This document shows positions 1-64,000 of a stretch of DNA of 64,000 nt, piece by piece. The position numbers and the translations under genes were made by a program. The notes beneath the pieces were generated by a model that searched no databases, was not told the DNA's origin, and worked only from the letters and a program-made list of their open reading frames with translations. This stretch comes from Eledone cirrhosa. Its lineage: Eukaryota. Each line of letters opens with the position of its first letter. Within the stretch, counting starts at the first letter, position 1. Location of the stretch: NCBI GenBank assembly GCA_964016885.1, contig OZ024746.1, positions 37,572,001 through 37,636,000 on the forward strand, written 5' to 3'.

Positions 1-1070
1 TGCTTTTTTTAAAAAAAGGGAATTTATTAGGTATTGACATATGTTTCTGTAACAGACGGAATACCTATGTATCGCTGCTTGCGTAATCATATAATGTTAG
101 CAAGTATTCGATAGCAAATCAGTTGTCACTTCTTCAGAGATTTTGGATAAATTGGAAAAAAACAGAAAAATTGAATTATTTATATTAGTTGTAATAGAGG
201 AAGAAGACAGGGGATAGTATATGACAGATGGTAATTCAATTTACTGCTAAACAAGTATATAAAGGGTTTCTAATGAAAATACAATGAGTAAATGGTTTAT
301 TTTATCTAAATAAGAATTTTTGGGAGTGCCTATTTTAATCTATACTTGACCAATTGAACAATGGATAGGGCTGGTCATTTGGTGTAGTAGTATTAATTAT
401 AAAGTGTCAATTAATGAAGGGGGAGATTTCGATTGCTCCTGAATAACATCAATGCTAGTAGCCAGCTGGTATATGCATTAGGGAATTGAATTAAGAAATC
501 TCATTTTATCTATAGCAGTTTATATTAAATGGTAAATAATAGAAGAGTTGATAGAATTAAGACTAATAGAGAATGTTAATATGTATTTTGACAATCAAAC
601 GGAGATGGAGACAGGCGTTCAATCCTGGTAGTATTTGTAACATGAAAATGTAGATTTTAAGCGATGGTTACAGTATAACGATCGCTCTATTCTGTTATTT
701 AATAAAATGTTTTTGGATATCATAATACAAAATAATTCCATTTACATAATTTACAAAATTCCTGTCCGTGGGAGTATGGAGGGGAAGACACTATTATATC
801 GCATTTTAGGTGAAATTGTTGGTTATTTTAACGCAGCTGCCAAGCCTTGTCTGCGAGTGTTGATAAATAACGCTGGTTTTCATGTTTTATCGAGTAACGA
901 TGTCTATAAAGGCGTGATTTGAAGGAGGTGGCTGTAGAACCCACATAGTACCACTTCTGGCTATCTGATTCGATTGTACATTTGTATATTATGTTGCGTT
1001 CAAGACACTGATTGTTCAACGGACACATTCCTGGTTGGACACAGTTACAGTTATAATTTTGCGTTGTATA
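1..1070 (-). mobile_element. 5'-truncated PLE: GIY-YIG endonuclease remnant (~640-1050) plus 3' UTR
   Basis: ORF 828-1028 CPLNNQCLERNIIYKC..YYVGST..FKSRLYRH matches PLE GIY-YIG. The 3' UTR recurs at ~1630-1890 (-) and ~42290-42920 (+). Confidence 0.85.
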
Positions 1071-1074
1071 TATA

Positions 1075-1106
<32 letters not shown>

Positions 1107-1155
1107 AAATAAAGTTAAATAAAAGTCAAATGATTAAAATTTAGCTTCGTTTATT

Positions 1156-1210
1156 ACTGCTATATATATTTCAGTGACAGCCATCTTTGGCTGTGACCTC
1201 TTCAGGCAGT
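1156..1210 (-). ncRNA. Type I hammerhead ribozyme in a pLTR fragment
   Basis: Reverse complement reads actgc-CUGAAGA-ggtcacagcc aaagat ggctgtcact-GAAA-tatata-UA-gcagt; stem I actgc/gcagt. Confidence 0.85.
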
Positions 1211-1321
1211 TTGAATTAGTATGGTATAGACAAGTACATATGTTGTTTAGGTGTATGATATTGTCAATACTCTGATATGCCCAGTTCCTTGTTGGGTTGT
1301 TAATTCACTGGGGAACTGGAG

Positions 1322-1374
<53 letters not shown>

Positions 1375-1487
1375 CACACATACATACATATACACAAATA
1401 TATACATATACATATACATATATATACACATACATACACACACACATACATATGCATATACACACATACACACACATACATATATTT

Positions 1488-1551
<64 letters not shown>

Positions 1552-1553
<2 letters not shown>

Positions 1554-2164
1554 CAGGTTATCAATAATATAGTGATAATATATCGTTACGTTAGAGATGA
1601 ACAGCGTACGTGCACGTTTGCTCAACGAGTATAAATTATATTCCGGAGAAAATGTAGAAAGGATGAATATAAAATGAAAGTGCTTTTTTTAAAAAGGAAT
1701 TTATTAGGTATTGACATATGTTTCTGTAACATACAAAATACCTATGTATCGCTGCTTGCGTAATCATATAATGTTAGCAAGTATTCGATAGCAAATGTAT
1801 AATCAGTTGTCACTTCTGCAGAGATTTTGGATACATTGGATAAAAATCAGAAAAATTGAACTATTTATATTAGTAATAGAGGAAGAAAAATTAAAATTTT
1901 GCGTTGTTGTATTGTCATGGATGGGTTGATGAGGTTGCTTATGTAGAACAGGATGTTGTTTGTTGTTTTGTGATGTTATAGCTAATGTTTTACGTGTATT
2001 GTTATGTGTTGGAAGGCGTTTATACAACCCTTTTGCGTTAAGCTTTTTTATATGTTGTTCAATATTAGGGACGGAGAATATGAAAGTCGAATAGTGTTAG
2101 GGTTTAAGATTTTATTATATTTATGTGATGTTGGAAAGTGTTTTTTAACTAATCGAAAGAATTT
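1552..2164 (-). mobile_element. Deleted PLE fragment (3' UTR copy plus RT-EN linker remnant)
   Basis: 1681-1890 is near-identical to 1-200. The minus frame reads KKHFPTSHKYNKILNPNTIRLSYS, homologous to DKHFPISHRYHKILNRSTIKLSFS in the 17760 ORF. Confidence 0.75.
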
Positions 2165-2205
2165 AGTATATACTTTCGAACGTTCAACTATCTGGCAGAT
2201 GGGTA

Positions 2206-2250
2206 AACGGTGCTGATGATAGCTAACAAGCTTGAAACTAGTACATCGTT
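2206..2250 (+). ncRNA. Minimal type I hammerhead ribozyme
   Basis: aacggtg-CUGAUGA-tagc taacaa gctt-GAAA-ctag-UA-catcgtt; 7-bp stem I, palindromic stem III. Confidence 0.9.
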
Positions 2251-2670
2251 CTTGTGTCAGTGTTGAACAAAAAGGTGACGTGGTTGCCTTAACACCGTAT
2301 GGCATAAATTCAGGCTGTTCAGTTTGTTTACAAACGAACAAAGCGACGTTATAATAAGCGCCGCTAAACTGATACGTGCATATATGTATGTGTACCTGTA
2401 TGCATATGTATATGTATATATATATATATATATGCATGCTACTGTACGTCTTATAAATATATGTATGTACGTATACATGCATACTTACATTTAAGTAAGT
2501 GCCATACTAAGAGTGAGAAATGAAATTTCGTTTTCATTTTGTTTCAATTTATCGTTTTCGGTATGCCTGACAGATTTAACTCACTCAATATGCAAATGAG
2601 GCTGCTCAGCCGTTAATTTTCATCAGGAAAGTATATACTTTCGAACGTTCAACTATCTGGCAGATGGGTA

Positions 2671-2715
2671 AACGGTGCTGATGATAGCTAACAAGCTTGA
2701 AACTAGTACATCGTT
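2671..2715 (+). ncRNA. Minimal type I hammerhead ribozyme (second copy)
   Basis: Identical to 2206-2250, 465 nt downstream. Confidence 0.9.
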
Positions 2716-2873
2716 CCTGTGTCAGTGTTGAACAAAAAGGTGACGTGGTTGCCTTAACACCGTATGGCATAAATTCAGGCTGTTCAGTTTGTTTACAAAC
2801 GAACAAAGCGACGTTATAATAAGCGCCGCTAAATTGATACGTGCATATATGTATGTGTACCTGTATGCATATG

Positions 2874-2904
<31 letters not shown>

Positions 2905-2961
2905 GTGTGCATGCTACTGTACGTCTGTATACATATATGTATGTACGTGTACATGCATACT

Positions 2962-3041
<80 letters not shown>

Positions 3042-4321
3042 TATATACACCCACACACACATATATATGTCTTAACATTAATTTAAACAGTGAATCCTAA
3101 TATTAGACATACGCTTCACAGAGGAAAATTTGAAAATGATATTAATGAGAACAAGCTTTAGGTTTTATCTTATCACGTTAACCACCAAACCAATGTTGAT
3201 GCACATTACTGTCGGAAACTCTTATTATTGTGCATTTGGCATCACCTATACATCAAATCATATAACGGACAGCATAGCAACTTTTGAGACATTGATGTCC
3301 GGCACGGTACTGAAAAGGTTGAGAAACATTTTTTTAAAGGAAACAACGTCAAGTGAAAACTGCTAGGTTTACAATGTTTACAATCGTTTGATTATGAATG
3401 AATATGGGTAAATATTTCTTTGAACATGCATGAGAATGTATGTTCCTACACATGTGACAAATTCGATGGTGCGCTTGAGATTGGTGTACGGAACTACAAC
3501 ATAGAGAATCTACGTTTATAATTATGTGATCGTGTCTATAGAGTAAATAGTTCTAATCCAGTGTAACTAGAAACAAGATAAAGATAAGGACACACGCAGA
3601 CCAGCTTAGCCACACACACACATACATATGTATATATATAGAGAGATAGATAGATAGATATGTGTGTGTATCTGTGTGTTAGTGTGATGCGTGTGTGTAA
3701 AACACGTATATATATGTGGGGGGTGCGCGTGTGTGCGTGCGTGTGTGTGTGTGTGTGTGTGTGCGTGTGTGAATGTATCAGCTATGTCATTAAAAGCAAA
3801 ATATTTTGCACCTAACCCTATTTCACAGCTCTTGCTCTATAAGGTTATGCCCTTAAGTCTAGACGGCAGTGATGACTACGCTTCTAAAAGCAAACGTGAT
3901 GGAAGCTTACCTACAGCGTACGACTATTTGCGATAAGCAATGTAGTCTCTAGAATTCCTTTTACAAATAATGCATTAGTAAATATTACTGGAATTTTCTT
4001 CCTTGATTTCCGCGTTCTTCTCAGGATATTCGAACGTAGCAATTTCACGTAAATCAAATAACTAGATGTATTACATATGAGACGTTACTCTTTAAACCTT
4101 TTTGGTGGTGATTACGTGGTGTGCATATTATCTTCGTTTTTTTCCGTTCTTTGCCAGGGAACGTTTCCACGAACCAAAGTATCGTCTTCCTGTCTTCCTT
4201 CGGTGGTAACGTTTTTCGAAATATTGCCTTCTGATTTCACAGATTGATTTTTTTAGTTTCAGAAGATCCCCTTAAGGGTGAAAGCAGCGATTCTTTGCTC
4301 AAACTTTAATCTGTTATTTTA

Positions 4322-4353
<32 letters not shown>

Positions 4354-4356
<3 letters not shown>

Positions 4357-6170
4357 TATTAAAACAATGAAATTAAACACAAAACTGTTAATTCATAGTA
4401 AAACACATTACTTTTAAAATATTTTTTACCATTCTCGATAAGCATTTCCCAACTAATCACAAATACCATCAAATCTTAAACATAAATACAGCAAAATGTT
4501 CTTCCTCCACATCGAGCAATATACAACAAAAAATAAGACCATATAACATCTATAAATGTAAAAAAGCTCCATCTATACCACACACAATAGCACACCACAC
4601 ACAAGATAACTATGGTAATACTACAACACATAACCAGAATATTACTGCATACCCAGCTGATAGACCCGCTCACTCACCTCACCAGCACAATATAGCAGAC
4701 GACAACCAACTACCATCTTCCTCATCCATAATAGGGACTAAGATTTACATACCCAATCTAACTAATAGCGTCCACAACAACCATGATTCCATAAACGCTA
4801 TATCAAGTATACTTTCGCCAACTAGCAACAATTCGGATTATAACCACCCTACCGTAAACCTTCTCTCCCCAATAAAATGGTAAACACAAATACTAGCACT
4901 ATTATTGAGAATATGGATAGCACATCTGAAACCCTATATGCAAACGGTTGTAATTGTAGAATAAAAGATAATTGCCCCTTAAATGGAAATTGCTTAATTA
5001 ATAATATAGTATATAAATGTGTAATCAACACTAAAGACTCTAATCAATCCTATATAGGATTCACTTCTAATCCATTTAAATCGAGATGTTATGCACACAC
5101 CCACAGTTTCCGAAACACAAAATTAGCAAATACCACTTCTTTAGCAGAGGCAGTTAATAATTGTAAAAAGAAGAATATTAAATATAACCTAACTTGGAAG
5201 ATTCTTAAGAGAACTATTTATTATCAGGGCAATAGAAGCGAGTGCGGACTATGTTCCCAAGAAATATTTGAAATTACTAAATCGAAGGACACTCTATTAA
5301 ATAAAAGACAATAATTAATTTTAGTATGTAACCATAACATTAGAAGGACATTCAAATATTATAAATACAACTAAACAAATATAGAAAAAGATATAGGTGA
5401 ATAAATGTGTGAGTATAGGTGTGTGTGTGAATATGTATAACTGTGTGTGTATATGCATATGCATACATGTATGCCTATATATAAACATGTGTGACTATAC
5501 ATGTGTATATATTTTTTATATTATATATTTTTCGAACAAATTATTCCTCACAACAAAGAAATAACTAACTTTTTAAGATTGTTCTATTCCATTCTACTTG
5601 ATGTAACACACTAATCTCAGTACCCCTTTTCCTCCAACCGTAATCTTCTTTGACCACAACACTATTATATACAATATGCCTAATTTCATTTACACTAACA
5701 ACTTTCATTGCTTTTCTTAAAATACATTTGATACCTTAACCACTGATGGCCTATTTATTTATCTACTACCACCAACCTTAAGGGTTTATACTGCCCTTTC
5801 CATTCTTAACATTGGTCAATTTCAACCTGGTTATAAAACCTTACTTATTCATATGTATGTTTTTGTGTATGTTTCAATAAAGAAAACTCATTATTTCCGA
5901 AGACGGCGGGTAGTGAAGACGTATGTAACTTTTACTTACTGTGATATTTTGTAATATGTTTTACATAGATCAATAATTGAATGATCGTAAAATAATGTGT
6001 TTTAATATAAATTAACAGTTTTTTGTTTAAATTCATTGTTTTAATATTTCTATTTCGACTCTGATCCAATTGAATTATATCGTTGATAAAAATGTTTGTA
6101 TTGTAAACTTTGCTTCACAACATCTTCTACATACGGATTACATTGGATTCTTTATAAGGTTTAGACCCTA
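4354..6170 (+). mobile_element. 5'-truncated PLE with GIY-YIG ORF 4877-5314 and a short inverted pLTR arm
   Basis: CNCRIKDNCPLNGNCLINNIVYKC..YIGFTSNPFKSRCYAH..CGLC. 4354-4425 is an inverted copy of ~5985-6047. Confidence 0.85.
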
Positions 6171-6193
6171 CCATTGAGTGGTAGATTTATCTG

Positions 6194-6255
<62 letters not shown>

Positions 6256-6261
6256 TGCATG

Positions 6262-6297
<36 letters not shown>

Positions 6298-6410
6298 CTA
6301 CATATGGTTCTAAGTAATTTCACTCCCTGTATTTTGACTCCGGTAATTTCACTTCCGACATTAAAAAGTAATAAAACGTAATAATACATCAGTATTATCA
6401 TTATCATTAT

Positions 6411-6490
6411 TTTACGAGGTCGATGAAATAAAGTACAAATAATACACTGGGTAATTGCTGGCCTTGTGCCTAAAGTAGAAACAATTATTT
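6411..6490 (+). mobile_element. tRNA-SINE 3' fragment
   Basis: gaggtcgatgaaataaagtac...gccttgtgcctaaagtagaaacaattatt matches the 3' half of the full copies. Confidence 0.8.
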
Positions 6491-6611
6491 TATCCGTTCA
6501 AAACATAAAACCAATACTCTAGTTGTAATATAAACAAGTAAATATACCGTAATTTAACGAAAAGGAAAACAAACATCACTAAAAGCCTCCTCTATTAATC
6601 TAATTCATAAT

Positions 6612-6797
6612 TGTTTCTACTATTGGCACAAAGCCAGAAATTACCCAGTACATTACTGGTACTTTATTTTATCGACCCCGTAAGGATGAAAGGCAAAGTT
6701 AACCTCGGCGGGATTTGAACTCAGAATGGCAAGGGCCGTAACTCTATGCGTCAAAGAATGGCGTCCGAACCTCTACCGATACTGCCAATCCACCACC
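6612..6797 (-). mobile_element. Full-length tRNA-derived SINE with 18-bp TSD
   Basis: Reverse complement has A box tggcagtatcggtag, B box gagttcaaatcc and central gcctttcatccttacggggtcgataaaa. TSD attaatctaattcataat at 6594-6611 and 6798-6815. Confidence 0.9.
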
Positions 6798-6859
6798 ATT
6801 AATCTAATTCATAATGCAATAATGTAAGTTAAAAATATGAATTATAATTTAATCATAAT

Positions 6860-7470
6860 AAAGATAAAATAAAAGGTACAGTAAAGTATAAAAATACTGC
6901 TAAAATTCATCTCATTTTCTGGATTATATGGTTCAATAATTATCTGCAGCCGTTTGTTTATATCGGCGGGATTTGAGGTTAGGTTTTCATTTCATCCTTA
7001 CGGGGTGTATAAAATATAGCACCAGTAATGCACTGGATTCGTTCTAATCACCCAAAATTGCTGGCCTTGTGCCTAAACCAGTCACTATTATTGTAGTTGT
7101 GTTGTTGAAGGTGATTTACCGTGTAATTTAATTTAATGAAACTATCATTTCAGTCATACATTCTGGTGTTTTTTTAATTTTATTTAAAGAGTGTACATAT
7201 CGTGATACATACCAGCCACATTCATTACTTTAAAAGGAAATATATATACACCATGCGTCACATTTTTGACAGTATCCGTGAAAGGAAGAAACTTGTAGAT
7301 GAAATGAGTTACGTATATGAATTTGCGAGGAGCGAACTGCGAATCGAATAAAAGTATGAAGACATAAACAAACGGCTGGAGATAATACTTGAGCGATATA
7401 ATCCAGAAAATAAGATAGATTTTAGTATTATATTAATGTTTTGTTTACTGTGCTTTTTCTTTTATCTTTA
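6860..7470. repeat. Old inverted repeat (6860-6962 / 7365-7470) enclosing a SINE fragment (6963-7090)
   Basis: ttttctggattatat..cagccgtttgttta versus taaacaaacggctg..atataatccagaaaa. Confidence 0.65.
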
Positions 7471-7512
7471 ATTCACATTTTCGACTGATGTGATTACACT
7501 CTTGTATTGGGT

Positions 7513-7683
7513 TAATTGTTTCTAATGTTGGCACAAGGCCATCAATTACCTCAGTGTATTACTGGTGCTTTATTTTATTAACTCCGTAAGGATGAAAGGC
7601 AAAGTTAACATCGGCGGCATTTGACTCAGATACTAAATGGCCGAAACTCTACGCTATAAAGCATGGCGTCTGACCACATACCG

Positions 7684-7685
<2 letters not shown>
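7513..7685 (-). mobile_element. tRNA-derived SINE, diverged
   Basis: Same family as 6612-6797. Confidence 0.8.
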
Positions 7686-7718
<33 letters not shown>

Positions 7719-8163
7719 CGTATGTGTGTGTGAGCGTGTTTGTGAGTGAGTGTGTATGTATGTATTGACCATGTGCATGTTGGTAAACATTCTGGTAACA
7801 CCGTCACGAATTTATAGGAAAACATGCCTTGGATTCTCATTCGTAACACAACATAAACTTACCTTTTATTAAGGTAGATTCTCGTCGGACGATGCTATCG
7901 CGCACATGAGGTGCATATATCAGCAAAATTCACAAGGAAATGTCCGTTTGGATTGATTGATTACCAATCTCAATCTTACACCAACATAAATCTTTCGAAG
8001 CATTTCTCTTTATTTGACTTCATTTTATTTTAGTACTTTTTACTAAGCTCTTTGTGCGTGTTTATGCGATTAGTTCCATCTTCTCAAGAATCTCTCTTCT
8101 TTTGCTCCACCCAGTTTTTTTTGTCTACACATAAATCCATACAACCCTCAATATAGATGTATA

Positions 8164-8252
<89 letters not shown>

Positions 8253-8345
8253 TTATATGTGTGTGTGTGTGTGTCGGTGTGAGTGCGTGCGTCTGTATAA
8301 TTACATATATATATACATATATATATGTATATATATATATATGCA

Positions 8346-8395
<50 letters not shown>

Positions 8396-9172
8396 ATATT
8401 TTACAATTTCACCTATTACAAGCCAAATATATATGTATATCAAGCAATCTATTTATCTCGCTCTCTGTTCCTGTGTCCCTATATACCACGACATTGGTTT
8501 CACCTCACCCATATTCATCATATCAGTAAATCCTTGAGTTATAGCTAACGTGTGTGAAGTCAACTTCGTTGATGCACAGCATACATAATCTACTATCCTG
8601 TTTCACCTCAGTTTTTGCTCAATCGTCTAATAAATTGTGTTGTCCGGACGGGATGCAATACCGTTCCGTTTTATTTTCCTTCTTATTCATGCAGCTATTC
8701 GTTTTTGTTTTTTCGTGTGTTTTAAACGACGTTATTTGTTGAATAATGTATGAGTGGATATATGGTTATTCTATCAGATTCTTTTTTTTATTAAACAATA
8801 TTTTATTCAGAACATTGAACCTTCGACAAGTTCAAGTCAATAATCCTAGGAAATAGGCGGGGTAAGAAGTGCCTACAAATCATGCTGAGTTTCGTCCCCT
8901 CTTTAAACATTTGCCATATACAAAATAGAAGGTCAACAATATATCTAAGCCCTTATTCTCAAGCTGTTAATGCAAGTAAAATTCTTATATTTCTTCGTCT
9001 CCTCATACTCCCCTAGTTCTTGTCTTCTACTCCTTCCCCCTCCTCCTCATAGTTCTTCTTCTTATACTACTACTAATACTACTACTAGTTACTACCACTA
9101 GTCCTCCCTATTCGCCGGACCCTTTCCCTACAGAGTTCAGCGTTTAATTTCTTCCGGTATCAGTAAAATAAT

Positions 9173-9355
9173 TGTTTCTACTTTAGGCACAAGGCTACCA
9201 ATTATCCAGTTCATTACTGGTACTTTATGTTATCGACCCCGTAAGGATGAAAGGCAAAGTCAACCTCGGCGGGATTTGAACTCAGACCGTAAAGGGATGT
9301 AACTATGCTGGAAAGCATGGCATCCGACCCTCTACCGATACTGCCAATCCACCGC
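9173..9355 (-). mobile_element. Full-length tRNA-derived SINE with 15-bp TSD
   Basis: TSD tatcagtaaaataat at 9158-9172 and 9356-9370; A and B boxes present. Confidence 0.9.
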
Positions 9356-10014
9356 TATCAGTAAAATAATGAACCCTTAATTACGAAGCTCGGTTTAGTT
9401 GACGTACTCCTCCTTTCAAATTACTCGCTAAGGTATATTGGTCTCGAACCCGGACGCTCATCAGGCTGGAGTTTATCCCGGTATCCATGGTGTCATGGAG
9501 CTGAAATTACACGACTTCACCTGGACAGTCGGTAATCGTGTCAACCTGGGTATACTGGAGCAACAGGAAATTAATTGTTTTGTTCAAGAACATAACAGAC
9601 ATGTCTGTCAAACACCCTTAGTAATACTTCTAATAAGAATATATATTTTTTAAACATATTAGCTATGGTGGTAGCATCGAATATCTTAACACTATCTTTT
9701 AAAACATAAATTATCTGATATCAATCATTATGAAAACCGCATCACACACTACCTGTAAATATATATATATATATATATATATACAGGTAGTGTGTGATGC
9801 TCGACATTTCGAACATGAAGCGCCTAGAAAGAGATGCATTTATAAGATGTACGTTGCTCAAGCGGAGAAATCAAATGCAATTACAGTCAGGTGTAATGAG
9901 ACACCATATATAATCGTGTAAATGTTTCAGAGACGGAAAAAATCTTTTCATCAACCGCTTCGAAGTATCGAACACTGTATCTCACAGATATAATGTATGT
10001 GTATATAAATATAC

Positions 10015-10062
<48 letters not shown>

Positions 10063-10067
<5 letters not shown>

Positions 10068-10243
10068 GAAGAGAGAAGAAACATTTAGATATAATTAGTA
10101 ATAAGATGTATCATACCTAAACTGCTCTAGATTCCTCGACTACGTAGTTTCGTGGCATGATCAAAAACAATACATCATAGAGATATAGAGCCTTTGTGAG
10201 GTCTGCCGACTTATCAAGAGGATACCTCATTTTACTAGCTACA
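10063..10243 (-). mobile_element. Fragment of the 591-nt HHR family, with HHR at 10133-10222
   Basis: Reverse complement reads tcctc-UUGAUAA-gtcggca...tgccac-GAAA-ctacgtag-UC-gagga; flanked by (TA)n. Confidence 0.85.
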
Positions 10244-10914
10244 ATTGTATATATATATATAAGTGTGTTTATACGTACGCACGTGTGTTTCTGCATCTAT
10301 GTACGTATTTATGCCTGTAAGTTTGTATATGTGTGTGAGTTTTTTATGGAGATACATAATCTCTTGTTTTCCGCTCGTGTTTTCGTCTTCTGTGCGAGAC
10401 GTTTTGTCTCTGCTCGAAAAGTGCAGATTCGAAATCTTGCCCTTTTTATCATATGGGCTTAAGAAATCTGTACAAACTTTGTTACCAATATTCTTACGTA
10501 TTACATGAAAATCACAAAATCTCATCTTTTCTATCAATGTTTTGAGTATATACGATGCAATATTAGAAATTGCTTGCAAGTTACAAATGTGAAAGGTACA
10601 CTGTAAAATTGAATAAAAGTCACCCTGAATTATTATTACAATTTGCATTGTAATATATATCGAAACAGCACATTGAAATTATATATGGCAAATTCTGTGA
10701 GTCGGAGACATAATGACTCTGAATATAATCTTCTAATCTAATATAACGTTGTGAAGCTAAATACACTGTGTGAAGCTATATCATATTTTAAATCATATAT
10801 TTTTGGCAAGTATCTAAAATTGATTTCATAAGTTTTAAATTGAGCCCTTCGCACCTGGATTGTAAATTGTGGTCGGTTCTACAAACAAAGTTATATCGGG
10901 TAAATGTGAGAGCG

Positions 10915-11038
10915 TTGCCTTTCATCCTAACGGGGTCGATACAAGAAGGTACAATTAATGCACTGGGTCCGATTTAATCGACTTTCCTCTTCCCAAAATT
11001 GCTGGTGTTTTGGTTAAATATGAAACCATTATTATTAA
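10915..11038 (+). mobile_element. SINE 3' half (related subfamily)
   Basis: ttgcctttcatcctaacggggtcgata...aaaattgctgg...attattatt. Confidence 0.7.
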
Positions 11039-12420
11039 TATTGAGAAAGAAACGTCATTATACCAATCAAATTTTGAGTTTGATATAACAGATACACGCT
11101 GTGTATTATTATATAAATAATTATATTTTCTGATTACTATAACCATTTGGCGTGATTGATATGTTAGAATGCCTGGAAAACTTACTTTTTAATATAGGAT
11201 CTTATATCTCAGATTTTGGGAAATAAACATGTTAATTTAGACTCTATGTTAAATTCTAGCAAATTCGTACACTAATAATGAATTGAACTAATCTTTCTAT
11301 CATGTTTGACAAAATAATTTGATGGAAAGAAAGAATGGTGCTTGTTATAATGATTTCGTGACAGATAAATTAAATACATCCGAGATTTTCGCAGTTTTTT
11401 TTTTTTTCTATTCCTGACACTAAATGTTTGATCAATTAAAACGTCTCTTCCGAATGTATAAAGTTATCACTTCATTTCAATAACATAACAGAAAATAATG
11501 TTATTTCTAATGCACCATTTGACCGATATTAAGCAGGTTCTCACGAATCCCCTAGGAAAATATCTAAGCTAGTGACATTTTCGGATACTTTAAACCTACT
11601 TCAATAATGGGAGCCATAACGTTTTAATGCATGCATATACGTTTTTGATTGAAGCAACTAATATTATTATATAGAAGCCAATTTATATACATATATATTT
11701 TCGTAATATAGAAATGCGTTAGTAAGAGCTAGTATAAATGTTTGGTTCTGAAAGTGTGTTTGTTTGCAAATGTGAATATATCTGGGTTTAAGAGCTTGAA
11801 TGATTGCATATGTATATGTGATCGACTGCCTAATTGTATATGTGCATCTATGAAAGTAAGTGTGTGTGTGTGGTGGTATATGTGGAAATGTTTGTGATTT
11901 TATGTGTACGTTTATGTGTCTGCATCTGTATATCAGTGTGTGTGAGTGTGTGTGTGAGCACATGTGTGTATCTAGGTATGCATGTATGAGTATGTGTGTA
12001 TGTGTGTCTGTGTGGATGCGTGTGTGTATGAGAATTCATATTTAGTCTTTCATGAAAACATCATTCCGATACTATACGTCATTTTCCGTTTCGCATAAAA
12101 AAATGCTTTGATATTTCTTACTTTGATGTTTCTCAGTTGGGGATTGAAATATTGAATACAAAAAATCTGCTGAAATCTGATTGATCATATGATGTCATCG
12201 AACAATTGTAATCTGATTGCAGAGAAATATAGCGTGATGCAATGGGATCTTTTCACTCGCTCTTCCTAAATGCATTTATCGCACCTCCTCTGAGGCTACT
12301 TGTATTCTAACTTCATTGAAAATTCAAATATATCTCATTCAGATTAAGGAAACACACTCACGCAATTGATGTGCACGAAATACGATTATGTATGCATGTA
12401 TGTATGTATGTATGTATATA

Positions 12421-12470
<50 letters not shown>

Positions 12471-12477
<7 letters not shown>

Positions 12478-12694
12478 ATACTTTGGGCGGGTCATGTATA
12501 TATATATATGTTGTTATATTTGGGAGGGTCATATATATATATATTGTTATACTTTGGGAGGGTCATGTTGCCAATAAGAAACACACGTACAAGCGTGTGT
12601 TTCTTATTGGCAACATGACCCTCCCAAAGTATAACAATATCGGTTTCAACACACGATTTCAGATAAAGAATCTTGCTAAACAAATTCAGAAACG

Positions 12695-12700
<6 letters not shown>
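12471..12700. mobile_element. Head-to-head pLTR-tail pair of the 49-57 kb PLE, preceded by two stuttered ~24-nt end fragments
   Basis: Palindrome centred at ~12590; sequence matches 53405-53515 and 57500-57548. Confidence 0.9.
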
Positions 12701-12725
<25 letters not shown>

Positions 12726-12727
<2 letters not shown>

Positions 12728-12880
12728 AGCGAGTTGGACCCCGACGGCTGAGCTACAGCCGTTTCGACGGATAATTCTGGACTAAATGAAAATGTGTATC
12801 CTATTACCCACTCTACTACCCTAAGTATTGAGTACTTTGGTGCGTTATGGTCCACCTGGTTCCTCGCCACGTTCCCTTCG

Positions 12881-12882
<2 letters not shown>
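12726..12882. mobile_element. Short two-arm element in (TA)n; family also at 16343-16432, 45480-45520, 47925-47965, 49167-49372, 57576-57632
   Basis: Shared gaccccgacggctgagc..agccgtttcg and ggtgcgttatggtcc..ccttcg(ta)n. The reverse complement carries GAAAC-stem III-GUC. Confidence 0.7.
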
Positions 12883-12944
<62 letters not shown>

Positions 12945-13498
12945 GTGTATGCATGTGTCACTGTTAGTGTGCACGCGTGAATGCGGGTGTACATGCGGGT
13001 GTGTGGTAATGTGTATTAACTATCCAATCATGCTGTTTTATAATGTCTAACCTCTGATTCCACTGCTTGAAAGGAAGGAAAAGGGAACAATTGCAAGAAA
13101 TACTAACCTTTATGACTGAAAAAAAAAGAAATATTAATAAATTAATGGATAAAAGTAACACAAAAGAAAACAAAATATCTACACGTGAATATAAATGTCT
13201 TCCTTGAACCTATAATACTAAGTAGCATTCGTATGTGGTTACTGGGAGTATGTACTCATATATAACCCTGTGTTATTTTATGCGGCGTCATTTTACTGCT
13301 GCGACAGCTGTGATATGACCACAGCTAACGCTATTCACATCGATATTATATTTATGTTTAGTATATATAAATATATTGTGTATGTTTACATATACGCCTC
13401 TATAAATATGCACACAGTGAAATACACACAAATAGACTCTCAGAGGCAAATCTGGATACACACATAAGCAATCGTATATATATAAAATAAGCACATTT

Positions 13499-13500
13499 AC

Positions 13501-13563
<63 letters not shown>

Positions 13564-13600
13564 CATTAGTAGTAGTAGTTAGTAGTAGTAGTAGTTAGTA
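13499..13600. repeat. (TAG)n microsatellite
   Basis: Seen directly. Confidence 0.95.
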
Positions 13601-13662
13601 TAGAGATAGATTGCTGGACACATAACCCGTATCAGCTTGGCATGGCAGTTACAATGTACCTA

Positions 13663-14248
<586 letters not shown>

Positions 14249-14304
14249 TATATATATATATATACGATATTAACAAATGGAAACTATATTTATAAAACCA
14301 TATT

Positions 14305-14369
14305 TATTTCATTATCCATATTTCAACGATACCAAGTTAAATTATGGTATGCCTTCATCAGACAAAATA
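14305..14369 (-). ncRNA. Type I hammerhead ribozyme
   Basis: Inverted copy of 14472-14536 with CUGAUGA and GAAA intact. Confidence 0.75.
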
Positions 14370-14471
14370 CAATATATACCAGTTTTATAAATAAACATTG
14401 ACGTACCCTTTCAAAATGCGACCGTTACTTTTGGAAGCCATCAGGATAGTTTATAAAACTGGTATATATTG

Positions 14472-14536
14472 TATTTTGTCTGATGAAGGCATACCATAAT
14501 TTAACTTGGTATCCTTGAAATATGTATAATGAAATA
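14472..14536 (+). ncRNA. Type I hammerhead ribozyme
   Basis: tattttgt-CUGAUGA-aggcatacca..tggtatcctt-GAAA-tatgta-UA-atgaaata. Confidence 0.85.
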
Positions 14537-14667
14537 AATATGGTTTTATAAATATAGTTTCCATTTGTTAATATCGTATATCTACTCCAAATACTTGTCG
14601 AGTGCTTTATATCAGTTATAAAAAATATTTACTTGTTGTATCCCAACAATTTAAATAGAACGTTTGC

Positions 14668-14719
<52 letters not shown>

Positions 14720-14723
<4 letters not shown>

Positions 14724-16085
14724 ACAGGAGGCTGGACTGGTGTAATTCCTTGAAGGGTTATTATACTATAAACATTTCAATGACCGGGTTCAGTATGAAT
14801 CCGGTGACATCATCACGTATTCCGAAATTTAACAAAGGAATATAATAGACACAATCCAAGGGACTGAAAAAGCAGAGAGATGCCCAAGACGGTAAGGCGG
14901 TAATAAAATTACCAGTTGCCAGTCCGGTGGCCACCTTCAAGTGAGGGAACAACTAAGTCCTGTCATGTTTTTCTGGCAAAGGGCCGTAAGCTTATAGTGC
15001 GCTACTACCACCTTGTCATGGACATAGACTAGGGTGGGATCAGGTTACATAGAAGTTATTCAGAAGTGTTAAAAAGTGCTAAGAAATATATTTAAAAAAG
15101 AAGATATATACCTTTAACAAAAATATATATAGTGGGCGCCTGTAGAGTAGATGTTTAATTGTAGGGTCAGAAATTACGATTAAAGATTAGAAATAAAGAT
15201 ATAATTGAAGATAAGATTAGAAAAGTAAGATTAAGCCCATGTTTAAGAGTACCGTTTGGCGGTTAATAACCAGCGACGTGGCGGACTCCTAACCAATTTA
15301 GGATCCAATGGCGTCTCAAACGTTCCGAGTATTTTCGTTTCCCGAAAGAAAGGGAAATTTATTTTTTCAAGCATTCCAGGAAGGTTAACTATCTCAAGCG
15401 CCGGGGGCTGATCATCGCGTATACCAAACCATTATTAGTTATTCACATTAGTGGGGGATTTAGTTACAGAACTAGTAGAAGGAGACATGATACATTTTTA
15501 GGGTAGAATTTTAAAGTTAGGATTAAGATTAGAATTTAAGAGTACTGTTTGGCGGTCAATAACCGGTGGGATGGCGGATCCCAAGCCAGCCCACGGCCCA
15601 AGGGCGTAATAGACGTTCTGAGTTTTTTCGTTTACGGAAAAAAAGGGGAAATTTATTTTTCCAGGCACTCTAGGAAGGTTGATCGACCCAAGGGCTGGGC
15701 GTCCAAGCGGGAAGGCCTCCACATCCATCGGATCATCGCGTTACCGAACGATCATTAGTTATTCACACCCGTGGTCTGAAGTTTAAAAGTGATAAAATCT
15801 GATAAAATAGGTAAGGGGACTATATTCAGTCCCAAGATAGCCCGGGTTATTTGAATGTATATGCATTGTGATTCCTAAGTGGGTAGGGGGAGTGATTAAA
15901 GATAAACATATATAAAGGATACAGAAAGTAATATTCTAGTGTCGTGTGCTAATTTTAGGTAACAGATGAGTATAAGGATAAGTATAGAATATTGTGAATA
16001 AATACATAAATAAAATGCAGTCGTAATTGGGGGAGTAAAAATGGAAGTAAATAAGAACATATCGAAGAAATCAATATATAAATAA

Positions 16086-16090
<5 letters not shown>
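14720..16090 (-). mobile_element. Probable non-autonomous PLE-type insertion with HHR-like motif at 14763-14820 and two internal ~220-bp diverged repeats
   Basis: Reverse complement reads atac-GUGAUGA-stem II-GAAA-tgttta-UA-gtat (C3 mutated). Repeats at 15245-15450 and 15537-15770; bounded by (TA)n. Confidence 0.55.
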
Positions 16091-16157
<67 letters not shown>

Positions 16158-16163
<6 letters not shown>

Positions 16164-16328
16164 GTGAAGTTTTTTACAAAATGAAATATAACCGAGGTGT
16201 CCTACACGGGTAAAAGTATGAAGAAAAAAAGATGAAATCTAAAATGCAACTGGAGTCTTATTTTTTAAAAAATATATATATTTATTTGGTTCCTTTACCT
16301 GTTTCGCAGTTCTTCTGCTTTTCAGAAT
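16158..16328 (-). mobile_element. pLTR-tail fragment, same family as 45700-46056
   Basis: tagaaagtga..aaccgaggtgtcctacac..gtttcgcagttcttctgcttttca is shared. Confidence 0.8.
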
Positions 16329-16502
16329 AAATATATATATATTACCCACTCTATTACCCACTCTACTACCCTAAGTATTGAGTACTTTGGTGCGTTATGG
16401 TCCACCTGGTTCCTTACCACATTTCCTTCGTTATATATATATATATATGACAAAAACCACAGATATATGTGACAAAAACCACCATATATATGACAAAAAC
16501 GA

Positions 16503-16588
<86 letters not shown>

Positions 16589-17182
16589 CAGGTTTACATG
16601 GTTTGTTATACAAAAAAGTTTTTAATCACATAGCTTACATTTGTTTCACTGAACTGGTATGTCTAGAGATCGCTATTCGCTTAATTTTGCGTTACTCGAT
16701 CGCCAATACAGAATTATAACCAGTCAGATCTTCGGAGCATGCGAGAATGAAGAAAATACACAGGCAAGAAAAGAAAAGAAAATACAGGCTACTATATGAA
16801 GTAGTAATGGCATTCAATTAGAACAATAACAACAATTACAACAATGCTATCAATAAATTATTTAAGGAGACCCTGACATTATTTAGGTGGGGGGTATATA
16901 ATGCATCTAATGTTACGGCGTGTAAAACTAGCTGCGATAAGGGAAAATGAAGCGTTGGCATGTACAAAGTATCGTAGTGTATATCAATTTTAAATTATAA
17001 AGATAAGCTAGTTTTTACAGTCTTTCTCTTCATCTTCAACAGTATACATGAGTGGGACCACTATCAAAGCTAAATAGTTGTTGAGTTAATACAGAGGTTA
17101 ACGAATTAATATACGCATATATTTACGCGCACACACACACACAAACACACTCACACACATATATATATACACACATATACAC

Positions 17183-19190
17183 ATTCAGCGTGAACTACAT
17201 AAAAAATATAAAAAAACAAATGAATCTACACTCTCCAGCATTAACATGGAGGGCCTCAAGATAGGACCGAACCGCTAACCCCGTGCAACCCTACATTTAA
17301 CGTGAAGGATCACAAAAATAACTTTGAAACTAATCCCACCATTAGATTAATATGCCCATCCAAGTCAGAGATAGGTAAAATTAGCAAGAACATTCTAGAT
17401 AGGGTAATCGCACAAATAAAGGGTAAACTAGAAATCAATTTATGGGTCAACACTAACGAGGCAATTAAATGGTTCAATAAAATACAAAATAGGGAGACGT
17501 GTAACTTCATACAATTTGATATAGACGACTATTATGCATCCATATCCCCAGCTACCCTAGATAAGGCGCTTATATTTGCCCAAAATAACTCTGATCTTAC
17601 CCATGATGAAATTGAAATAATAATTGTTTCTACTTTAGGCACAAGGCCAGCAATTACCCGGTACATTACTGGTACTTTATTTTAATAATAGCGGCTAGAA
17701 GGACTATCATAAAATTTGAAAATAACTACTGGGTAAGAAAGGATAGAATAAATATAACAATGGGATCAAATGATTCTGCGCAAATCACAGATATCGTGGC
17801 GATATTCATAGCACACAACCGACATAAGGAATTCAGTAACGTCCAAGGAGGAATGTATAGGGACGACACGTTACTTATAGCTAGGAACCTAAACAACCAG
17901 TGCATGGAAAGACTAAGAAAGAATATTAGAATATTCTTCAAAATACTAGGCCTAAGTATTACCTACGAACTAAACCATAAGAAGGTAAATTTTCTAGATG
18001 TAACTCTAAATCTAAATACTGGATTAATAGAACCTTTCCACAAAAATAATGAAAATCTTGCCTACATTAGTTACCACTCAAATCACCCCAAATCCATAAT
18101 TAAATCCATAGCACGTAGTATATCCCTCCGAATATCCCGCTTATCCTCAAACCTAGAAATCTTTAACGAGCATGCTCACTATTATAATGCAGCATTAAGT
18201 AGGGCCGGTCATAAAGATAAACTACAGTATATAGTGAATAAGGACAACATAAACAATCCTAGTAATTACTACTCCAACCGCTCACATAATAATAGGAATA
18301 GCTTGACTAGACATAGGGTTAGACATGTAACACCTGGAGTAAACGGCCAAAACACTAATAACGTAAACCCAAGAAACAATAGAAGAAGCAGACAAAGAAA
18401 ATACCTATGGTTCAACCCAATATTCAACTCCTCTATAAAAACTAAACTGCCCTCTACATTCTTTAAACTAATAGATAAACACTTCCCTATCTCGCATAGA
18501 TATCACAAAATACTCAATAGATCTACTATAAAACTCTCATTCTCAACAGCAGCTAACATAGAATCACACATACGCAAGATCAACCACAGAAATATCTCTA
18601 GTAAATCAATTGCACCTATACATAAGCACAAACTCATCACAACATCACAACCACAAGCGCATACAAACGCGCAGCAGCAAAACCCCCATTGGGCATATAT
18701 CACAACCCACTTATAACAGAGTACTAAACAGGAATGTAAAAGCTGCACAAAATAGCACCTCAAACTTAACTGTCACCTCCCAGATAGGTGCCCATTGGCA
18801 AACAGATGTCTTGATTCGAGCCTGGTGTACATGTGCACTGTCATCTCGGGTAACTCTACCTGGAATTACATAGGATCCACCGCGGGTTCTTTTAAGAAAA
18901 GATGGTATGTGCACAGGCACTCAATGAAAAACCGTGCACTTATGGGTTCCACAACTCTCGCCAAAAAAATATTGTAATTGAAAGACAGCAACACTAACTA
19001 CAGTATCAACTGGTCGAAGTTGTCGGCTGCTAAAACCTATAGTACAGGGATGTCCCATTGCGGGCTATGTGATCTTGAGCTATTGTATATCCTTAGAAAT
19101 GTTAAAAGGCTACTTAACAATAAGTTAGAAAGATCTATCTTCTGCAGACATAGAATAGACACTAAATTCATAAGATTCAAACCTCCGTGA
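17183..19190 (+). pseudogene. Disrupted PLE RT-endonuclease ORF
   Basis: KDHKNNF, RLICPSKSEIGKISK, FIQFDIDDYYASI, MGSNDSAQ, YRDD, VNFLDVTLNL, WFNP, then YIGST..FKKRWYVH and CGLC. Broken by a SINE insertion, frameshifts and a stop at 18975-18977. Confidence 0.9.
17621..17683 (-). mobile_element. 5'-truncated SINE inserted in the PLE RT
   Basis: SINE 3' end flanked by aataat. Removing it restores EIEIIIAARRTIIKFENNYWVRK..ITMGS. Confidence 0.85.
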
Positions 19191-19504
19191 ATCGAACCAA
19201 CGTAACATAGCTTTAAATTAGGATACCTACTACCCACAGAAATATATTCATTAAGTATACTATATCCTTCACAAGTCTATACCACACATTTGTCTGTAAG
19301 TACCGCATCTACCAACAATCTTACTCCTTCACAGCTGCTGCCATCATTTGATCCTAAATCCTAGTTTTTCTCATTTCACTACAACAATGTTACTTTACCT
19401 TCTTTCTGCCATAATTACAATTAGCAGGCTTATCTCTTTGCATGTATGTATATTTTTGTACGAGTGTATATTGATGTATATGTATGTGTCTATGTACACA
19501 TGCA

Positions 19505-19553
<49 letters not shown>

Positions 19554-19959
19554 ATGTGTGTGTGTGTGTGTGCGTAAATATATGCGTATATTAATTCGTT
19601 AAGCTCTTTATTAACTCAACAACTATTTAGCTTTGACAGTGGTCCCACTCATGTATACTGTTGAGGATGAAGAGAAAGACTGTAAAAACTAGCTTATCTT
19701 TATAATTTAAAATTGATATACACTACGATACTTTGTACATGCCAACGCTTCATTTTGCCTTATGACAGCTAGTTTTACACGCCGTAACATTAGATACATT
19801 ATATACCCCCCACCTAAATAATGTCAGGGTCTCCTTAAATAATTTATTGATAGCATTGTTGTAATTGTTGTTATTGTTCTAATTGAATGCCATTACTACT
19901 TCATATAGTAGCCTGTATTTTCTTTTCTTTTCTTGCCTGTGTATTTTCTTCATTCTCGC

Positions 19960-20069
19960 ATGCTCCGAAGATCTGACTGGTTATAATTCTGTATTGGCGA
20001 TCGAATAACTCAAAATTAAGCGAATAGCGATCTCTAGACATACCAGTTCAGTGAAACAAATGTAAGCTA
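19960..20069 (+). ncRNA. HHR variant with CCGAAGA core and ~80-nt stem II (inverted copy at 16630-16740)
   Basis: gct-CCGAAGA-tctgactggt...accagttcagt-GAAA-caaatg-UA-agc. Confidence 0.65.
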
Positions 20070-20292
20070 TGTGATTTAAAACTTTTTTGTATAGCAAACC
20101 ATGTAAACCTTCTTTCCTGATTTATTATTACTCCAAGTGTTTACAACATAGGAATTACGGCATACCCGCAGCATCACTATGAAAACGCCTTGTTGAGTCA
20201 AACCAAGCCAAGCGTTAATATCATCCACTACCTGGAATACCATAACTGGACTTCACCTAAGTGGACTGCATTTAACTATTATTTGTTAATCC

Positions 20293-20349
<57 letters not shown>

Positions 20350-20356
<7 letters not shown>

Positions 20357-21790
20357 AGATCAAAAGATGGTTAAATGAGTTCCATGTATTTTATTATGCG
20401 CATTTCAAAAACAAACATCATCATGCAATTATATTTGTGTTTTCATCAGATAAAACAGGAGAACATGATATGAAGGCTAAAAAACACTTGTGGATAGTGC
20501 AGTTTTAAATCAACATATGAAAAGTGGTTTTAGATTGATGTGTGATATTGGGAAAAATATTTTATTTAGAGAGGGGGGGGATGATGAAAAAGGGGAGGAG
20601 ATGAGAGGGAGAGATGGGTGATAGAGAGAAAGAGATAGTTTTTATAACTGAGAAAAGATATAATGTTTCACATAGAGAGGTTGAGAACCGTTGGAAGATA
20701 ATGTATAAATTAAAAGAATTTGAAAATTAACGAAGGGAATTTATGTATGAAGATAGAGAGAAAAAATAATAATTGTGGATGAATATTCTAACGTCAAAAA
20801 AAGTGTATGTTGATAAGTATTGTGGCCATTTCAACATTAACGAAGAGAAAAAATTATTAAGGTTTGTGTGTAGAAGGATTTGAGAAAAATAATGTGAAGT
20901 TAAAGTTTGTATATTGAAGGAATTGATAATATGTGCGAATAAAGAGTTAATATGTATTAAGAATGAGTTCGTTGATGGGGAGAAAAAATAATAAATTAAG
21001 GATGAAATTGAGATTAAAAAGTTTTATGATAGAGAGAAAAATTTATAATAATTGCGGATGAATATTCTAACGTCAAAAAAACAAATGTATATGTTATGAA
21101 GGATTTTACAAGGTGAAGATAGAAAGAGGGTAATGAGTAAACAAGTATTATAGAGTGTATAATGCCCTTTGAAGTAAGGTAGGAAGATGGGTATATTTTA
21201 AAGAGGTGTATGTATATGTGCCTTTGAGAAAAGATTCTAAATTGATAAAGAATTGAATATTAACTGTATACTTTGTGAAAAGTCCTATGGAATTTATGCA
21301 GGCAGATAGAAAACAAATATGTACGTCTATTTATTATAGAATCTAGATTAGAGATAATGGTACATTTTTCATTTAGGCAGAGATTACAGATTTTAGATAG
21401 AGAGCTGTTCAAGTATGAGGATGCAGAAGAAACCTTCTTCCAAAAGATGGTATATTTAATGTTTTTGTCTTTCAAGGACCATATGAGTTCTGAGAGAGCC
21501 GTGTTGGTTCTTTTAAGTTTGTATTTGAAAGATGAATGGTGATTATAGAGACGAGCTTTAAAAGAGGTGGAAGTGGAGCCAAAATAGGTGAAGGAATTGG
21601 TGCTAGTTATAACTTTACATTCATAAATTAAGTTTTTATCGAGACAATGGTTGTTGAGAGGACATTTATTTTTAATGCGGCAGTTGCAATTAGAGAGATT
21701 ATTAATGAGTGACCTAGTGTTATCTATAGAAGGAATTGGATTGGAGAAGTTGTTTGCGATAAGAATAATAGGAATAATAGTTTCTATATA
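20350..21790 (-). mobile_element. 5'-truncated PLE: open GIY-YIG domain (21260-21720), 3' UTR and pLTR
   Basis: Manual translation: CNCRIKNKCPLNNHCLDKNLIYEC..YFGSTSTSFKARLYNH..CNLCLNEK..ICLHK. Confidence 0.9.
20387..20457 (-). ncRNA. Type I hammerhead ribozyme
   Basis: Reverse complement reads tgttttat-CUGAUGA-aaacacaaata..tgtttgttttt-GAAA-tgcgca-UA-ataaaata. Confidence 0.85.
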
Positions 21791-22076
21791 TATATATACT
21801 TATAGTTAACTATAGTTAATAATAGTTTCCATATATATAGTTAACAAACGGAAGTACAAAAAGACTTATTATTTTCACGCTTCTTAGAGGAAAGAGGAAA
21901 GAAAGTTCGACATGTCAGGCTTAACCCCTTCTATATGAGTACAACATAGAGACAGGTTCAGAAAGGAGAAACAGAAAAAAGGTCCAGTAAAGACACAAAA
22001 AAACGAAAATGAAAATGGAAAAAAAGAAAACCGTTACGTAGTCTCGGTAACGAATAGGAAAACTAAAAGTGTGCAG

Positions 22077-22112
22077 ATGTGTGTGTGTGTTTGAGAGAGA
22101 GAGGGATAGAGA

Positions 22113-22181
<69 letters not shown>

Positions 22182-22291
22182 GGAGAGAGAAAGGAGAGAA
22201 AATAGAAAACAAGGTTGCGGGTGATTGATTAATACAGAGAAGAGCAGTTCAATAGAAATCCAAATATGCTAGGACCGTGGCTTAGATATGA

Positions 22292-22333
<42 letters not shown>

Positions 22334-22368
22334 GTGTGTGTGTGGGTGTGTGTGTGTGTGTGTGTGTC

Positions 22369-22428
<60 letters not shown>

Positions 22429-22500
22429 TGTGTGCGTGCGTCTGCATGTGTGTATGTGTGTGTATGTGTGTCTCTGTGTGCATATATGTATGTCTACATG
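22077..22500. repeat. (GA)n and (GT)n microsatellites
   Basis: Seen directly. Confidence 0.95.
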
Positions 22501-23443
22501 AGTGTTACTGATTATAAACCAAAAGGTCTTGCTGAAAAAATGTCGATCAATTTTGCTTGCCAGTTAATTATTTCTATATTGTCCCTTCGTATTTTATCTT
22601 TACTGCTGGGCATTATAGGCGCTTCCGTATTGTTTCTCGTGATTGATATAGAAACACTGTAAATGTATTCGATAAGCAAATATTTAATTAATATCAGTCC
22701 TCATTACCTACAATAATTGGATTTCTAATTCGTAGTTTCTATTTGCCGAATACGTATAGATTGAAATAAACGGACAACGGTAAAATTACGAATGGAATTA
22801 AATTTAGGTTACGTATATGTAGTAATATACATTGATTAATTAACCACAATTAAATATTAAATTATTTTTGAGCAAAATACAGAGAAATATTCAAAGAGAT
22901 AAAGGGAAATAATTGGGTATAGCAATGGCTAATAAACTATAACAAATTGCATGTAACATTGTTATATATGTTAAATTTAGCAAACATAACTAGTAAAATA
23001 GTATAAGCCGAAGCTTAGTAAACCTAATATTATTACCACTAATCTTTACAATTTAATTTGAAATTTATATATGATTTTTTTTTGATTTTTATTGAGAAAA
23101 TAGAAAAAAATCAAATTACCCAGTAAAACGAAATTCATAAAACAATATCAAATATTGTGCTTTAACAATGCCAAATCTTAAAGAAATATATTAATATTTT
23201 GAAATGACAAACGATAATAAATCAAAATAATGTTAAAAGCACTCAAGCCGACACTCATTAATATATTCAGACACGCATATAAAAAATACACCCATACAGA
23301 CATCCCCAATATAGCAACTAATAAACGATAATCTATATTTTTAGAAATTTAATTGAATAAAGTATGTTCAAGTAAGATGGAGCACTAGCATACATAAATA
23401 CACAGACACACAGACACACAGACACACGCACACGCTCACACAT

Positions 23444-23995
<552 letters not shown>

Positions 23996-24139
23996 AGTAT
24001 ATTTGGCAATATACCGTATGTTTAATTAAAAACATTTAGAAGCCATACGCTATCAGTTTTAAAGTAGTGACTATGTCATTTACTTCTTTTCGGCGAAAGA
24101 ATGGAGAGAAGCAGATATACTGCTTCGCGCTGGTTGGCG

Positions 24140-24173
<34 letters not shown>

Positions 24174-24179
<6 letters not shown>

Positions 24180-24456
24180 GAAAATAAACCAAAGAAGCCT
24201 TCAATACATCAAAAGTCTTTATTAGCCAACAATGTTTCGTCCTATTAAGGACTCATCGGGGGCAATTAAAGCTATAAGAACCACTATCAGCCCACGAAAC
24301 AGTGTTGGCTAATAAAGACTTTTGATGTATTGAAGGCTTCTTTGGTTTATTTTCATAATTCTTCGGCTCTGTTTAATTACATTGAGCTATACCTTTACTG
24401 TCATTTCTATAATACCAAGAGGGTGTTTAACTACAACACACTCTAGTATTTCAATT

Positions 24457-24460
<4 letters not shown>
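24174..24460. mobile_element. Head-to-head pLTR pair with a degenerate minimal HHR at 24225-24263 (-)
   Basis: 24176-24240 is inverted at 24294-24359. Reverse complement reads CCGAUGA-gtcct taat aggac-GAAA-cattg-UU-ggc. Confidence 0.7.
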
Positions 24461-24509
<49 letters not shown>

Positions 24510-24518
<9 letters not shown>

Positions 24519-25383
24519 TTAGAAACACACATATACATGCGGACACACACATATACATGAATGCATCCACATGCAACCGTGAGTTAATGGTGCCAACCTT
24601 ACCGATGTTGCTCAATGAATGACTGGGACAGACCAATCCGGTTGAACTAGACTGAACCAGTATCAGAGTTAAAAATACATTATGAAGAGAGAAGAAACAT
24701 TTAGATATAATTAGTAATAAAATGTATCATACCTAAACTGCTCCTGGATTCCTCGACTACGTAGTTTCGTGGCATAAACAAAAACAGTACATCATAATGA
24801 TATAGAGCCTTTGCGTCTAGTTCAACCGGATTGGTCTGTCCCAGTCATTCATTGAGCAACATCGGTAAGGTTGGCACCATTAACTCACGGTTGGATGTGG
24901 ATGCATTCATGTATATGTGTGTGTCCGCATGTATCTGCGTGTTTCTAAATATATTATTCATAAATCCCTCTGGTCGACTAATCTTTGAAGTGTGGTGACT
25001 GCTGGAAAGCTGCCATTACTCATACTTCTCGACTCCTTTACCACCTCTTCTACGGCTTCGATATAAATACCCCCTCCGCCTCCGTGGTATTTTCTTCGGG
25101 GTTATAAGAGGCTTAGCTCTGTTTCTCGACCGTTATATCACGTGACTATCCCCCCCTCCGCCTTTTGGGATTCTTCTCACGTTGTGTAGACGCGTTCTTG
25201 AAGCTAGTAAAATGAGGTATCCTCTTGATAAGTCGGCAGACCTCGCAAAGGCTCTATATCTTTATGATGTACTGTTTTTGTTTATGCCACGAAACTACGT
25301 AGTCGAGGAATCTAGGAGCAGTTTAGGTATGATACATTTTATTACTAATTATATCTAAATGTTTCTTCTCTCTTCATAATGTA
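24510..25383. mobile_element. 591-nt HHR family, head-to-head insertion: (-) arm 24510-24815, (+) arm 24816-25383, HHR at 25220-25309
   Basis: Both arms align to the 34509-36740 monomer at different permutation points. Confidence 0.9.
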
Positions 25384-26462
25384 TATATATATATATATAT
25401 ATATATAGTAAAAGTAGTATTCAAAATTGCTGATATTAATTCAACGTACTTCTGCCTGCGTCTAGCTCACTCAGCGAATCTGCCGAATTGCCGTAATGCA
25501 GCTGCATTCAGCTGTTCAGAGTGCACACATTTAGTTAATAGCAGATAGAGTCGCTGTGTTTTGGTAGCGGTACAAGTAAATGTCTCAAATCCTGGACGAT
25601 ATCGTTTCTGTATATTACATCCGCAAAGTTCAGAAGATCAAGCTATATCAGTAGATATTTGCATAATCATGCTATTACACGACATCAGCAGGAGGACCAA
25701 GTCATAAGATAGGTCCATGCAGTGAGTGTTATCCATTACTGATGGATGAGATATCTAGCAGTTCTCGGCATTCTCACACTGCCTCTAATAAAAAGTAGAA
25801 GAATTCCATCGTAGAATAGATCAGGTGGTTTGGTGGTTGAATTCAAACAAAGCAATTCGGACCAAAACAAAAACAGTCTACCAGCTTCTCGTTTATGGGC
25901 ATATATACATAACGGTTTTTATGTATATATATATGTGTGTGTGTGGTTGTGTGTGTGGTTGTATGTGTGTATGTGTGTATGTGTGTGGATGCGCGTGTGT
26001 AAATTTCGTATATTTTATAATTATACGGTATGTTTAAGAATAAACGTTTGGAATGCCTTCTAGTTATACATATTGAAATGTTATCGGGTAGCACCCTCTA
26101 GCGGATTCCAGCAGAAGCAGCGAGAGAAAACTGTCAAGGCCCATTTCTGGTTCTGGCCGTTATCAGTACAGTAGATCCCATTTGAGATGACTCACCAATT
26201 CGTTAATTATATGGCACTGTTTCGTTGCATATCTGTTTATTTACATGAATACTTCGTACATTATACAATATCAACGTCAATATACAACGTCATATATGTA
26301 TACATATGGAAGGTCCTAGTATTAACCCCACCATATATATGCATGTGTGCGTGTGTGTATGTATGTGTGCATGTGTATGTGGGTGTTTATGTGATTGTCT
26401 GTGTTTGTTTTTGTGTGTAAATTGATGATTCTCCATGTCTATATATATATATATATGTGTGT

Positions 26463-26541
<79 letters not shown>

Positions 26542-26849
26542 CATCATTAATGACCATAGAAGAAAAACTGTGAGTAGAAGCTAAGTAAAGTTTAAAGATA
26601 TTAATGAACTATTAATGGTATACAAATTGTATTTCCCCTTTAAAGAACGACTCATTCAAATCTTGCAATGCCACTTATGTGTTAGCATATTACATACGTA
26701 TAATTTCCCAGTTGAATAGAATTATTAGAACCGTTAGGTATAGTAAATGATATCATTATTGTCTATCGATTTTGTAAACAGAAAACGAAATTAAATTATA
26801 TTTCTGATGTAGCAGGAGCTATTAGTCTCACGAAAGCAATGTTTCAAGG

Positions 26850-28450
26850 TGATTTTTCCTATATCCTGTTTGTCCTATACACATAACTTTACCATCAATA
26901 AGTTTACATATTTCAAAGGAGTTACACAAACCGTACTGTAAGATGCATAGTTATTTGAAGACGATGAAACCCCTGCAAATGAAATCCGTTTCATTAGTTT
27001 TGTCAAACAATTCTGAGTTTGTTGATGTATATACGTGCATATCAGCTTAGGATAATTGCCCTTAAAATCATTCCTATATGACTGGAAATGAATAAATGCT
27101 AAAAGCCATTCTTGCAAAATCTCTACGTGGCTATTTCAACACTATCTGCCCAGGAGAGCTACACACGTTTAGCGACAGAGGAAAATATATGCTATGATGA
27201 AATTTCTATCAGGAAATGTGTAACCACGAAATGGAAAGCGTGGAAATATGATCTTATGAACACTCTATTCACACTCAATTAGTGGCCCACAATATACTGA
27301 TACACAGATTTGGAATACTTGAGTGGATGCAACATTGGATCTGAATCATCGATGTTAAAGACCGAAACGTTCCAAAATCCACCAGAAATTTCCACATTAA
27401 CAGTGACATACACGGCCTCTACATAAATCGTAAACACGATAGCAGAGACTTAATATAAATCTAAACACCAATTTAGCACAGTTCCGTATACATCTGGTAA
27501 CATCTACAACGCACAATGCAGTGACACGTATCTACAAAGCAAGTGTGTTTACTCGAGTCAGATTACATCATGACAGTTGGGAAGCAGAGTACTCGAGAAA
27601 TACTCCTTATTTGATATCTAAAAACACACACCCAAGGAAATTTCAGGGTAATGTTGCAACGAATAAATGGAGAGAATTGTGCATATTTGTCAGGAATAAA
27701 TCCACCATGACTCTGTTGCCCAAATGCGTTAAAGTGAGAGAAATATAGATAAGTAAAATCTTCCATCCTGGACCAACAATCCGTATATTAATTCTCGTTT
27801 TTAAAGATATGCTTTTGCAATCCATGTATAGGAAATAAAATATCTGATGCACAAACGACCTAGATGTTTAATGATGTCATCACGATACTATCTACTTATA
27901 AAGGATGGTGTCTTGGTCAAAACACAATACAATGCATTCCGCATAAAGATGAGTGAAAAATCCTGTTACAGCCATGTGGAGGTCATATGCATAATATTTA
28001 AAAAAATAGTGACGGCATGCTCCAGTCAAAACGCCAATAAAATGCTATTGTAATAGACCAGCCATAGAGAGATATGACAGATAAAAGAAGACATGAACAA
28101 TAGTGGAAATCAGCTGACCAGAGGCTGTCAGTATAATGCTAACAGGTAGCGTCAACATCATCAAGATACCACTTTCAGGATGGCTATGAAATTTCATTGG
28201 GCTTTATTCTTCACCAATAATATCACTTCAACTCTAGTTGATATTTAGGAGACAGGGATGTGTACGGATAGCGATGTTCGTGAGATAATCATTACAGAAA
28301 TGTATAAGTGTATGATAACACACATGTTCTCTTTAGTCTATAATCTGTGCTAGCCGTGGTGAAATTATACACACTCAAAACTTCTATATTCATCACAAAA
28401 TTTATGATGGTAACCTCATTGCAGATATATGTCTGTTAAGAAATTAGTGA
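26850..28450 (+). mobile_element. Highly decayed Gypsy-like pol remnant (RT connection, RNase H, integrase Zn finger)
   Basis: Collinear degenerate motifs KAILAKSLRGYFNTICPGELHT, FHINSDIHGL, YTSGNI..NAVTR (~ADALSR), LLIKDGVL..SH; many stops. Confidence 0.45.
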
Positions 28451-28968
28451 TATTTACAGCCATCAACGACAATGGATATTGTGGGATTCATGGAATCTAC
28501 AAACACAAAATCATAAAGTATTGCAAACTAAATATTTACATGATGCTTACCACAGCATTATCAGTGCTATACACAGACACAGGAATACACGAAGATACAT
28601 TCCTACAATCATAAATGCCTACGTAAATACATTCATACGCAAACGCACACACACGTGTGTGATATATGTATATGTGAGTGTGTTTTTGTCTATGAATGTA
28701 CACGATTACGTATTATTTGTGCGGAAATACCAACGCATTTACAAACAAAATATAAAGAGTGTTTACGTTTTTCTACCTTTGTAAGCAATATGAAAGAAAA
28801 TACATGAAATCATCTTCTTCCACAATTTAATAGAGACTCACTTCAAAAAGAAGCAAAGCGGAAATATTTCTTACGGTAAATTTACTTAGGCTTTCAAACA
28901 GTGTTTTTAAACAAAACCATATATGCCATGTTCAAATAAGATATATGCTTATACACGCGCACCCGCGC

Positions 28969-29013
<45 letters not shown>

Positions 29014-31199
29014 GGTGTGTGTATGTATATATATATATATATATATATATTATGAATAGGTTTCTATATCTCTGTTTTCGTTTTTGTGCATGATGTACTT
29101 ATATTTATATTATATCTGCAATGCTAAGAGCAAGATTTCATTTATATTGTCATTCATATATTAATGTATTTCTTCTTTTGTTCACCCGTCTTCATCCTCT
29201 AATCACTAAACGATATTTTTTAAATCATTTCTCTGAAATTTAGACTTTGTATCCATATATTTGTAATTACACATATATGCATTCTGCTTATAATGCGGGT
29301 TTTTGTTTTTCTATAATTTTATTTGGTTTGTGTGTTTGTATCTATATGTATTATTAATGCTACTCGTATTTGTCTCTATGTATATATGCACTTTATACAT
29401 ATTCAATGAGTTGTTCTTCATTCGATTTCTATGCGCATACGTGCTGTGATTTAAACACGCACACGTCGATGCATATAGTCACACTCTCACATGCCCATAT
29501 AAAATATGCAATGATAATCTCTAATACCATCGATATGCCCTGACCAGAATTCACCCTAAATAGTTGACTCAATATACACGTGCATTATCTCAATTATTTT
29601 CAGCTCCTTCCCTTCTCACTCTCTACCTTTATATTTCCATTTTCCACTCCTCATTTTATCTTCTGAAGAAGGACTAGTGAGTGAAACAGAAACATTATTT
29701 TGCTTTTGTTTGTGCGCGATTGCCTGTGCATTTTGCTTTTATATACGGAATGTTGTGTATAATCTTGCACCGCCCTTTTTTCGTCCTCAGTTGTTCATGT
29801 TGCAAACACTGATACAAAGATTTGCATTCTTTTTTCTCTTTTTGAAGAAAGTGCATTATGCAAACGTCTAATCTCAAATTATGTGATGTCCTTAGCTTTG
29901 AAATAAAAATGTGCATTCATCAATTGTTATTATATTATTCGTATAAAACATTAAAAGTCATCAGGTGTAACAACAAACGAATTATTTATTACGTAATATA
30001 CTGAAATTATGAAAAGCACATATTTAAAAGTTCAAAGACACTGTGCAGCCAATAGACTTAATGCACTAAGTATGATAGTTGTATCAATTCAGAAAAGTGT
30101 TTTAGCGTTTGTGATAGACACGGAAAAATATTTATTGCCAGCCGGTGTGGAAATATTTACTCAGCATATGTCTGTTGCACAACTTTGTGCATCGCAGTTT
30201 CGTTTTAATATGTTTCCTTAATGGGCTTGCAGTTGCTCAGGCGAAATTTTCATTAGAATTGAATACGGCATTTGTAATCGAATGTTATTTAAAACAATTG
30301 AATTATTTTTCTCGTTAAACTATCCATGGTTAAACATTTCATATTATAAGGAATGCTCATATTTAGGTGCAATTCCAAATCATCTCTCTTTATAGAAGGC
30401 TCCTTCTCCCATAAAAGAAGCATTTCATTCTCATGAAATCAACATTAACATCATACGCACAATATGTTAGCACAGCCATCAGAATCTTTTTGAATTGTAG
30501 TGAGATAAAACATAGAACAGTACAAACGAGTCGTACATTTTGTGTCATCTTGGACTACTATAGTTCTCACTTAAACTTGAATGTTGTTGTGATATTTTAA
30601 TCAGAGATAACTACAAAGAGAAACAATATTTTTTGCATATTCTCCTAAATATGAAGCAATATGTTTGAATGAGATTATTTTCATTTCTTTTCCGGATTTG
30701 ATAAACTACAGATCGCCTCTTCATGATTTGCACTAAGGAATGCACATACAATTAGTACAAAATCCATGTATTTTGTATGTGTTTTCCCAAGGAACGAAGA
30801 CTTTGATATACCAAGAGCGTTTACTAGGATGACCGTCGCCCCAAGATTATATTATCCGATTGAACTACCGTTAGCTGTTTTCATTACACAATCACAGAGA
30901 ATATTGAGTATTGATCTTATGAAATAAGATCATTCTGTTTTCATTTGACGAAAAATTTTACCCGTTTCATAGGACCATACCACAATACGTCACAGGATGG
31001 TTTTTATCATTGCTAACTTTCTACATTGTGTTACACCTGACTTCCAGCGTGTGTTAGCTGATTCAAGTATTGCTAGTCGCGCTTCGCCTTTCAAATTATC
31101 CTATTTCGTTGTGTTTCATACGGTCATGAAATATTCCCATACGGTCATGATAGTTCCCAGGTAGGTTTGTAATGGTGGCCTATAGTTCAATGCATCATA

Positions 31200-31720
31200 A
31201 TCAAGATTAATGATCTAATATGCATCCATGCTAATATAATGCAGTTGTACTGCTCTGTATGGTAGGTAGCCGAGAGGACGTCGATCAACAAACATACATC
31301 ATTCTAAAATCCCCGAGGTCTGACATAACTAGCTCAATATACAAAAGAGGTAAAGATCATCTGATTCGGGTTGCTTCAGACCACATATAGAAGCCAAGAT
31401 CAATGTTAACGGCAGATTCATTGAAAACAGAACACTGCTAGAGTTCTACAAGATATGCGAAACCAGCAACGTTGGGCTGGCAATTTAAAACGGATGGTAG
31501 ATAAGGGAGTCTCTAAGCGAATATGGTATCTAGAGTTAACTCTTCTTAAACGCCCAGAAAATAAACCGAAGAAACGTTTCAGGGATGTTGTGAAACTCAA
31601 TATGAAGAAGCTTGGTATTAGTGCTGAGGTTTGGGAAGACGAGTCAGAGAATAGATCTTGGTTCTGAGCGATTTGAGGTCAAACGTATTGAACATCAGTG
31701 TTAAGAAGAGCACTCGAGAA
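31200..31720 (+). mobile_element. RTE-clade LINE RT C-terminal remnant
   Basis: RWAGNLKRM..KRIWYLEL..KRP..KPKKRFRDVVK.NMKKLGI...WE...ENRSW. Confidence 0.8.
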
Positions 31721-31949
31721 ACGTGGTGTAGACTTAGTCCCGTATATATCCGGTACGAGAATGTCTGAAACATCTGCAGAAAGTGTTTTCTTTCTCATAC
31801 AATGATCTTATCTTGTCTAAAAATGATTCAGATTTGACACAAAGCGGACAATATTCCATTTATTCGACAACGTGTCATGCGCAGGTAATTATTCCGTCGA
31901 TATTTGAACTAGAAATCGCAGGCTACACCTGGAATGGAATTTTTTTTTT

Positions 31950-32750
31950 TATGTAAAAAATGTGACCCGTAAATACTATTATAATATATAATAAATCTAC
32001 AGATCTGCGTTGGAGCACATATTCAGTGAATATACAATATGGCATTTCCTTTCATATTTCCAACGTGTGTTTGTCTGCTCCCTATAATCAACGTAAACAT
32101 GCGATTTAATTATAAGTTAGTCCGGATCAAGGTGTTACTACTTCCATTCTCATCAGCATGTTATTTCCTTGGGCATGTCAGTTTATTTCAAGTTGCTACA
32201 ATCCAGTCAACTAGGGAATCGTGTTGTACTATCCTTTTCACAGATTTTGTTATGTGGAATTTCTATGAGAATTTCAATAAGGGCGTATGTGTATTTGAAA
32301 TATTCAGCTACTTGGAAGTTAATGTCACGAGCATGGCTTGAGAATCACAATGCTCGTTGCCAGACCCGAAGAATGCCCAACAAACTCTGAACATTAAAAA
32401 TACATTAGATTTTCGTCATTAACTATCGATGGCGGACGGTCCCATTCATACTAAGCTGTAAAGAGACCGGAAATTGTTGTTTGCTATGGTCAACGGTTTC
32501 TGTACAATCCGAGTGAAGTGACAAATTCTGACATCAAAGCCATTAAATATATTCATAACAATTCGAAATGTATTTTTGCGCGGTGGCAAAAGAGGGTTTA
32601 GTAAAACTCCAAAACTTGCCACCTTTGAAGGTAAGCACATACCAATTCGTACTTTCTTAATCGAAGAATGATACTGCGTATTAGCCAAATTTCGAAAATT
32701 AATTTATGTTATCTCAACATGTTCGGTAATAACAAGATCTGTTTAAATAT
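31950..32750 (-). mobile_element. Possible decayed Helitron PIF1-like helicase remnant
   Basis: VASFGVLLNPLLP (~VASSGIAAxLLP) followed by IVNDENLM (~IIWDExxM) and IPHNKI. Confidence 0.35.
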
Positions 32751-33160
32751 TACTCTATTGAGCTTTCATGATAATCGTCATTCCTTTTCTCCTTCATTCA
32801 ATACTATATTATGTAATATAAAGTGAAAGTCATTTATATATACCACAGTATAATTTGTTAATTTCTCTCTCCGCCGCAAGTGATAATCTCATTTGCTACG
32901 AAGGCAACTCCTTTTTTTTACCATTATATCTTGTGTTAATTCCTCTCTCTGCCTCTAGAGATTTTTCACTTGCTACAAACGCGTCAAAGAAAAAGTCCTT
33001 TTTTCTGAGGGGTGTCTCTTTATAAGCAGTATCAACCGCACAGCAATGATGCATTTTTATAGTACATAATGCTGCATATGGATTGGCGAAACCCCAGTTG
33101 GGACTTTAAAGAAAAAATAGGGATATTTTTGTCTATTATTTCCTCATCTTTTGTTATGTG

Positions 33161-33244
<84 letters not shown>

Positions 33245-33247
<3 letters not shown>

Positions 33248-33506
33248 GTATAAAAATCAATACAACATAATTACCTCATTACCAGAGGTTTCCCGAATGA
33301 GGCGAATACGAAATAACGACTTCATTCGTTCGTCTCGTCTGACGAACGAATGAAGTCGTTTATTTCGTATTCGCCTCATTCGGGAAACCTCTGGTAATGA
33401 GGTAATTATATTGTATTGATTTTTATACATTAAATTTTGCTGTGATACTTACATAGAGCACTCTTCATTTCTATGACCTTTTCTGTTCCCAACGGAAATT
33501 TCAATA

Positions 33507-33510
<4 letters not shown>
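33245..33510. mobile_element. Near-perfect ~185-bp hairpin pLTR pair
   Basis: 33245-33334 is inverted at 33341-33432. The tail acatagagcactctt is shared with 43800-43820. Confidence 0.85.
33334..33401 (+). ncRNA. Type I hammerhead ribozyme
   Basis: ctcgt-CUGACGA-acgaatga..tcattcgg-GAAA-cctctgg-UA-atgag. Confidence 0.85.
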
Positions 33511-33588
<78 letters not shown>

Positions 33589-34643
33589 CATGTGTGTGCG
33601 TTTGAGTATTAGCGTGTGTGAGTGTGTGTGTGTGTGTATGTGTATTTACATGCGCGTGTGTAAGTATGTTTGTCTCCCCATGTGTATGCACGCGTTTGTG
33701 TGCCTATTACATGTGTGTACTTGTATATGGTAAGGGCGTGTGGTTGTAAGAGTATGCACATGTGTTTGATTTGTTGCTTAGTTAATTGTCTTTACATATC
33801 GATAATGCGGTTTCAAAACCTTAATAATGTAATACATCAAATAATTTACGTTTACGTTAAAGTGCATTTCGGAATACAATCCAAGTACGATATAAATTAT
33901 TAACCACACATATCTATTCATTAGAATAAACACACTGAAAGTGCCCTTATCTACTGGTGTCTTCAGTATATAAAAGCTGGTGGAGGACAACCCGCTTCAG
34001 GCCAGTTGACAGCCGAGTTCTCCTAAAGGATGAATGTTCGAGAGAATGAGAGATTGTGAGAAAGTGATACAGGGGAAGTATCAACTTATGCATTGAACTG
34101 ATATTTTATATATTAACCTCGAAATCATGAAAGGAAATGTTGCCCACTGTGTATTTGACTAAATACTGGGACAAACAGCGTGACAATAAAACGAATACTG
34201 AACGAACAACGTAGAGGCATAGAATGGTCACCATTGACATTATCATTTGTTCCCAACACACAACTGGATTATGGATAGAATACAAAATATATTGGAACTA
34301 ATAAATATGTTCGTGATAACATTGTAACTGATTCTTGTTTTACGGTAGATCCTCCATTCATTCTCACAGCCCTGATTACTCACTCGTTACAATCACTACA
34401 CAATTCAAGATATAGTCACATTATATAAATATGTGTGTGTGTGTGTCTGTCTGTGTTTCTGTCTGTGTCTATATATATATATATTTTTATATATTTATAT
34501 ATATATATGGTATTTTTTTCGTGGTTATAAGAGGCTTAGCTCTGTTTCTCGACCGTTATATCGCGTGACTATCTCCCCCTCCGCCTTTTGGGATTCTTTC
34601 TCACGTCGTGTAGACGCGTTCTTGAGACTAGTAAAATGAGGTA

Positions 34644-34731
34644 TCCTCTTGATAAGTCGGCAGACCTCGCAAGGACTCTATATCTTTGAAATATTGTTTT
34701 TGTTTATGCCACGAAACTACGTAGTCGAGGA
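34644..34731 (+). ncRNA. Hammerhead ribozyme, U3-A8 variant, unit 1
   Basis: tcctc-UUGAUAA-gtcggca..57-nt stem II..tgccac-GAAA-ctacgtag-UC-gagga; predicted cut after 34726. Confidence 0.8.
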
Positions 34732-35234
34732 CTTTAGGAACAGTTTAGATATGATACATTTTATTACTAATTATATCTAAATGTTTCTTCTCTCTTCATA
34801 ATGTATTTTTAACTCTGATACTGGTTCAGTCTGGTTCAAACTGAATTGGTCTGTCCCAGTCATTCATTGAGCAACATCGGTGAAGTTGGCACCCTTAACT
34901 CACAGTTGGGTGCGGATGCATTCATGTATATATGTGTGTGTCCGCATGTATCTGTGTGTTTCTAAATATATTAATAACTCCCTCTGGTCGAGCAATCTTT
35001 GAAGTGTGGGGACAACTGGAAAGCTTCCATTACTCATACTTCTCGCCTTCTTCACTACCTCTTCTACGGCCTCGATATGGATACCCCCTCCGCCTCCGAG
35101 GTATTTTTTTCGTGGTTATAAGAGGCTTAGCTCTGTTTCTCGACCGTTATATCGCGTGACTATCTCCCCCTCCGCCTTTTGGGATTCTTTCTCACGTCGT
35201 GTAGACGCGTTCTTGAGACTAGTAAAATGAGGTA

Positions 35235-35322
35235 TCCTCTTGATAAGTCGACAGACCTCGCAAGGACTCTATATCTTTGATATATTGTTTTTGTTTATGC
35301 CACGAAACTACGTAGTCGAGGA
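35235..35322 (+). ncRNA. Hammerhead ribozyme, U3-A8 variant, unit 2
   Basis: As unit 1 with one stem II substitution (gtcgaca); predicted cut after 35317. Confidence 0.75.
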
Positions 35323-35824
35323 ATTTAGGAACAGTTTAGGTATGATACATTTTATTACTAATTATATCTAAATGTTTCTTCTCTCTTCATAATGTATTTT
35401 TAACTCTGATACTGGTTCAGTCTGGTTCAAACTGAATTGGTCTGTCCCAGTCATTCATTGAGCCACATCGGTGAAGTTGGCACCCTTAACTCACAGTTGG
35501 GTGCGGATGCATTCATGTATATATGTGTGTGTCCGCATGTATCTGTGTGTTTCTAAATATATTAATAACTCCCTCTGGTCGAGCAATCTTTGAAGTGTGG
35601 GGACAACTGGAAAGCTTCCATTACTCATACTTCTCGCCTTCTTCACTACCTCTTCTACGGCCTCGATATGGATACCCCCTCCGCCTCCGTGGTATTTTTT
35701 CGTGGTTATAAGAGGCTTAGCTCTGTTTCTCGACCGTTATATCTCATGACTATCTCCCCCTCCGCCTTTTGGGATTCTTTCTCACGTCGTGTAGACGCGT
35801 TCTTGAGACTAGTAAAGTGAGGTA

Positions 35825-35912
35825 TCCTCTTGATAAGTCGGCAGACCTCGCAAGGACTCTATATCTTTGATATATTGTTTTTGTTTATGCCACGAAACTA
35901 CGTAGTCGAGGA
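35825..35912 (+). ncRNA. Hammerhead ribozyme, U3-A8 variant, unit 3
   Basis: As unit 1; predicted cut after 35907. Confidence 0.8.
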
Positions 35913-36415
35913 ATTTAGGAACAGTTTAGGTATGATACATGTTATTACTAATTATATCTAAATGTTTCTTCTCTCTTCATAATGTATTTTTAACTCTGAT
36001 ACTGGTTCAGTCTGGTTCAAACTGAATTGGTCTGTCCCAGTCATTCATTGAGCAACATCGGTGAAGTTGGCACCCTTAACTCACAGTTGGGTGCGGATGC
36101 ATTCATGTATATATGTGTGTGTCCGCATGTATCTGTGTGTTTCTAAATATATTAATAACTCCCTCTGGTCGAGCAATCTTTGAAGTGTGGGGACAACTGG
36201 AAAGCTTCCATTACTCATACTTCTCGCCTTCTTCACTACCTCTTCTACGGCCTCGATATGGATACCCCCTCCGCCTCCGTGGTATTTTTTTCGTGGTTAT
36301 AAGAGGCTTAGCTCTGTTTCTCGACCGTTATATCGCGTGACTATCTCCCCCTCCGCCTTTTGGGATTCTTTCTCACGTCGTGTAGACGCGTTCTTGAGAC
36401 TAGTAAAATGAGGTA

Positions 36416-36503
36416 TCCTCTTGATAAGTCGGCAGACCTCGCAAGGACTCTATATCTTTGATATATTGTTTTTGTTTATGCCACGAAACTACGTAGTCGA
36501 GGA
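36416..36503 (+). ncRNA. Hammerhead ribozyme, U3-A8 variant, unit 4
   Basis: As unit 1; predicted cut after 36498. Confidence 0.8.
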
Positions 36504-36734
36504 ATTTAGGAACAGTTTAGGTATGATACATTTTATTACTAATTATATCTAAATGTTTCTTCTCTCTTCATAATGTATTTTTAACTCTGATACTGGTTCA
36601 GTCTGGTTCAAACTGAATTGGTCTGTCCCAGTCATTCATTGAGCAACATCGGTGAAGTTGGCACCCTTAACTCACAGTTGGGTGCGGATGCATTCATGTA
36701 TATATGTGTGTGTCCGCATGTATCTGTGTGTTTC

Positions 36735-36780
<46 letters not shown>

Positions 36781-37140
36781 AACACGAAAGAATGGAAAAA
36801 AGATTGAAACTATGATAGAGAATGTTAATGGAAAAGAGCCTCAAGCAAGTGAACACCTTGTCTTAGGGCTGGGAATAAAAATCATATAATGTAAACATAG
36901 AGAAGCTTCAGAATTATATTATTTCATACTGGAAATTGAATGTTGATTCGAAGAAAATGGCATAGAAACCAACTACAATACCACCTCAATATTGGTTACA
37001 TCAAAATATTTGTTGACTGCTATTACCACAAAAATTATTATTAATACCACCACCACCACTACTACTATTTCTAAAACAACTACTGGAAATACAACGAGTG
37101 CTACTGCTGTTGCTAGTAATAGTACTACTAATAATAATAA

Positions 37141-37273
37141 TAATTGTTTCTACTTTTGGCGCAAGGCCAGCAATTACCCAGTACATTACTGGTACTTTAT
37201 TTTATCCATCCCATAAGGATGAAAGGCGGCATTTGAACTCAGAATGGCAAGGGCTCTTAACTCTATTCGTCAA
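37141..37273 (-). mobile_element. Internally deleted tRNA-SINE in (AAT)n
   Basis: Same family as 6612-6797. Confidence 0.8.
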
Positions 37274-38049
37274 ATAATAATAATACTAAGTTAGTCTGTA
37301 ACGGAATTGGTAAAGCTCAAATGTTTATATGCAACCAGTGCTATCAAACATTCCACCACTAAATCTCCGGTATGCCAATACTGGTACCGTACAATAGAAT
37401 AATGACCAATACAACAACAAAAACAACCGTGCAACCTCGAAATAATGTATCAATGCCTCCTACTTGAATGATTACGAAATGTATTTCAAAGTGACACTAA
37501 AACGAACACAGCCAGCGCAATCCCCGAATATTAGAATCTGGAAGGTGCCAAATCAGGACACGGGTGTCGCTTCAAGATTGTGGATATTGTAGTGTCCAAC
37601 TAAAATCAAGTGGGATACACACGGAATAATCCAGTGTGGTAAAGCCTGTTACACAAAGATTTTAACGTGCCCATTCAGACAGCTCACAAAAAGCATTGCC
37701 AATCCCCTGAAGAATGCAGCCGGCAACATTCACTGTAACACTAACAATAGCAAGCAGCCTAGCATCAGTAAATAATAATATATACATACCCGTAAGCATC
37801 TACATTGACAGTGGACACAACATCAACAACAAGAGTCACAGTCAAAATCACGAGGGCCATTATAACAACAAAAGATTGCAGAAACAGACTACAATGGCCA
37901 CAAATATACCAAACACATCTATAATACCAAGGGAAGTCAAACCAAAACCAAGAATAGTAAGCACACCATCAGGAAAGACCTTAGCAAGAGCTTCGATAAC
38001 AAGAACAACATTTCAGTGTTTTGTAAGAAGCGATGGAATGAATTTTGTG

Positions 38050-38430
38050 CAAATAGTATGCCTACCTTAACGCAGCTTGATCTAATTCCCTAACAATGGG
38101 ACTCAGTGCCGAAGTAAACTGATCTCAGTAGATGATTTGCTGGAATTAGTGACTTTTTGGGGGATTGAACAATGGAATTGATTCTTTAAGCTATATTTGG
38201 ACATGCCAGTTGGCGACCATCTTGCTGCTGCCAGTGACAAAGTGTGTTTCTCACTCTCAGTAATCTAGCATCACACCATGCATTTTTCATTATCTCCTCT
38301 ATTGCAGCATAGGGTTTATCTATCCTTCTAAAATGGAAACTTTTTTCCTGTTGGATATTTTGCAAGCCTCCTCCACAGTTTACACGCAGAGTTCAGGATT
38401 GCAACAGGTTATACCGGAGTACATATCATC
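38050..38430 (-). mobile_element. Possible decayed LINE RT fragment
   Basis: Reverse complement gives PVAILNSACKLWRRL (~YRPIxLLNxxxKL). Confidence 0.3.
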
Positions 38431-41400
38431 AATCGGTTATATAAATAATGTAACAAAGAAATCAACATTTCGTAACAGCTTAATAATGTAAACATAACAA
38501 ATATCTATTATATGATATTCTCAGAGATACAATCTCTCAAGGAAAGATAGGATTCCTTACGTGTTATTGAGGTGTGTGATCCGAGTCACAACTAAAATCC
38601 TTCTTTATCGAAATATCATTTTCGTGTAAGAAAATGGGAGATACTATTAGACATTTAGAATCATATATATTATACGAACTTTAAACTATGTGGTGTAGAG
38701 TCTTCAAATATATATTTTTTAAAAATTAATTAAATCTATTTAAATACAGTTCTTTTAAATAAATAATTCATAGTCACTCATTGGCTACTCTTTTCCCCAT
38801 ATCTTCTGCGATTGATGCTAGGCAGAGAATCACATCATGTTTAAAATATCTTCATATATATTTATTATCAAAACTCACTTTCTCAATGTAATTTAGTTGA
38901 GTTTAATTTAAAATGTTCAATTATCATTCTTTATTCATAGACAACTTGTTTCCTTCATATTAATTAAATTCTCTTCAAAGGAGGTTAACAAAAATATGTA
39001 AAGATATTCATCTATGGGAATGAGTGAGATAGATGAATAGAAAAGGAGTGGGAGAGGCAGCAACTACAGCAGGAGTGATAATTTTATCTCGTTTTCACTT
39101 TCTTTTATCTTTCTCCTTATACTATACAACTAGAGAGGGAAGTCGTGGTTTTCTTTTTTCTAAAGCAAATTATAGTGTGAGAAAAAGAGAAAGACAGAGA
39201 GAGAGAGAGAGAGAGAGGATAGTGTAAGATAAAACCGGAAGGTATATTTGAGAGTTAGGTTGTTTCAAAATTCGACTAGGTATTCGCCATTAGCAATAGC
39301 AAAATAGAAATTTAGATTTCAGTAGAGATGTTTCTTTATTGAAAGCATTAAATTCATGCCCTGGGAGTGTATGTAATTCGTTGATATGAAATAGGGAAAG
39401 GCAGCAGTTTCAACAAGTATTCAGGTATGGAAATAGCCCCATCCGTCATATATCTATCCACATGTCACAACGTAATCGTAGCGCTGTTTGGAAAATGATT
39501 TAATTGAAGGTACATATCAGTCTATTCGAAATTGTTAACCTCGGATTTGATGCACGTTTCCCTGTTGTTTATTCTTTTATCATGCAAGGAACAGAATAAC
39601 ATCAAGTTTACAAGTATCTTTATATACTTATCTACAAATACAAAAGTCATAAGATACATACTAGTAATCAAATTCTGCTGATTTTAATTTTAAATATTAA
39701 GGGGGAATTTGTAGTTTACTTGAAATATTGTATAAGGCATGAAGAATTCGAAGTATGAAAGCCAAGACAATGCAGATTGGACAGATAAATAATCAAGTCG
39801 TAAGAAATAATGGGTGTTTTTATTTTACCTTAATTTATTCATAAGTCTTGATATTTCGAGGAAAATAAAGGAACCATTCCAGTGTCCGATGAGACTTGCT
39901 ACGCCTTGCTGTCCGTAAGTAGTTTTTTTTTTCTCAACTTTTTTTGTTTTAAAAGTAAGGTCCGGACATCTAGGTAAGCAATCTATTTCAAACTAATGTG
40001 TTTCAGCAGAAATATAACAAATTTTATTATCCACGAAACCCTTTTCTGGAACGAATAAGAGCAACGAAATCGGTACATAGACCGGTTTCTTTGCCTCTTG
40101 GATATGAATATCATATTGGAAATTAAATAGTCATGGGATAAGTTAAGGCAGGATAATCTATGCGCGAACAAGAACATGGAGTGTAGTAGTATAAATGGCT
40201 ATGCAGGAACCACCAAGAGTAAAACAAACATGAAAAGACCATAAAAAATGCCAAACTAGAATCACAGATGGAAATATTCACATATGAAAATATAGGGAGG
40301 AATAAAGAGAGTAAAAAGTAAGACAGAATGAATGAATGTAATAATACAAGACAATAAAGGAATGAAAATGTGTGAGATGAATAAAGTAGCTTATTGATTT
40401 ATCTAATCTTCTTCAATTCTGTTGTTTTCCTATACAGAAATAACACGTAAGCAATCAAAAATGCTGTTTTCAAAATATCAAAAATAAATATGGCCAACGT
40501 TTCTAACAGTCATTCGAAATGTCATCATGTAAATAGTCATTTATAGAGAGAACAGAGAGCTGATCAATTTCAGAAAGATTATGCTTCCAGACGGGATTAG
40601 ATTCGTTTTAGCGATAATGACATATTTGTCAATTTTCACACTACACTCATCGCTTACCAGAGTGTATAAAATCACTGCGTTGCTTGAGAGGAGTTAAAAG
40701 TAATCAGCCGTTTTGTTAACGGCATAATTCTGTACTGCTGACGTGAAGTTACAGCAATGAAGAGTATCTAGTGTACATTTAGAATAAATAAGATTGAATT
40801 GCTTTGTATCAAGAGCATTTCTACACACACATCTGTTCACACACAAGCAACATATATTATGTGGATGTCTATCTATCTATCCATTTATCTATCTATATAT
40901 ATTTATATATTATTAATATATTATTTATCTATCCATTTGTCTATCTATCTATCTATCTATCTATTCATATATACGTATATACATTTATATGTATGCCTAT
41001 ACATATATTTAAATATATATTTATATATATATATATGTGTGTGTGTGCGTGTCTGTGTGTGTGTGTGTGCGTGTGTGTGTGTGTGTATGTATGTGTGTGT
41101 GTGCTCTTGTGTGAGCGTGTGTTTATATACATCTATGTGTGTGTGTATGCGAACACATCCACACGCGAAACAATTCAATGATTTAACACCCTTATAATAA
41201 TATATTGCTGTCAGAACTTATGTATGTATAATCTGTTACGTAAATATCGTAGATCATTTCAGGAAGATAACAACTGAAATCTTCTCTAATCCCAACAACA
41301 GAAATAATGACATAAGATCTGTTTCTCACGAGATTAAACTTTTCACAACGCTAACAGAAAATATACTTAAAATGTGCAATGCAATCGGAAAATGTTCCTG

Positions 41401-41808
41401 GACAATAATATAAAACCGAAGTGTGAATAGTAATATTATAAAATGTATAGTAATATTATAAAATGCAAAGAAGCAAAAGGCAACTGCACAAACATATCGT
41501 TCTATGATAATTAAATATACCTCGTGCAAATTTCTGATTGTAACAGTGGCAATTTGGTGTTAAGGGGTGAATCTTGTTAAGTAGGTTACACTGAAGTAAA
41601 AGGCAATTGAAGCAGAAATAATTACATCACTTACATCGATACTGGAGATACCTGAATAAATGTATTGTGGGGATTACACACTTCTCCCTTTTAGTGACAA
41701 AACGATTGAAAAGCTGGTCAAATCTATGCGATCACTATATCGTATATGCAAGATGATGAACCCAAATATTTAAAAACTGAATAGATTCATTAATGAACGA
41801 CAGCCATC

Positions 41809-41847
<39 letters not shown>

Positions 41848-41854
<7 letters not shown>

Positions 41855-42052
41855 ATACTTTGGGAGGGTCATGTTGCCAATAAGAAACACACGCACCAGT
41901 TGCTTTCACTTCAATTTATTATATATTTATAAATTTATAAATTTACAAATCTACAAACTTATAAATTTCTGGTTGGTTGGTTGGTTCCACAACCATATCG
42001 GTTTCAACACACGATTTCAGATAAAGAATCTTGCTAAACAAATTCAGAAACG

Positions 42053-42057
<5 letters not shown>
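41848..42057. mobile_element. Head-to-head pLTR-tail pair of the 49-57 kb PLE
   Basis: Minus arm matches 57415-57548 and plus arm matches 53452-53515. Confidence 0.9.
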
Positions 42058-42095
<38 letters not shown>

Positions 42096-42099
42096 CATA

Positions 42100-42274
42100 C
42101 AAGGGTCGACTTAAAAGTTCATACGCTGACTATGAAGGAGAAATGCTAGAGCAGTGAATTCTAATATGCATTAATTTTAAGGTGTCTTATCAATAACTAC
42201 ATGCATTCCTTTAAGGACTATGTTAGAAAATCTCCTTATTTAGCATTTCATTTGGTGTGTTTTGGTCAGCCTAT
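42100..42274 (+). mobile_element. Tc1/mariner-like terminal segment
   Basis: TA|caagggtcgacttaaaagttcata is a mariner-type TIR start; inverted homologue at 58071-58246. Confidence 0.65.
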
Positions 42275-42289
42275 TATATATATATATAA

Positions 42290-42914
42290 ATATATATTAA
42301 CATTCATATATTAAATACATATTAACATTCTCTATTAGTCTTAATTCTATCAACTCTTCTATTCTTTACCATTTAATATAAACTGATATAGATAAAATGA
42401 GATTTCTTAATTCAATTCCCTAATGCAAATACCAGCAGGCTACCAGCATTGTTATTTACAGTAAAATATTTCTCTTCCTTACTGGACACTTTATATCTGT
42501 ATTAATACTACTACACCAAACGACCAGCCCTGTCCATTGTTCAATTGGTCAAATATAGATTAAAATAGGCACTCCCAAAAATTCTTATTTAGATAAAATA
42601 AGCCATATACTTATTGTATTCTCATTAAAAACCTTCTATATACTTGTTTACCAGCAAATTGAATTGCCATCTGTCATATACTATCCCTTCTCTTCTTCCT
42701 TTCTTACAACTCATATAAATACTTAAATTTTTCTGATTTTTTCCAATTTATCCAATATCTCTGAAGAAGAGACAACTGATTATACATTTGCTATCGAATG
42801 CTTGCTAACATTATATGATTACGCAAGCAGCGATACATAGGTATTCCGTCTGTTACAGAAACATATGTCAATACCTAATAAATTCCTTTATGTAAACACT
42901 TTCATTTTATATTC

Positions 42915-42920
<6 letters not shown>
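42290..42920 (+). mobile_element. PLE 3' UTR fragment (family of 1-600)
   Basis: Reverse complement of 1-585. Confidence 0.85.
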
Positions 42921-42999
<79 letters not shown>

Positions 43000-43024
43000 T
43001 TATTTATTACGTATATATATATAC

Positions 43025-43745
43025 GTATGATAATTTCGTATTTCCAAAGAAATAGGGTTTTATGAAGCCGTAGCTATGCAAACACCGGGGGGATAACGCC
43101 CTCTGGTGATGTCAAGCAGAAGCAAGGGCGACAACCGTCTATGCACTTCAGGCTTAACTGGCCATCGTCAGGACGGTTCCTCCCACTGCTTGCGACTGCT
43201 GGACTAGAAGACTGGCGAGAATATATAGTTTTCTCGTCTGTGTAAATGAGGTTATTAATCTCATTTGCATATGAAGCTGCATAAGTTGGCTCAACTTGTG
43301 ATAGAAAAGAAATAGGATTTCGCATCAAGCATAGCTTTATACAATATGTATAATAATTTCGTATTTCCAAAAAAATAGGGTTTTAGGAAGCCGTAGCTAT
43401 GCAAACACTGGGGGAGGGGGATGAACGCGGAGCCAACTTATACAGCTTCATATGCAAATGAGATTAATCTCTCCATTTAAATAGACGAGAAAACTATATA
43501 TTCTCAACGGTCTTCTAGTCCAGCAGTCGCAACTTGTGGAAGAGACCGTCCTGATTGTAGCCAGTGAAGCCTGAAATGCATAGACGGTTGTCCCGCTTGC
43601 TTGTGCTGGACATCACCAGACGGCGTTCATCGCCCCCGGTGTTTGCATAGCTACGTCTTCCTCAAACCGTATTTCTTTGGAAATACAAAATGATTATACA
43701 TATTGTATGAAGCTATGCTTCAAGCGAAATCCTATTTCTTTTCTA
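43025..43745. mobile_element. Retrozyme-like ~325-nt monomer family, head-to-head: (-) ~1.2 units, (+) ~1 unit
   Basis: 43029-43095 is repeated at 43354-43415. HHRs at 43133-43178 (-; CUGACGA/GAAG) and 43545-43588 (+; CUGAUUG/GAAA); stem I accgtc/gacggt, stem III tgca. Confidence 0.75.
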
Positions 43746-44309
43746 TATATATATATATATATATATAAATGAAGTAATTCCGTCGTAAAAGTCCAGGAAA
43801 AAAGAGTGCTCTATGTAGGTAACAGAGCTTAATAGTTATGAAATAAACAACATAAGGCAATTATTTGATTTACCAGTGGTTTCTTGAGAGCAAACACATT
43901 TTGTTTTCAATTATCAGAATGAAAAAATCCTGGTGTATTTATTGGCATTGGATTTTAAAAACAAAAATATAATCTATATGAAAGTGAGGCTGGAAAAGAA
44001 TGAAGGAAAGGAAAAATAAACACACATGCAAACACACACACACACAATTATATACATACACATATATATATATACATACACACATACATACACACATACA
44101 CACACACACACACATATATATATATGAATATAGATACATACACATACATATACACATACATACATACACACATAATTATCAACATATCCATACATACACA
44201 AACATGCAAATACACAAACATGCATACACACACACACACATATGTACATGCATATACATATATATACACAAACATATATATACACACATACACACACATA
44301 CATATATAT

Positions 44310-44340
<31 letters not shown>

Positions 44341-44741
44341 ACACATATACATACATATATACATACACATGCATACATACATACACACAATCATACATAT
44401 ATACACACGTACATACATATACATACACACATATATACACGCATACATACGCATGCACAAATATAGAAATATGTACACACACCTACATACTCACACACAC
44501 AAATAATTATAAGAAAAAATATCATAAAAATACCGTCACATAAGAATAAAAATGAATATAAAGGTTATTATAGTGTTGACAGCGATACAGGCAACAAATA
44601 AATGAACAAACACACGTGGTAAGCAATACACACAATTGCACGTACACATACATACGTAAAAATAAATACATACACACACTCTCACACATACAGATACATA
44701 TACAAATACATATACACATACATACGCATACACATATACAT

Positions 44742-44834
<93 letters not shown>

Positions 44835-45307
44835 CATACATATCCATACATACACATACATATACATACATAACACAAACACATACATACAAATACAAAC
44901 AGACACATATCTACGTGTGTAAAACTCATTCTTAGATGTATTCATATGAACCTTGTTTAACTCTAAAATATATATATATATACACACATATACATATACA
45001 TTTATGTATACCTACACACACACATATATACACATACGTATGCATACATACATACACACACACACACATATAATTATATATATATATAAGAAAAAACATA
45101 GATATTATATATATAAAAAAACCTAAATAGCGTATATATAAAAATAAAAAGTTGGGAATACGACAAATAATTTAAAAAAAAATAATTAGAACAGGGTATA
45201 AATGTTTACAGCTGATTTAGAGCACTCAACAAGTTCCTGGAGCAAATGATCAATGAAAATAAGCATTAAATCACTGTATGTAATTATGCATATACATACA
45301 CACATAC

Positions 45308-45396
<89 letters not shown>

Positions 45397-45631
45397 CACA
45401 CACACACAAACACAACCACAATAATACACACACACATACATACACATATATACATATACGTATATATATACACACACATAGGAAAAAGTCTGACCCCACG
45501 GCATACCTCAAGCCGTTACTGAGGCTATTATATATATACACACAAAACCATTATATAAAAATACATATACACGCACAAATATACACACCCACACACACAC
45601 ACACATCAAATCTATATATACACACATACAT

Positions 45632-45699
<68 letters not shown>

Positions 45700-45703
<4 letters not shown>

Positions 45704-46049
45704 AGAAAAAGAGATGAAATCGAAAATGCAACTGGAGTCTTATTTTTTTTTTAAATATATATATTTATTTGGTTAGATACCGGTTTCGCAGTTCTTCTGC
45801 TTTTCAAAAGTAGAGTTGAGATGGAGGGTCTGTGGTTTTTCTAACAGATGTGAGAAAAACCACAGACCCTCCATCTCAACTCTACTTTTGAAAAGCAGAA
45901 GAACTGCGAAACCGGTAAAGGAACCAAATAAATATATATATTTTTTTTAAATAAAACTCTAGTTGCATTTTCGATTTCATCTCTTTTCCTTTATACCTTC
46001 ACTCGTGTAGGACACCTCGGTTATTTTTCAATTTGTAAAAAAACCTCAC

Positions 46050-46056
<7 letters not shown>
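45700..46056. mobile_element. Head-to-head pLTR pair with a minimal U3-A8 HHR at 45885-45920 (+)
   Basis: ctt-UUGAAAA-gcag aagaa ctgc-GAAA-ccgg-UA-aag; hairpin centred at ~45848. Confidence 0.7.
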
Positions 46057-46100
<44 letters not shown>

Positions 46101-46234
46101 CACACACGGACAAATACAACAGAAGCATATAATATACAATTATATATACATATACATATACATATATACATACAGGTAAATATAAACATACATACACACA
46201 TATACATATATATATATATACACACACATATCTA

Positions 46235-46303
<69 letters not shown>

Positions 46304-47062
46304 ATATATATATGTATACATATATACACACATATACGCAACACACACGCACACACACAAACATAAATATCTAAAAATTAAAAAATTGGGAATGTGAAGG
46401 GTAAGTCAGAAAGTAGGGGGGGGGGGGATAAGGAAAATAAATGACATAGTAAAAGGTTTAAATATAAAGGGAGATAAGGGAGAAAGAGAATACGAGAGTA
46501 CAGAACGTAAATTCAGCAGGTAAAAAAAACCGTAGTGGAAGTAAAGAGTAGTGAAGTTGTTCAAGGTGGTTGAGTTATAGTAGGAATGTCAATCCAGTTA
46601 CAGATCAGATGTGATTTCAGGTGAGGACAACATCTGAAGATCTCGGTCTTTGAGTTCAGGCAAGCAGAAGTGGCTTTCAAGTTTTGTAAAATCCTATATA
46701 AAATCCTATATAAAAACTTGAAAGCCACTTCTGCTTGCCTGCCTCAAAGACCGAGATCTTCAGATGATGTCCTCAACAGAAATCACATCTGATCTGTAAC
46801 TGGATTGACATTCCTACGATAACTCAACCACCTTGAACTCCTTTCCTGCTCTTTACTTCTACTACGGTTTTTTTTACCTGCTGAATTCACGTTCTGTCCT
46901 CTCATATTCTCTTTCTCCCTTATCTCCCCTTATATTTAAACCTTTTCCTATGTCATTTATTTTCCTTATGTTCCCCCTACTTTCTGCCTTACCCATCACA
47001 TTTTTTTTTTGTTTTTAGATATTTATTTTTGTGTGTGTGCGTGTGTATTGCGTATATGTGTG

Positions 47063-47151
<89 letters not shown>

Positions 47152-47154
<3 letters not shown>

Positions 47155-47765
47155 ATGTCAGGTCACCAGTTGGTGCTACTGGTAACATGTATCCCAGTAC
47201 AACCTGGCTCTTGGTCGGGTCGTTGGCCACTAAACTGGCAACCCCACCAAGGTTTCTTCTTGAGGAGGGTCACTTTGGACATCCTGCAGGACTAAAAACA
47301 AAACCTGTCAAAGGGCGAAGGAGCTCCTAAGTGTCAATGACCATCCAAAATCACCGGGAGAGATGACCCCTTAGACTTTGTCAAGGCAGAATTCTAGGAG
47401 AAGGAAAACTCTGATATAACACCTGCAAAGCTGATGGTATCCAATGATGTTGACTTGTTTTTCGTTTTGATAAATATCATCTTGGTTAAGAGAGTGGGAC
47501 TGGGTTTGTGCAGTGCCTTTGCTCACTATAAAAGCTTCACGACACAGGCATTGCTTTATATCTGGAGATCTCTTTGTACATGTAATCACATGGAACCATG
47601 GGCCCAGCACTATGTGTCAGTAATTGTCACAAGTGTAGTGTTTGTACCAGAGCTTTCAAGTCGCTGGCTGGACTAAATAGTCACACTCGTTCAGCGCATC
47701 GGTAGGAGTTCTCCTACATGGATATGAAGTAGTGGCCGTACTCGAAAACGAGTTGGCAGCCACCA
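47152..47765 (+). mobile_element. Internally deleted RTE-derived non-autonomous element
   Basis: RTE-like 5' motif ctaggagaaggaaaactctg joined to C-terminal Zn finger CSVCTRAFKSLAGLNSHTRSAHR*; absent from the opposite palindrome arm. Confidence 0.6.
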
Positions 47766-48025
47766 TATATATATGTGTGTGTGTGTGTGTGTATATATAT
47801 ATGTGTATGTATATGTGTGTGTATGTATGTTTATATTTATCTGTATGTATATGTATATGTATATATAATTGTATATTATATGCTTTTGTTGTATTTGTGC
47901 GTGTGTGTGTATATATATATATAGAAATGGCTTGAGTTATGCTGTGGGGTCAGACTTTTTCCTATGTGTGTGTATATATATACGTATATGTATGTATGTG
48001 TATGTATGTATGGATATGTATGTAT

Positions 48026-48106
<81 letters not shown>

Positions 48107-48537
48107 ATATATGTATGTGTATGTGTGTGTATGTATATGTGTATGCGTATGTATGTGTATATGCATTTGTATATGTATGTGTATCTGTGAGAGTGTGTAT
48201 ATGTATTTATTTTTACGTATGTATGTGTACGTGCAATTGTGTGTATTGCGTACCACGTGTGTTTGTTCATTTATTTGTTGCCTGTATCGCTGTCAACACA
48301 ATAATAATCTTTATATTCATTTTTATTCTTATGTGACGGTATTTTTATTATATTTTTTCTTATAATTATTTGTCTATGTGAGTATGTAGGTGTGTGTACA
48401 TATGTCTATATTTGTGCATGCGTATGTATGCGTGTATATATGTGTGCATGCATGTGTATGTATGTACGTGTGTATATATGTATGATTGTGTGTATGTATG
48501 TATGTATGTGTATGTATATATGTATGTATATGTGTGA

Positions 48538-48573
<36 letters not shown>

Positions 48574-49058
48574 ATATATAGGTATGTGTGTGTATGTATG
48601 TATATATATATGTTTGTGTATATATATGTATATGCATGTACATATGTGTGTGTGTGTGTGTGTATGCATGTTTGTGTATTTGTATGTATGTGTATGTATG
48701 GATATGTTGATAATTATGTGTGTATGTATGTATGTGTATATGTATGTGTATGTATATATATACACATATATGTGTGTTTGTGTATATGTGTGTGTGTATG
48801 TATGTGTGTATGTATGTGGTTATGTATATTTATACGTGTATGTATATAATTGGGTGTGTGTGTGTTTGCATGTGTGTTTATTTTTCCTTTCCTTCTTTCT
48901 TTTCCAGCCTCACTTTCATATAGATTATATTTTTGTTTTTAAAATCCAATGCCAATAAATACACCAGGATTTTTTCATTGTGATGATTAAAAGCAAAATT
49001 TGTTTGCTTTTAAGAAACCACTGGTAAATGAAATAAATGCCTTATGTTGTTTATTACA

Positions 49059-49166
<108 letters not shown>

Positions 49167-49588
49167 GGAACGAGTAGGACCCCGACGGCTGAGCTCAAGC
49201 CGTTTCGGCGGCTATTTGTGGACTAAATGAAAATGTTTATCCTGGTACATGAATAGCCGAGCTTCTCCGGGGGTAGTTCCATATATGGTAAAAGTGATTG
49301 TCACAAGGATTGGCCAAAAGTGCGTTATGGTGCGTTATGGTCCATCTGGTTCCTTACCGCATTTCCTTCGCTATATATATATATATATATATATTTCGTT
49401 TCTGAATTTGTTTGGCAAGATTCTTTATCTGAAATCGTGTGTTGAAACCGATATTGTTATACTTTGGGAGGGTAATGTTGCCAATAAGAAACACACGCTC
49501 CAGTTGCTTTCACTTCAATTTATTATATATTTATAAATTTACAAGTTTATAAATTTATATATTTCTGGTTGGTTGGTTGTTTATATAT

Positions 49589-49633
49589 AGTCATAGTCCT
49601 TTCGTCACACACTCTGTGACCTCTTCAGTGACT
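49589..49633 (-). ncRNA. Minimal hammerhead ribozyme in pLTR
   Basis: Reverse complement of 57352-57396. Confidence 0.9.
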
Positions 49634-49843
49634 GGGGGTTCCTTTCTTTGTTTCTGTGCCTCTCCTTTGTTCTGTCCTACGCCATTGTGTTTCTGTGTGT
49701 GTGTTGTGTGCTCAGTCTGCGCATGCGCCACATCCGGGTGTCTGTGTGTGTTTATGTTCATTTATCTATTTGTTTATTTATTTACTTATTTACATGTTAC
49801 TGGTTGGTTGTTTGTTCTATGTGTGTGTGTTTTCATTTTGTCC

Positions 49844-52800
49844 TTAATTGTAAGTTGTGATGTTGCTGTTCCACTCATATTTTCTATTTAATTTTGGTTG
49901 TAATTCTTTTATGTTTATTGTCTCTGTAATTTGTCTAAACATTGCATATTTTCTGTGTGTAGATTCTATTTTTATTTCTATGTTCTCTAATTTACCCCTG
50001 TGTTCTATCTTAGCATGTTGGTAGAGTACAGATGATTCTTTATTATCTTGAAGGTCTCGCCAGTGTTCATTTATCCGTTCCCCTATACTACGAGCTGTCT
50101 CACCTATGTACACTATATTTTTGTCTCTACATTGTCCTTCAGTACATCTTATGCTATACACTACATTTCTAGTTTTACAGTTAATATGGGGGCTTATTTT
50201 ACAGGTTATACATTTCTTATCTATATATGAGGGTCTTTGAAAAGGGTATGTCTTGCTAATAAGTGTGTTTACGGAGGTACCTGGTCTTTCTACTATCTTA
50301 ATATTGAGTTTATGTTTATTTAGGGCCCTTCTAAATTTGTAGGCTAGTTCGCCTCTAGGGGTTGTATCGATGAACATTACACTCTGGTATTTATTGCTAT
50401 CATACCATGAGTTTATTCTATTAGCCTTGTTCCTAGTTCTTTCTATTCTAGTCCAAAATGTGCTTCTATACAAGGAGCAGGTCCCATTTATGTCATTATT
50501 TCCCATTTTTTCCCATTTGGTTCTGGCTCCTCGATACACTCTGATTCTATCTCTCTGATTGTAGCCAGAGAACTGCATACGGTGGATGAAGTGTTGTATG
50601 TGTCTCTCTAGTTCTTCGGGGTTGCACATGCGGGACACATTTCTCATCACCCGTACCAAATCCGCAATCAGTATGTTGATTTTGGTATGGTCCGAAATGG
50701 CCGAGTTTCGGTGGATCAGATGTTTGGAAGTCATGGGTTTGGCATAATGGGAATGGAGGATTTGTTTTTTGTTGTTAATGGTATCTAACCAGAGCTATGT
50801 GTCTAGTACAGGTAATCGATGGTTGGGGTGTCTACTTGGGTAGTCTATAGTAACTCTAATGCTCTGGTGGATGGAGTTTGCTATTTGGTGGATGCTTTCC
50901 ATTGTGTTTTGCTCTAGTTCCTGACTGTTCTCTAGTTCGGGTGTCTTAACCACGATGTTTATATCATCTACGTAGCGGAGTACATTATCAGGGTTAAGGG
51001 GTCTTCTAATTGTTCTTTAAGTTTAAGTTTAAGTCTACTGTCCCACCATACCATGAATAAGTTAGCTATGTCGCCTGCAATGCTAACACCAATGGTTGCT
51101 CCTTCCTCTTGGGCATATGTTTTTCCATTAAATTTGAACATATTTTCCTTAAGGGTAAGTTTTATGCTGGCCCCTATCCCATATGCAATCATTTTCTTCA
51201 GTTCATCGTGGTTTTCGGGTGTCCGTATGGCTCTGGTCCACCCGTTCCATCTATCTGTGTGGGTTTTCTTGGCCATTGAGGTAATGGTAGGTGGTCTGCC
51301 TCTTGCTGGTCTTGTAGGGCACAGGTTGCTAAGGTCATATGTGTCTAGGTAACTATTACTATAGGTAAGCTTAAGTAGAAGTCCCAGCTCACTGGTATCA
51401 ATCCCACGGATCTCAACCTTGCTCTCACTGATCATTTCTACGCATTTCTCCACAGCAAAATCCACGTCAATAGATGGATACAGGGACACAACATCCATAC
51501 TGCCTATTATGCAGTTTGTTAGGTCCCCAGATCGGTTACTCACGCCGATTCTGCTGAGGAGGTCCTCCGTGCTGTCACATACATCTGGGGACATTTCAAT
51601 GATGGGGCGTATGATCAGGGAGAGGAAGTAGGACAGTCTGTAGTTACTAGCAATGTTAGCTCCACAGACTGACCGTGTTTGTGGTCCCGCGACAGGGTCA
51701 CATAACGTTTTATGGTCTTTTCGAAGCCCATACAGCGCCGGCACGTCATTGTTCCAGGCCTGGAAGTTGTTGGCAGTCCTTTTGTTGGGCTGCATTATAT
51801 TCGTCCACATCACCATATGGGCATTGAGGGCTTTTTCTCTATCCTCATGCTCCTGTGGTGTTACCTCTCTTGTGTTAGTGATGTGGGTTGCATTGCCTGG
51901 ATGTAGTTTGGCAGGCTGTCAACCGACATTCTGCAAGACTTGTCTGTTGGAAAGCATGCTATCTCTCCATTACGTGAGCGCTGCATGAGCTTACGCAAGC
52001 CATTTGCAGATTTTTCTCCCAGTTGCTGGGCCTCCATTCTATTATGCTTCTTGCTATACTGTTCTATAATATTTCTAAGTTCGGATCTAGCTATACTAAA
52101 TTGTGCTTCTGTTTGTTCATCGACCTGCGACGGCAATTGCGTGCGTTTGTTAAATGGTAAAGTCGTGGCGTGGACTCGTCGCAGGTCGAATGATTTATCG
52201 GAGGGATTATAAAACGGAGAGTTCCAGGCTGCTGCTTTATGTTTACTAGTGCTATTGTTATTGTTAGTTGTGTTGTTTCTATTTCTATTTCCACCAACAG
52301 CTTCATGGTTGTTTCTATGTGTCTCATAATTACTCCTCTCTCTTTCCACTGGCTCATTGTTGTTATCTACCCTATTTTGTGTGTCTGTGTATTCGTCTTG
52401 GTTATTCTATTTGTCCTTCGTCTCCCTTCTCCTTTTAATCCTATTACTTTCTCTTATTTCTGTGATTTCTGTGCTACTGTCATTACTTGTTTTCTGTGTC
52501 TGTGTGTTTGTTAAGATTGTGGGGGTGGTGAGAGGCATTGAATGCGTGTGTGTTGTTGTTGTTGATGTGCTGTTGTTGATGTGTGTTGTTGTTGTCTCCA
52601 TGTGTGTTATTGTTGTTGTGTGTGTTGTTATTGTTGTTTGTGTCTGCGTGTCTGTTGTTGTTTCTGGGTATGTTGTTATTGTTGTTGTTGTTGATGTGTG
52701 TGTTGTTGTTATTGTTGTTTGTGTCTGTGTGTCTGTTGTTGTTGGGATGTGTGTTGTATATGTGTGCGCGTATATTGTTGCTTTTGTTTTTGTTTTTGTT

Positions 52801-53371
52801 TTTGATGCTCCAGCGTAGTTTTGTAAATGATTTTTCTATTTCTGACAGACAACTAATCATATTTACCTTCTTGAATGCCGCAAATTTCGGGGGCAAGCAT
52901 AACACAGACATTTAGTCATTATCTATTCTTGCGTTCCCATATATATTCGTGTTGTTATTGTTGAACTCATCCGTTAATGAGGTGTCGGCCATATTTATAC
53001 CGTCAATTTTGTGGGGATATCTATTGGTATTCTCTATAGTATCCTGATATAGTTTTATCTGCTTAAGACACTTTATTTTCTTGTTAAAGTGCTTATCACA
53101 TTCTTGAGTAATGTACTGTTTTTCAGGGCGTATAAGGCTTATAAATATTAGTTTCTCTCTTGGTGTGGTGATCCTAGCTATTTCTTGTATTAGGTTACGC
53201 TTTTGTTTTTCTTGATGACTTAATTCTCTATAGATCTTCTTTTTTATGTTTAGAATTATTGTTCGTTTTAGCCTATCTGCTTGTTTTTTGGTGAGTTATA
53301 ATCTTCTAACGTCGGTATTGATGGTGTTGGTGTAGATTCTGGATGAGGCACACTGCTTTATGAAGTGTAGA
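49844..53371 (-). pseudogene. Disrupted PLE RT-GIY-YIG ORF (twin arm)
   Basis: ORF pieces 52483-52911, 51861-52349, 50968-51816 and 49844-50734 are collinear with the + ORF, with frameshifts and stops. Confidence 0.92.
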
Positions 53372-53405
53372 TTTTATGAAGTATAAATTGAAGTGAAAGC
53401 AACTG

Positions 53406-54498
53406 GTGCGTGTGTTTCTTATTGGCCACATGACCCTCCCAAAGTATAACAATATCGGTTTGAACAAACGATTTCAGATAAAGAATCTTGCCAAACAAAT
53501 TCAGAAACGAAATATCGTAAGCCCTAGCCAGGCTAACAAGATACTGAAAACCACCATGTTCTGTTATCTACGAAAAACCATAACATCTCGACAACTACAT
53601 TTCATAAAGCAATGTGCCAGAATCTACACCAACACCATCAATACCGACGTTAGAAGATTGCAACTCACCAAAAAACAAGCAGACAGGCTAAAACGAACAT
53701 TAATTCTAAACATAAAAAAGAAGATCTATAGAGAATTAAGTCATCAAGAAAAACAAAAGCGTAACCTAATACAAGAAATAGCTAGGATCACCACACCAAG
53801 AGAGAAACTAATATTTATAAGCCTTATACGCCATGAAGAACAGTACATTACTCAAGAATGTGATAAGCACTTTAACAAGAAACTAAAGTGACTTAAGCAG
53901 ATAAAACTAAATCAGGATACTATAGAGAATACCAATAGGTATCCCGACAGAAAGTGACGGTATAAACATGGCCGACACCTCATTAACAGAAGAGTTCAAC
54001 AATAACAACACGAATATATATGGGAACGCAAGAATAGATAATGACGAAATGTCTGTGTTATGCTTGCCCCCGATATTTGCGACATTCAAGAAGGTAAATA
54101 TGATTAGTTGTCTGTCAGAAATAGAAAAATCATTTACAAAACTACGCTGGAGCATCAAAATCAAAAACAAAAACAAAAGCAACAATATACGCACACACAT
54201 ATACAACACACATCCCAACAACAACAGACACACAGACACAAACAACAATAACAACAACACACACATCAACAACAACAACAATAACAACATACCCAGAAAC
54301 AACAACAACAGACACGCAGACACAAACAACAATAACAACACGCACAACAACAATAACACACACGGAGACAACAACAACGCACATCAACAACAGCACACAT
54401 CAACAACAGCACACATCAACAACAACAACACACACGCATTCAATGCATCTCACCACCACCACAATCTTAACAAACACACAGACACAGAAAACAAGTAA
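53406..54498 (+). pseudogene. N-terminal part of the PLE ORF (two frames)
   Basis: 53406-53891 and 53968-54498 (VLCLPP.F..SEIEKSFTKLRW) are separated by a TGA and a +1 indel that the twin arm lacks. Confidence 0.7.
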
Positions 54499-57139
54499 TG
54501 ACAGTAGCACAGAAATTACAGAAATAAGGGAAAGTAATAGGATTAAAAGGAGAAGGGAGACTAAGGACAAAGAGAATAACCAAGACGAACACACAGACAC
54601 ACAAAATAGGGTAGATAACAACAATGAGCCAGTGGAAAGAGACAGGAGTAATTATGAGACACATAGAAACAACCATGAGGCTGTTGGTGGAAATAGAAAT
54701 AGAAACAACACAACTAACAATAACAATAGCACTAGTACACATAAAGCAGCAGCCTGGAACTCTCCGTTTTATAATCCCTCCGATAAATCATTCGACCTGC
54801 GACGAGTCCACGCCACGACTTTACCATTTAACAAACGCACGCAATTGCCGTCGCAGGTCGATGAACAAACAGAAGCACAATTTAGTATAGCTAGATCCGA
54901 ACTTAGAAATATTATAGAACAGTATAGCAAGAAGCATAATAGAATGGAGGCCCAGCAACTGGGAGAAAAATCTGCAAATGGCTTGCGTAAGCTCATTCAG
55001 CGCTCACGTAATGGAGAGATAGCATGCTTTCCAACAGACAAGTCTGGCAGAATGTCGGTTGACAGCCTGCCAAACTACATCCAGGCAATGCAACCCCACA
55101 TCACTAACACAAGAGAGGTAACACCACCGGAGCATGAGGATAGAGAAAAAACCCTCAATGCCCATATGGTGATGTGGACGAATATAATGCAGCCCAACAA
55201 AAGGACTGCCAACAACTTCCATGCCTGGAACAATGACGTGCCGGCGCTGTATGGGCTTCGAAAAGACCATAAAACGTTATGTGACCCTGTCGCGGGACCA
55301 CCAACACGGCCAGTCTGTGAAGCTAACATTGCTAGTAACTACAAACTGTCCTACTTCCTCTGCCTGATCATACGCCCCATCATTGAAATGTCCCCAGGTG
55401 TATGTGACAGCACGGAGGACCTCCTCGGCAGAATCGGCGTGAGTAACCGATCTGCGGACCTAACAAACTGCATAATAGGCAGTATGGATGTTGTGTCCCT
55501 GTATCCATCTATTGACGTGGATTTTGCTGTGGAGAAATGCGTAGAAATGATCAGTGAGTGCGAGGTTGAGATCCGTGGGATTGATACCAGTGAGCTGGGA
55601 CTTCTACTTAAGCTTACCTATAGTAATAATTACCTAGACACATATGACCTTAGCAACCTGTGCCCTACAAGACCAGCAAGAGGCAGACCACCTACCATTA
55701 CCTCAATGGCCAAGAAAACCCACACAGATAGATGGAACGGGTGGACCAGAGCCATACGGACACCAGAAAACCACGATGAACTGAAGAAAATGATTGCACA
55801 TGCGATAGGGGCCAGCATAAAACTAACCCCTAAGGAACATATGTTCAAATTTAATGGAAAAACATATGCCCAAGAGGAAGGAGCAGCCATTGGTGTTAGC
55901 ATTGCAGGCGACATAGCTAACTTATTCATGGTATGGTGGGACAGTAGACTTAAACTTAAACTTAAAGAACAATTAGAAGACCCCTTAACCCTGATAATGT
56001 ACTCCCGCTACGTAGATGATATAAACATCGTAGTTAAGACACCACCACTAGAGAACAGTCAGGAACTAGAGAAAAACACAATGGAAAGCATCCACCAAAT
56101 AGCAAACTCCATCCACCAGAGCATTAGGATTACTATAGACTACCCAAGTAGACACCCCAACCATCGATTACCTGTACTAGACACAGAGCTCTGGTTAGAT
56201 ACCATTAACAACAAAAAACAAATCCTCCTTTCCCATTATGCCAAACCCATGACTTCCAAACATCTGATCCACCGAAACTCGGCCATTTCGGACCATACCA
56301 AAATCAACATGCTGATTGCGGATTTGGTACGGGTGATGAGAAATGTGTCCCGCATGTGCAACCCCGAAGAACTAGAGAGACACATACAACACTTCATCCA
56401 CCGTATGCAGTTCTCTGGCTACAATCAGAGGGATAGAATCAGAGTGTATAGAGGAGCCAGAACCAAATGGGAAAAAATGGTAAATAATGACATAAATGGG
56501 ACCCGCCCCTTGTATAGGAGCAAATTTTGGAATAGAATAGAAAGAACTAGGAACAAAGCTAATAGAATAAACTCATGGTATGATAGCAATAAATACCAGA
56601 GTGTAATGTTCATCGATACAACCCCTAGAGGCGAACTAGCCTACAAATTTAGAAGGGCCCTAAATAAACATAAACTCAATATTAAGATAGTAGAAAGACC
56701 AGATACCTCCGTAAAAACACTTATTAGCAAGACATACCCTTTTCAAAGACCCTCATATATAGATAAGAAATGTATAACCTGTAAAATAAGCCCCCATATT
56801 AACTGTAAAACTAGAAATGTAGTGTATAGCATAAGATGTATTGAAGGACAATATAGAGACAAAAATATAGTGTACATAGGTGAGACAGCTCGTAGTATAG
56901 GGGAACGGATAAATGAACACTGGCGAGACCTTCAAGATAATAAAGAATCGTCTGTACTCTACCAACATGCTAACATAGAAGACAAGGGTAAATTAGAGAA
57001 CATAGAAATAAAAATAGAATCTACACACAGAAAAGATGCAATGTTTAGACAAATTACAGAGGCAATAAACATAAAAGAATCACAACCAAAATTAAATAGA
57101 AAATATGAGTGGAACAGCAACATCACAACTTACAATTAA
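54443..57139 (+). CDS. PLE reverse transcriptase / GIY-YIG endonuclease, 898 aa (frame open from 54125)
   Basis: PTDKSG, LYGLRKDHK, TRPV, GSMDVVSLYPSI, long RT insertion CPTRPARGRPPTIT, QEEGAAIG, YVDD, LPVLD, CITC..C..NVVYSIRC..YIGETAR..ERINEH. Confidence 0.93.
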   Translation: MHLTTTTILTNTQTQKTSNDSSTEITEIRESNRIKRRRETKDKENNQDEHTDTQNRVDNNNEPVERDRSNYETHRNNHEAVGGNRNRNNTTNNNNSTSTHKAAAWNSPFYNPSDKSFDLRRVHATTLPFNKRTQLPSQVDEQTEAQFSIARSELRNIIEQYSKKHNRMEAQQLGEKSANGLRKLIQRSRNGEIACFPTDKSGRMSVDSLPNYIQAMQPHITNTREVTPPEHEDREKTLNAHMVMWTNIMQPNKRTANNFHAWNNDVPALYGLRKDHKTLCDPVAGPPTRPVCEANIASNYKLSYFLCLIIRPIIEMSPGVCDSTEDLLGRIGVSNRSADLTNCIIGSMDVVSLYPSIDVDFAVEKCVEMISECEVEIRGIDTSELGLLLKLTYSNNYLDTYDLSNLCPTRPARGRPPTITSMAKKTHTDRWNGWTRAIRTPENHDELKKMIAHAIGASIKLTPKEHMFKFNGKTYAQEEGAAIGVSIAGDIANLFMVWWDSRLKLKLKEQLEDPLTLIMYSRYVDDINIVVKTPPLENSQELEKNTMESIHQIANSIHQSIRITIDYPSRHPNHRLPVLDTELWLDTINNKKQILLSHYAKPMTSKHLIHRNSAISDHTKINMLIADLVRVMRNVSRMCNPEELERHIQHFIHRMQFSGYNQRDRIRVYRGARTKWEKMVNNDINGTRPLYRSKFWNRIERTRNKANRINSWYDSNKYQSVMFIDTTPRGELAYKFRRALNKHKLNIKIVERPDTSVKTLISKTYPFQRPSYIDKKCITCKISPHINCKTRNVVYSIRCIEGQYRDKNIVYIGETARSIGERINEHWRDLQDNKESSVLYQHANIEDKGKLENIEIKIESTHRKDAMFRQITEAINIKESQPKLNRKYEWNSNITTYN

Positions 57140-57247
57140 GGACAAAATGAAAACACACACACACATAGAACAAACAACCAACCAGTAACATGTAAATAAG
57201 TAAATAAATAAACAAATAGATAAATGAACATAAATACACACAGACAC

Positions 57248-57305
57248 CCGGATGTGGCGCATGCGCAGACTGAGCACACAACACACACACAGAAACAAAA
57301 TGGCG
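57248..57305 (+). promoter_or_regulatory. Candidate pLTR Pol II promoter motifs (ETS-, NRF1- and YY1-like)
   Basis: ccggatgt 57248, gcgcatgcgc 57257 and caaaatggcg 57296, just upstream of the HHR; motif match only. Confidence 0.45.
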
Positions 57306-57351
57306 TAGGACAGAACAAAGGAGAGGCACAGAAACAAGGAAAGGAATCCCC

Positions 57352-57396
57352 AGTCACTGAAGAGGTCACAGAGTGTGTGACGAAAGGACTATGACT
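57352..57396 (+). ncRNA. Minimal hammerhead ribozyme in pLTR
   Basis: agtca-CUGAAGA-ggtcaca gagtg tgtgac-GAAA-ggac-UA-tgact. Confidence 0.9.
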
Positions 57397-57674
57397 ATAT
57401 ATAAACAACTATCTGGTTGTGGAACCAACCAACCAGAAATTTATAAATTTATAAACTTGTAAATTTATAAATATATAATAAATTGAAGTGAAAGCTACTG
57501 GTGTGTGTGTTTCTTATTGGCAACATGACCCTCCCAAAGTATAACAATATATATATATATGTATATATATATATAGGAGAAAGTATGACCCCGACGGCAG
57601 AGTTCAAGCCGTTTCGACAGCTATTTCTGGACTATATATATATACGTACACACCCCATATATATATATATATAT

Positions 57675-58045
57675 TATATACAATGATATTAAATAAATGG
57701 AAACTATATTTATAAAACCATATTTATTTCATATATATCATATAAATCATACTTTATCGGTTGGATATTCTTTGGATATCCAAAGAATATCCAACCGATA
57801 AGGTATGATTTTCATGGGTATGTCTCTATTCATAAAAGAAACTTTGTATTTTATCTGAGGAAAGCGTACCAATGTGTTTTGGTACCCTTGAAATATATAT
57901 AATAAAATAGAAAATGGTTTTATAAATATAGTTTCCATTTATTTAATATCATTGAATATTTCCTCCAGTAACATGCTGAGTGCTCTAAATCAGTTATAAA
58001 CATTTATATTTGTCGGACATCCAACAGATTAAATACCCTTTCTAC
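57675..58045. mobile_element. Head-to-head pLTR pair (family of 14263-14668)
   Basis: 57681-57735 is inverted at 57897-57954. Confidence 0.8.
57847..57909 (+). ncRNA. Type I hammerhead ribozyme
   Basis: tattttat-CUGAGGA-aagcgtacca..tggtaccctt-GAAA-tatata-UA-ataaaata; perfect 8-bp stem I. Confidence 0.88.
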
Positions 58046-58070
58046 TTATATATATTATATATATATATAT

Positions 58071-58245
58071 AATAGGCTGCCGAAAACACACCAAATGAAT
58101 GGCTAAATAAGGATATGTTCTACCATAGTCCCTGGAGGAATCCATTTAGTTATTAATAAGAAGCCTTATAATTAATGCATGTTAGATTTCACAGTTCTAG
58201 CATCACTCCTTCATAGTCACCGTATGAACATTTAAGTCGACCCTC

Positions 58246-58246
<1 letters not shown>
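58071..58246 (-). mobile_element. Tc1/mariner-like terminal segment
   Basis: Ends ttaagtcgaccctcg|TA; inverted homologue of 42100-42274. Confidence 0.65.
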
Positions 58247-58297
<51 letters not shown>

Positions 58298-58769
58298 CAA
58301 ATGAATCCATATATTCATTAATAGAGCCTCATTAATAGCCGTCAACTCACTACAGTATATGTTAAAATACATAACAAAACAAATTACACCGTTATTTCCT
58401 TAGAAGTAATAATTTCCTGTGAAATATTGGGAGGCTGTTCATTTACAAAATTAAACGGGCATAACCGTCAAGGCAAGGTCAGTGTAAATTCTATCCGAGA
58501 GAAAAGAAAATGTATCGTAGAGAGATAGGATAACATAAGTGTAGAATACTGAAATCAAACTCTACATTCGTAGTATGCACCATTATTTTAAACGAGGACG
58601 GCTTGAAATGTCAAATTCCTTTTGAAATAATCAAATGAAGTGTAATATACGCTACATCATACGATATCCAATAAGCAAATACTTCATCTAATGTTATGTA
58701 TCTACGAAGTATGATGACGTATTTGAAAGAATAATATAGATTATCATCATTGCGACTCCAATCGAACAT

Positions 58770-59450
58770 TGCTTACAAAGTCACTCTCCACAATTCACGA
58801 TTTTCAATTTTCCCTGGTAATTATTCCATACTGAAGAATATTCGAGCAGATCTTCATCAATTGTTACCATTAGCTGGTTCCAACAATATTAGCTTGTGTA
58901 GAATGCCCTGCTTACCTTCTCAGCAATGTCCTGTCAATCTCAACCGTCTTAGTATAAACTTATTTTTGCAACAATATAGTAGATGTTTTAATGAGAATTT
59001 TGTGTCTGATTTGTAGCAAAAAGTTAGATAAAGTTAACTTTTTATCACATATAATAGTACGTTCAGAATTGGATGTAGGTATGATTAACTCATGTTATTT
59101 ATTAACTTAATCTTTTAAAACATAATCGCATAGGCATAGAGGAAGTATTTATGAAGTCCTGTCAAACTATTCTCCCTGCCTATGGTTTTCAGTGATTATT
59201 TACTGTTGCTAATTCCCAGGAGTTTCATTTGTGACACATGGAATTAATTCTGAAACACGTTAATTTCAGCTTGATGATGACAGAAGATCATTAATCTCTA
59301 CCCAAATCCTGTTGTTAAGAGTCTTATTGATTCTGCCCATTTCCTTTCTTTTTATTGAATTCAGTGAAGCATTTCCACATTCACCACCTCATTAGAAGAG
59401 AGGAAATGCAGAAAGTATGTTTCAGTGAACAATTATTTAGAAATAACTGT
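58770..59450 (-). mobile_element. Possible decayed RTE LINE remnant
   Basis: Reverse complement fragments DIAEKVSRA and ENRELWR. Confidence 0.3.
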
Positions 59451-59729
59451 TTAGTTTCAAATACACATGACAGAAACTATCAATACATGACAAAAACTAT
59501 CATTTCTTTATCTTGCAGTCTCAAGGTCTCACTGCTCAATCGAGTATATTATCAAACAAACCTCCTCTTTTCATCTGAAAATTCTTCCTGGTATTCTTTT
59601 CCTTTTACTCCAATAAAAAATCCATATTTCTATCTCATAAACAGCATTAGCTTAATTAGAAGAGACAATCAGGAGTGTTATTTTAATATAGGTATTAACA
59701 GAGCACATGGCAATAGACCATTTCTATAA

Positions 59730-60330
59730 CGCGAAGGTGGAACAGTGAGAACTATGGCAAGTGTTCTAGGAAATAAAGAAAGGAAAAGTGTTCGATATGC
59801 TCGATTCAGATCACGTAGACGGTCTGTCAAGGATCCCTCTCTAACTCTTTCCTCAGCCGACTGACGAAATATTAGTTATAGAATTTCATGGTTTCCTGCT
59901 CGAAATTCATCATCAAAGGGCTGCATCACTATATGTAGAGGACGTAAACGTACATTGGGATGGTCGGAAACTTCTTAGAGGAATATGAAAGTTTGCCGAG
60001 AGTAAAACCAAATAGGGAATCAGAGTCAGTGGATTTACAAGTCAGGACCTGGTCAGGCAAATCCATACCGTACAACAGCGTCGAGAAACGCTTGCCGGAC
60101 TGGCCGTTGAATTTGCTCGGGATCGGGTTTGGACCATACCTCCATATGGATGAGAACTGTGACAATGTAAAGAGCAGATTAATCAAACTCCCCCAGAAAT
60201 ATGCCGAGGAGAAATTGTCCCTGAAATGTCGGGAGTGATGGCGAACACGTACATCGTTTGTGATTATTCTCAAACATATGTTGAGGCAACAAACCAACAG
60301 ACATTCCAAAAAGGTGTACAAATGATCACC
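59730..60330 (+). mobile_element. Decayed L1/Tx1-clade LINE RT remnant
   Basis: VCQGSLS, SLYVEDVNV (~YADDV), then ORF 59960 LEEYE..KPNRE..W..LNLLGIGFG..ENCDNV..LSLKCR. Confidence 0.65.
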
Positions 60331-60534
60331 TCCATATTTGGGGATATTATTGTAATCAATTTGTTTGTTAAGTGTTAGCTGTTAACTTTTTAACACAGTT
60401 TCAAGCTGTCCTTACTGTTCGTATTTTCATATATGATTCGGCCCTAGTGGTCAATAACTTAATATTTATTTATTGGTAGACAAGTACGTAGGTATGTAGC
60501 AGCATCAGCAGTGGTCTTTCTAGTAGTAGTGATA

Positions 60535-60547
60535 TTACTACTACTAC

Positions 60548-60579
<32 letters not shown>

Positions 60580-60650
60580 AATACTGCTGCTACTACTACT
60601 ACTAATACTACCACTACTGCTGCTGGGGCTGCTGTTACTACTACTACTAT

Positions 60651-60703
<53 letters not shown>

Positions 60704-60752
60704 AATACTGCTAATACTAATGCTGCTCTACTACTACTACTATTACTACCAC

Positions 60753-60785
<33 letters not shown>

Positions 60786-60846
60786 TACTGCTACTACTAC
60801 TACTACTACTACTACTATTACTACTACTACTACTACTACTACTACT
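60535..60846. repeat. (TAC)n/(TGC)n compound trinucleotide repeat
   Basis: Seen directly. Confidence 0.95.
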
Positions 60847-61247
60847 ATACCGCTGCAATTTATGTCTTAATACGCACGTGCTTACATATGGAAAACCAGC
60901 ATCTTACTTATTTTTGTTTTTAGCTTTTCCAATATTGTGAGTAGTAACAAATAATTTACAATCAATGATATTTTATCTTTCATGTTAATATGCATCATCT
61001 TATGCTATTATTTAAATCTAGAAGCACAATAAAAGTATAGAAAATATGATTGAAAACGGTATTTGAATAAAAAAAAATGTACACGGTAATTGTTTCACTG
61101 AAGTTTCAACTATCAATTATGATTCTCATGATACACAATTTCATTCATATAGTTACAGCATATAATGCCTTGTATCTCTCATACACACACATACGCATAC
61201 CACTATACACACTCTCATCCACCCATATATATATATATATATATACG

Positions 61248-61280
<33 letters not shown>

Positions 61281-61353
61281 AATATATATACTTATATATA
61301 TATATATACATATATACGTATATATATATATATATAAATAGTATCCTTAATAC

Positions 61354-61384
<31 letters not shown>

Positions 61385-61397
61385 AATTGTTATATAA

Positions 61398-62248
61398 TCT
61401 ATCTATCTAAGGCGGGTAAAATTCCCGAGATCCATGGACGAGTTCTCTCCAGCGGTCTCTGTCCCTCATTATCGCTGCCATGTCCTGCATCTCCAACAGA
61501 CCAGTGTCTGTCCTTAGGGCATCAACATACGTTAACCTTGGACTTCCTCTTCTAGTGTGTCCATGTAGGGGCTCCCAAAGGAGCACTGCGTGCAATGTCA
61601 ACTCTGGATGTCGGTGAGCATGTCCAGCCAACCTCAGTCTCCTCTGTGTCACTTTTGAGCTGACTTTTGGGATGCTCCCATACAGCTCTGAGTTTTTCAT
61701 CCTCAGTATATACTGATTAATGTTCAGAGCCATCCTCAGCATTCTCGTGTAGCACCCATCCACCATCTGAGTGAGTTTCTTTGTCAGTGTCCAAGTCTCA
61801 GACCCATACAGCAGCACAGACTCCACTACAGCAATAAAGAGGCGGATTTTTTTAGGTCTCTACGAAGGTCCGACTTCCACACCGATCTCAAGCTGTGGCA
61901 CGCCGCCCAGGCCTTGCTTTTCCTCTCAACCACATCATCTTCCGTATTCCCAATCTTTGCTCCCAAATACAGGAAGTCCTCAACCAATTCCAGCGGCTTC
62001 CCGCCTACATTAGTGATCCCCTCTGGCTTCTCAACATTCTCTACCAGATATTTTGTCTTAGTCTCATTCAATCTCAGCCCCACGCTCATCGACACAGTCT
62101 CAACCTCCCGCATCAAATCCTCTGCCTCCTTCACTGTATTTGTCACCAAAACTATGTCGTCGGCAAATTCAGCATCCGATACCTTTTTCGCCCTAACTCT
62201 CCTGCTCTGAGCCGGTGCTACAGTAAAGCCAGAGTCGTGGTGTTTCTC
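61398..62248 (-). mobile_element. 5'-truncated RTE-clade LINE, fairly young, one frameshift near 61850
   Basis: EFADDIVL, GLRLNETKTK, VEDFLYLGA, ESVLLYGSETW, RRLRLAGH, DRDRWR; short (TAGA)n tail. Confidence 0.92.
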
Positions 62249-62279
62249 ATATATATATGTATGTGTGTATGCTTGTGTA

Positions 62280-62327
<48 letters not shown>

Positions 62328-62330
62328 CTT

Positions 62331-62404
<74 letters not shown>

Positions 62405-63517
62405 ATACACACACACACACACATATATACATATATTTACACCTGTCTATATGTGGCGATAAATTATATGTGTGTGTTTATGTTTCTGCATTGACCAGGC
62501 ATCTGAAGCAAGGATACTTTCTCACTAAGTGAGCAGCAAAAACTGTCACGGATTATACAGTGGAATTCATTACCTAAATGTACGGAATACATAAAATATT
62601 GCATTTCTTTCAAAGTTCCAACGTTTATGCCAAACCATGACCTGAACTTGTAGTCACTTTATAGAAATCTGTAATGCTAGTCTTGCTGCCGTTATTGATT
62701 AAACTATTTGCATCATAAGAATTGATTGTTTTAACATCAGTTTTCTCTACAATTTTCAATCTGTGATTGAAGGGTTAGATGTTTCTATTTATTTAATTGT
62801 CATATTGTCTCCTCGATATCAGCATTTGTGTTTCCAAAAAAAAATAGTGTTTTGTTTCTGTTCGTTTCATTATTCCTGCCACGCTTGCAATATAATAAAT
62901 ACTTTTCATTATGGCTAAGTGACGAGTCTTTTACTGTGGCGTTTCAGATAAGTCAACATGTCTATCATTAAATTGAAGACGGCTGACAAGAATGGAATAC
63001 ATAACACAAAATCTTACGCATCCATACATTTAATTTATTCTTTCATAAAATAAAGTTCAAACAGAAAATAGACTACTATAAACATGTCATAAAAACAGCG
63101 TAAATAATTATTACTGTTTGGCAATTAGCTCGTAAGTTAACTTGTCTGTAAGTTACTCCAAAATGAGTTTTATTGAAAATTGCAAAAGAAATAAGATTGT
63201 TAAACACAACAAATGGATGTCGAACAAAATTAATCTCAATTATTTCATAGCTTTATCCAAAATATTAACATAAACAGGATGAATTTAAAAAAAATATAGA
63301 TGATATTGAACAACAAAAGGTTTATTTTTTATAACATTGAAGACATTATAAACGCACAAACTTAAGGAAACTAATAGAAAATAAAACTTTGTATCGAATT
63401 AGTTATTCGATTAATATTTTAAAAGAGTTATATTTATGAGATTAAAAAAATATATGTTTACTGAAAAGTCGTTGCATAACTTTCTCTAAACACAGACACA
63501 GACACGCAGACACACAG

Positions 63518-63596
<79 letters not shown>

Positions 63597-63715
63597 GAGA
63601 GAGAGAGAGAGAGATTTAGAATTTAGCGTTACCTGCCAGTGTGTTATTCATAGCTATGGCTTTCTGAATGTTTATTTATAAATATACCGTATTCCTTTAG
63701 AAATAGGAAATTCGA

Positions 63716-63879
<164 letters not shown>

Positions 63880-63952
63880 TTATTCGTTGGGCGTATCATG
63901 CAGCCAATAAAGACACATGCACCTGTTGGATTTTATTTTAATTTATATATAG

Positions 63953-63991
63953 TCAAAGCTCTTTCGTCACATTCTGTGATCTCCTCAGTGA
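63953..63991 (-). ncRNA. Minimal hammerhead ribozyme in a pLTR end (63880-64000) related to the Naiad-like family
   Basis: Reverse complement reads tca-CUGAGGA-gatcaca gaa tgtgac-GAAA-gagc-UU-tga. Confidence 0.75.
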
Positions 63992-64000
63992 GCGATATCT

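Follow-up and report, generated by a model that had tools for sequence, protein, structure and literature searches.

A non-coding retroelement of the octopus Eledone cirrhosa, whose unit carries a hammerhead ribozyme motif, probably spreads by way of a 591-nt RNA circle, with a Penelope-like (PLE) enzyme copying it round, to judge from the sequence of its genomic copies. By genomic criteria, the 591-nt family qualifies as a new non-LTR retrozyme, one in which the traces of the mechanism are unusually clear. The first-pass annotation had taken the repeat for a mobile, non-coding, hammerhead-bearing element, and this is well supported by dispersed copies, fixed 3′ ends, random 5′ ends, and clonal arrays.

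The 591-nt array

The window, meaning the whole 64,000-nt stretch of DNA that was analysed, contains one tandem array of the unit and two further copies of the element:

34470..34508, no strand: (TA)n target, left flank
34509..36743, + strand: single-arm tandem insertion of 3.78 units, 5′ truncated, with the long site as its 3′ end
35908..36498, + strand: complete cleavage-to-cleavage monomer of 591 nt, corresponding to the putative circular RNA
36579..36743, + strand: 165-nt stretch from the short (36578) to the long end site (36743), the equivalent of a PLE "tail"
36738..36777, no strand: (TA)n target, right flank, overlapping an ATATAT that belongs to the long end of the unit
24502..25384, no strand: older two-arm head-to-head copy, whose minus arm ends at the long site and plus arm at the short site
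10059..10238, − strand: 5′-truncated single-arm copy with a short-site end in (TA)n

Successive units of the array measure 591, 591, 590, and 463 nt and are distinguished by 10 substitution sites, each confined to one unit, plus one 1-nt indel. In the unit numbering used here, position 1 corresponds to 35100, cleavage to 218, the short site to ~298, and the long site to ~463. The initial description of ~3.8 near-identical units in (TA)n without a real ORF holds, as 3.78 units are bordered by (TA)n on both sides and, when the unit is doubled, its longest frame starting with ATG encodes 75 aa of low complexity. Dispersed copies that had been reported near 10.1 and 24.5 kb were likewise recovered, at 10059-10238 (minus strand) and ~24502-25384, the arms of the latter showing 89-94% identity to unit 2. 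A blastn comparison of the unit with the whole window returned family copies and microsatellite only. The arrays are circularly permuted and have no terminal repeats (no flanking LTR pair). TRF, which stops at periods of 500, did not call the array. Over the hammerhead lies a short frame with an ATG, of 17 aa in the young subfamily, which was rejected as a gene, the frame being lost in the older subfamily.

A CCCCTCCGCC box occurs twice per unit, ~80 nt apart, upstream of the ribozyme (35083-35097 and 35165-35177). It is accompanied by a TATA-like element in some subfamilies, and some arms are deleted between the two boxes (L088, L132). The two CCCCTCCGCC boxes and the TATA-like element represent a possible internal promoter.

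The hammerhead motif and the family

Each unit carries one type I hammerhead motif with a GUC site, in agreement with the first-pass annotation; a descriptor places C17 at 34726, 35317, 35907, and 36498:

34644..34731, + strand: hammerhead motif 1, predicted cleavage after 34726
35235..35322, + strand: hammerhead motif 2, predicted cleavage after 35317; one stem II pair is lost through G>A at 35251
35825..35912, + strand: hammerhead motif 3, predicted cleavage after 35907
36416..36503, + strand: hammerhead motif 4, predicted cleavage after 36498

The motif is composed of stem I (UCCUC/GAGGA), the core UUGAUAA, stem II, GAAA, stem III, which is palindromic as had been noted, and GUC. Its core is a U3-A8 variant (UUGAUAA), a covariant of the usual C3-G8 pair, and stem II spans 57 nt, with a long extension bearing a distal hairpin; the first-pass annotation had noted neither feature. 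Rfam returned no hammerhead in the window or the array at E values up to 10, which may be because of the U3-A8 core and the 57-nt stem II. A U3-A8 hammerhead is described in PMC3088659 as natural and active in vitro, and such hammerheads are reported from Schistosoma Cercyon PLEs (PMC4209133).

A genome-wide copy count, suggested at the outset as a check, gave 7,300 exact matches to the ribozyme 24-mer in 3.0 Gb; the reversed control gave 0 matches, and chance is therefore excluded. Fifty loci account for the first 100 matches, from which a family size of roughly 3,000-3,700 loci is extrapolated. The best copies are 99% identical on many contigs, and the family is young. A second subfamily, of about 75% (73-74%) identity, has an ORF-free ring of ~590 nt. 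A further group, family 3 (loci L199-L222; ~900 search candidates), has an ORF-free ring of ~567 nt with ~50% identity to the unit and was reached via a decayed copy in the window:

32842..33162, + strand: decayed family 3 copy with a short-site end in (TA)n

Copies of family 3 are about 81-95% alike, carry an internal duplication upstream of the ribozyme, and end 68 and ~205 nt past the cleavage site.

Across 19 copies of the first two subfamilies, the proposed structure is paired in 97.5% of 524 cells, which is a modest test as the copies are related, and a compensatory stem I change occurs in 2 of the 19. Family 3, which on sequence grounds provides stronger evidence of conservation than this pairing count, keeps UUGAUAA in 20 of 26 copies, most often has GUCUC/GGGAC as stem I (12 of 26), and has a different palindrome as stem III in 18 of 26. 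The core is kept and stems I and III are re-paired across ~50% divergence; the ribozyme fold and its ability to pair with a second copy have therefore been maintained under selection.

Array ends and head-to-head arms

Array ends were compared at 136 non-redundant loci, comprising 50 unbiased loci (from the first 100 matches on C1) and the remainder chosen by searches. The arms terminate almost exclusively at two sites (206 of 216), with 108 short-site ends, 98 long-site ends, and 10 others. These sites are 165 nt apart, the short one 80 nt and the long one 245 nt past the cleavage site, and (TA)4 is found within 20 nt after 91 of 94 site ends. The 5′ ends are compatible with a uniform spread round the ring (KS p 0.16), 3 of 100 falling within 10 nt of the cleavage site versus 3.6 expected. 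The second subfamily and family 3 end at matching sites. Target site duplications are unreadable, the flanks being (TA)n. In run X2, loose (AT)n ends at 34806, 34971, and 35397 match the two end sites, a result that is perhaps not assembly-independent.

Approximately half of the loci consist of two arms placed head to head. Of such pairs, 68 combine a short with a long end (67 independent pairs, L043 being a local duplicate), 1 has two long ends, and none has two short ends; the remaining pairs comprise 6 with one atypical end and 1 incompletely covered by the extracted sequence. The excess of short plus long is significant against a 50% expectation (p ~1e-19), and a rule of one site per arm is followed in 67 of 68 independent head-to-head cases. 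The lone long-plus-long pair, L122, was re-checked and counts against a strict rule. In the unbiased subset (50 loci), the count is 23:0 for short plus long, with 3 atypical.

At the level of sequence, this array-end anatomy is PLE anatomy. PLEs are described as having inverted, 5′-truncated partners and a tail that is often present at only one end (PMC8557442, PMC3846280); according to PMC11167929, the tail is the stretch between two internal start sites of reverse transcription, and the PLE enzyme cuts and extends both strands in vitro. An ORF-bearing PLE in the window provided a control:

49372-57550: PLE insertion that carries an ORF and consists of two arms of ~4 kb placed head to head, with 96% identity
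54125-57139: PLE frame of 1004 aa with reverse transcriptase (RT) and GIY-YIG-type motifs
57357-57391 and 49628-49594: hammerheads of the window PLE

The outer ends of this insertion are of one long and one short type, ~57 nt apart, and its end has at least 1,575 candidate copies in the genome. The ORF-bearing PLE family follows the one-site-per-arm rule too: 17 of 19 clean pairs are short plus long, and of the other two, one is the partial tandem inside the window's own insertion, which has mixed outer ends. Four further control pairs were excluded for low coverage, one of them long plus long (L193), and additional pairs comprise two mixed and one long plus long (L154/L155). It is an evenly poised conjecture that the family records double-primed rolling-circle reverse transcription, in which two fixed sites of one monomeric RNA circle are bound by a PLE enzyme, probably dimeric, and each target strand primes one of them, both copies circling the same template to give clonal head-to-head multimers, and that the rule is general for PLE integration.

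Some arm junctions contain short reiterated or rearranged pieces of the unit (L074 5205-5265, L033 3566-3821, L085 3331-3348), with an 11-mer repeated about six times at the L074 junction; this suggests slippage while the two cDNAs were joined. At L035, L039, L065, and L112, retrozyme arms sit in the (TA)n run at the ends of PLE copies, and the two kinds of element thus accumulate at shared targets.

Clonality inside arrays and the nature of the template

Arms longer than one unit are common in the unbiased set (33 of 79), the longest arm reaching 7.2 units, which indicates that the enzyme crosses the cleavage site; no indel (0) was found in 153 passes over that site. Among 41 loci with overlapping copies, 115 variants are locus-wide, including 31 that are private to one or two loci and fixed in every overlapping copy of their locus. 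The same loci contain 110 unit-specific changes and 12 that are partly shared, 6 of the latter from local duplication. At L074, six private variants are present in all 7-8 units of both arms. Of 185 common polymorphic positions, 1 differs between the arms of a locus, versus 26% between loci; in young loci, 0 of 136 positions differ between arms, versus 6.9% between loci. The haplotype shared by units and arms implies that each insertion consists of many copies of one monomer haplotype and that both arms derive from one template. Reverse transcription round a covalently closed monomer would be the best and simplest explanation of this clonality. Variants shared by the arms in register, which a heterogeneous linear multimer would produce, number 1 in 13,212 opportunities versus ~17 expected if source arrays were as heterogeneous as present ones, in favour of the closed monomer. 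Out-of-register shared variants, two in L081 and one in L082, count against it. A 621-nt contig from run X1 (the unit plus a 30-nt overlap, a closed loop) was rejected as evidence of a circle, given that tandem DNA yields the same.

The pattern of variants also bears on growth after insertion. According to this alternative, about one unit was inserted and later expanded by unequal crossing-over, or circular DNA was spread; local amplification has been suggested for retrozyme tandems (bioRxiv 10.64898/2026.07.22.740005), and insertions exceeding one unit do offer direct repeats for recombination. However, 1 variant is clearly common to adjacent units of one arm versus 110 that are unit-specific, and the 10 unit-specific differences of the window array include none common to a subset of units. 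Both inverted arms are often multi-unit, and the combination of fixed 3′ and random 5′ ends points to reverse transcription. Arm length increases weakly with identity and not with age (rho 0.26, p 0.02), a correlation taken from the unbiased set only because top-hit selection inflates the all-locus value. Growth after insertion, or spread as circular DNA, is thus largely refuted and would be a very improbable source of the arrays.

Predicted folding and cleavage

The circular monomer has a predicted minimum free energy (MFE) of -172.8 kcal/mol (z -6.1 versus 30 shuffles). In the isolated core, the active fold lies within 1.1 kcal/mol of the MFE; in equilibrium folding, the pairing probability of stem I is ≤0.05 with ≥20 nt of upstream sequence and 0 in the circle. 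A ribozyme masked in this manner in the predicted circle would suit a stable circle. Because the active fold is disfavoured with ≥20 nt upstream, cleavage would need co-transcriptional folding, dimerisation, or the help of a protein. As described in PMC11167929, the anole PLE hammerhead cleaved only with protein, its cleavage was dispensable for insertion in vitro, where unprocessed RNA was the main substrate, and RNA-seq provided no reads ending at the cleavage site; for Xenopus dimers, 8 of 9 are reported without cleavage (bioRxiv 10.64898/2026.07.22.740005). The predicted cleavage-disfavouring fold, these anole results on hammerhead cleavage, and the Xenopus dimers all count against the circle as best explanation.

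These observations are of interest for a rather unlikely alternative in which the same PLE-type twin priming acts on a linear uncleaved multimer from a homogeneous source array, or on a linear monomer with precise jumps, and the hammerhead has another or a minor role. The dominance of unprocessed RNA as anole PLE substrate in vitro (PMC11167929) and an active fold that is unfavoured at equilibrium in long contexts both fit a linear template, and, as fresh arrays are homogeneous, an equal signal of clonality would be expected from a source of very recent origin. Against a linear template, array-wide private variants need a monomer bottleneck at some step, in-register inherited differences amount to 1 versus ~17, and arms reach 7.2 units though all copies are 5′ truncated. 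Moreover, the cleavage site lacks the scars or stops that jumps would tend to leave, and the hammerhead has been kept across ~50% divergence.

Search for an ORF-bearing partner

Pfam gave no match for four local PLE frames, which were assigned by the RT and GIY-YIG-type motifs visible in them and by Atlas look-alikes at 0.96-0.98. The unit and the PLE at 49-57 kb have no significant shared sequence. No autonomous PLE end resembling the unit was found in the window PLE or in 0.98 Mb of extracted sequence, and a profile search of the latter recovered only family 3, itself ORF-free. Patterns designed for a partner yielded only the family: a variant stem III pattern had 48 matches, all 30 examined being family members or arm junctions, and a tail-motif pattern had 6,008 matches, with 19 of 19 further loci belonging to the family. 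A descriptor match upstream of L109 was attributed to chance. None of the ~140 sampled loci has an ORF adjoining a copy, PLE protein matches within loci stand apart from the arms, and 0 of 25 single-arm loci have a common flank adjoining the 5′ end.

As the case that would speak against a retrozyme, the first-pass annotation had named a unit that is simply the pseudo-LTR (pLTR) of an ORF-bearing PLE; this arrangement is absent from the sampled loci. Its view that the element is spread by local PLE machinery stands as regards a PLE-type machinery, given the ends and arms, and is unsupported as regards "local", no significant sequence being shared with the PLE at 49-57 kb. An origin of the arrays as truncated ends of an ORF-bearing PLE, with the unit as its pLTR, would be consistent with the end architecture, the U3-A8 core, and the short stem I, all of which are PLE-like (PMC4209133), and with the homology of 24 of 57 Xenopus retrozyme families to annotated transposable elements, nearly all of them PLE ends (bioRxiv 10.64898/2026.07.22.740005). 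A rare ORF-linked master would fit as well, the sample comprising ~140 of several thousand loci. Such an origin is nonetheless highly unlikely in view of units that follow one another head to tail up to 7.2 times without an ORF, 5′ ends all round the ring, the 25 single-arm loci without a common 5′ flank, the separation of PLE protein matches from arms, and relatives at ~75% and ~50% identity that are ORF-free rings too. A remote descent of the unit from a pLTR, on the other hand, is likely.

Proposed route of movement

For the preferred RNA circle, the route may be outlined in four steps. First, array transcripts would cut themselves at one hammerhead after another, probably with the aid of a protein or of dimers formed via the palindromic stem III, and a host ligase would close the monomer. 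Second, a PLE RT/GIY-YIG protein acting in trans, the putative source of the footprint seen at the ends, would nick (TA)n DNA and prime at either the short or the long internal site. Third, as clonality suggests, synthesis would proceed for 0.1 to 7 turns round the template and stop at random, giving 5′-truncated arrays of identical units. Fourth, in about half of the insertions, each of the two DNA strands would be primed at a different one of these sites on a shared RNA, and the two cDNAs would be joined head to head; the pattern is seen in the genome and the mechanism is presumptive.

Comparison with known systems

Like metazoan non-LTR retrozymes, as described in PMC7229834 and bioRxiv 10.64898/2026.07.22.740005, the family consists of non-coding tandems with one type I hammerhead per unit, has thousands of copies, a GC content <50%, no LTR organisation, and a strongly self-paired predicted circle, and shares its genome with PLEs. 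The monomer had been thought larger than those of known retrozymes, which is not upheld: it is above the ~170-400 nt of PMC7229834 and inside the 51-972 bp of the bioRxiv account. The family differs from these retrozymes in its U3-A8 core and 57-nt stem II, and in its short dispersed arrays with PLE-type fixed ends and head-to-head arms. In addition, most described animal retrozyme circles leave the hammerhead free, whereas folding of the putative 591-nt circle predicts a blocked one.

In contrast to endonuclease-positive PLEs, including Poseidon PAc of Anolis, as described in PMC11167929, PMC8557442, and PMC3846280, the unit has no ORF, its tail is 165 nt rather than 30-40 bp, and the element as a whole amounts to a circularly permuted ring, of which up to 7 copies follow one another. 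The hammerheads of Schistosoma Cercyon PLEs (as described in PMC4209133) resemble the present motif in their U3-A8 core, 5-bp helix I, long helix II, and palindromic loop III suited to dimers; however, a 3-bp helix III can form in the monomer too in the present case, and the motif belongs to a tandem unit that stands by itself, not to the pLTR of an element with an ORF. MRC1 and other non-autonomous Chlamys elements are likewise described as PLE derivatives that insert head to tail in multiple copies (PMC8557442), although they come from green algae and from a group without canonical hammerheads in that account. They also generally match an autonomous family at the 3′ end (PMC8557442), and no such match was found for the unit.

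Other elements in the window

C3-G8 hammerheads of other families are present at 14313-14528, 20395-20449, 57855-57901, and 1161-1205; they have a palindromic loop III and lie near PLE fragments and (TA)n, and the hammerhead pair at 14.3-14.5 kb forms a small head-to-head insertion with unequal ends. Degraded RT and GIY-YIG fragments of a second type of PLE, with a Cys-rich motif before the nuclease, occur at 17245-18873, 4392-5314, and 21260-21799, and fragments of a LINE-type reverse transcriptase frame occur at 61407-62494 (minus strand). Several inverted repeats, perfect or nearly so and with (TA)n on either side (33161-33569, 45699-45995, 46236-47151, and 13762-14092), are probably small head-to-head insertions of other families.

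Significance

Reverse transcription of circles has been proposed for retrozyme movement, with PLEs named as no more than likely candidates (PMC7229834, PMC7761336), and according to PMC7761336 retrozyme repeats have no conserved motif pointing to a partner. A pLTR ancestry has been argued for Xenopus retrozymes (bioRxiv 10.64898/2026.07.22.740005). PLE RT acting on circles is so far a proposed route. Neither a published one-site-per-arm count or clonality test nor a retrozyme from octopus or other cephalopods was found in the literature covered; closed-access papers, supplements, and Repbase/Dfam may contain either.

The present family adds evidence at the level of ends and haplotypes for the PLE-on-circle route and against post-insertion amplification. 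Its ends carry the mark of PLE insertion and the interior of its arrays that of clonal copying, so genome data alone separate the models of movement. Two sites on the unit RNA can now be named for the existing in vitro PLE system, and the count of 67 of 68 turns the loose remark that the tail is "often at only one end" into a near-strict constraint on the integration complex. If true, one site per arm would hold for PLE integration in general, and the ring would represent a minimal substrate for programmable multimer insertion.

What the first reader, a model, noticed from the sequence alone, without database searches (positions are those of the whole stretch)
34644..34731. Compensatory U3-A8 hammerhead core with a 57-nt stem II, fixed in six copies
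Seen: the core reads UUGAUAA rather than CUGAUGA at 10133-10222, 25220-25309 and all four array units, while stem II differs between loci. Known: C3-G8 is a tertiary Watson-Crick pair, so the double change preserves pairing. Inference: selection for activity; CUGANGA-pattern searches would miss this family.
Basis: partly seen in the sequence, partly recalled or inferred. Interest (0 to 1): 0.8.

Follow-up and report, generated by a model that had tools for sequence, protein, structure and literature searches.

The report
Swapped-core hammerhead in a retrozyme superfamily
Thousands of copies of a small non-coding repeat in this animal genome carry a predicted self-cutting RNA with an already described U-A swap in its catalytic core, and related repeat families in the same genome carry the normal C-G pair or a multi-copy U·G halfway form that likely records how the swap evolved; cutting is untested.

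Summary
All six copies read UUGAUAA; the stem II span is 57 nt in the four array units and 59 nt in the other two. They belong to a young 591-bp retrozyme-like family (6,237 exact core matches) that sits in (TA)n with Penelope-type ends. U3-A8 is already published as a natural hammerhead variant. The six copies do not show selection: they share recent descent, and single changes at positions 3, 8 and the tolerant position 7 are about equally rare (12, 16, 11). Better support comes from homologous families found here, which keep the core while the helices change compensatorily. All share a predicted loop II pseudoknot, a hairpin inside the long stem II and a palindromic stem III. Families A and B are U3-A8 and family C is C3-G8 (69 of 70). 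Family E, C's sister, is split: 19 U3·G8 and 17 U3-A8 of 37, too many for decay. C3·A8 occurs only as scattered singles. The core pair likely changed through a U·G wobble; the direction is unresolved. Activity is untested, and one published mutational scan found such cores weak.

The parts
34510..36743 (+). One-armed insertion of family A: about 3.8 tandem units of 591 bp, between (TA)n tracts, ending 245 nt past the predicted cleavage site
   Evidence: no ORF of 120 aa or more inside
34637..34642 (+). 5' strand of the predicted pseudoknot, just upstream of stem I
   Evidence: pairs with 34664-34669; outer pair U-A 29, U-G 5, C-G 3, unpaired 1 of 38 rows; coordinates
34644..34648 (+). Stem I, 5' strand (pairs with 34727-34731)
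   Evidence: one pair reads U-A 27, C-G 10, U-G 1 of 38
34649..34655 (+). Core UUGAUAA: U3 = 34649, A8 = 34654
   Evidence: genome counts
34656..34712 (+). 57-nt stem II domain: proximal helix (34656-34662 with 34707-34712), pseudoknot strand 34664-34669, distal hairpin 34670-34702
   Evidence: same layout with other letters in families B, C and E
34713..34726 (+). GAAA, palindromic stem III (34716-34725) and GUC triplet; predicted cut between 34726 and 34727
   Evidence: palindrome kept with different letters in related families
35235..35322 (+). Hammerhead of array unit 2 (carries a rare G>A in proximal stem II)
35825..35912 (+). Hammerhead of array unit 3
36416..36503 (+). Hammerhead of array unit 4
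24511..25384 (.). Two-armed (inverted) insertion of family A: - arm ends at +247, + arm ends at +80, both on (TA)n; complete hammerhead at 25220-25309
10059..10238 (-). Short one-armed insertion of family A ending at +80 on (TA)n; hammerhead at 10222-10133
33014..33104 (+). Decayed hammerhead of related family B (U3 and A8 kept, G5 changed), followed by (TA)n at 33161
   Evidence: 37.5 bits on model R1; family aligned

Best explanation
This is the type I hammerhead motif of a young, 591-bp non-coding tandem repeat family, likely a retrozyme copied into (TA)n by a borrowed Penelope-like protein, whose U3-A8 core is predicted to cut with the help of a loop II pseudoknot and likely interconverted with the canonical C3-G8 pair through a U·G wobble form. 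Shown: the sequence anatomy, the copy numbers, two fixed 3' ends (+80 and +245 from the predicted cut) used one per arm in inverted insertions, arms that run through the cut site, and homologous families in three paired states (U3-A8, U3·G8, C3-G8) with no C3·A8 family found. Inferred: multimer transcripts are cut at GUC to monomers, possibly as dimers through the palindromic stem III. Monomers are ligated to circles. The Penelope-like reverse transcriptase starts at two internal sites and copies round the circle from both nicked strands. The pseudoknot and long stem II compensate for the weaker core pair.
For: Core conservation: 0 of 12 core columns carry a variant shared by 3 or more of 38 family A rows, against 16 of 64 paired and 39 of 60 other columns (rows are related). 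Compensated pairs in stem I and the pseudoknot. Family B keeps U3-A8 in 31 of 33 exact hits while the letters of stems I, II and III differ and still pair. Family C reads C3-G8 in 69 of 70 hits with C3, in the same architecture. In 26 chosen C and E rows the pair reads C-G 12, U-G 8, U-A 6; the pseudoknot is 98% paired and stem III has two pairs changed on both sides. Family E: 19 U3·G8, 17 U3-A8, 1 other of 37; 12 of 29 independent insertions, binomial p 6e-9 for 5% decay per site. In a run of another study G8 (69-76% of depth) far exceeds C3 (20-30%). Insertion anatomy: 20 of 30 loci two-armed, 19 of these 20 pair +80 with +245 to +253. 21 of 23 arms cross the cut site and none starts at it. 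The monomer folds at z -5.7. Literature: U3-A8 natural and active in vitro (PMC3088659); two internal start sites explain the PLE tail (PMC11167929).
Against: No cleavage or RNA data. A pairwise mutational scan of a type III hammerhead found all single and double changes in this region weak except the G-C swap (PMC9901934 section 7), so U3-A8 and U3·G8 may cut poorly. A PLE hammerhead was dispensable for insertion in vitro. The hammerhead is not the predicted minimum-energy fold: nested part -14.6 against -20.0 kcal/mol, pseudoknot helix not included; the local 156 nt fold no better than shuffles, z -0.66. Two insertions carry a broken or wobble 3-8 pair in both of their units (L130 U·U, L129 U·G), and L092 has G12A in both arms, so core-damaged templates were sometimes copied or converted. 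Two proximal stem II pairs are unpaired in 15 and 8 of 38 rows; the first is inflated by my query's rare variant. The inner four pseudoknot pairs are nearly invariant, so they carry little covariation. No autonomous partner was found. Read-through of the cut site fits uncut multimers as well as circles.
Confidence: 0.72

Rival explanations
1. The fold is selected, but not for efficient cutting: U3-A8 and U3·G8 are slow or protein-dependent cores, the template is the uncut tandem transcript, and the structure mainly serves as a recognition element for the Penelope-like protein.
For: Hammerhead mutants did not affect insertion in vitro, and the PAc ribozyme cut only with protein (PMC11167929). 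Low activity of these cores in one scan. Arms cross the cut site without pile-up. Both units mutated in L129 and L130. U3·G8 amplified.
Against: All catalytic positions, including G5, A6, G12-A14 and the NUH triplet, are kept across families whose other letters differ. The 3-8 positions stay paired in every multi-copy state, and C3·A8 was found only as scattered singles. Units within one insertion are more alike than units of different loci.
Confidence: 0.2
2. The ribozyme is dead; U3-A8 was fixed by hitchhiking in one master locus and the array is an ordinary satellite grown by unequal crossover.
For: Within family A the core is not more conserved than chance allows among young copies. No Rfam match among those listed.
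Against: Compensatory changes between subfamilies and families. Dispersal over many contigs with two fixed 3' ends on (TA)n and inverted arms is a retrotransposition footprint, not a satellite one.
Confidence: 0.05
3. The repeat is a truncated terminal repeat (pLTR) of an autonomous Penelope-like element, not an independent element.
For: PLE-type ends; retrozymes are reported to derive from pLTRs (10.64898/2026.07.22.740005).
Against: Arms continue into further 591-bp units, not into an ORF. PLE protein hits in the fetched loci were not joined to the element's 5' side in a consistent way.
Confidence: 0.03

Closest known systems
Metazoan non-LTR retrozymes (Cervera and de la Pena 2020, PMC7229834, passages seen; Li, Clavereau and Pollet 2026, 10.64898/2026.07.22.740005, part 1 of 5 and passages seen)
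   Same: Non-coding tandem units, one type I hammerhead per unit, dispersed from monomers to multimers, highly structured monomer, palindromic stem III.
   Different: Unit 591 bp against about 300 bp typical. U3-A8 core, 57-59-nt stem II domain and predicted pseudoknot instead of the canonical loop I/loop II contact. Circular RNA not shown here.
U3-A8 hammerheads of Schistosoma Cercyon PLEs (PMC4209133, parts 1-2 of 4 read) and natural U3-A8 variants (Perreault et al. 2011, PMC3088659, passages seen)
   Same: Same double change in the core, in a retroelement context, missed by the standard descriptor.
   Different: The Schistosoma motifs are minimal and mostly single. Here the motif is large and tandem, and homologous C3-G8 and multi-copy U3·G8 families coexist.
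Pseudoknotted hammerheads (Perreault et al. 2011, PMC3088659, passages seen)
   Same: A base-paired pseudoknot replaces the loop-loop contact between stems I and II; reported for all three types.
   Different: Here the loop II strand lies in an internal loop below a further hairpin, in an animal retroelement; not tested by mutation.
Penelope-like element insertions (Frangieh et al. 2024, PMC11167929, parts 1-2 of 4 read; Craig et al. 2021, PMC8557442, passages seen)
   Same: Two fixed internal start sites (tail), inverted 5'-truncated arm, AT-rich or (TA)n target.
   Different: The offset is about 165 nt against 30-40 bp, the two arms nearly always use different ends, and there is no ORF.

Membership tests
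Type I hammerhead ribozyme | Conserved core with a Watson-Crick pair between positions 3 and 8, GAAA and NUH | tested here: met
   U3-A8, GAAA and GUC in 6 of 6 copies
Type I hammerhead ribozyme | Three helices with stem I open, supported by compensatory change | tested here: met
Type I hammerhead ribozyme | Tertiary contact between stems I and II | tested here: inconclusive
   Predicted 6-bp pseudoknot, 97-98% paired; only the outer pairs vary, compatibly
Type I hammerhead ribozyme | Self-cleavage after NUH | not testable with these tools
   needs an assay or raw RNA reads
Type I hammerhead ribozyme | Match to an Rfam hammerhead model (a detection aid, not a definition) | tested here: not met
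   none among the 150 of 195 matches listed at E<=1
Metazoan non-LTR retrozyme | Tandem non-coding units, each with a type I hammerhead | tested here: met
Metazoan non-LTR retrozyme | Dispersed at many loci as monomers to multimers | tested here: met
   7,591 and 6,237 exact matches; 2,468 ends at +80 on (TA)n
Metazoan non-LTR retrozyme | Expressed as unit-length linear and circular RNA | not testable with these tools
   only contig runs of unknown kind were offered
Element moved by Penelope-like machinery | Two fixed 3' ends, inverted arm, microsatellite target | tested here: met
Element moved by Penelope-like machinery | Homology to the pLTR of an autonomous PLE | tested here: inconclusive
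   no match to the window's PLE flanks; no consistently joined ORF in fetched loci; whole genome not searched for this

The most novel reading that the evidence does not exclude
One genome preserves the whole compensatory path of a ribozyme's catalytic base pair: C3-G8, U3·G8 and U3-A8 each spread as multi-copy retrozyme families, and C3·A8 did not. The U·G wobble is a working natural hammerhead core in this pseudoknot-braced scaffold, reached more than once. It gives a natural series for asking how peripheral structure lets a catalytic core cross a fitness valley.
Probability: 0.45. Interest if true: 0.68.

Novelty: new variant of a known kind. Interest (0 to 1): 0.5.

Why it matters
U3-A8 alone is not new. 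What matters is the natural series in homologous scaffolds. A multi-copy U3·G8 state turned up in none of my literature searches, and one mutational scan predicts it to be weak. It makes two questions directly testable with a handful of transcripts: whether a strong pseudoknot rescues a weak core pair, and whether cleavage is needed at all for retrozyme spread. The family also shows that CUGANGA-based surveys undercount animal hammerheads by thousands per genome. Its two-ended insertions offer a clean substrate for studying Penelope-type priming.

Tried and rejected
Rfam scan: no hammerhead among those listed. Expression: no RNA holder listed; contigs show no starts or ends, so nothing is concluded about expression. 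The 'goes back 581' joints are what a tandem repeat gives and are not evidence of circles. A C3-G8 version with family A's own stem III: 0 matches. The G>A variant in proximal stem II seemed to recur in many subfamilies; rejected as ascertainment, because my query carried it and other runs read G almost throughout. Pile-up of 5' ends at the cut site: not seen, 1 of 90 arms at position 2 and none at 1 (6 of 96 arms dropped as cut by locus ends; an early impression of stops at position 1 came from the query boundary). The 769 matches are mostly another family; only 2 of the 100 listed led to family C. Direction of change: a quick tree put U3-A8 basal in C+E, but with positions 3 and 8 removed the base is unresolved and E as a clade is not rejected (p-AU 0.47), so no direction is claimed. 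U3·G8 as decay of family C: 4 family C copies read U3·G8 against 69 C3-G8, which fits decay for those four but not for family E. One search used a mis-registered structure and is superseded. Autonomous partner: not found; Pfam gave only a sub-threshold RT hit for 1 of 4 window proteins. Papers with the original 3-8 exchange kinetics (Przybilski and Hammann 2007; Nelson and Uhlenbeck 2008) were not held. One wider count of core states over C and E together was not obtained, so the totals for these families are lower bounds from separate anchors.

Full report
Observation. A descriptor with positions 3, 7 and 8 free gave 12 hammerhead-like hits in the window. Six are the copies named, all reading UUGAUAA, with a stem II span of 57 nt in the four array units and 59 nt at 25220 and 10222. 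The array spans 34510-36743 in 591-bp units between (TA)n tracts and holds no ORF of 120 aa. The genome (G000, 3.0 Gb, species not determined) has 7,591 exact matches to the 3' half and 6,237 to the 5' half, with 0 for reversed controls. No hammerhead is among the 150 of 195 Rfam matches listed.

What the six copies do not show. With the same anchors, position 3 differs in 12 copies (all with A8), position 8 in 16 (all with U3) and the tolerant position 7 in 11. No copy with family A's stem III has C3-G8. In most mutant loci with a second copy, only one copy is changed; L129 (U·G) and L130 (U·U) are changed in both units. So fixation in six young copies reflects descent, and the single changes are mostly decay. 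U3-A8 is also published: natural and previously active in vitro (PMC3088659, passages), and about 1,300 copies in Schistosoma PLEs (PMC4209133, parts 1-2 of 4).

Anatomy. The long stem II is a 6-bp helix with a bulge, then six bases complementary to the six just upstream of stem I, then a distal hairpin. I read the six-base match as a pseudoknot bracing stems I and II, a solution described for natural hammerheads. I aligned 38 rows chosen for diversity from the window and the 121 distinct copies. Stem I shows U-A 27, C-G 10, U-G 1 at one pair, and the outer pseudoknot pair U-A 29, U-G 5, C-G 3; 94.5% of cells pair, against 35-54% for slid controls. Shared variants occur in 0 of 12 core, 16 of 64 paired and 39 of 60 other columns. 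Against this: two proximal stem II pairs are broken in 15 and 8 rows, and the hammerhead is not the minimum-energy fold.

Related families. A covariance model from these rows found a distant copy at window 32995-33130 (37.5 bits). It belongs to an older family B (892 first-look candidates, 40 scored), in which stems I, II and III have other letters that still pair, and the core is U3-A8 in 31 of 33 exact hits. A pattern built on the pseudoknot with a canonical core led to family C. It has the same pseudoknot, distal hairpin and palindromic stem III; 21 family C copies in 20 of the 29 loci searched score 20-44 bits on the model. By my count of the 92 hits, 70 are family C, of which 69 read C3-G8 and 1 C3·A8; the other 22 are 10 scattered family A singles and 12 others.

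The wobble state. Searching for U3·G8 gave 48 hits, many with shared flanks. These define family E, sister to C. With positions 3, 7 and 8 free, E reads 14 U3·G8, 8 U3-A8 and 2 C3-G8 of 24 on one anchor, and 19 U3·G8, 17 U3-A8 and 1 other of 37 on another. Counting a seven-copy cluster on C3 and pairs within one insertion once leaves 12 of 29. End branches have a median of 0.04, and decay at 5% per site gives p 6e-9. Both arms of L231 read U3·G8 and both arms of L249 U3-A8. A further subgroup reads 11 U3-A8 and 4 U3·G8 of 15, three of the four sharing a private letter, which suggests a second small expansion. In contigs of another study (one sample, three runs), G8 makes up 69-76% of depth and C3 20-30%; the excess implies many U3·G8 copies, though linkage was not read directly and contig depth is a rough measure. 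In a 49-row tree the 26 C3-G8 rows form one side of a branch (100/97), with U3·G8 and U3-A8 intermixed on the other. With both core columns removed and A and B added (41 rows), C stays together (99/99) but the base of C+E is open and E as a clade is not rejected (p-AU 0.47). The wobble lies between the two Watson-Crick states, but the direction is not known. In 26 chosen C and E rows all helices pair and stem III stays palindromic through double changes (C rows were selected on C3-G8).

How it spreads. 3' ends fall at +80 or about +245 from the predicted cut and run into (TA)n; 2,468 exact +80 ends exist. Of the first 30 such loci, 20 are two-armed, 7 one-armed and 3 cut by the locus edge; 19 of the 20 pair +80 with +245 to +253, and two of them are a local duplicate. 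This matches the PLE tail, which arises from two internal start sites (PMC11167929, parts 1-2 of 4), and the inverted, (TA)n-biased insertions of PLEs (PMC8557442, passages), with a longer offset. Of 23 arms from this set not already counted, 21 cross the cut site and none starts at it. Units differ by 0.7% within arrays (22 pairs, identical units collapsed) and 2.4% between loci (66 pairs). The monomer folds at z -5.7. A cut linear monomer cannot be the template; a ligated circle or an uncut multimer can. The partner element was not found.

Mechanism and doubt. Most likely this is an active retrozyme whose weaker core pair is braced by the pseudoknot, and perhaps by dimer formation through stem III (duplex -12.9 kcal/mol; dimer activation is described in PMC4209133 and PMC7229834). 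The main doubt is activity. In a pairwise scan of a type III hammerhead only the G-C swap rescued this pair (PMC9901934, section 7 and passages), and a PLE hammerhead was dispensable for insertion in vitro. That G·U intermediates mediate compensatory change in RNA helices generally is recalled knowledge, not from a call.

Novelty. The element is a new variant of a known kind. Searches for natural U3·G8 hammerheads listed no paper with that term. The library omits most subscription journals, two kinetics papers were not held, and no supplements were read, so prior description is not excluded. PMC3884650 and PMC7151607 (passages) added nothing on this point. Earlier notes of this scan on the same family reach the same retrozyme and two-ended reading; they are not independent support, and the excerpts I saw do not mention the wobble state.

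Noticed in passing
window 54125-57139 (+) and 49844-52484 (-): Penelope-like RT plus GIY-YIG-type reading frame (1004 aa stop to stop) with an inverted, broken second copy; a small canonical-core hammerhead candidate follows at 57850-57906. The clade and domain labels are recalled; Pfam gave only a sub-threshold RT hit.
   Followed up: partly
window 14475-14533 (+), 20454-20390 (-), 1210-1156 (-), 48975-49031 (+): Further small hammerhead candidates. Three have canonical cores and short palindromic stem III, one has a G at position 3; several lie near PLE fragments.
   Followed up: no
window 17245-19169 (+), 21260-21799 (-), 4392-5314 (+), 723-1052 (-): Fragments of other Penelope-like families with a cysteine-rich motif before the endonuclease region.
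   Followed up: no
L197:14-149 (-): A copy of a further relative of family A (89.8 bits) with U3-A8, A at position 7 and a fully compensated stem III palindrome.
   Followed up: partly
L165-L194: A different repeat family giving most of the 100 listed of 769 matches: a CUGA-containing hairpin, often in close inverted pairs; not analysed.
   Followed up: no
L042, L149, L223 (3' ends of families A, B, C): The three families share a short pyrimidine-rich motif just before a 3' end, a candidate start signal for the reverse transcriptase.
   Followed up: partly
L266-L271, L272-L278, L237:2942-3029: More old families with the same pseudoknot layout exist; one search gave 8,911 matches against 310 controls, including several families not characterised here.
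   Followed up: no
window 33273-33412: A long near-perfect inverted repeat next to (TA)n; perfect hairpins also at 45807-45888 and 9734-9807.
   Followed up: no
G000:C3:89.3-90.3 Mb: Seven family E copies spaced 130-280 kb apart, probably a segmental duplication array.
   Followed up: no
L207:700-1905: Family C appears to have a unit of about 705 nt and also forms two-armed insertions; some copies cut at GUA instead of GUC.
   Followed up: partly
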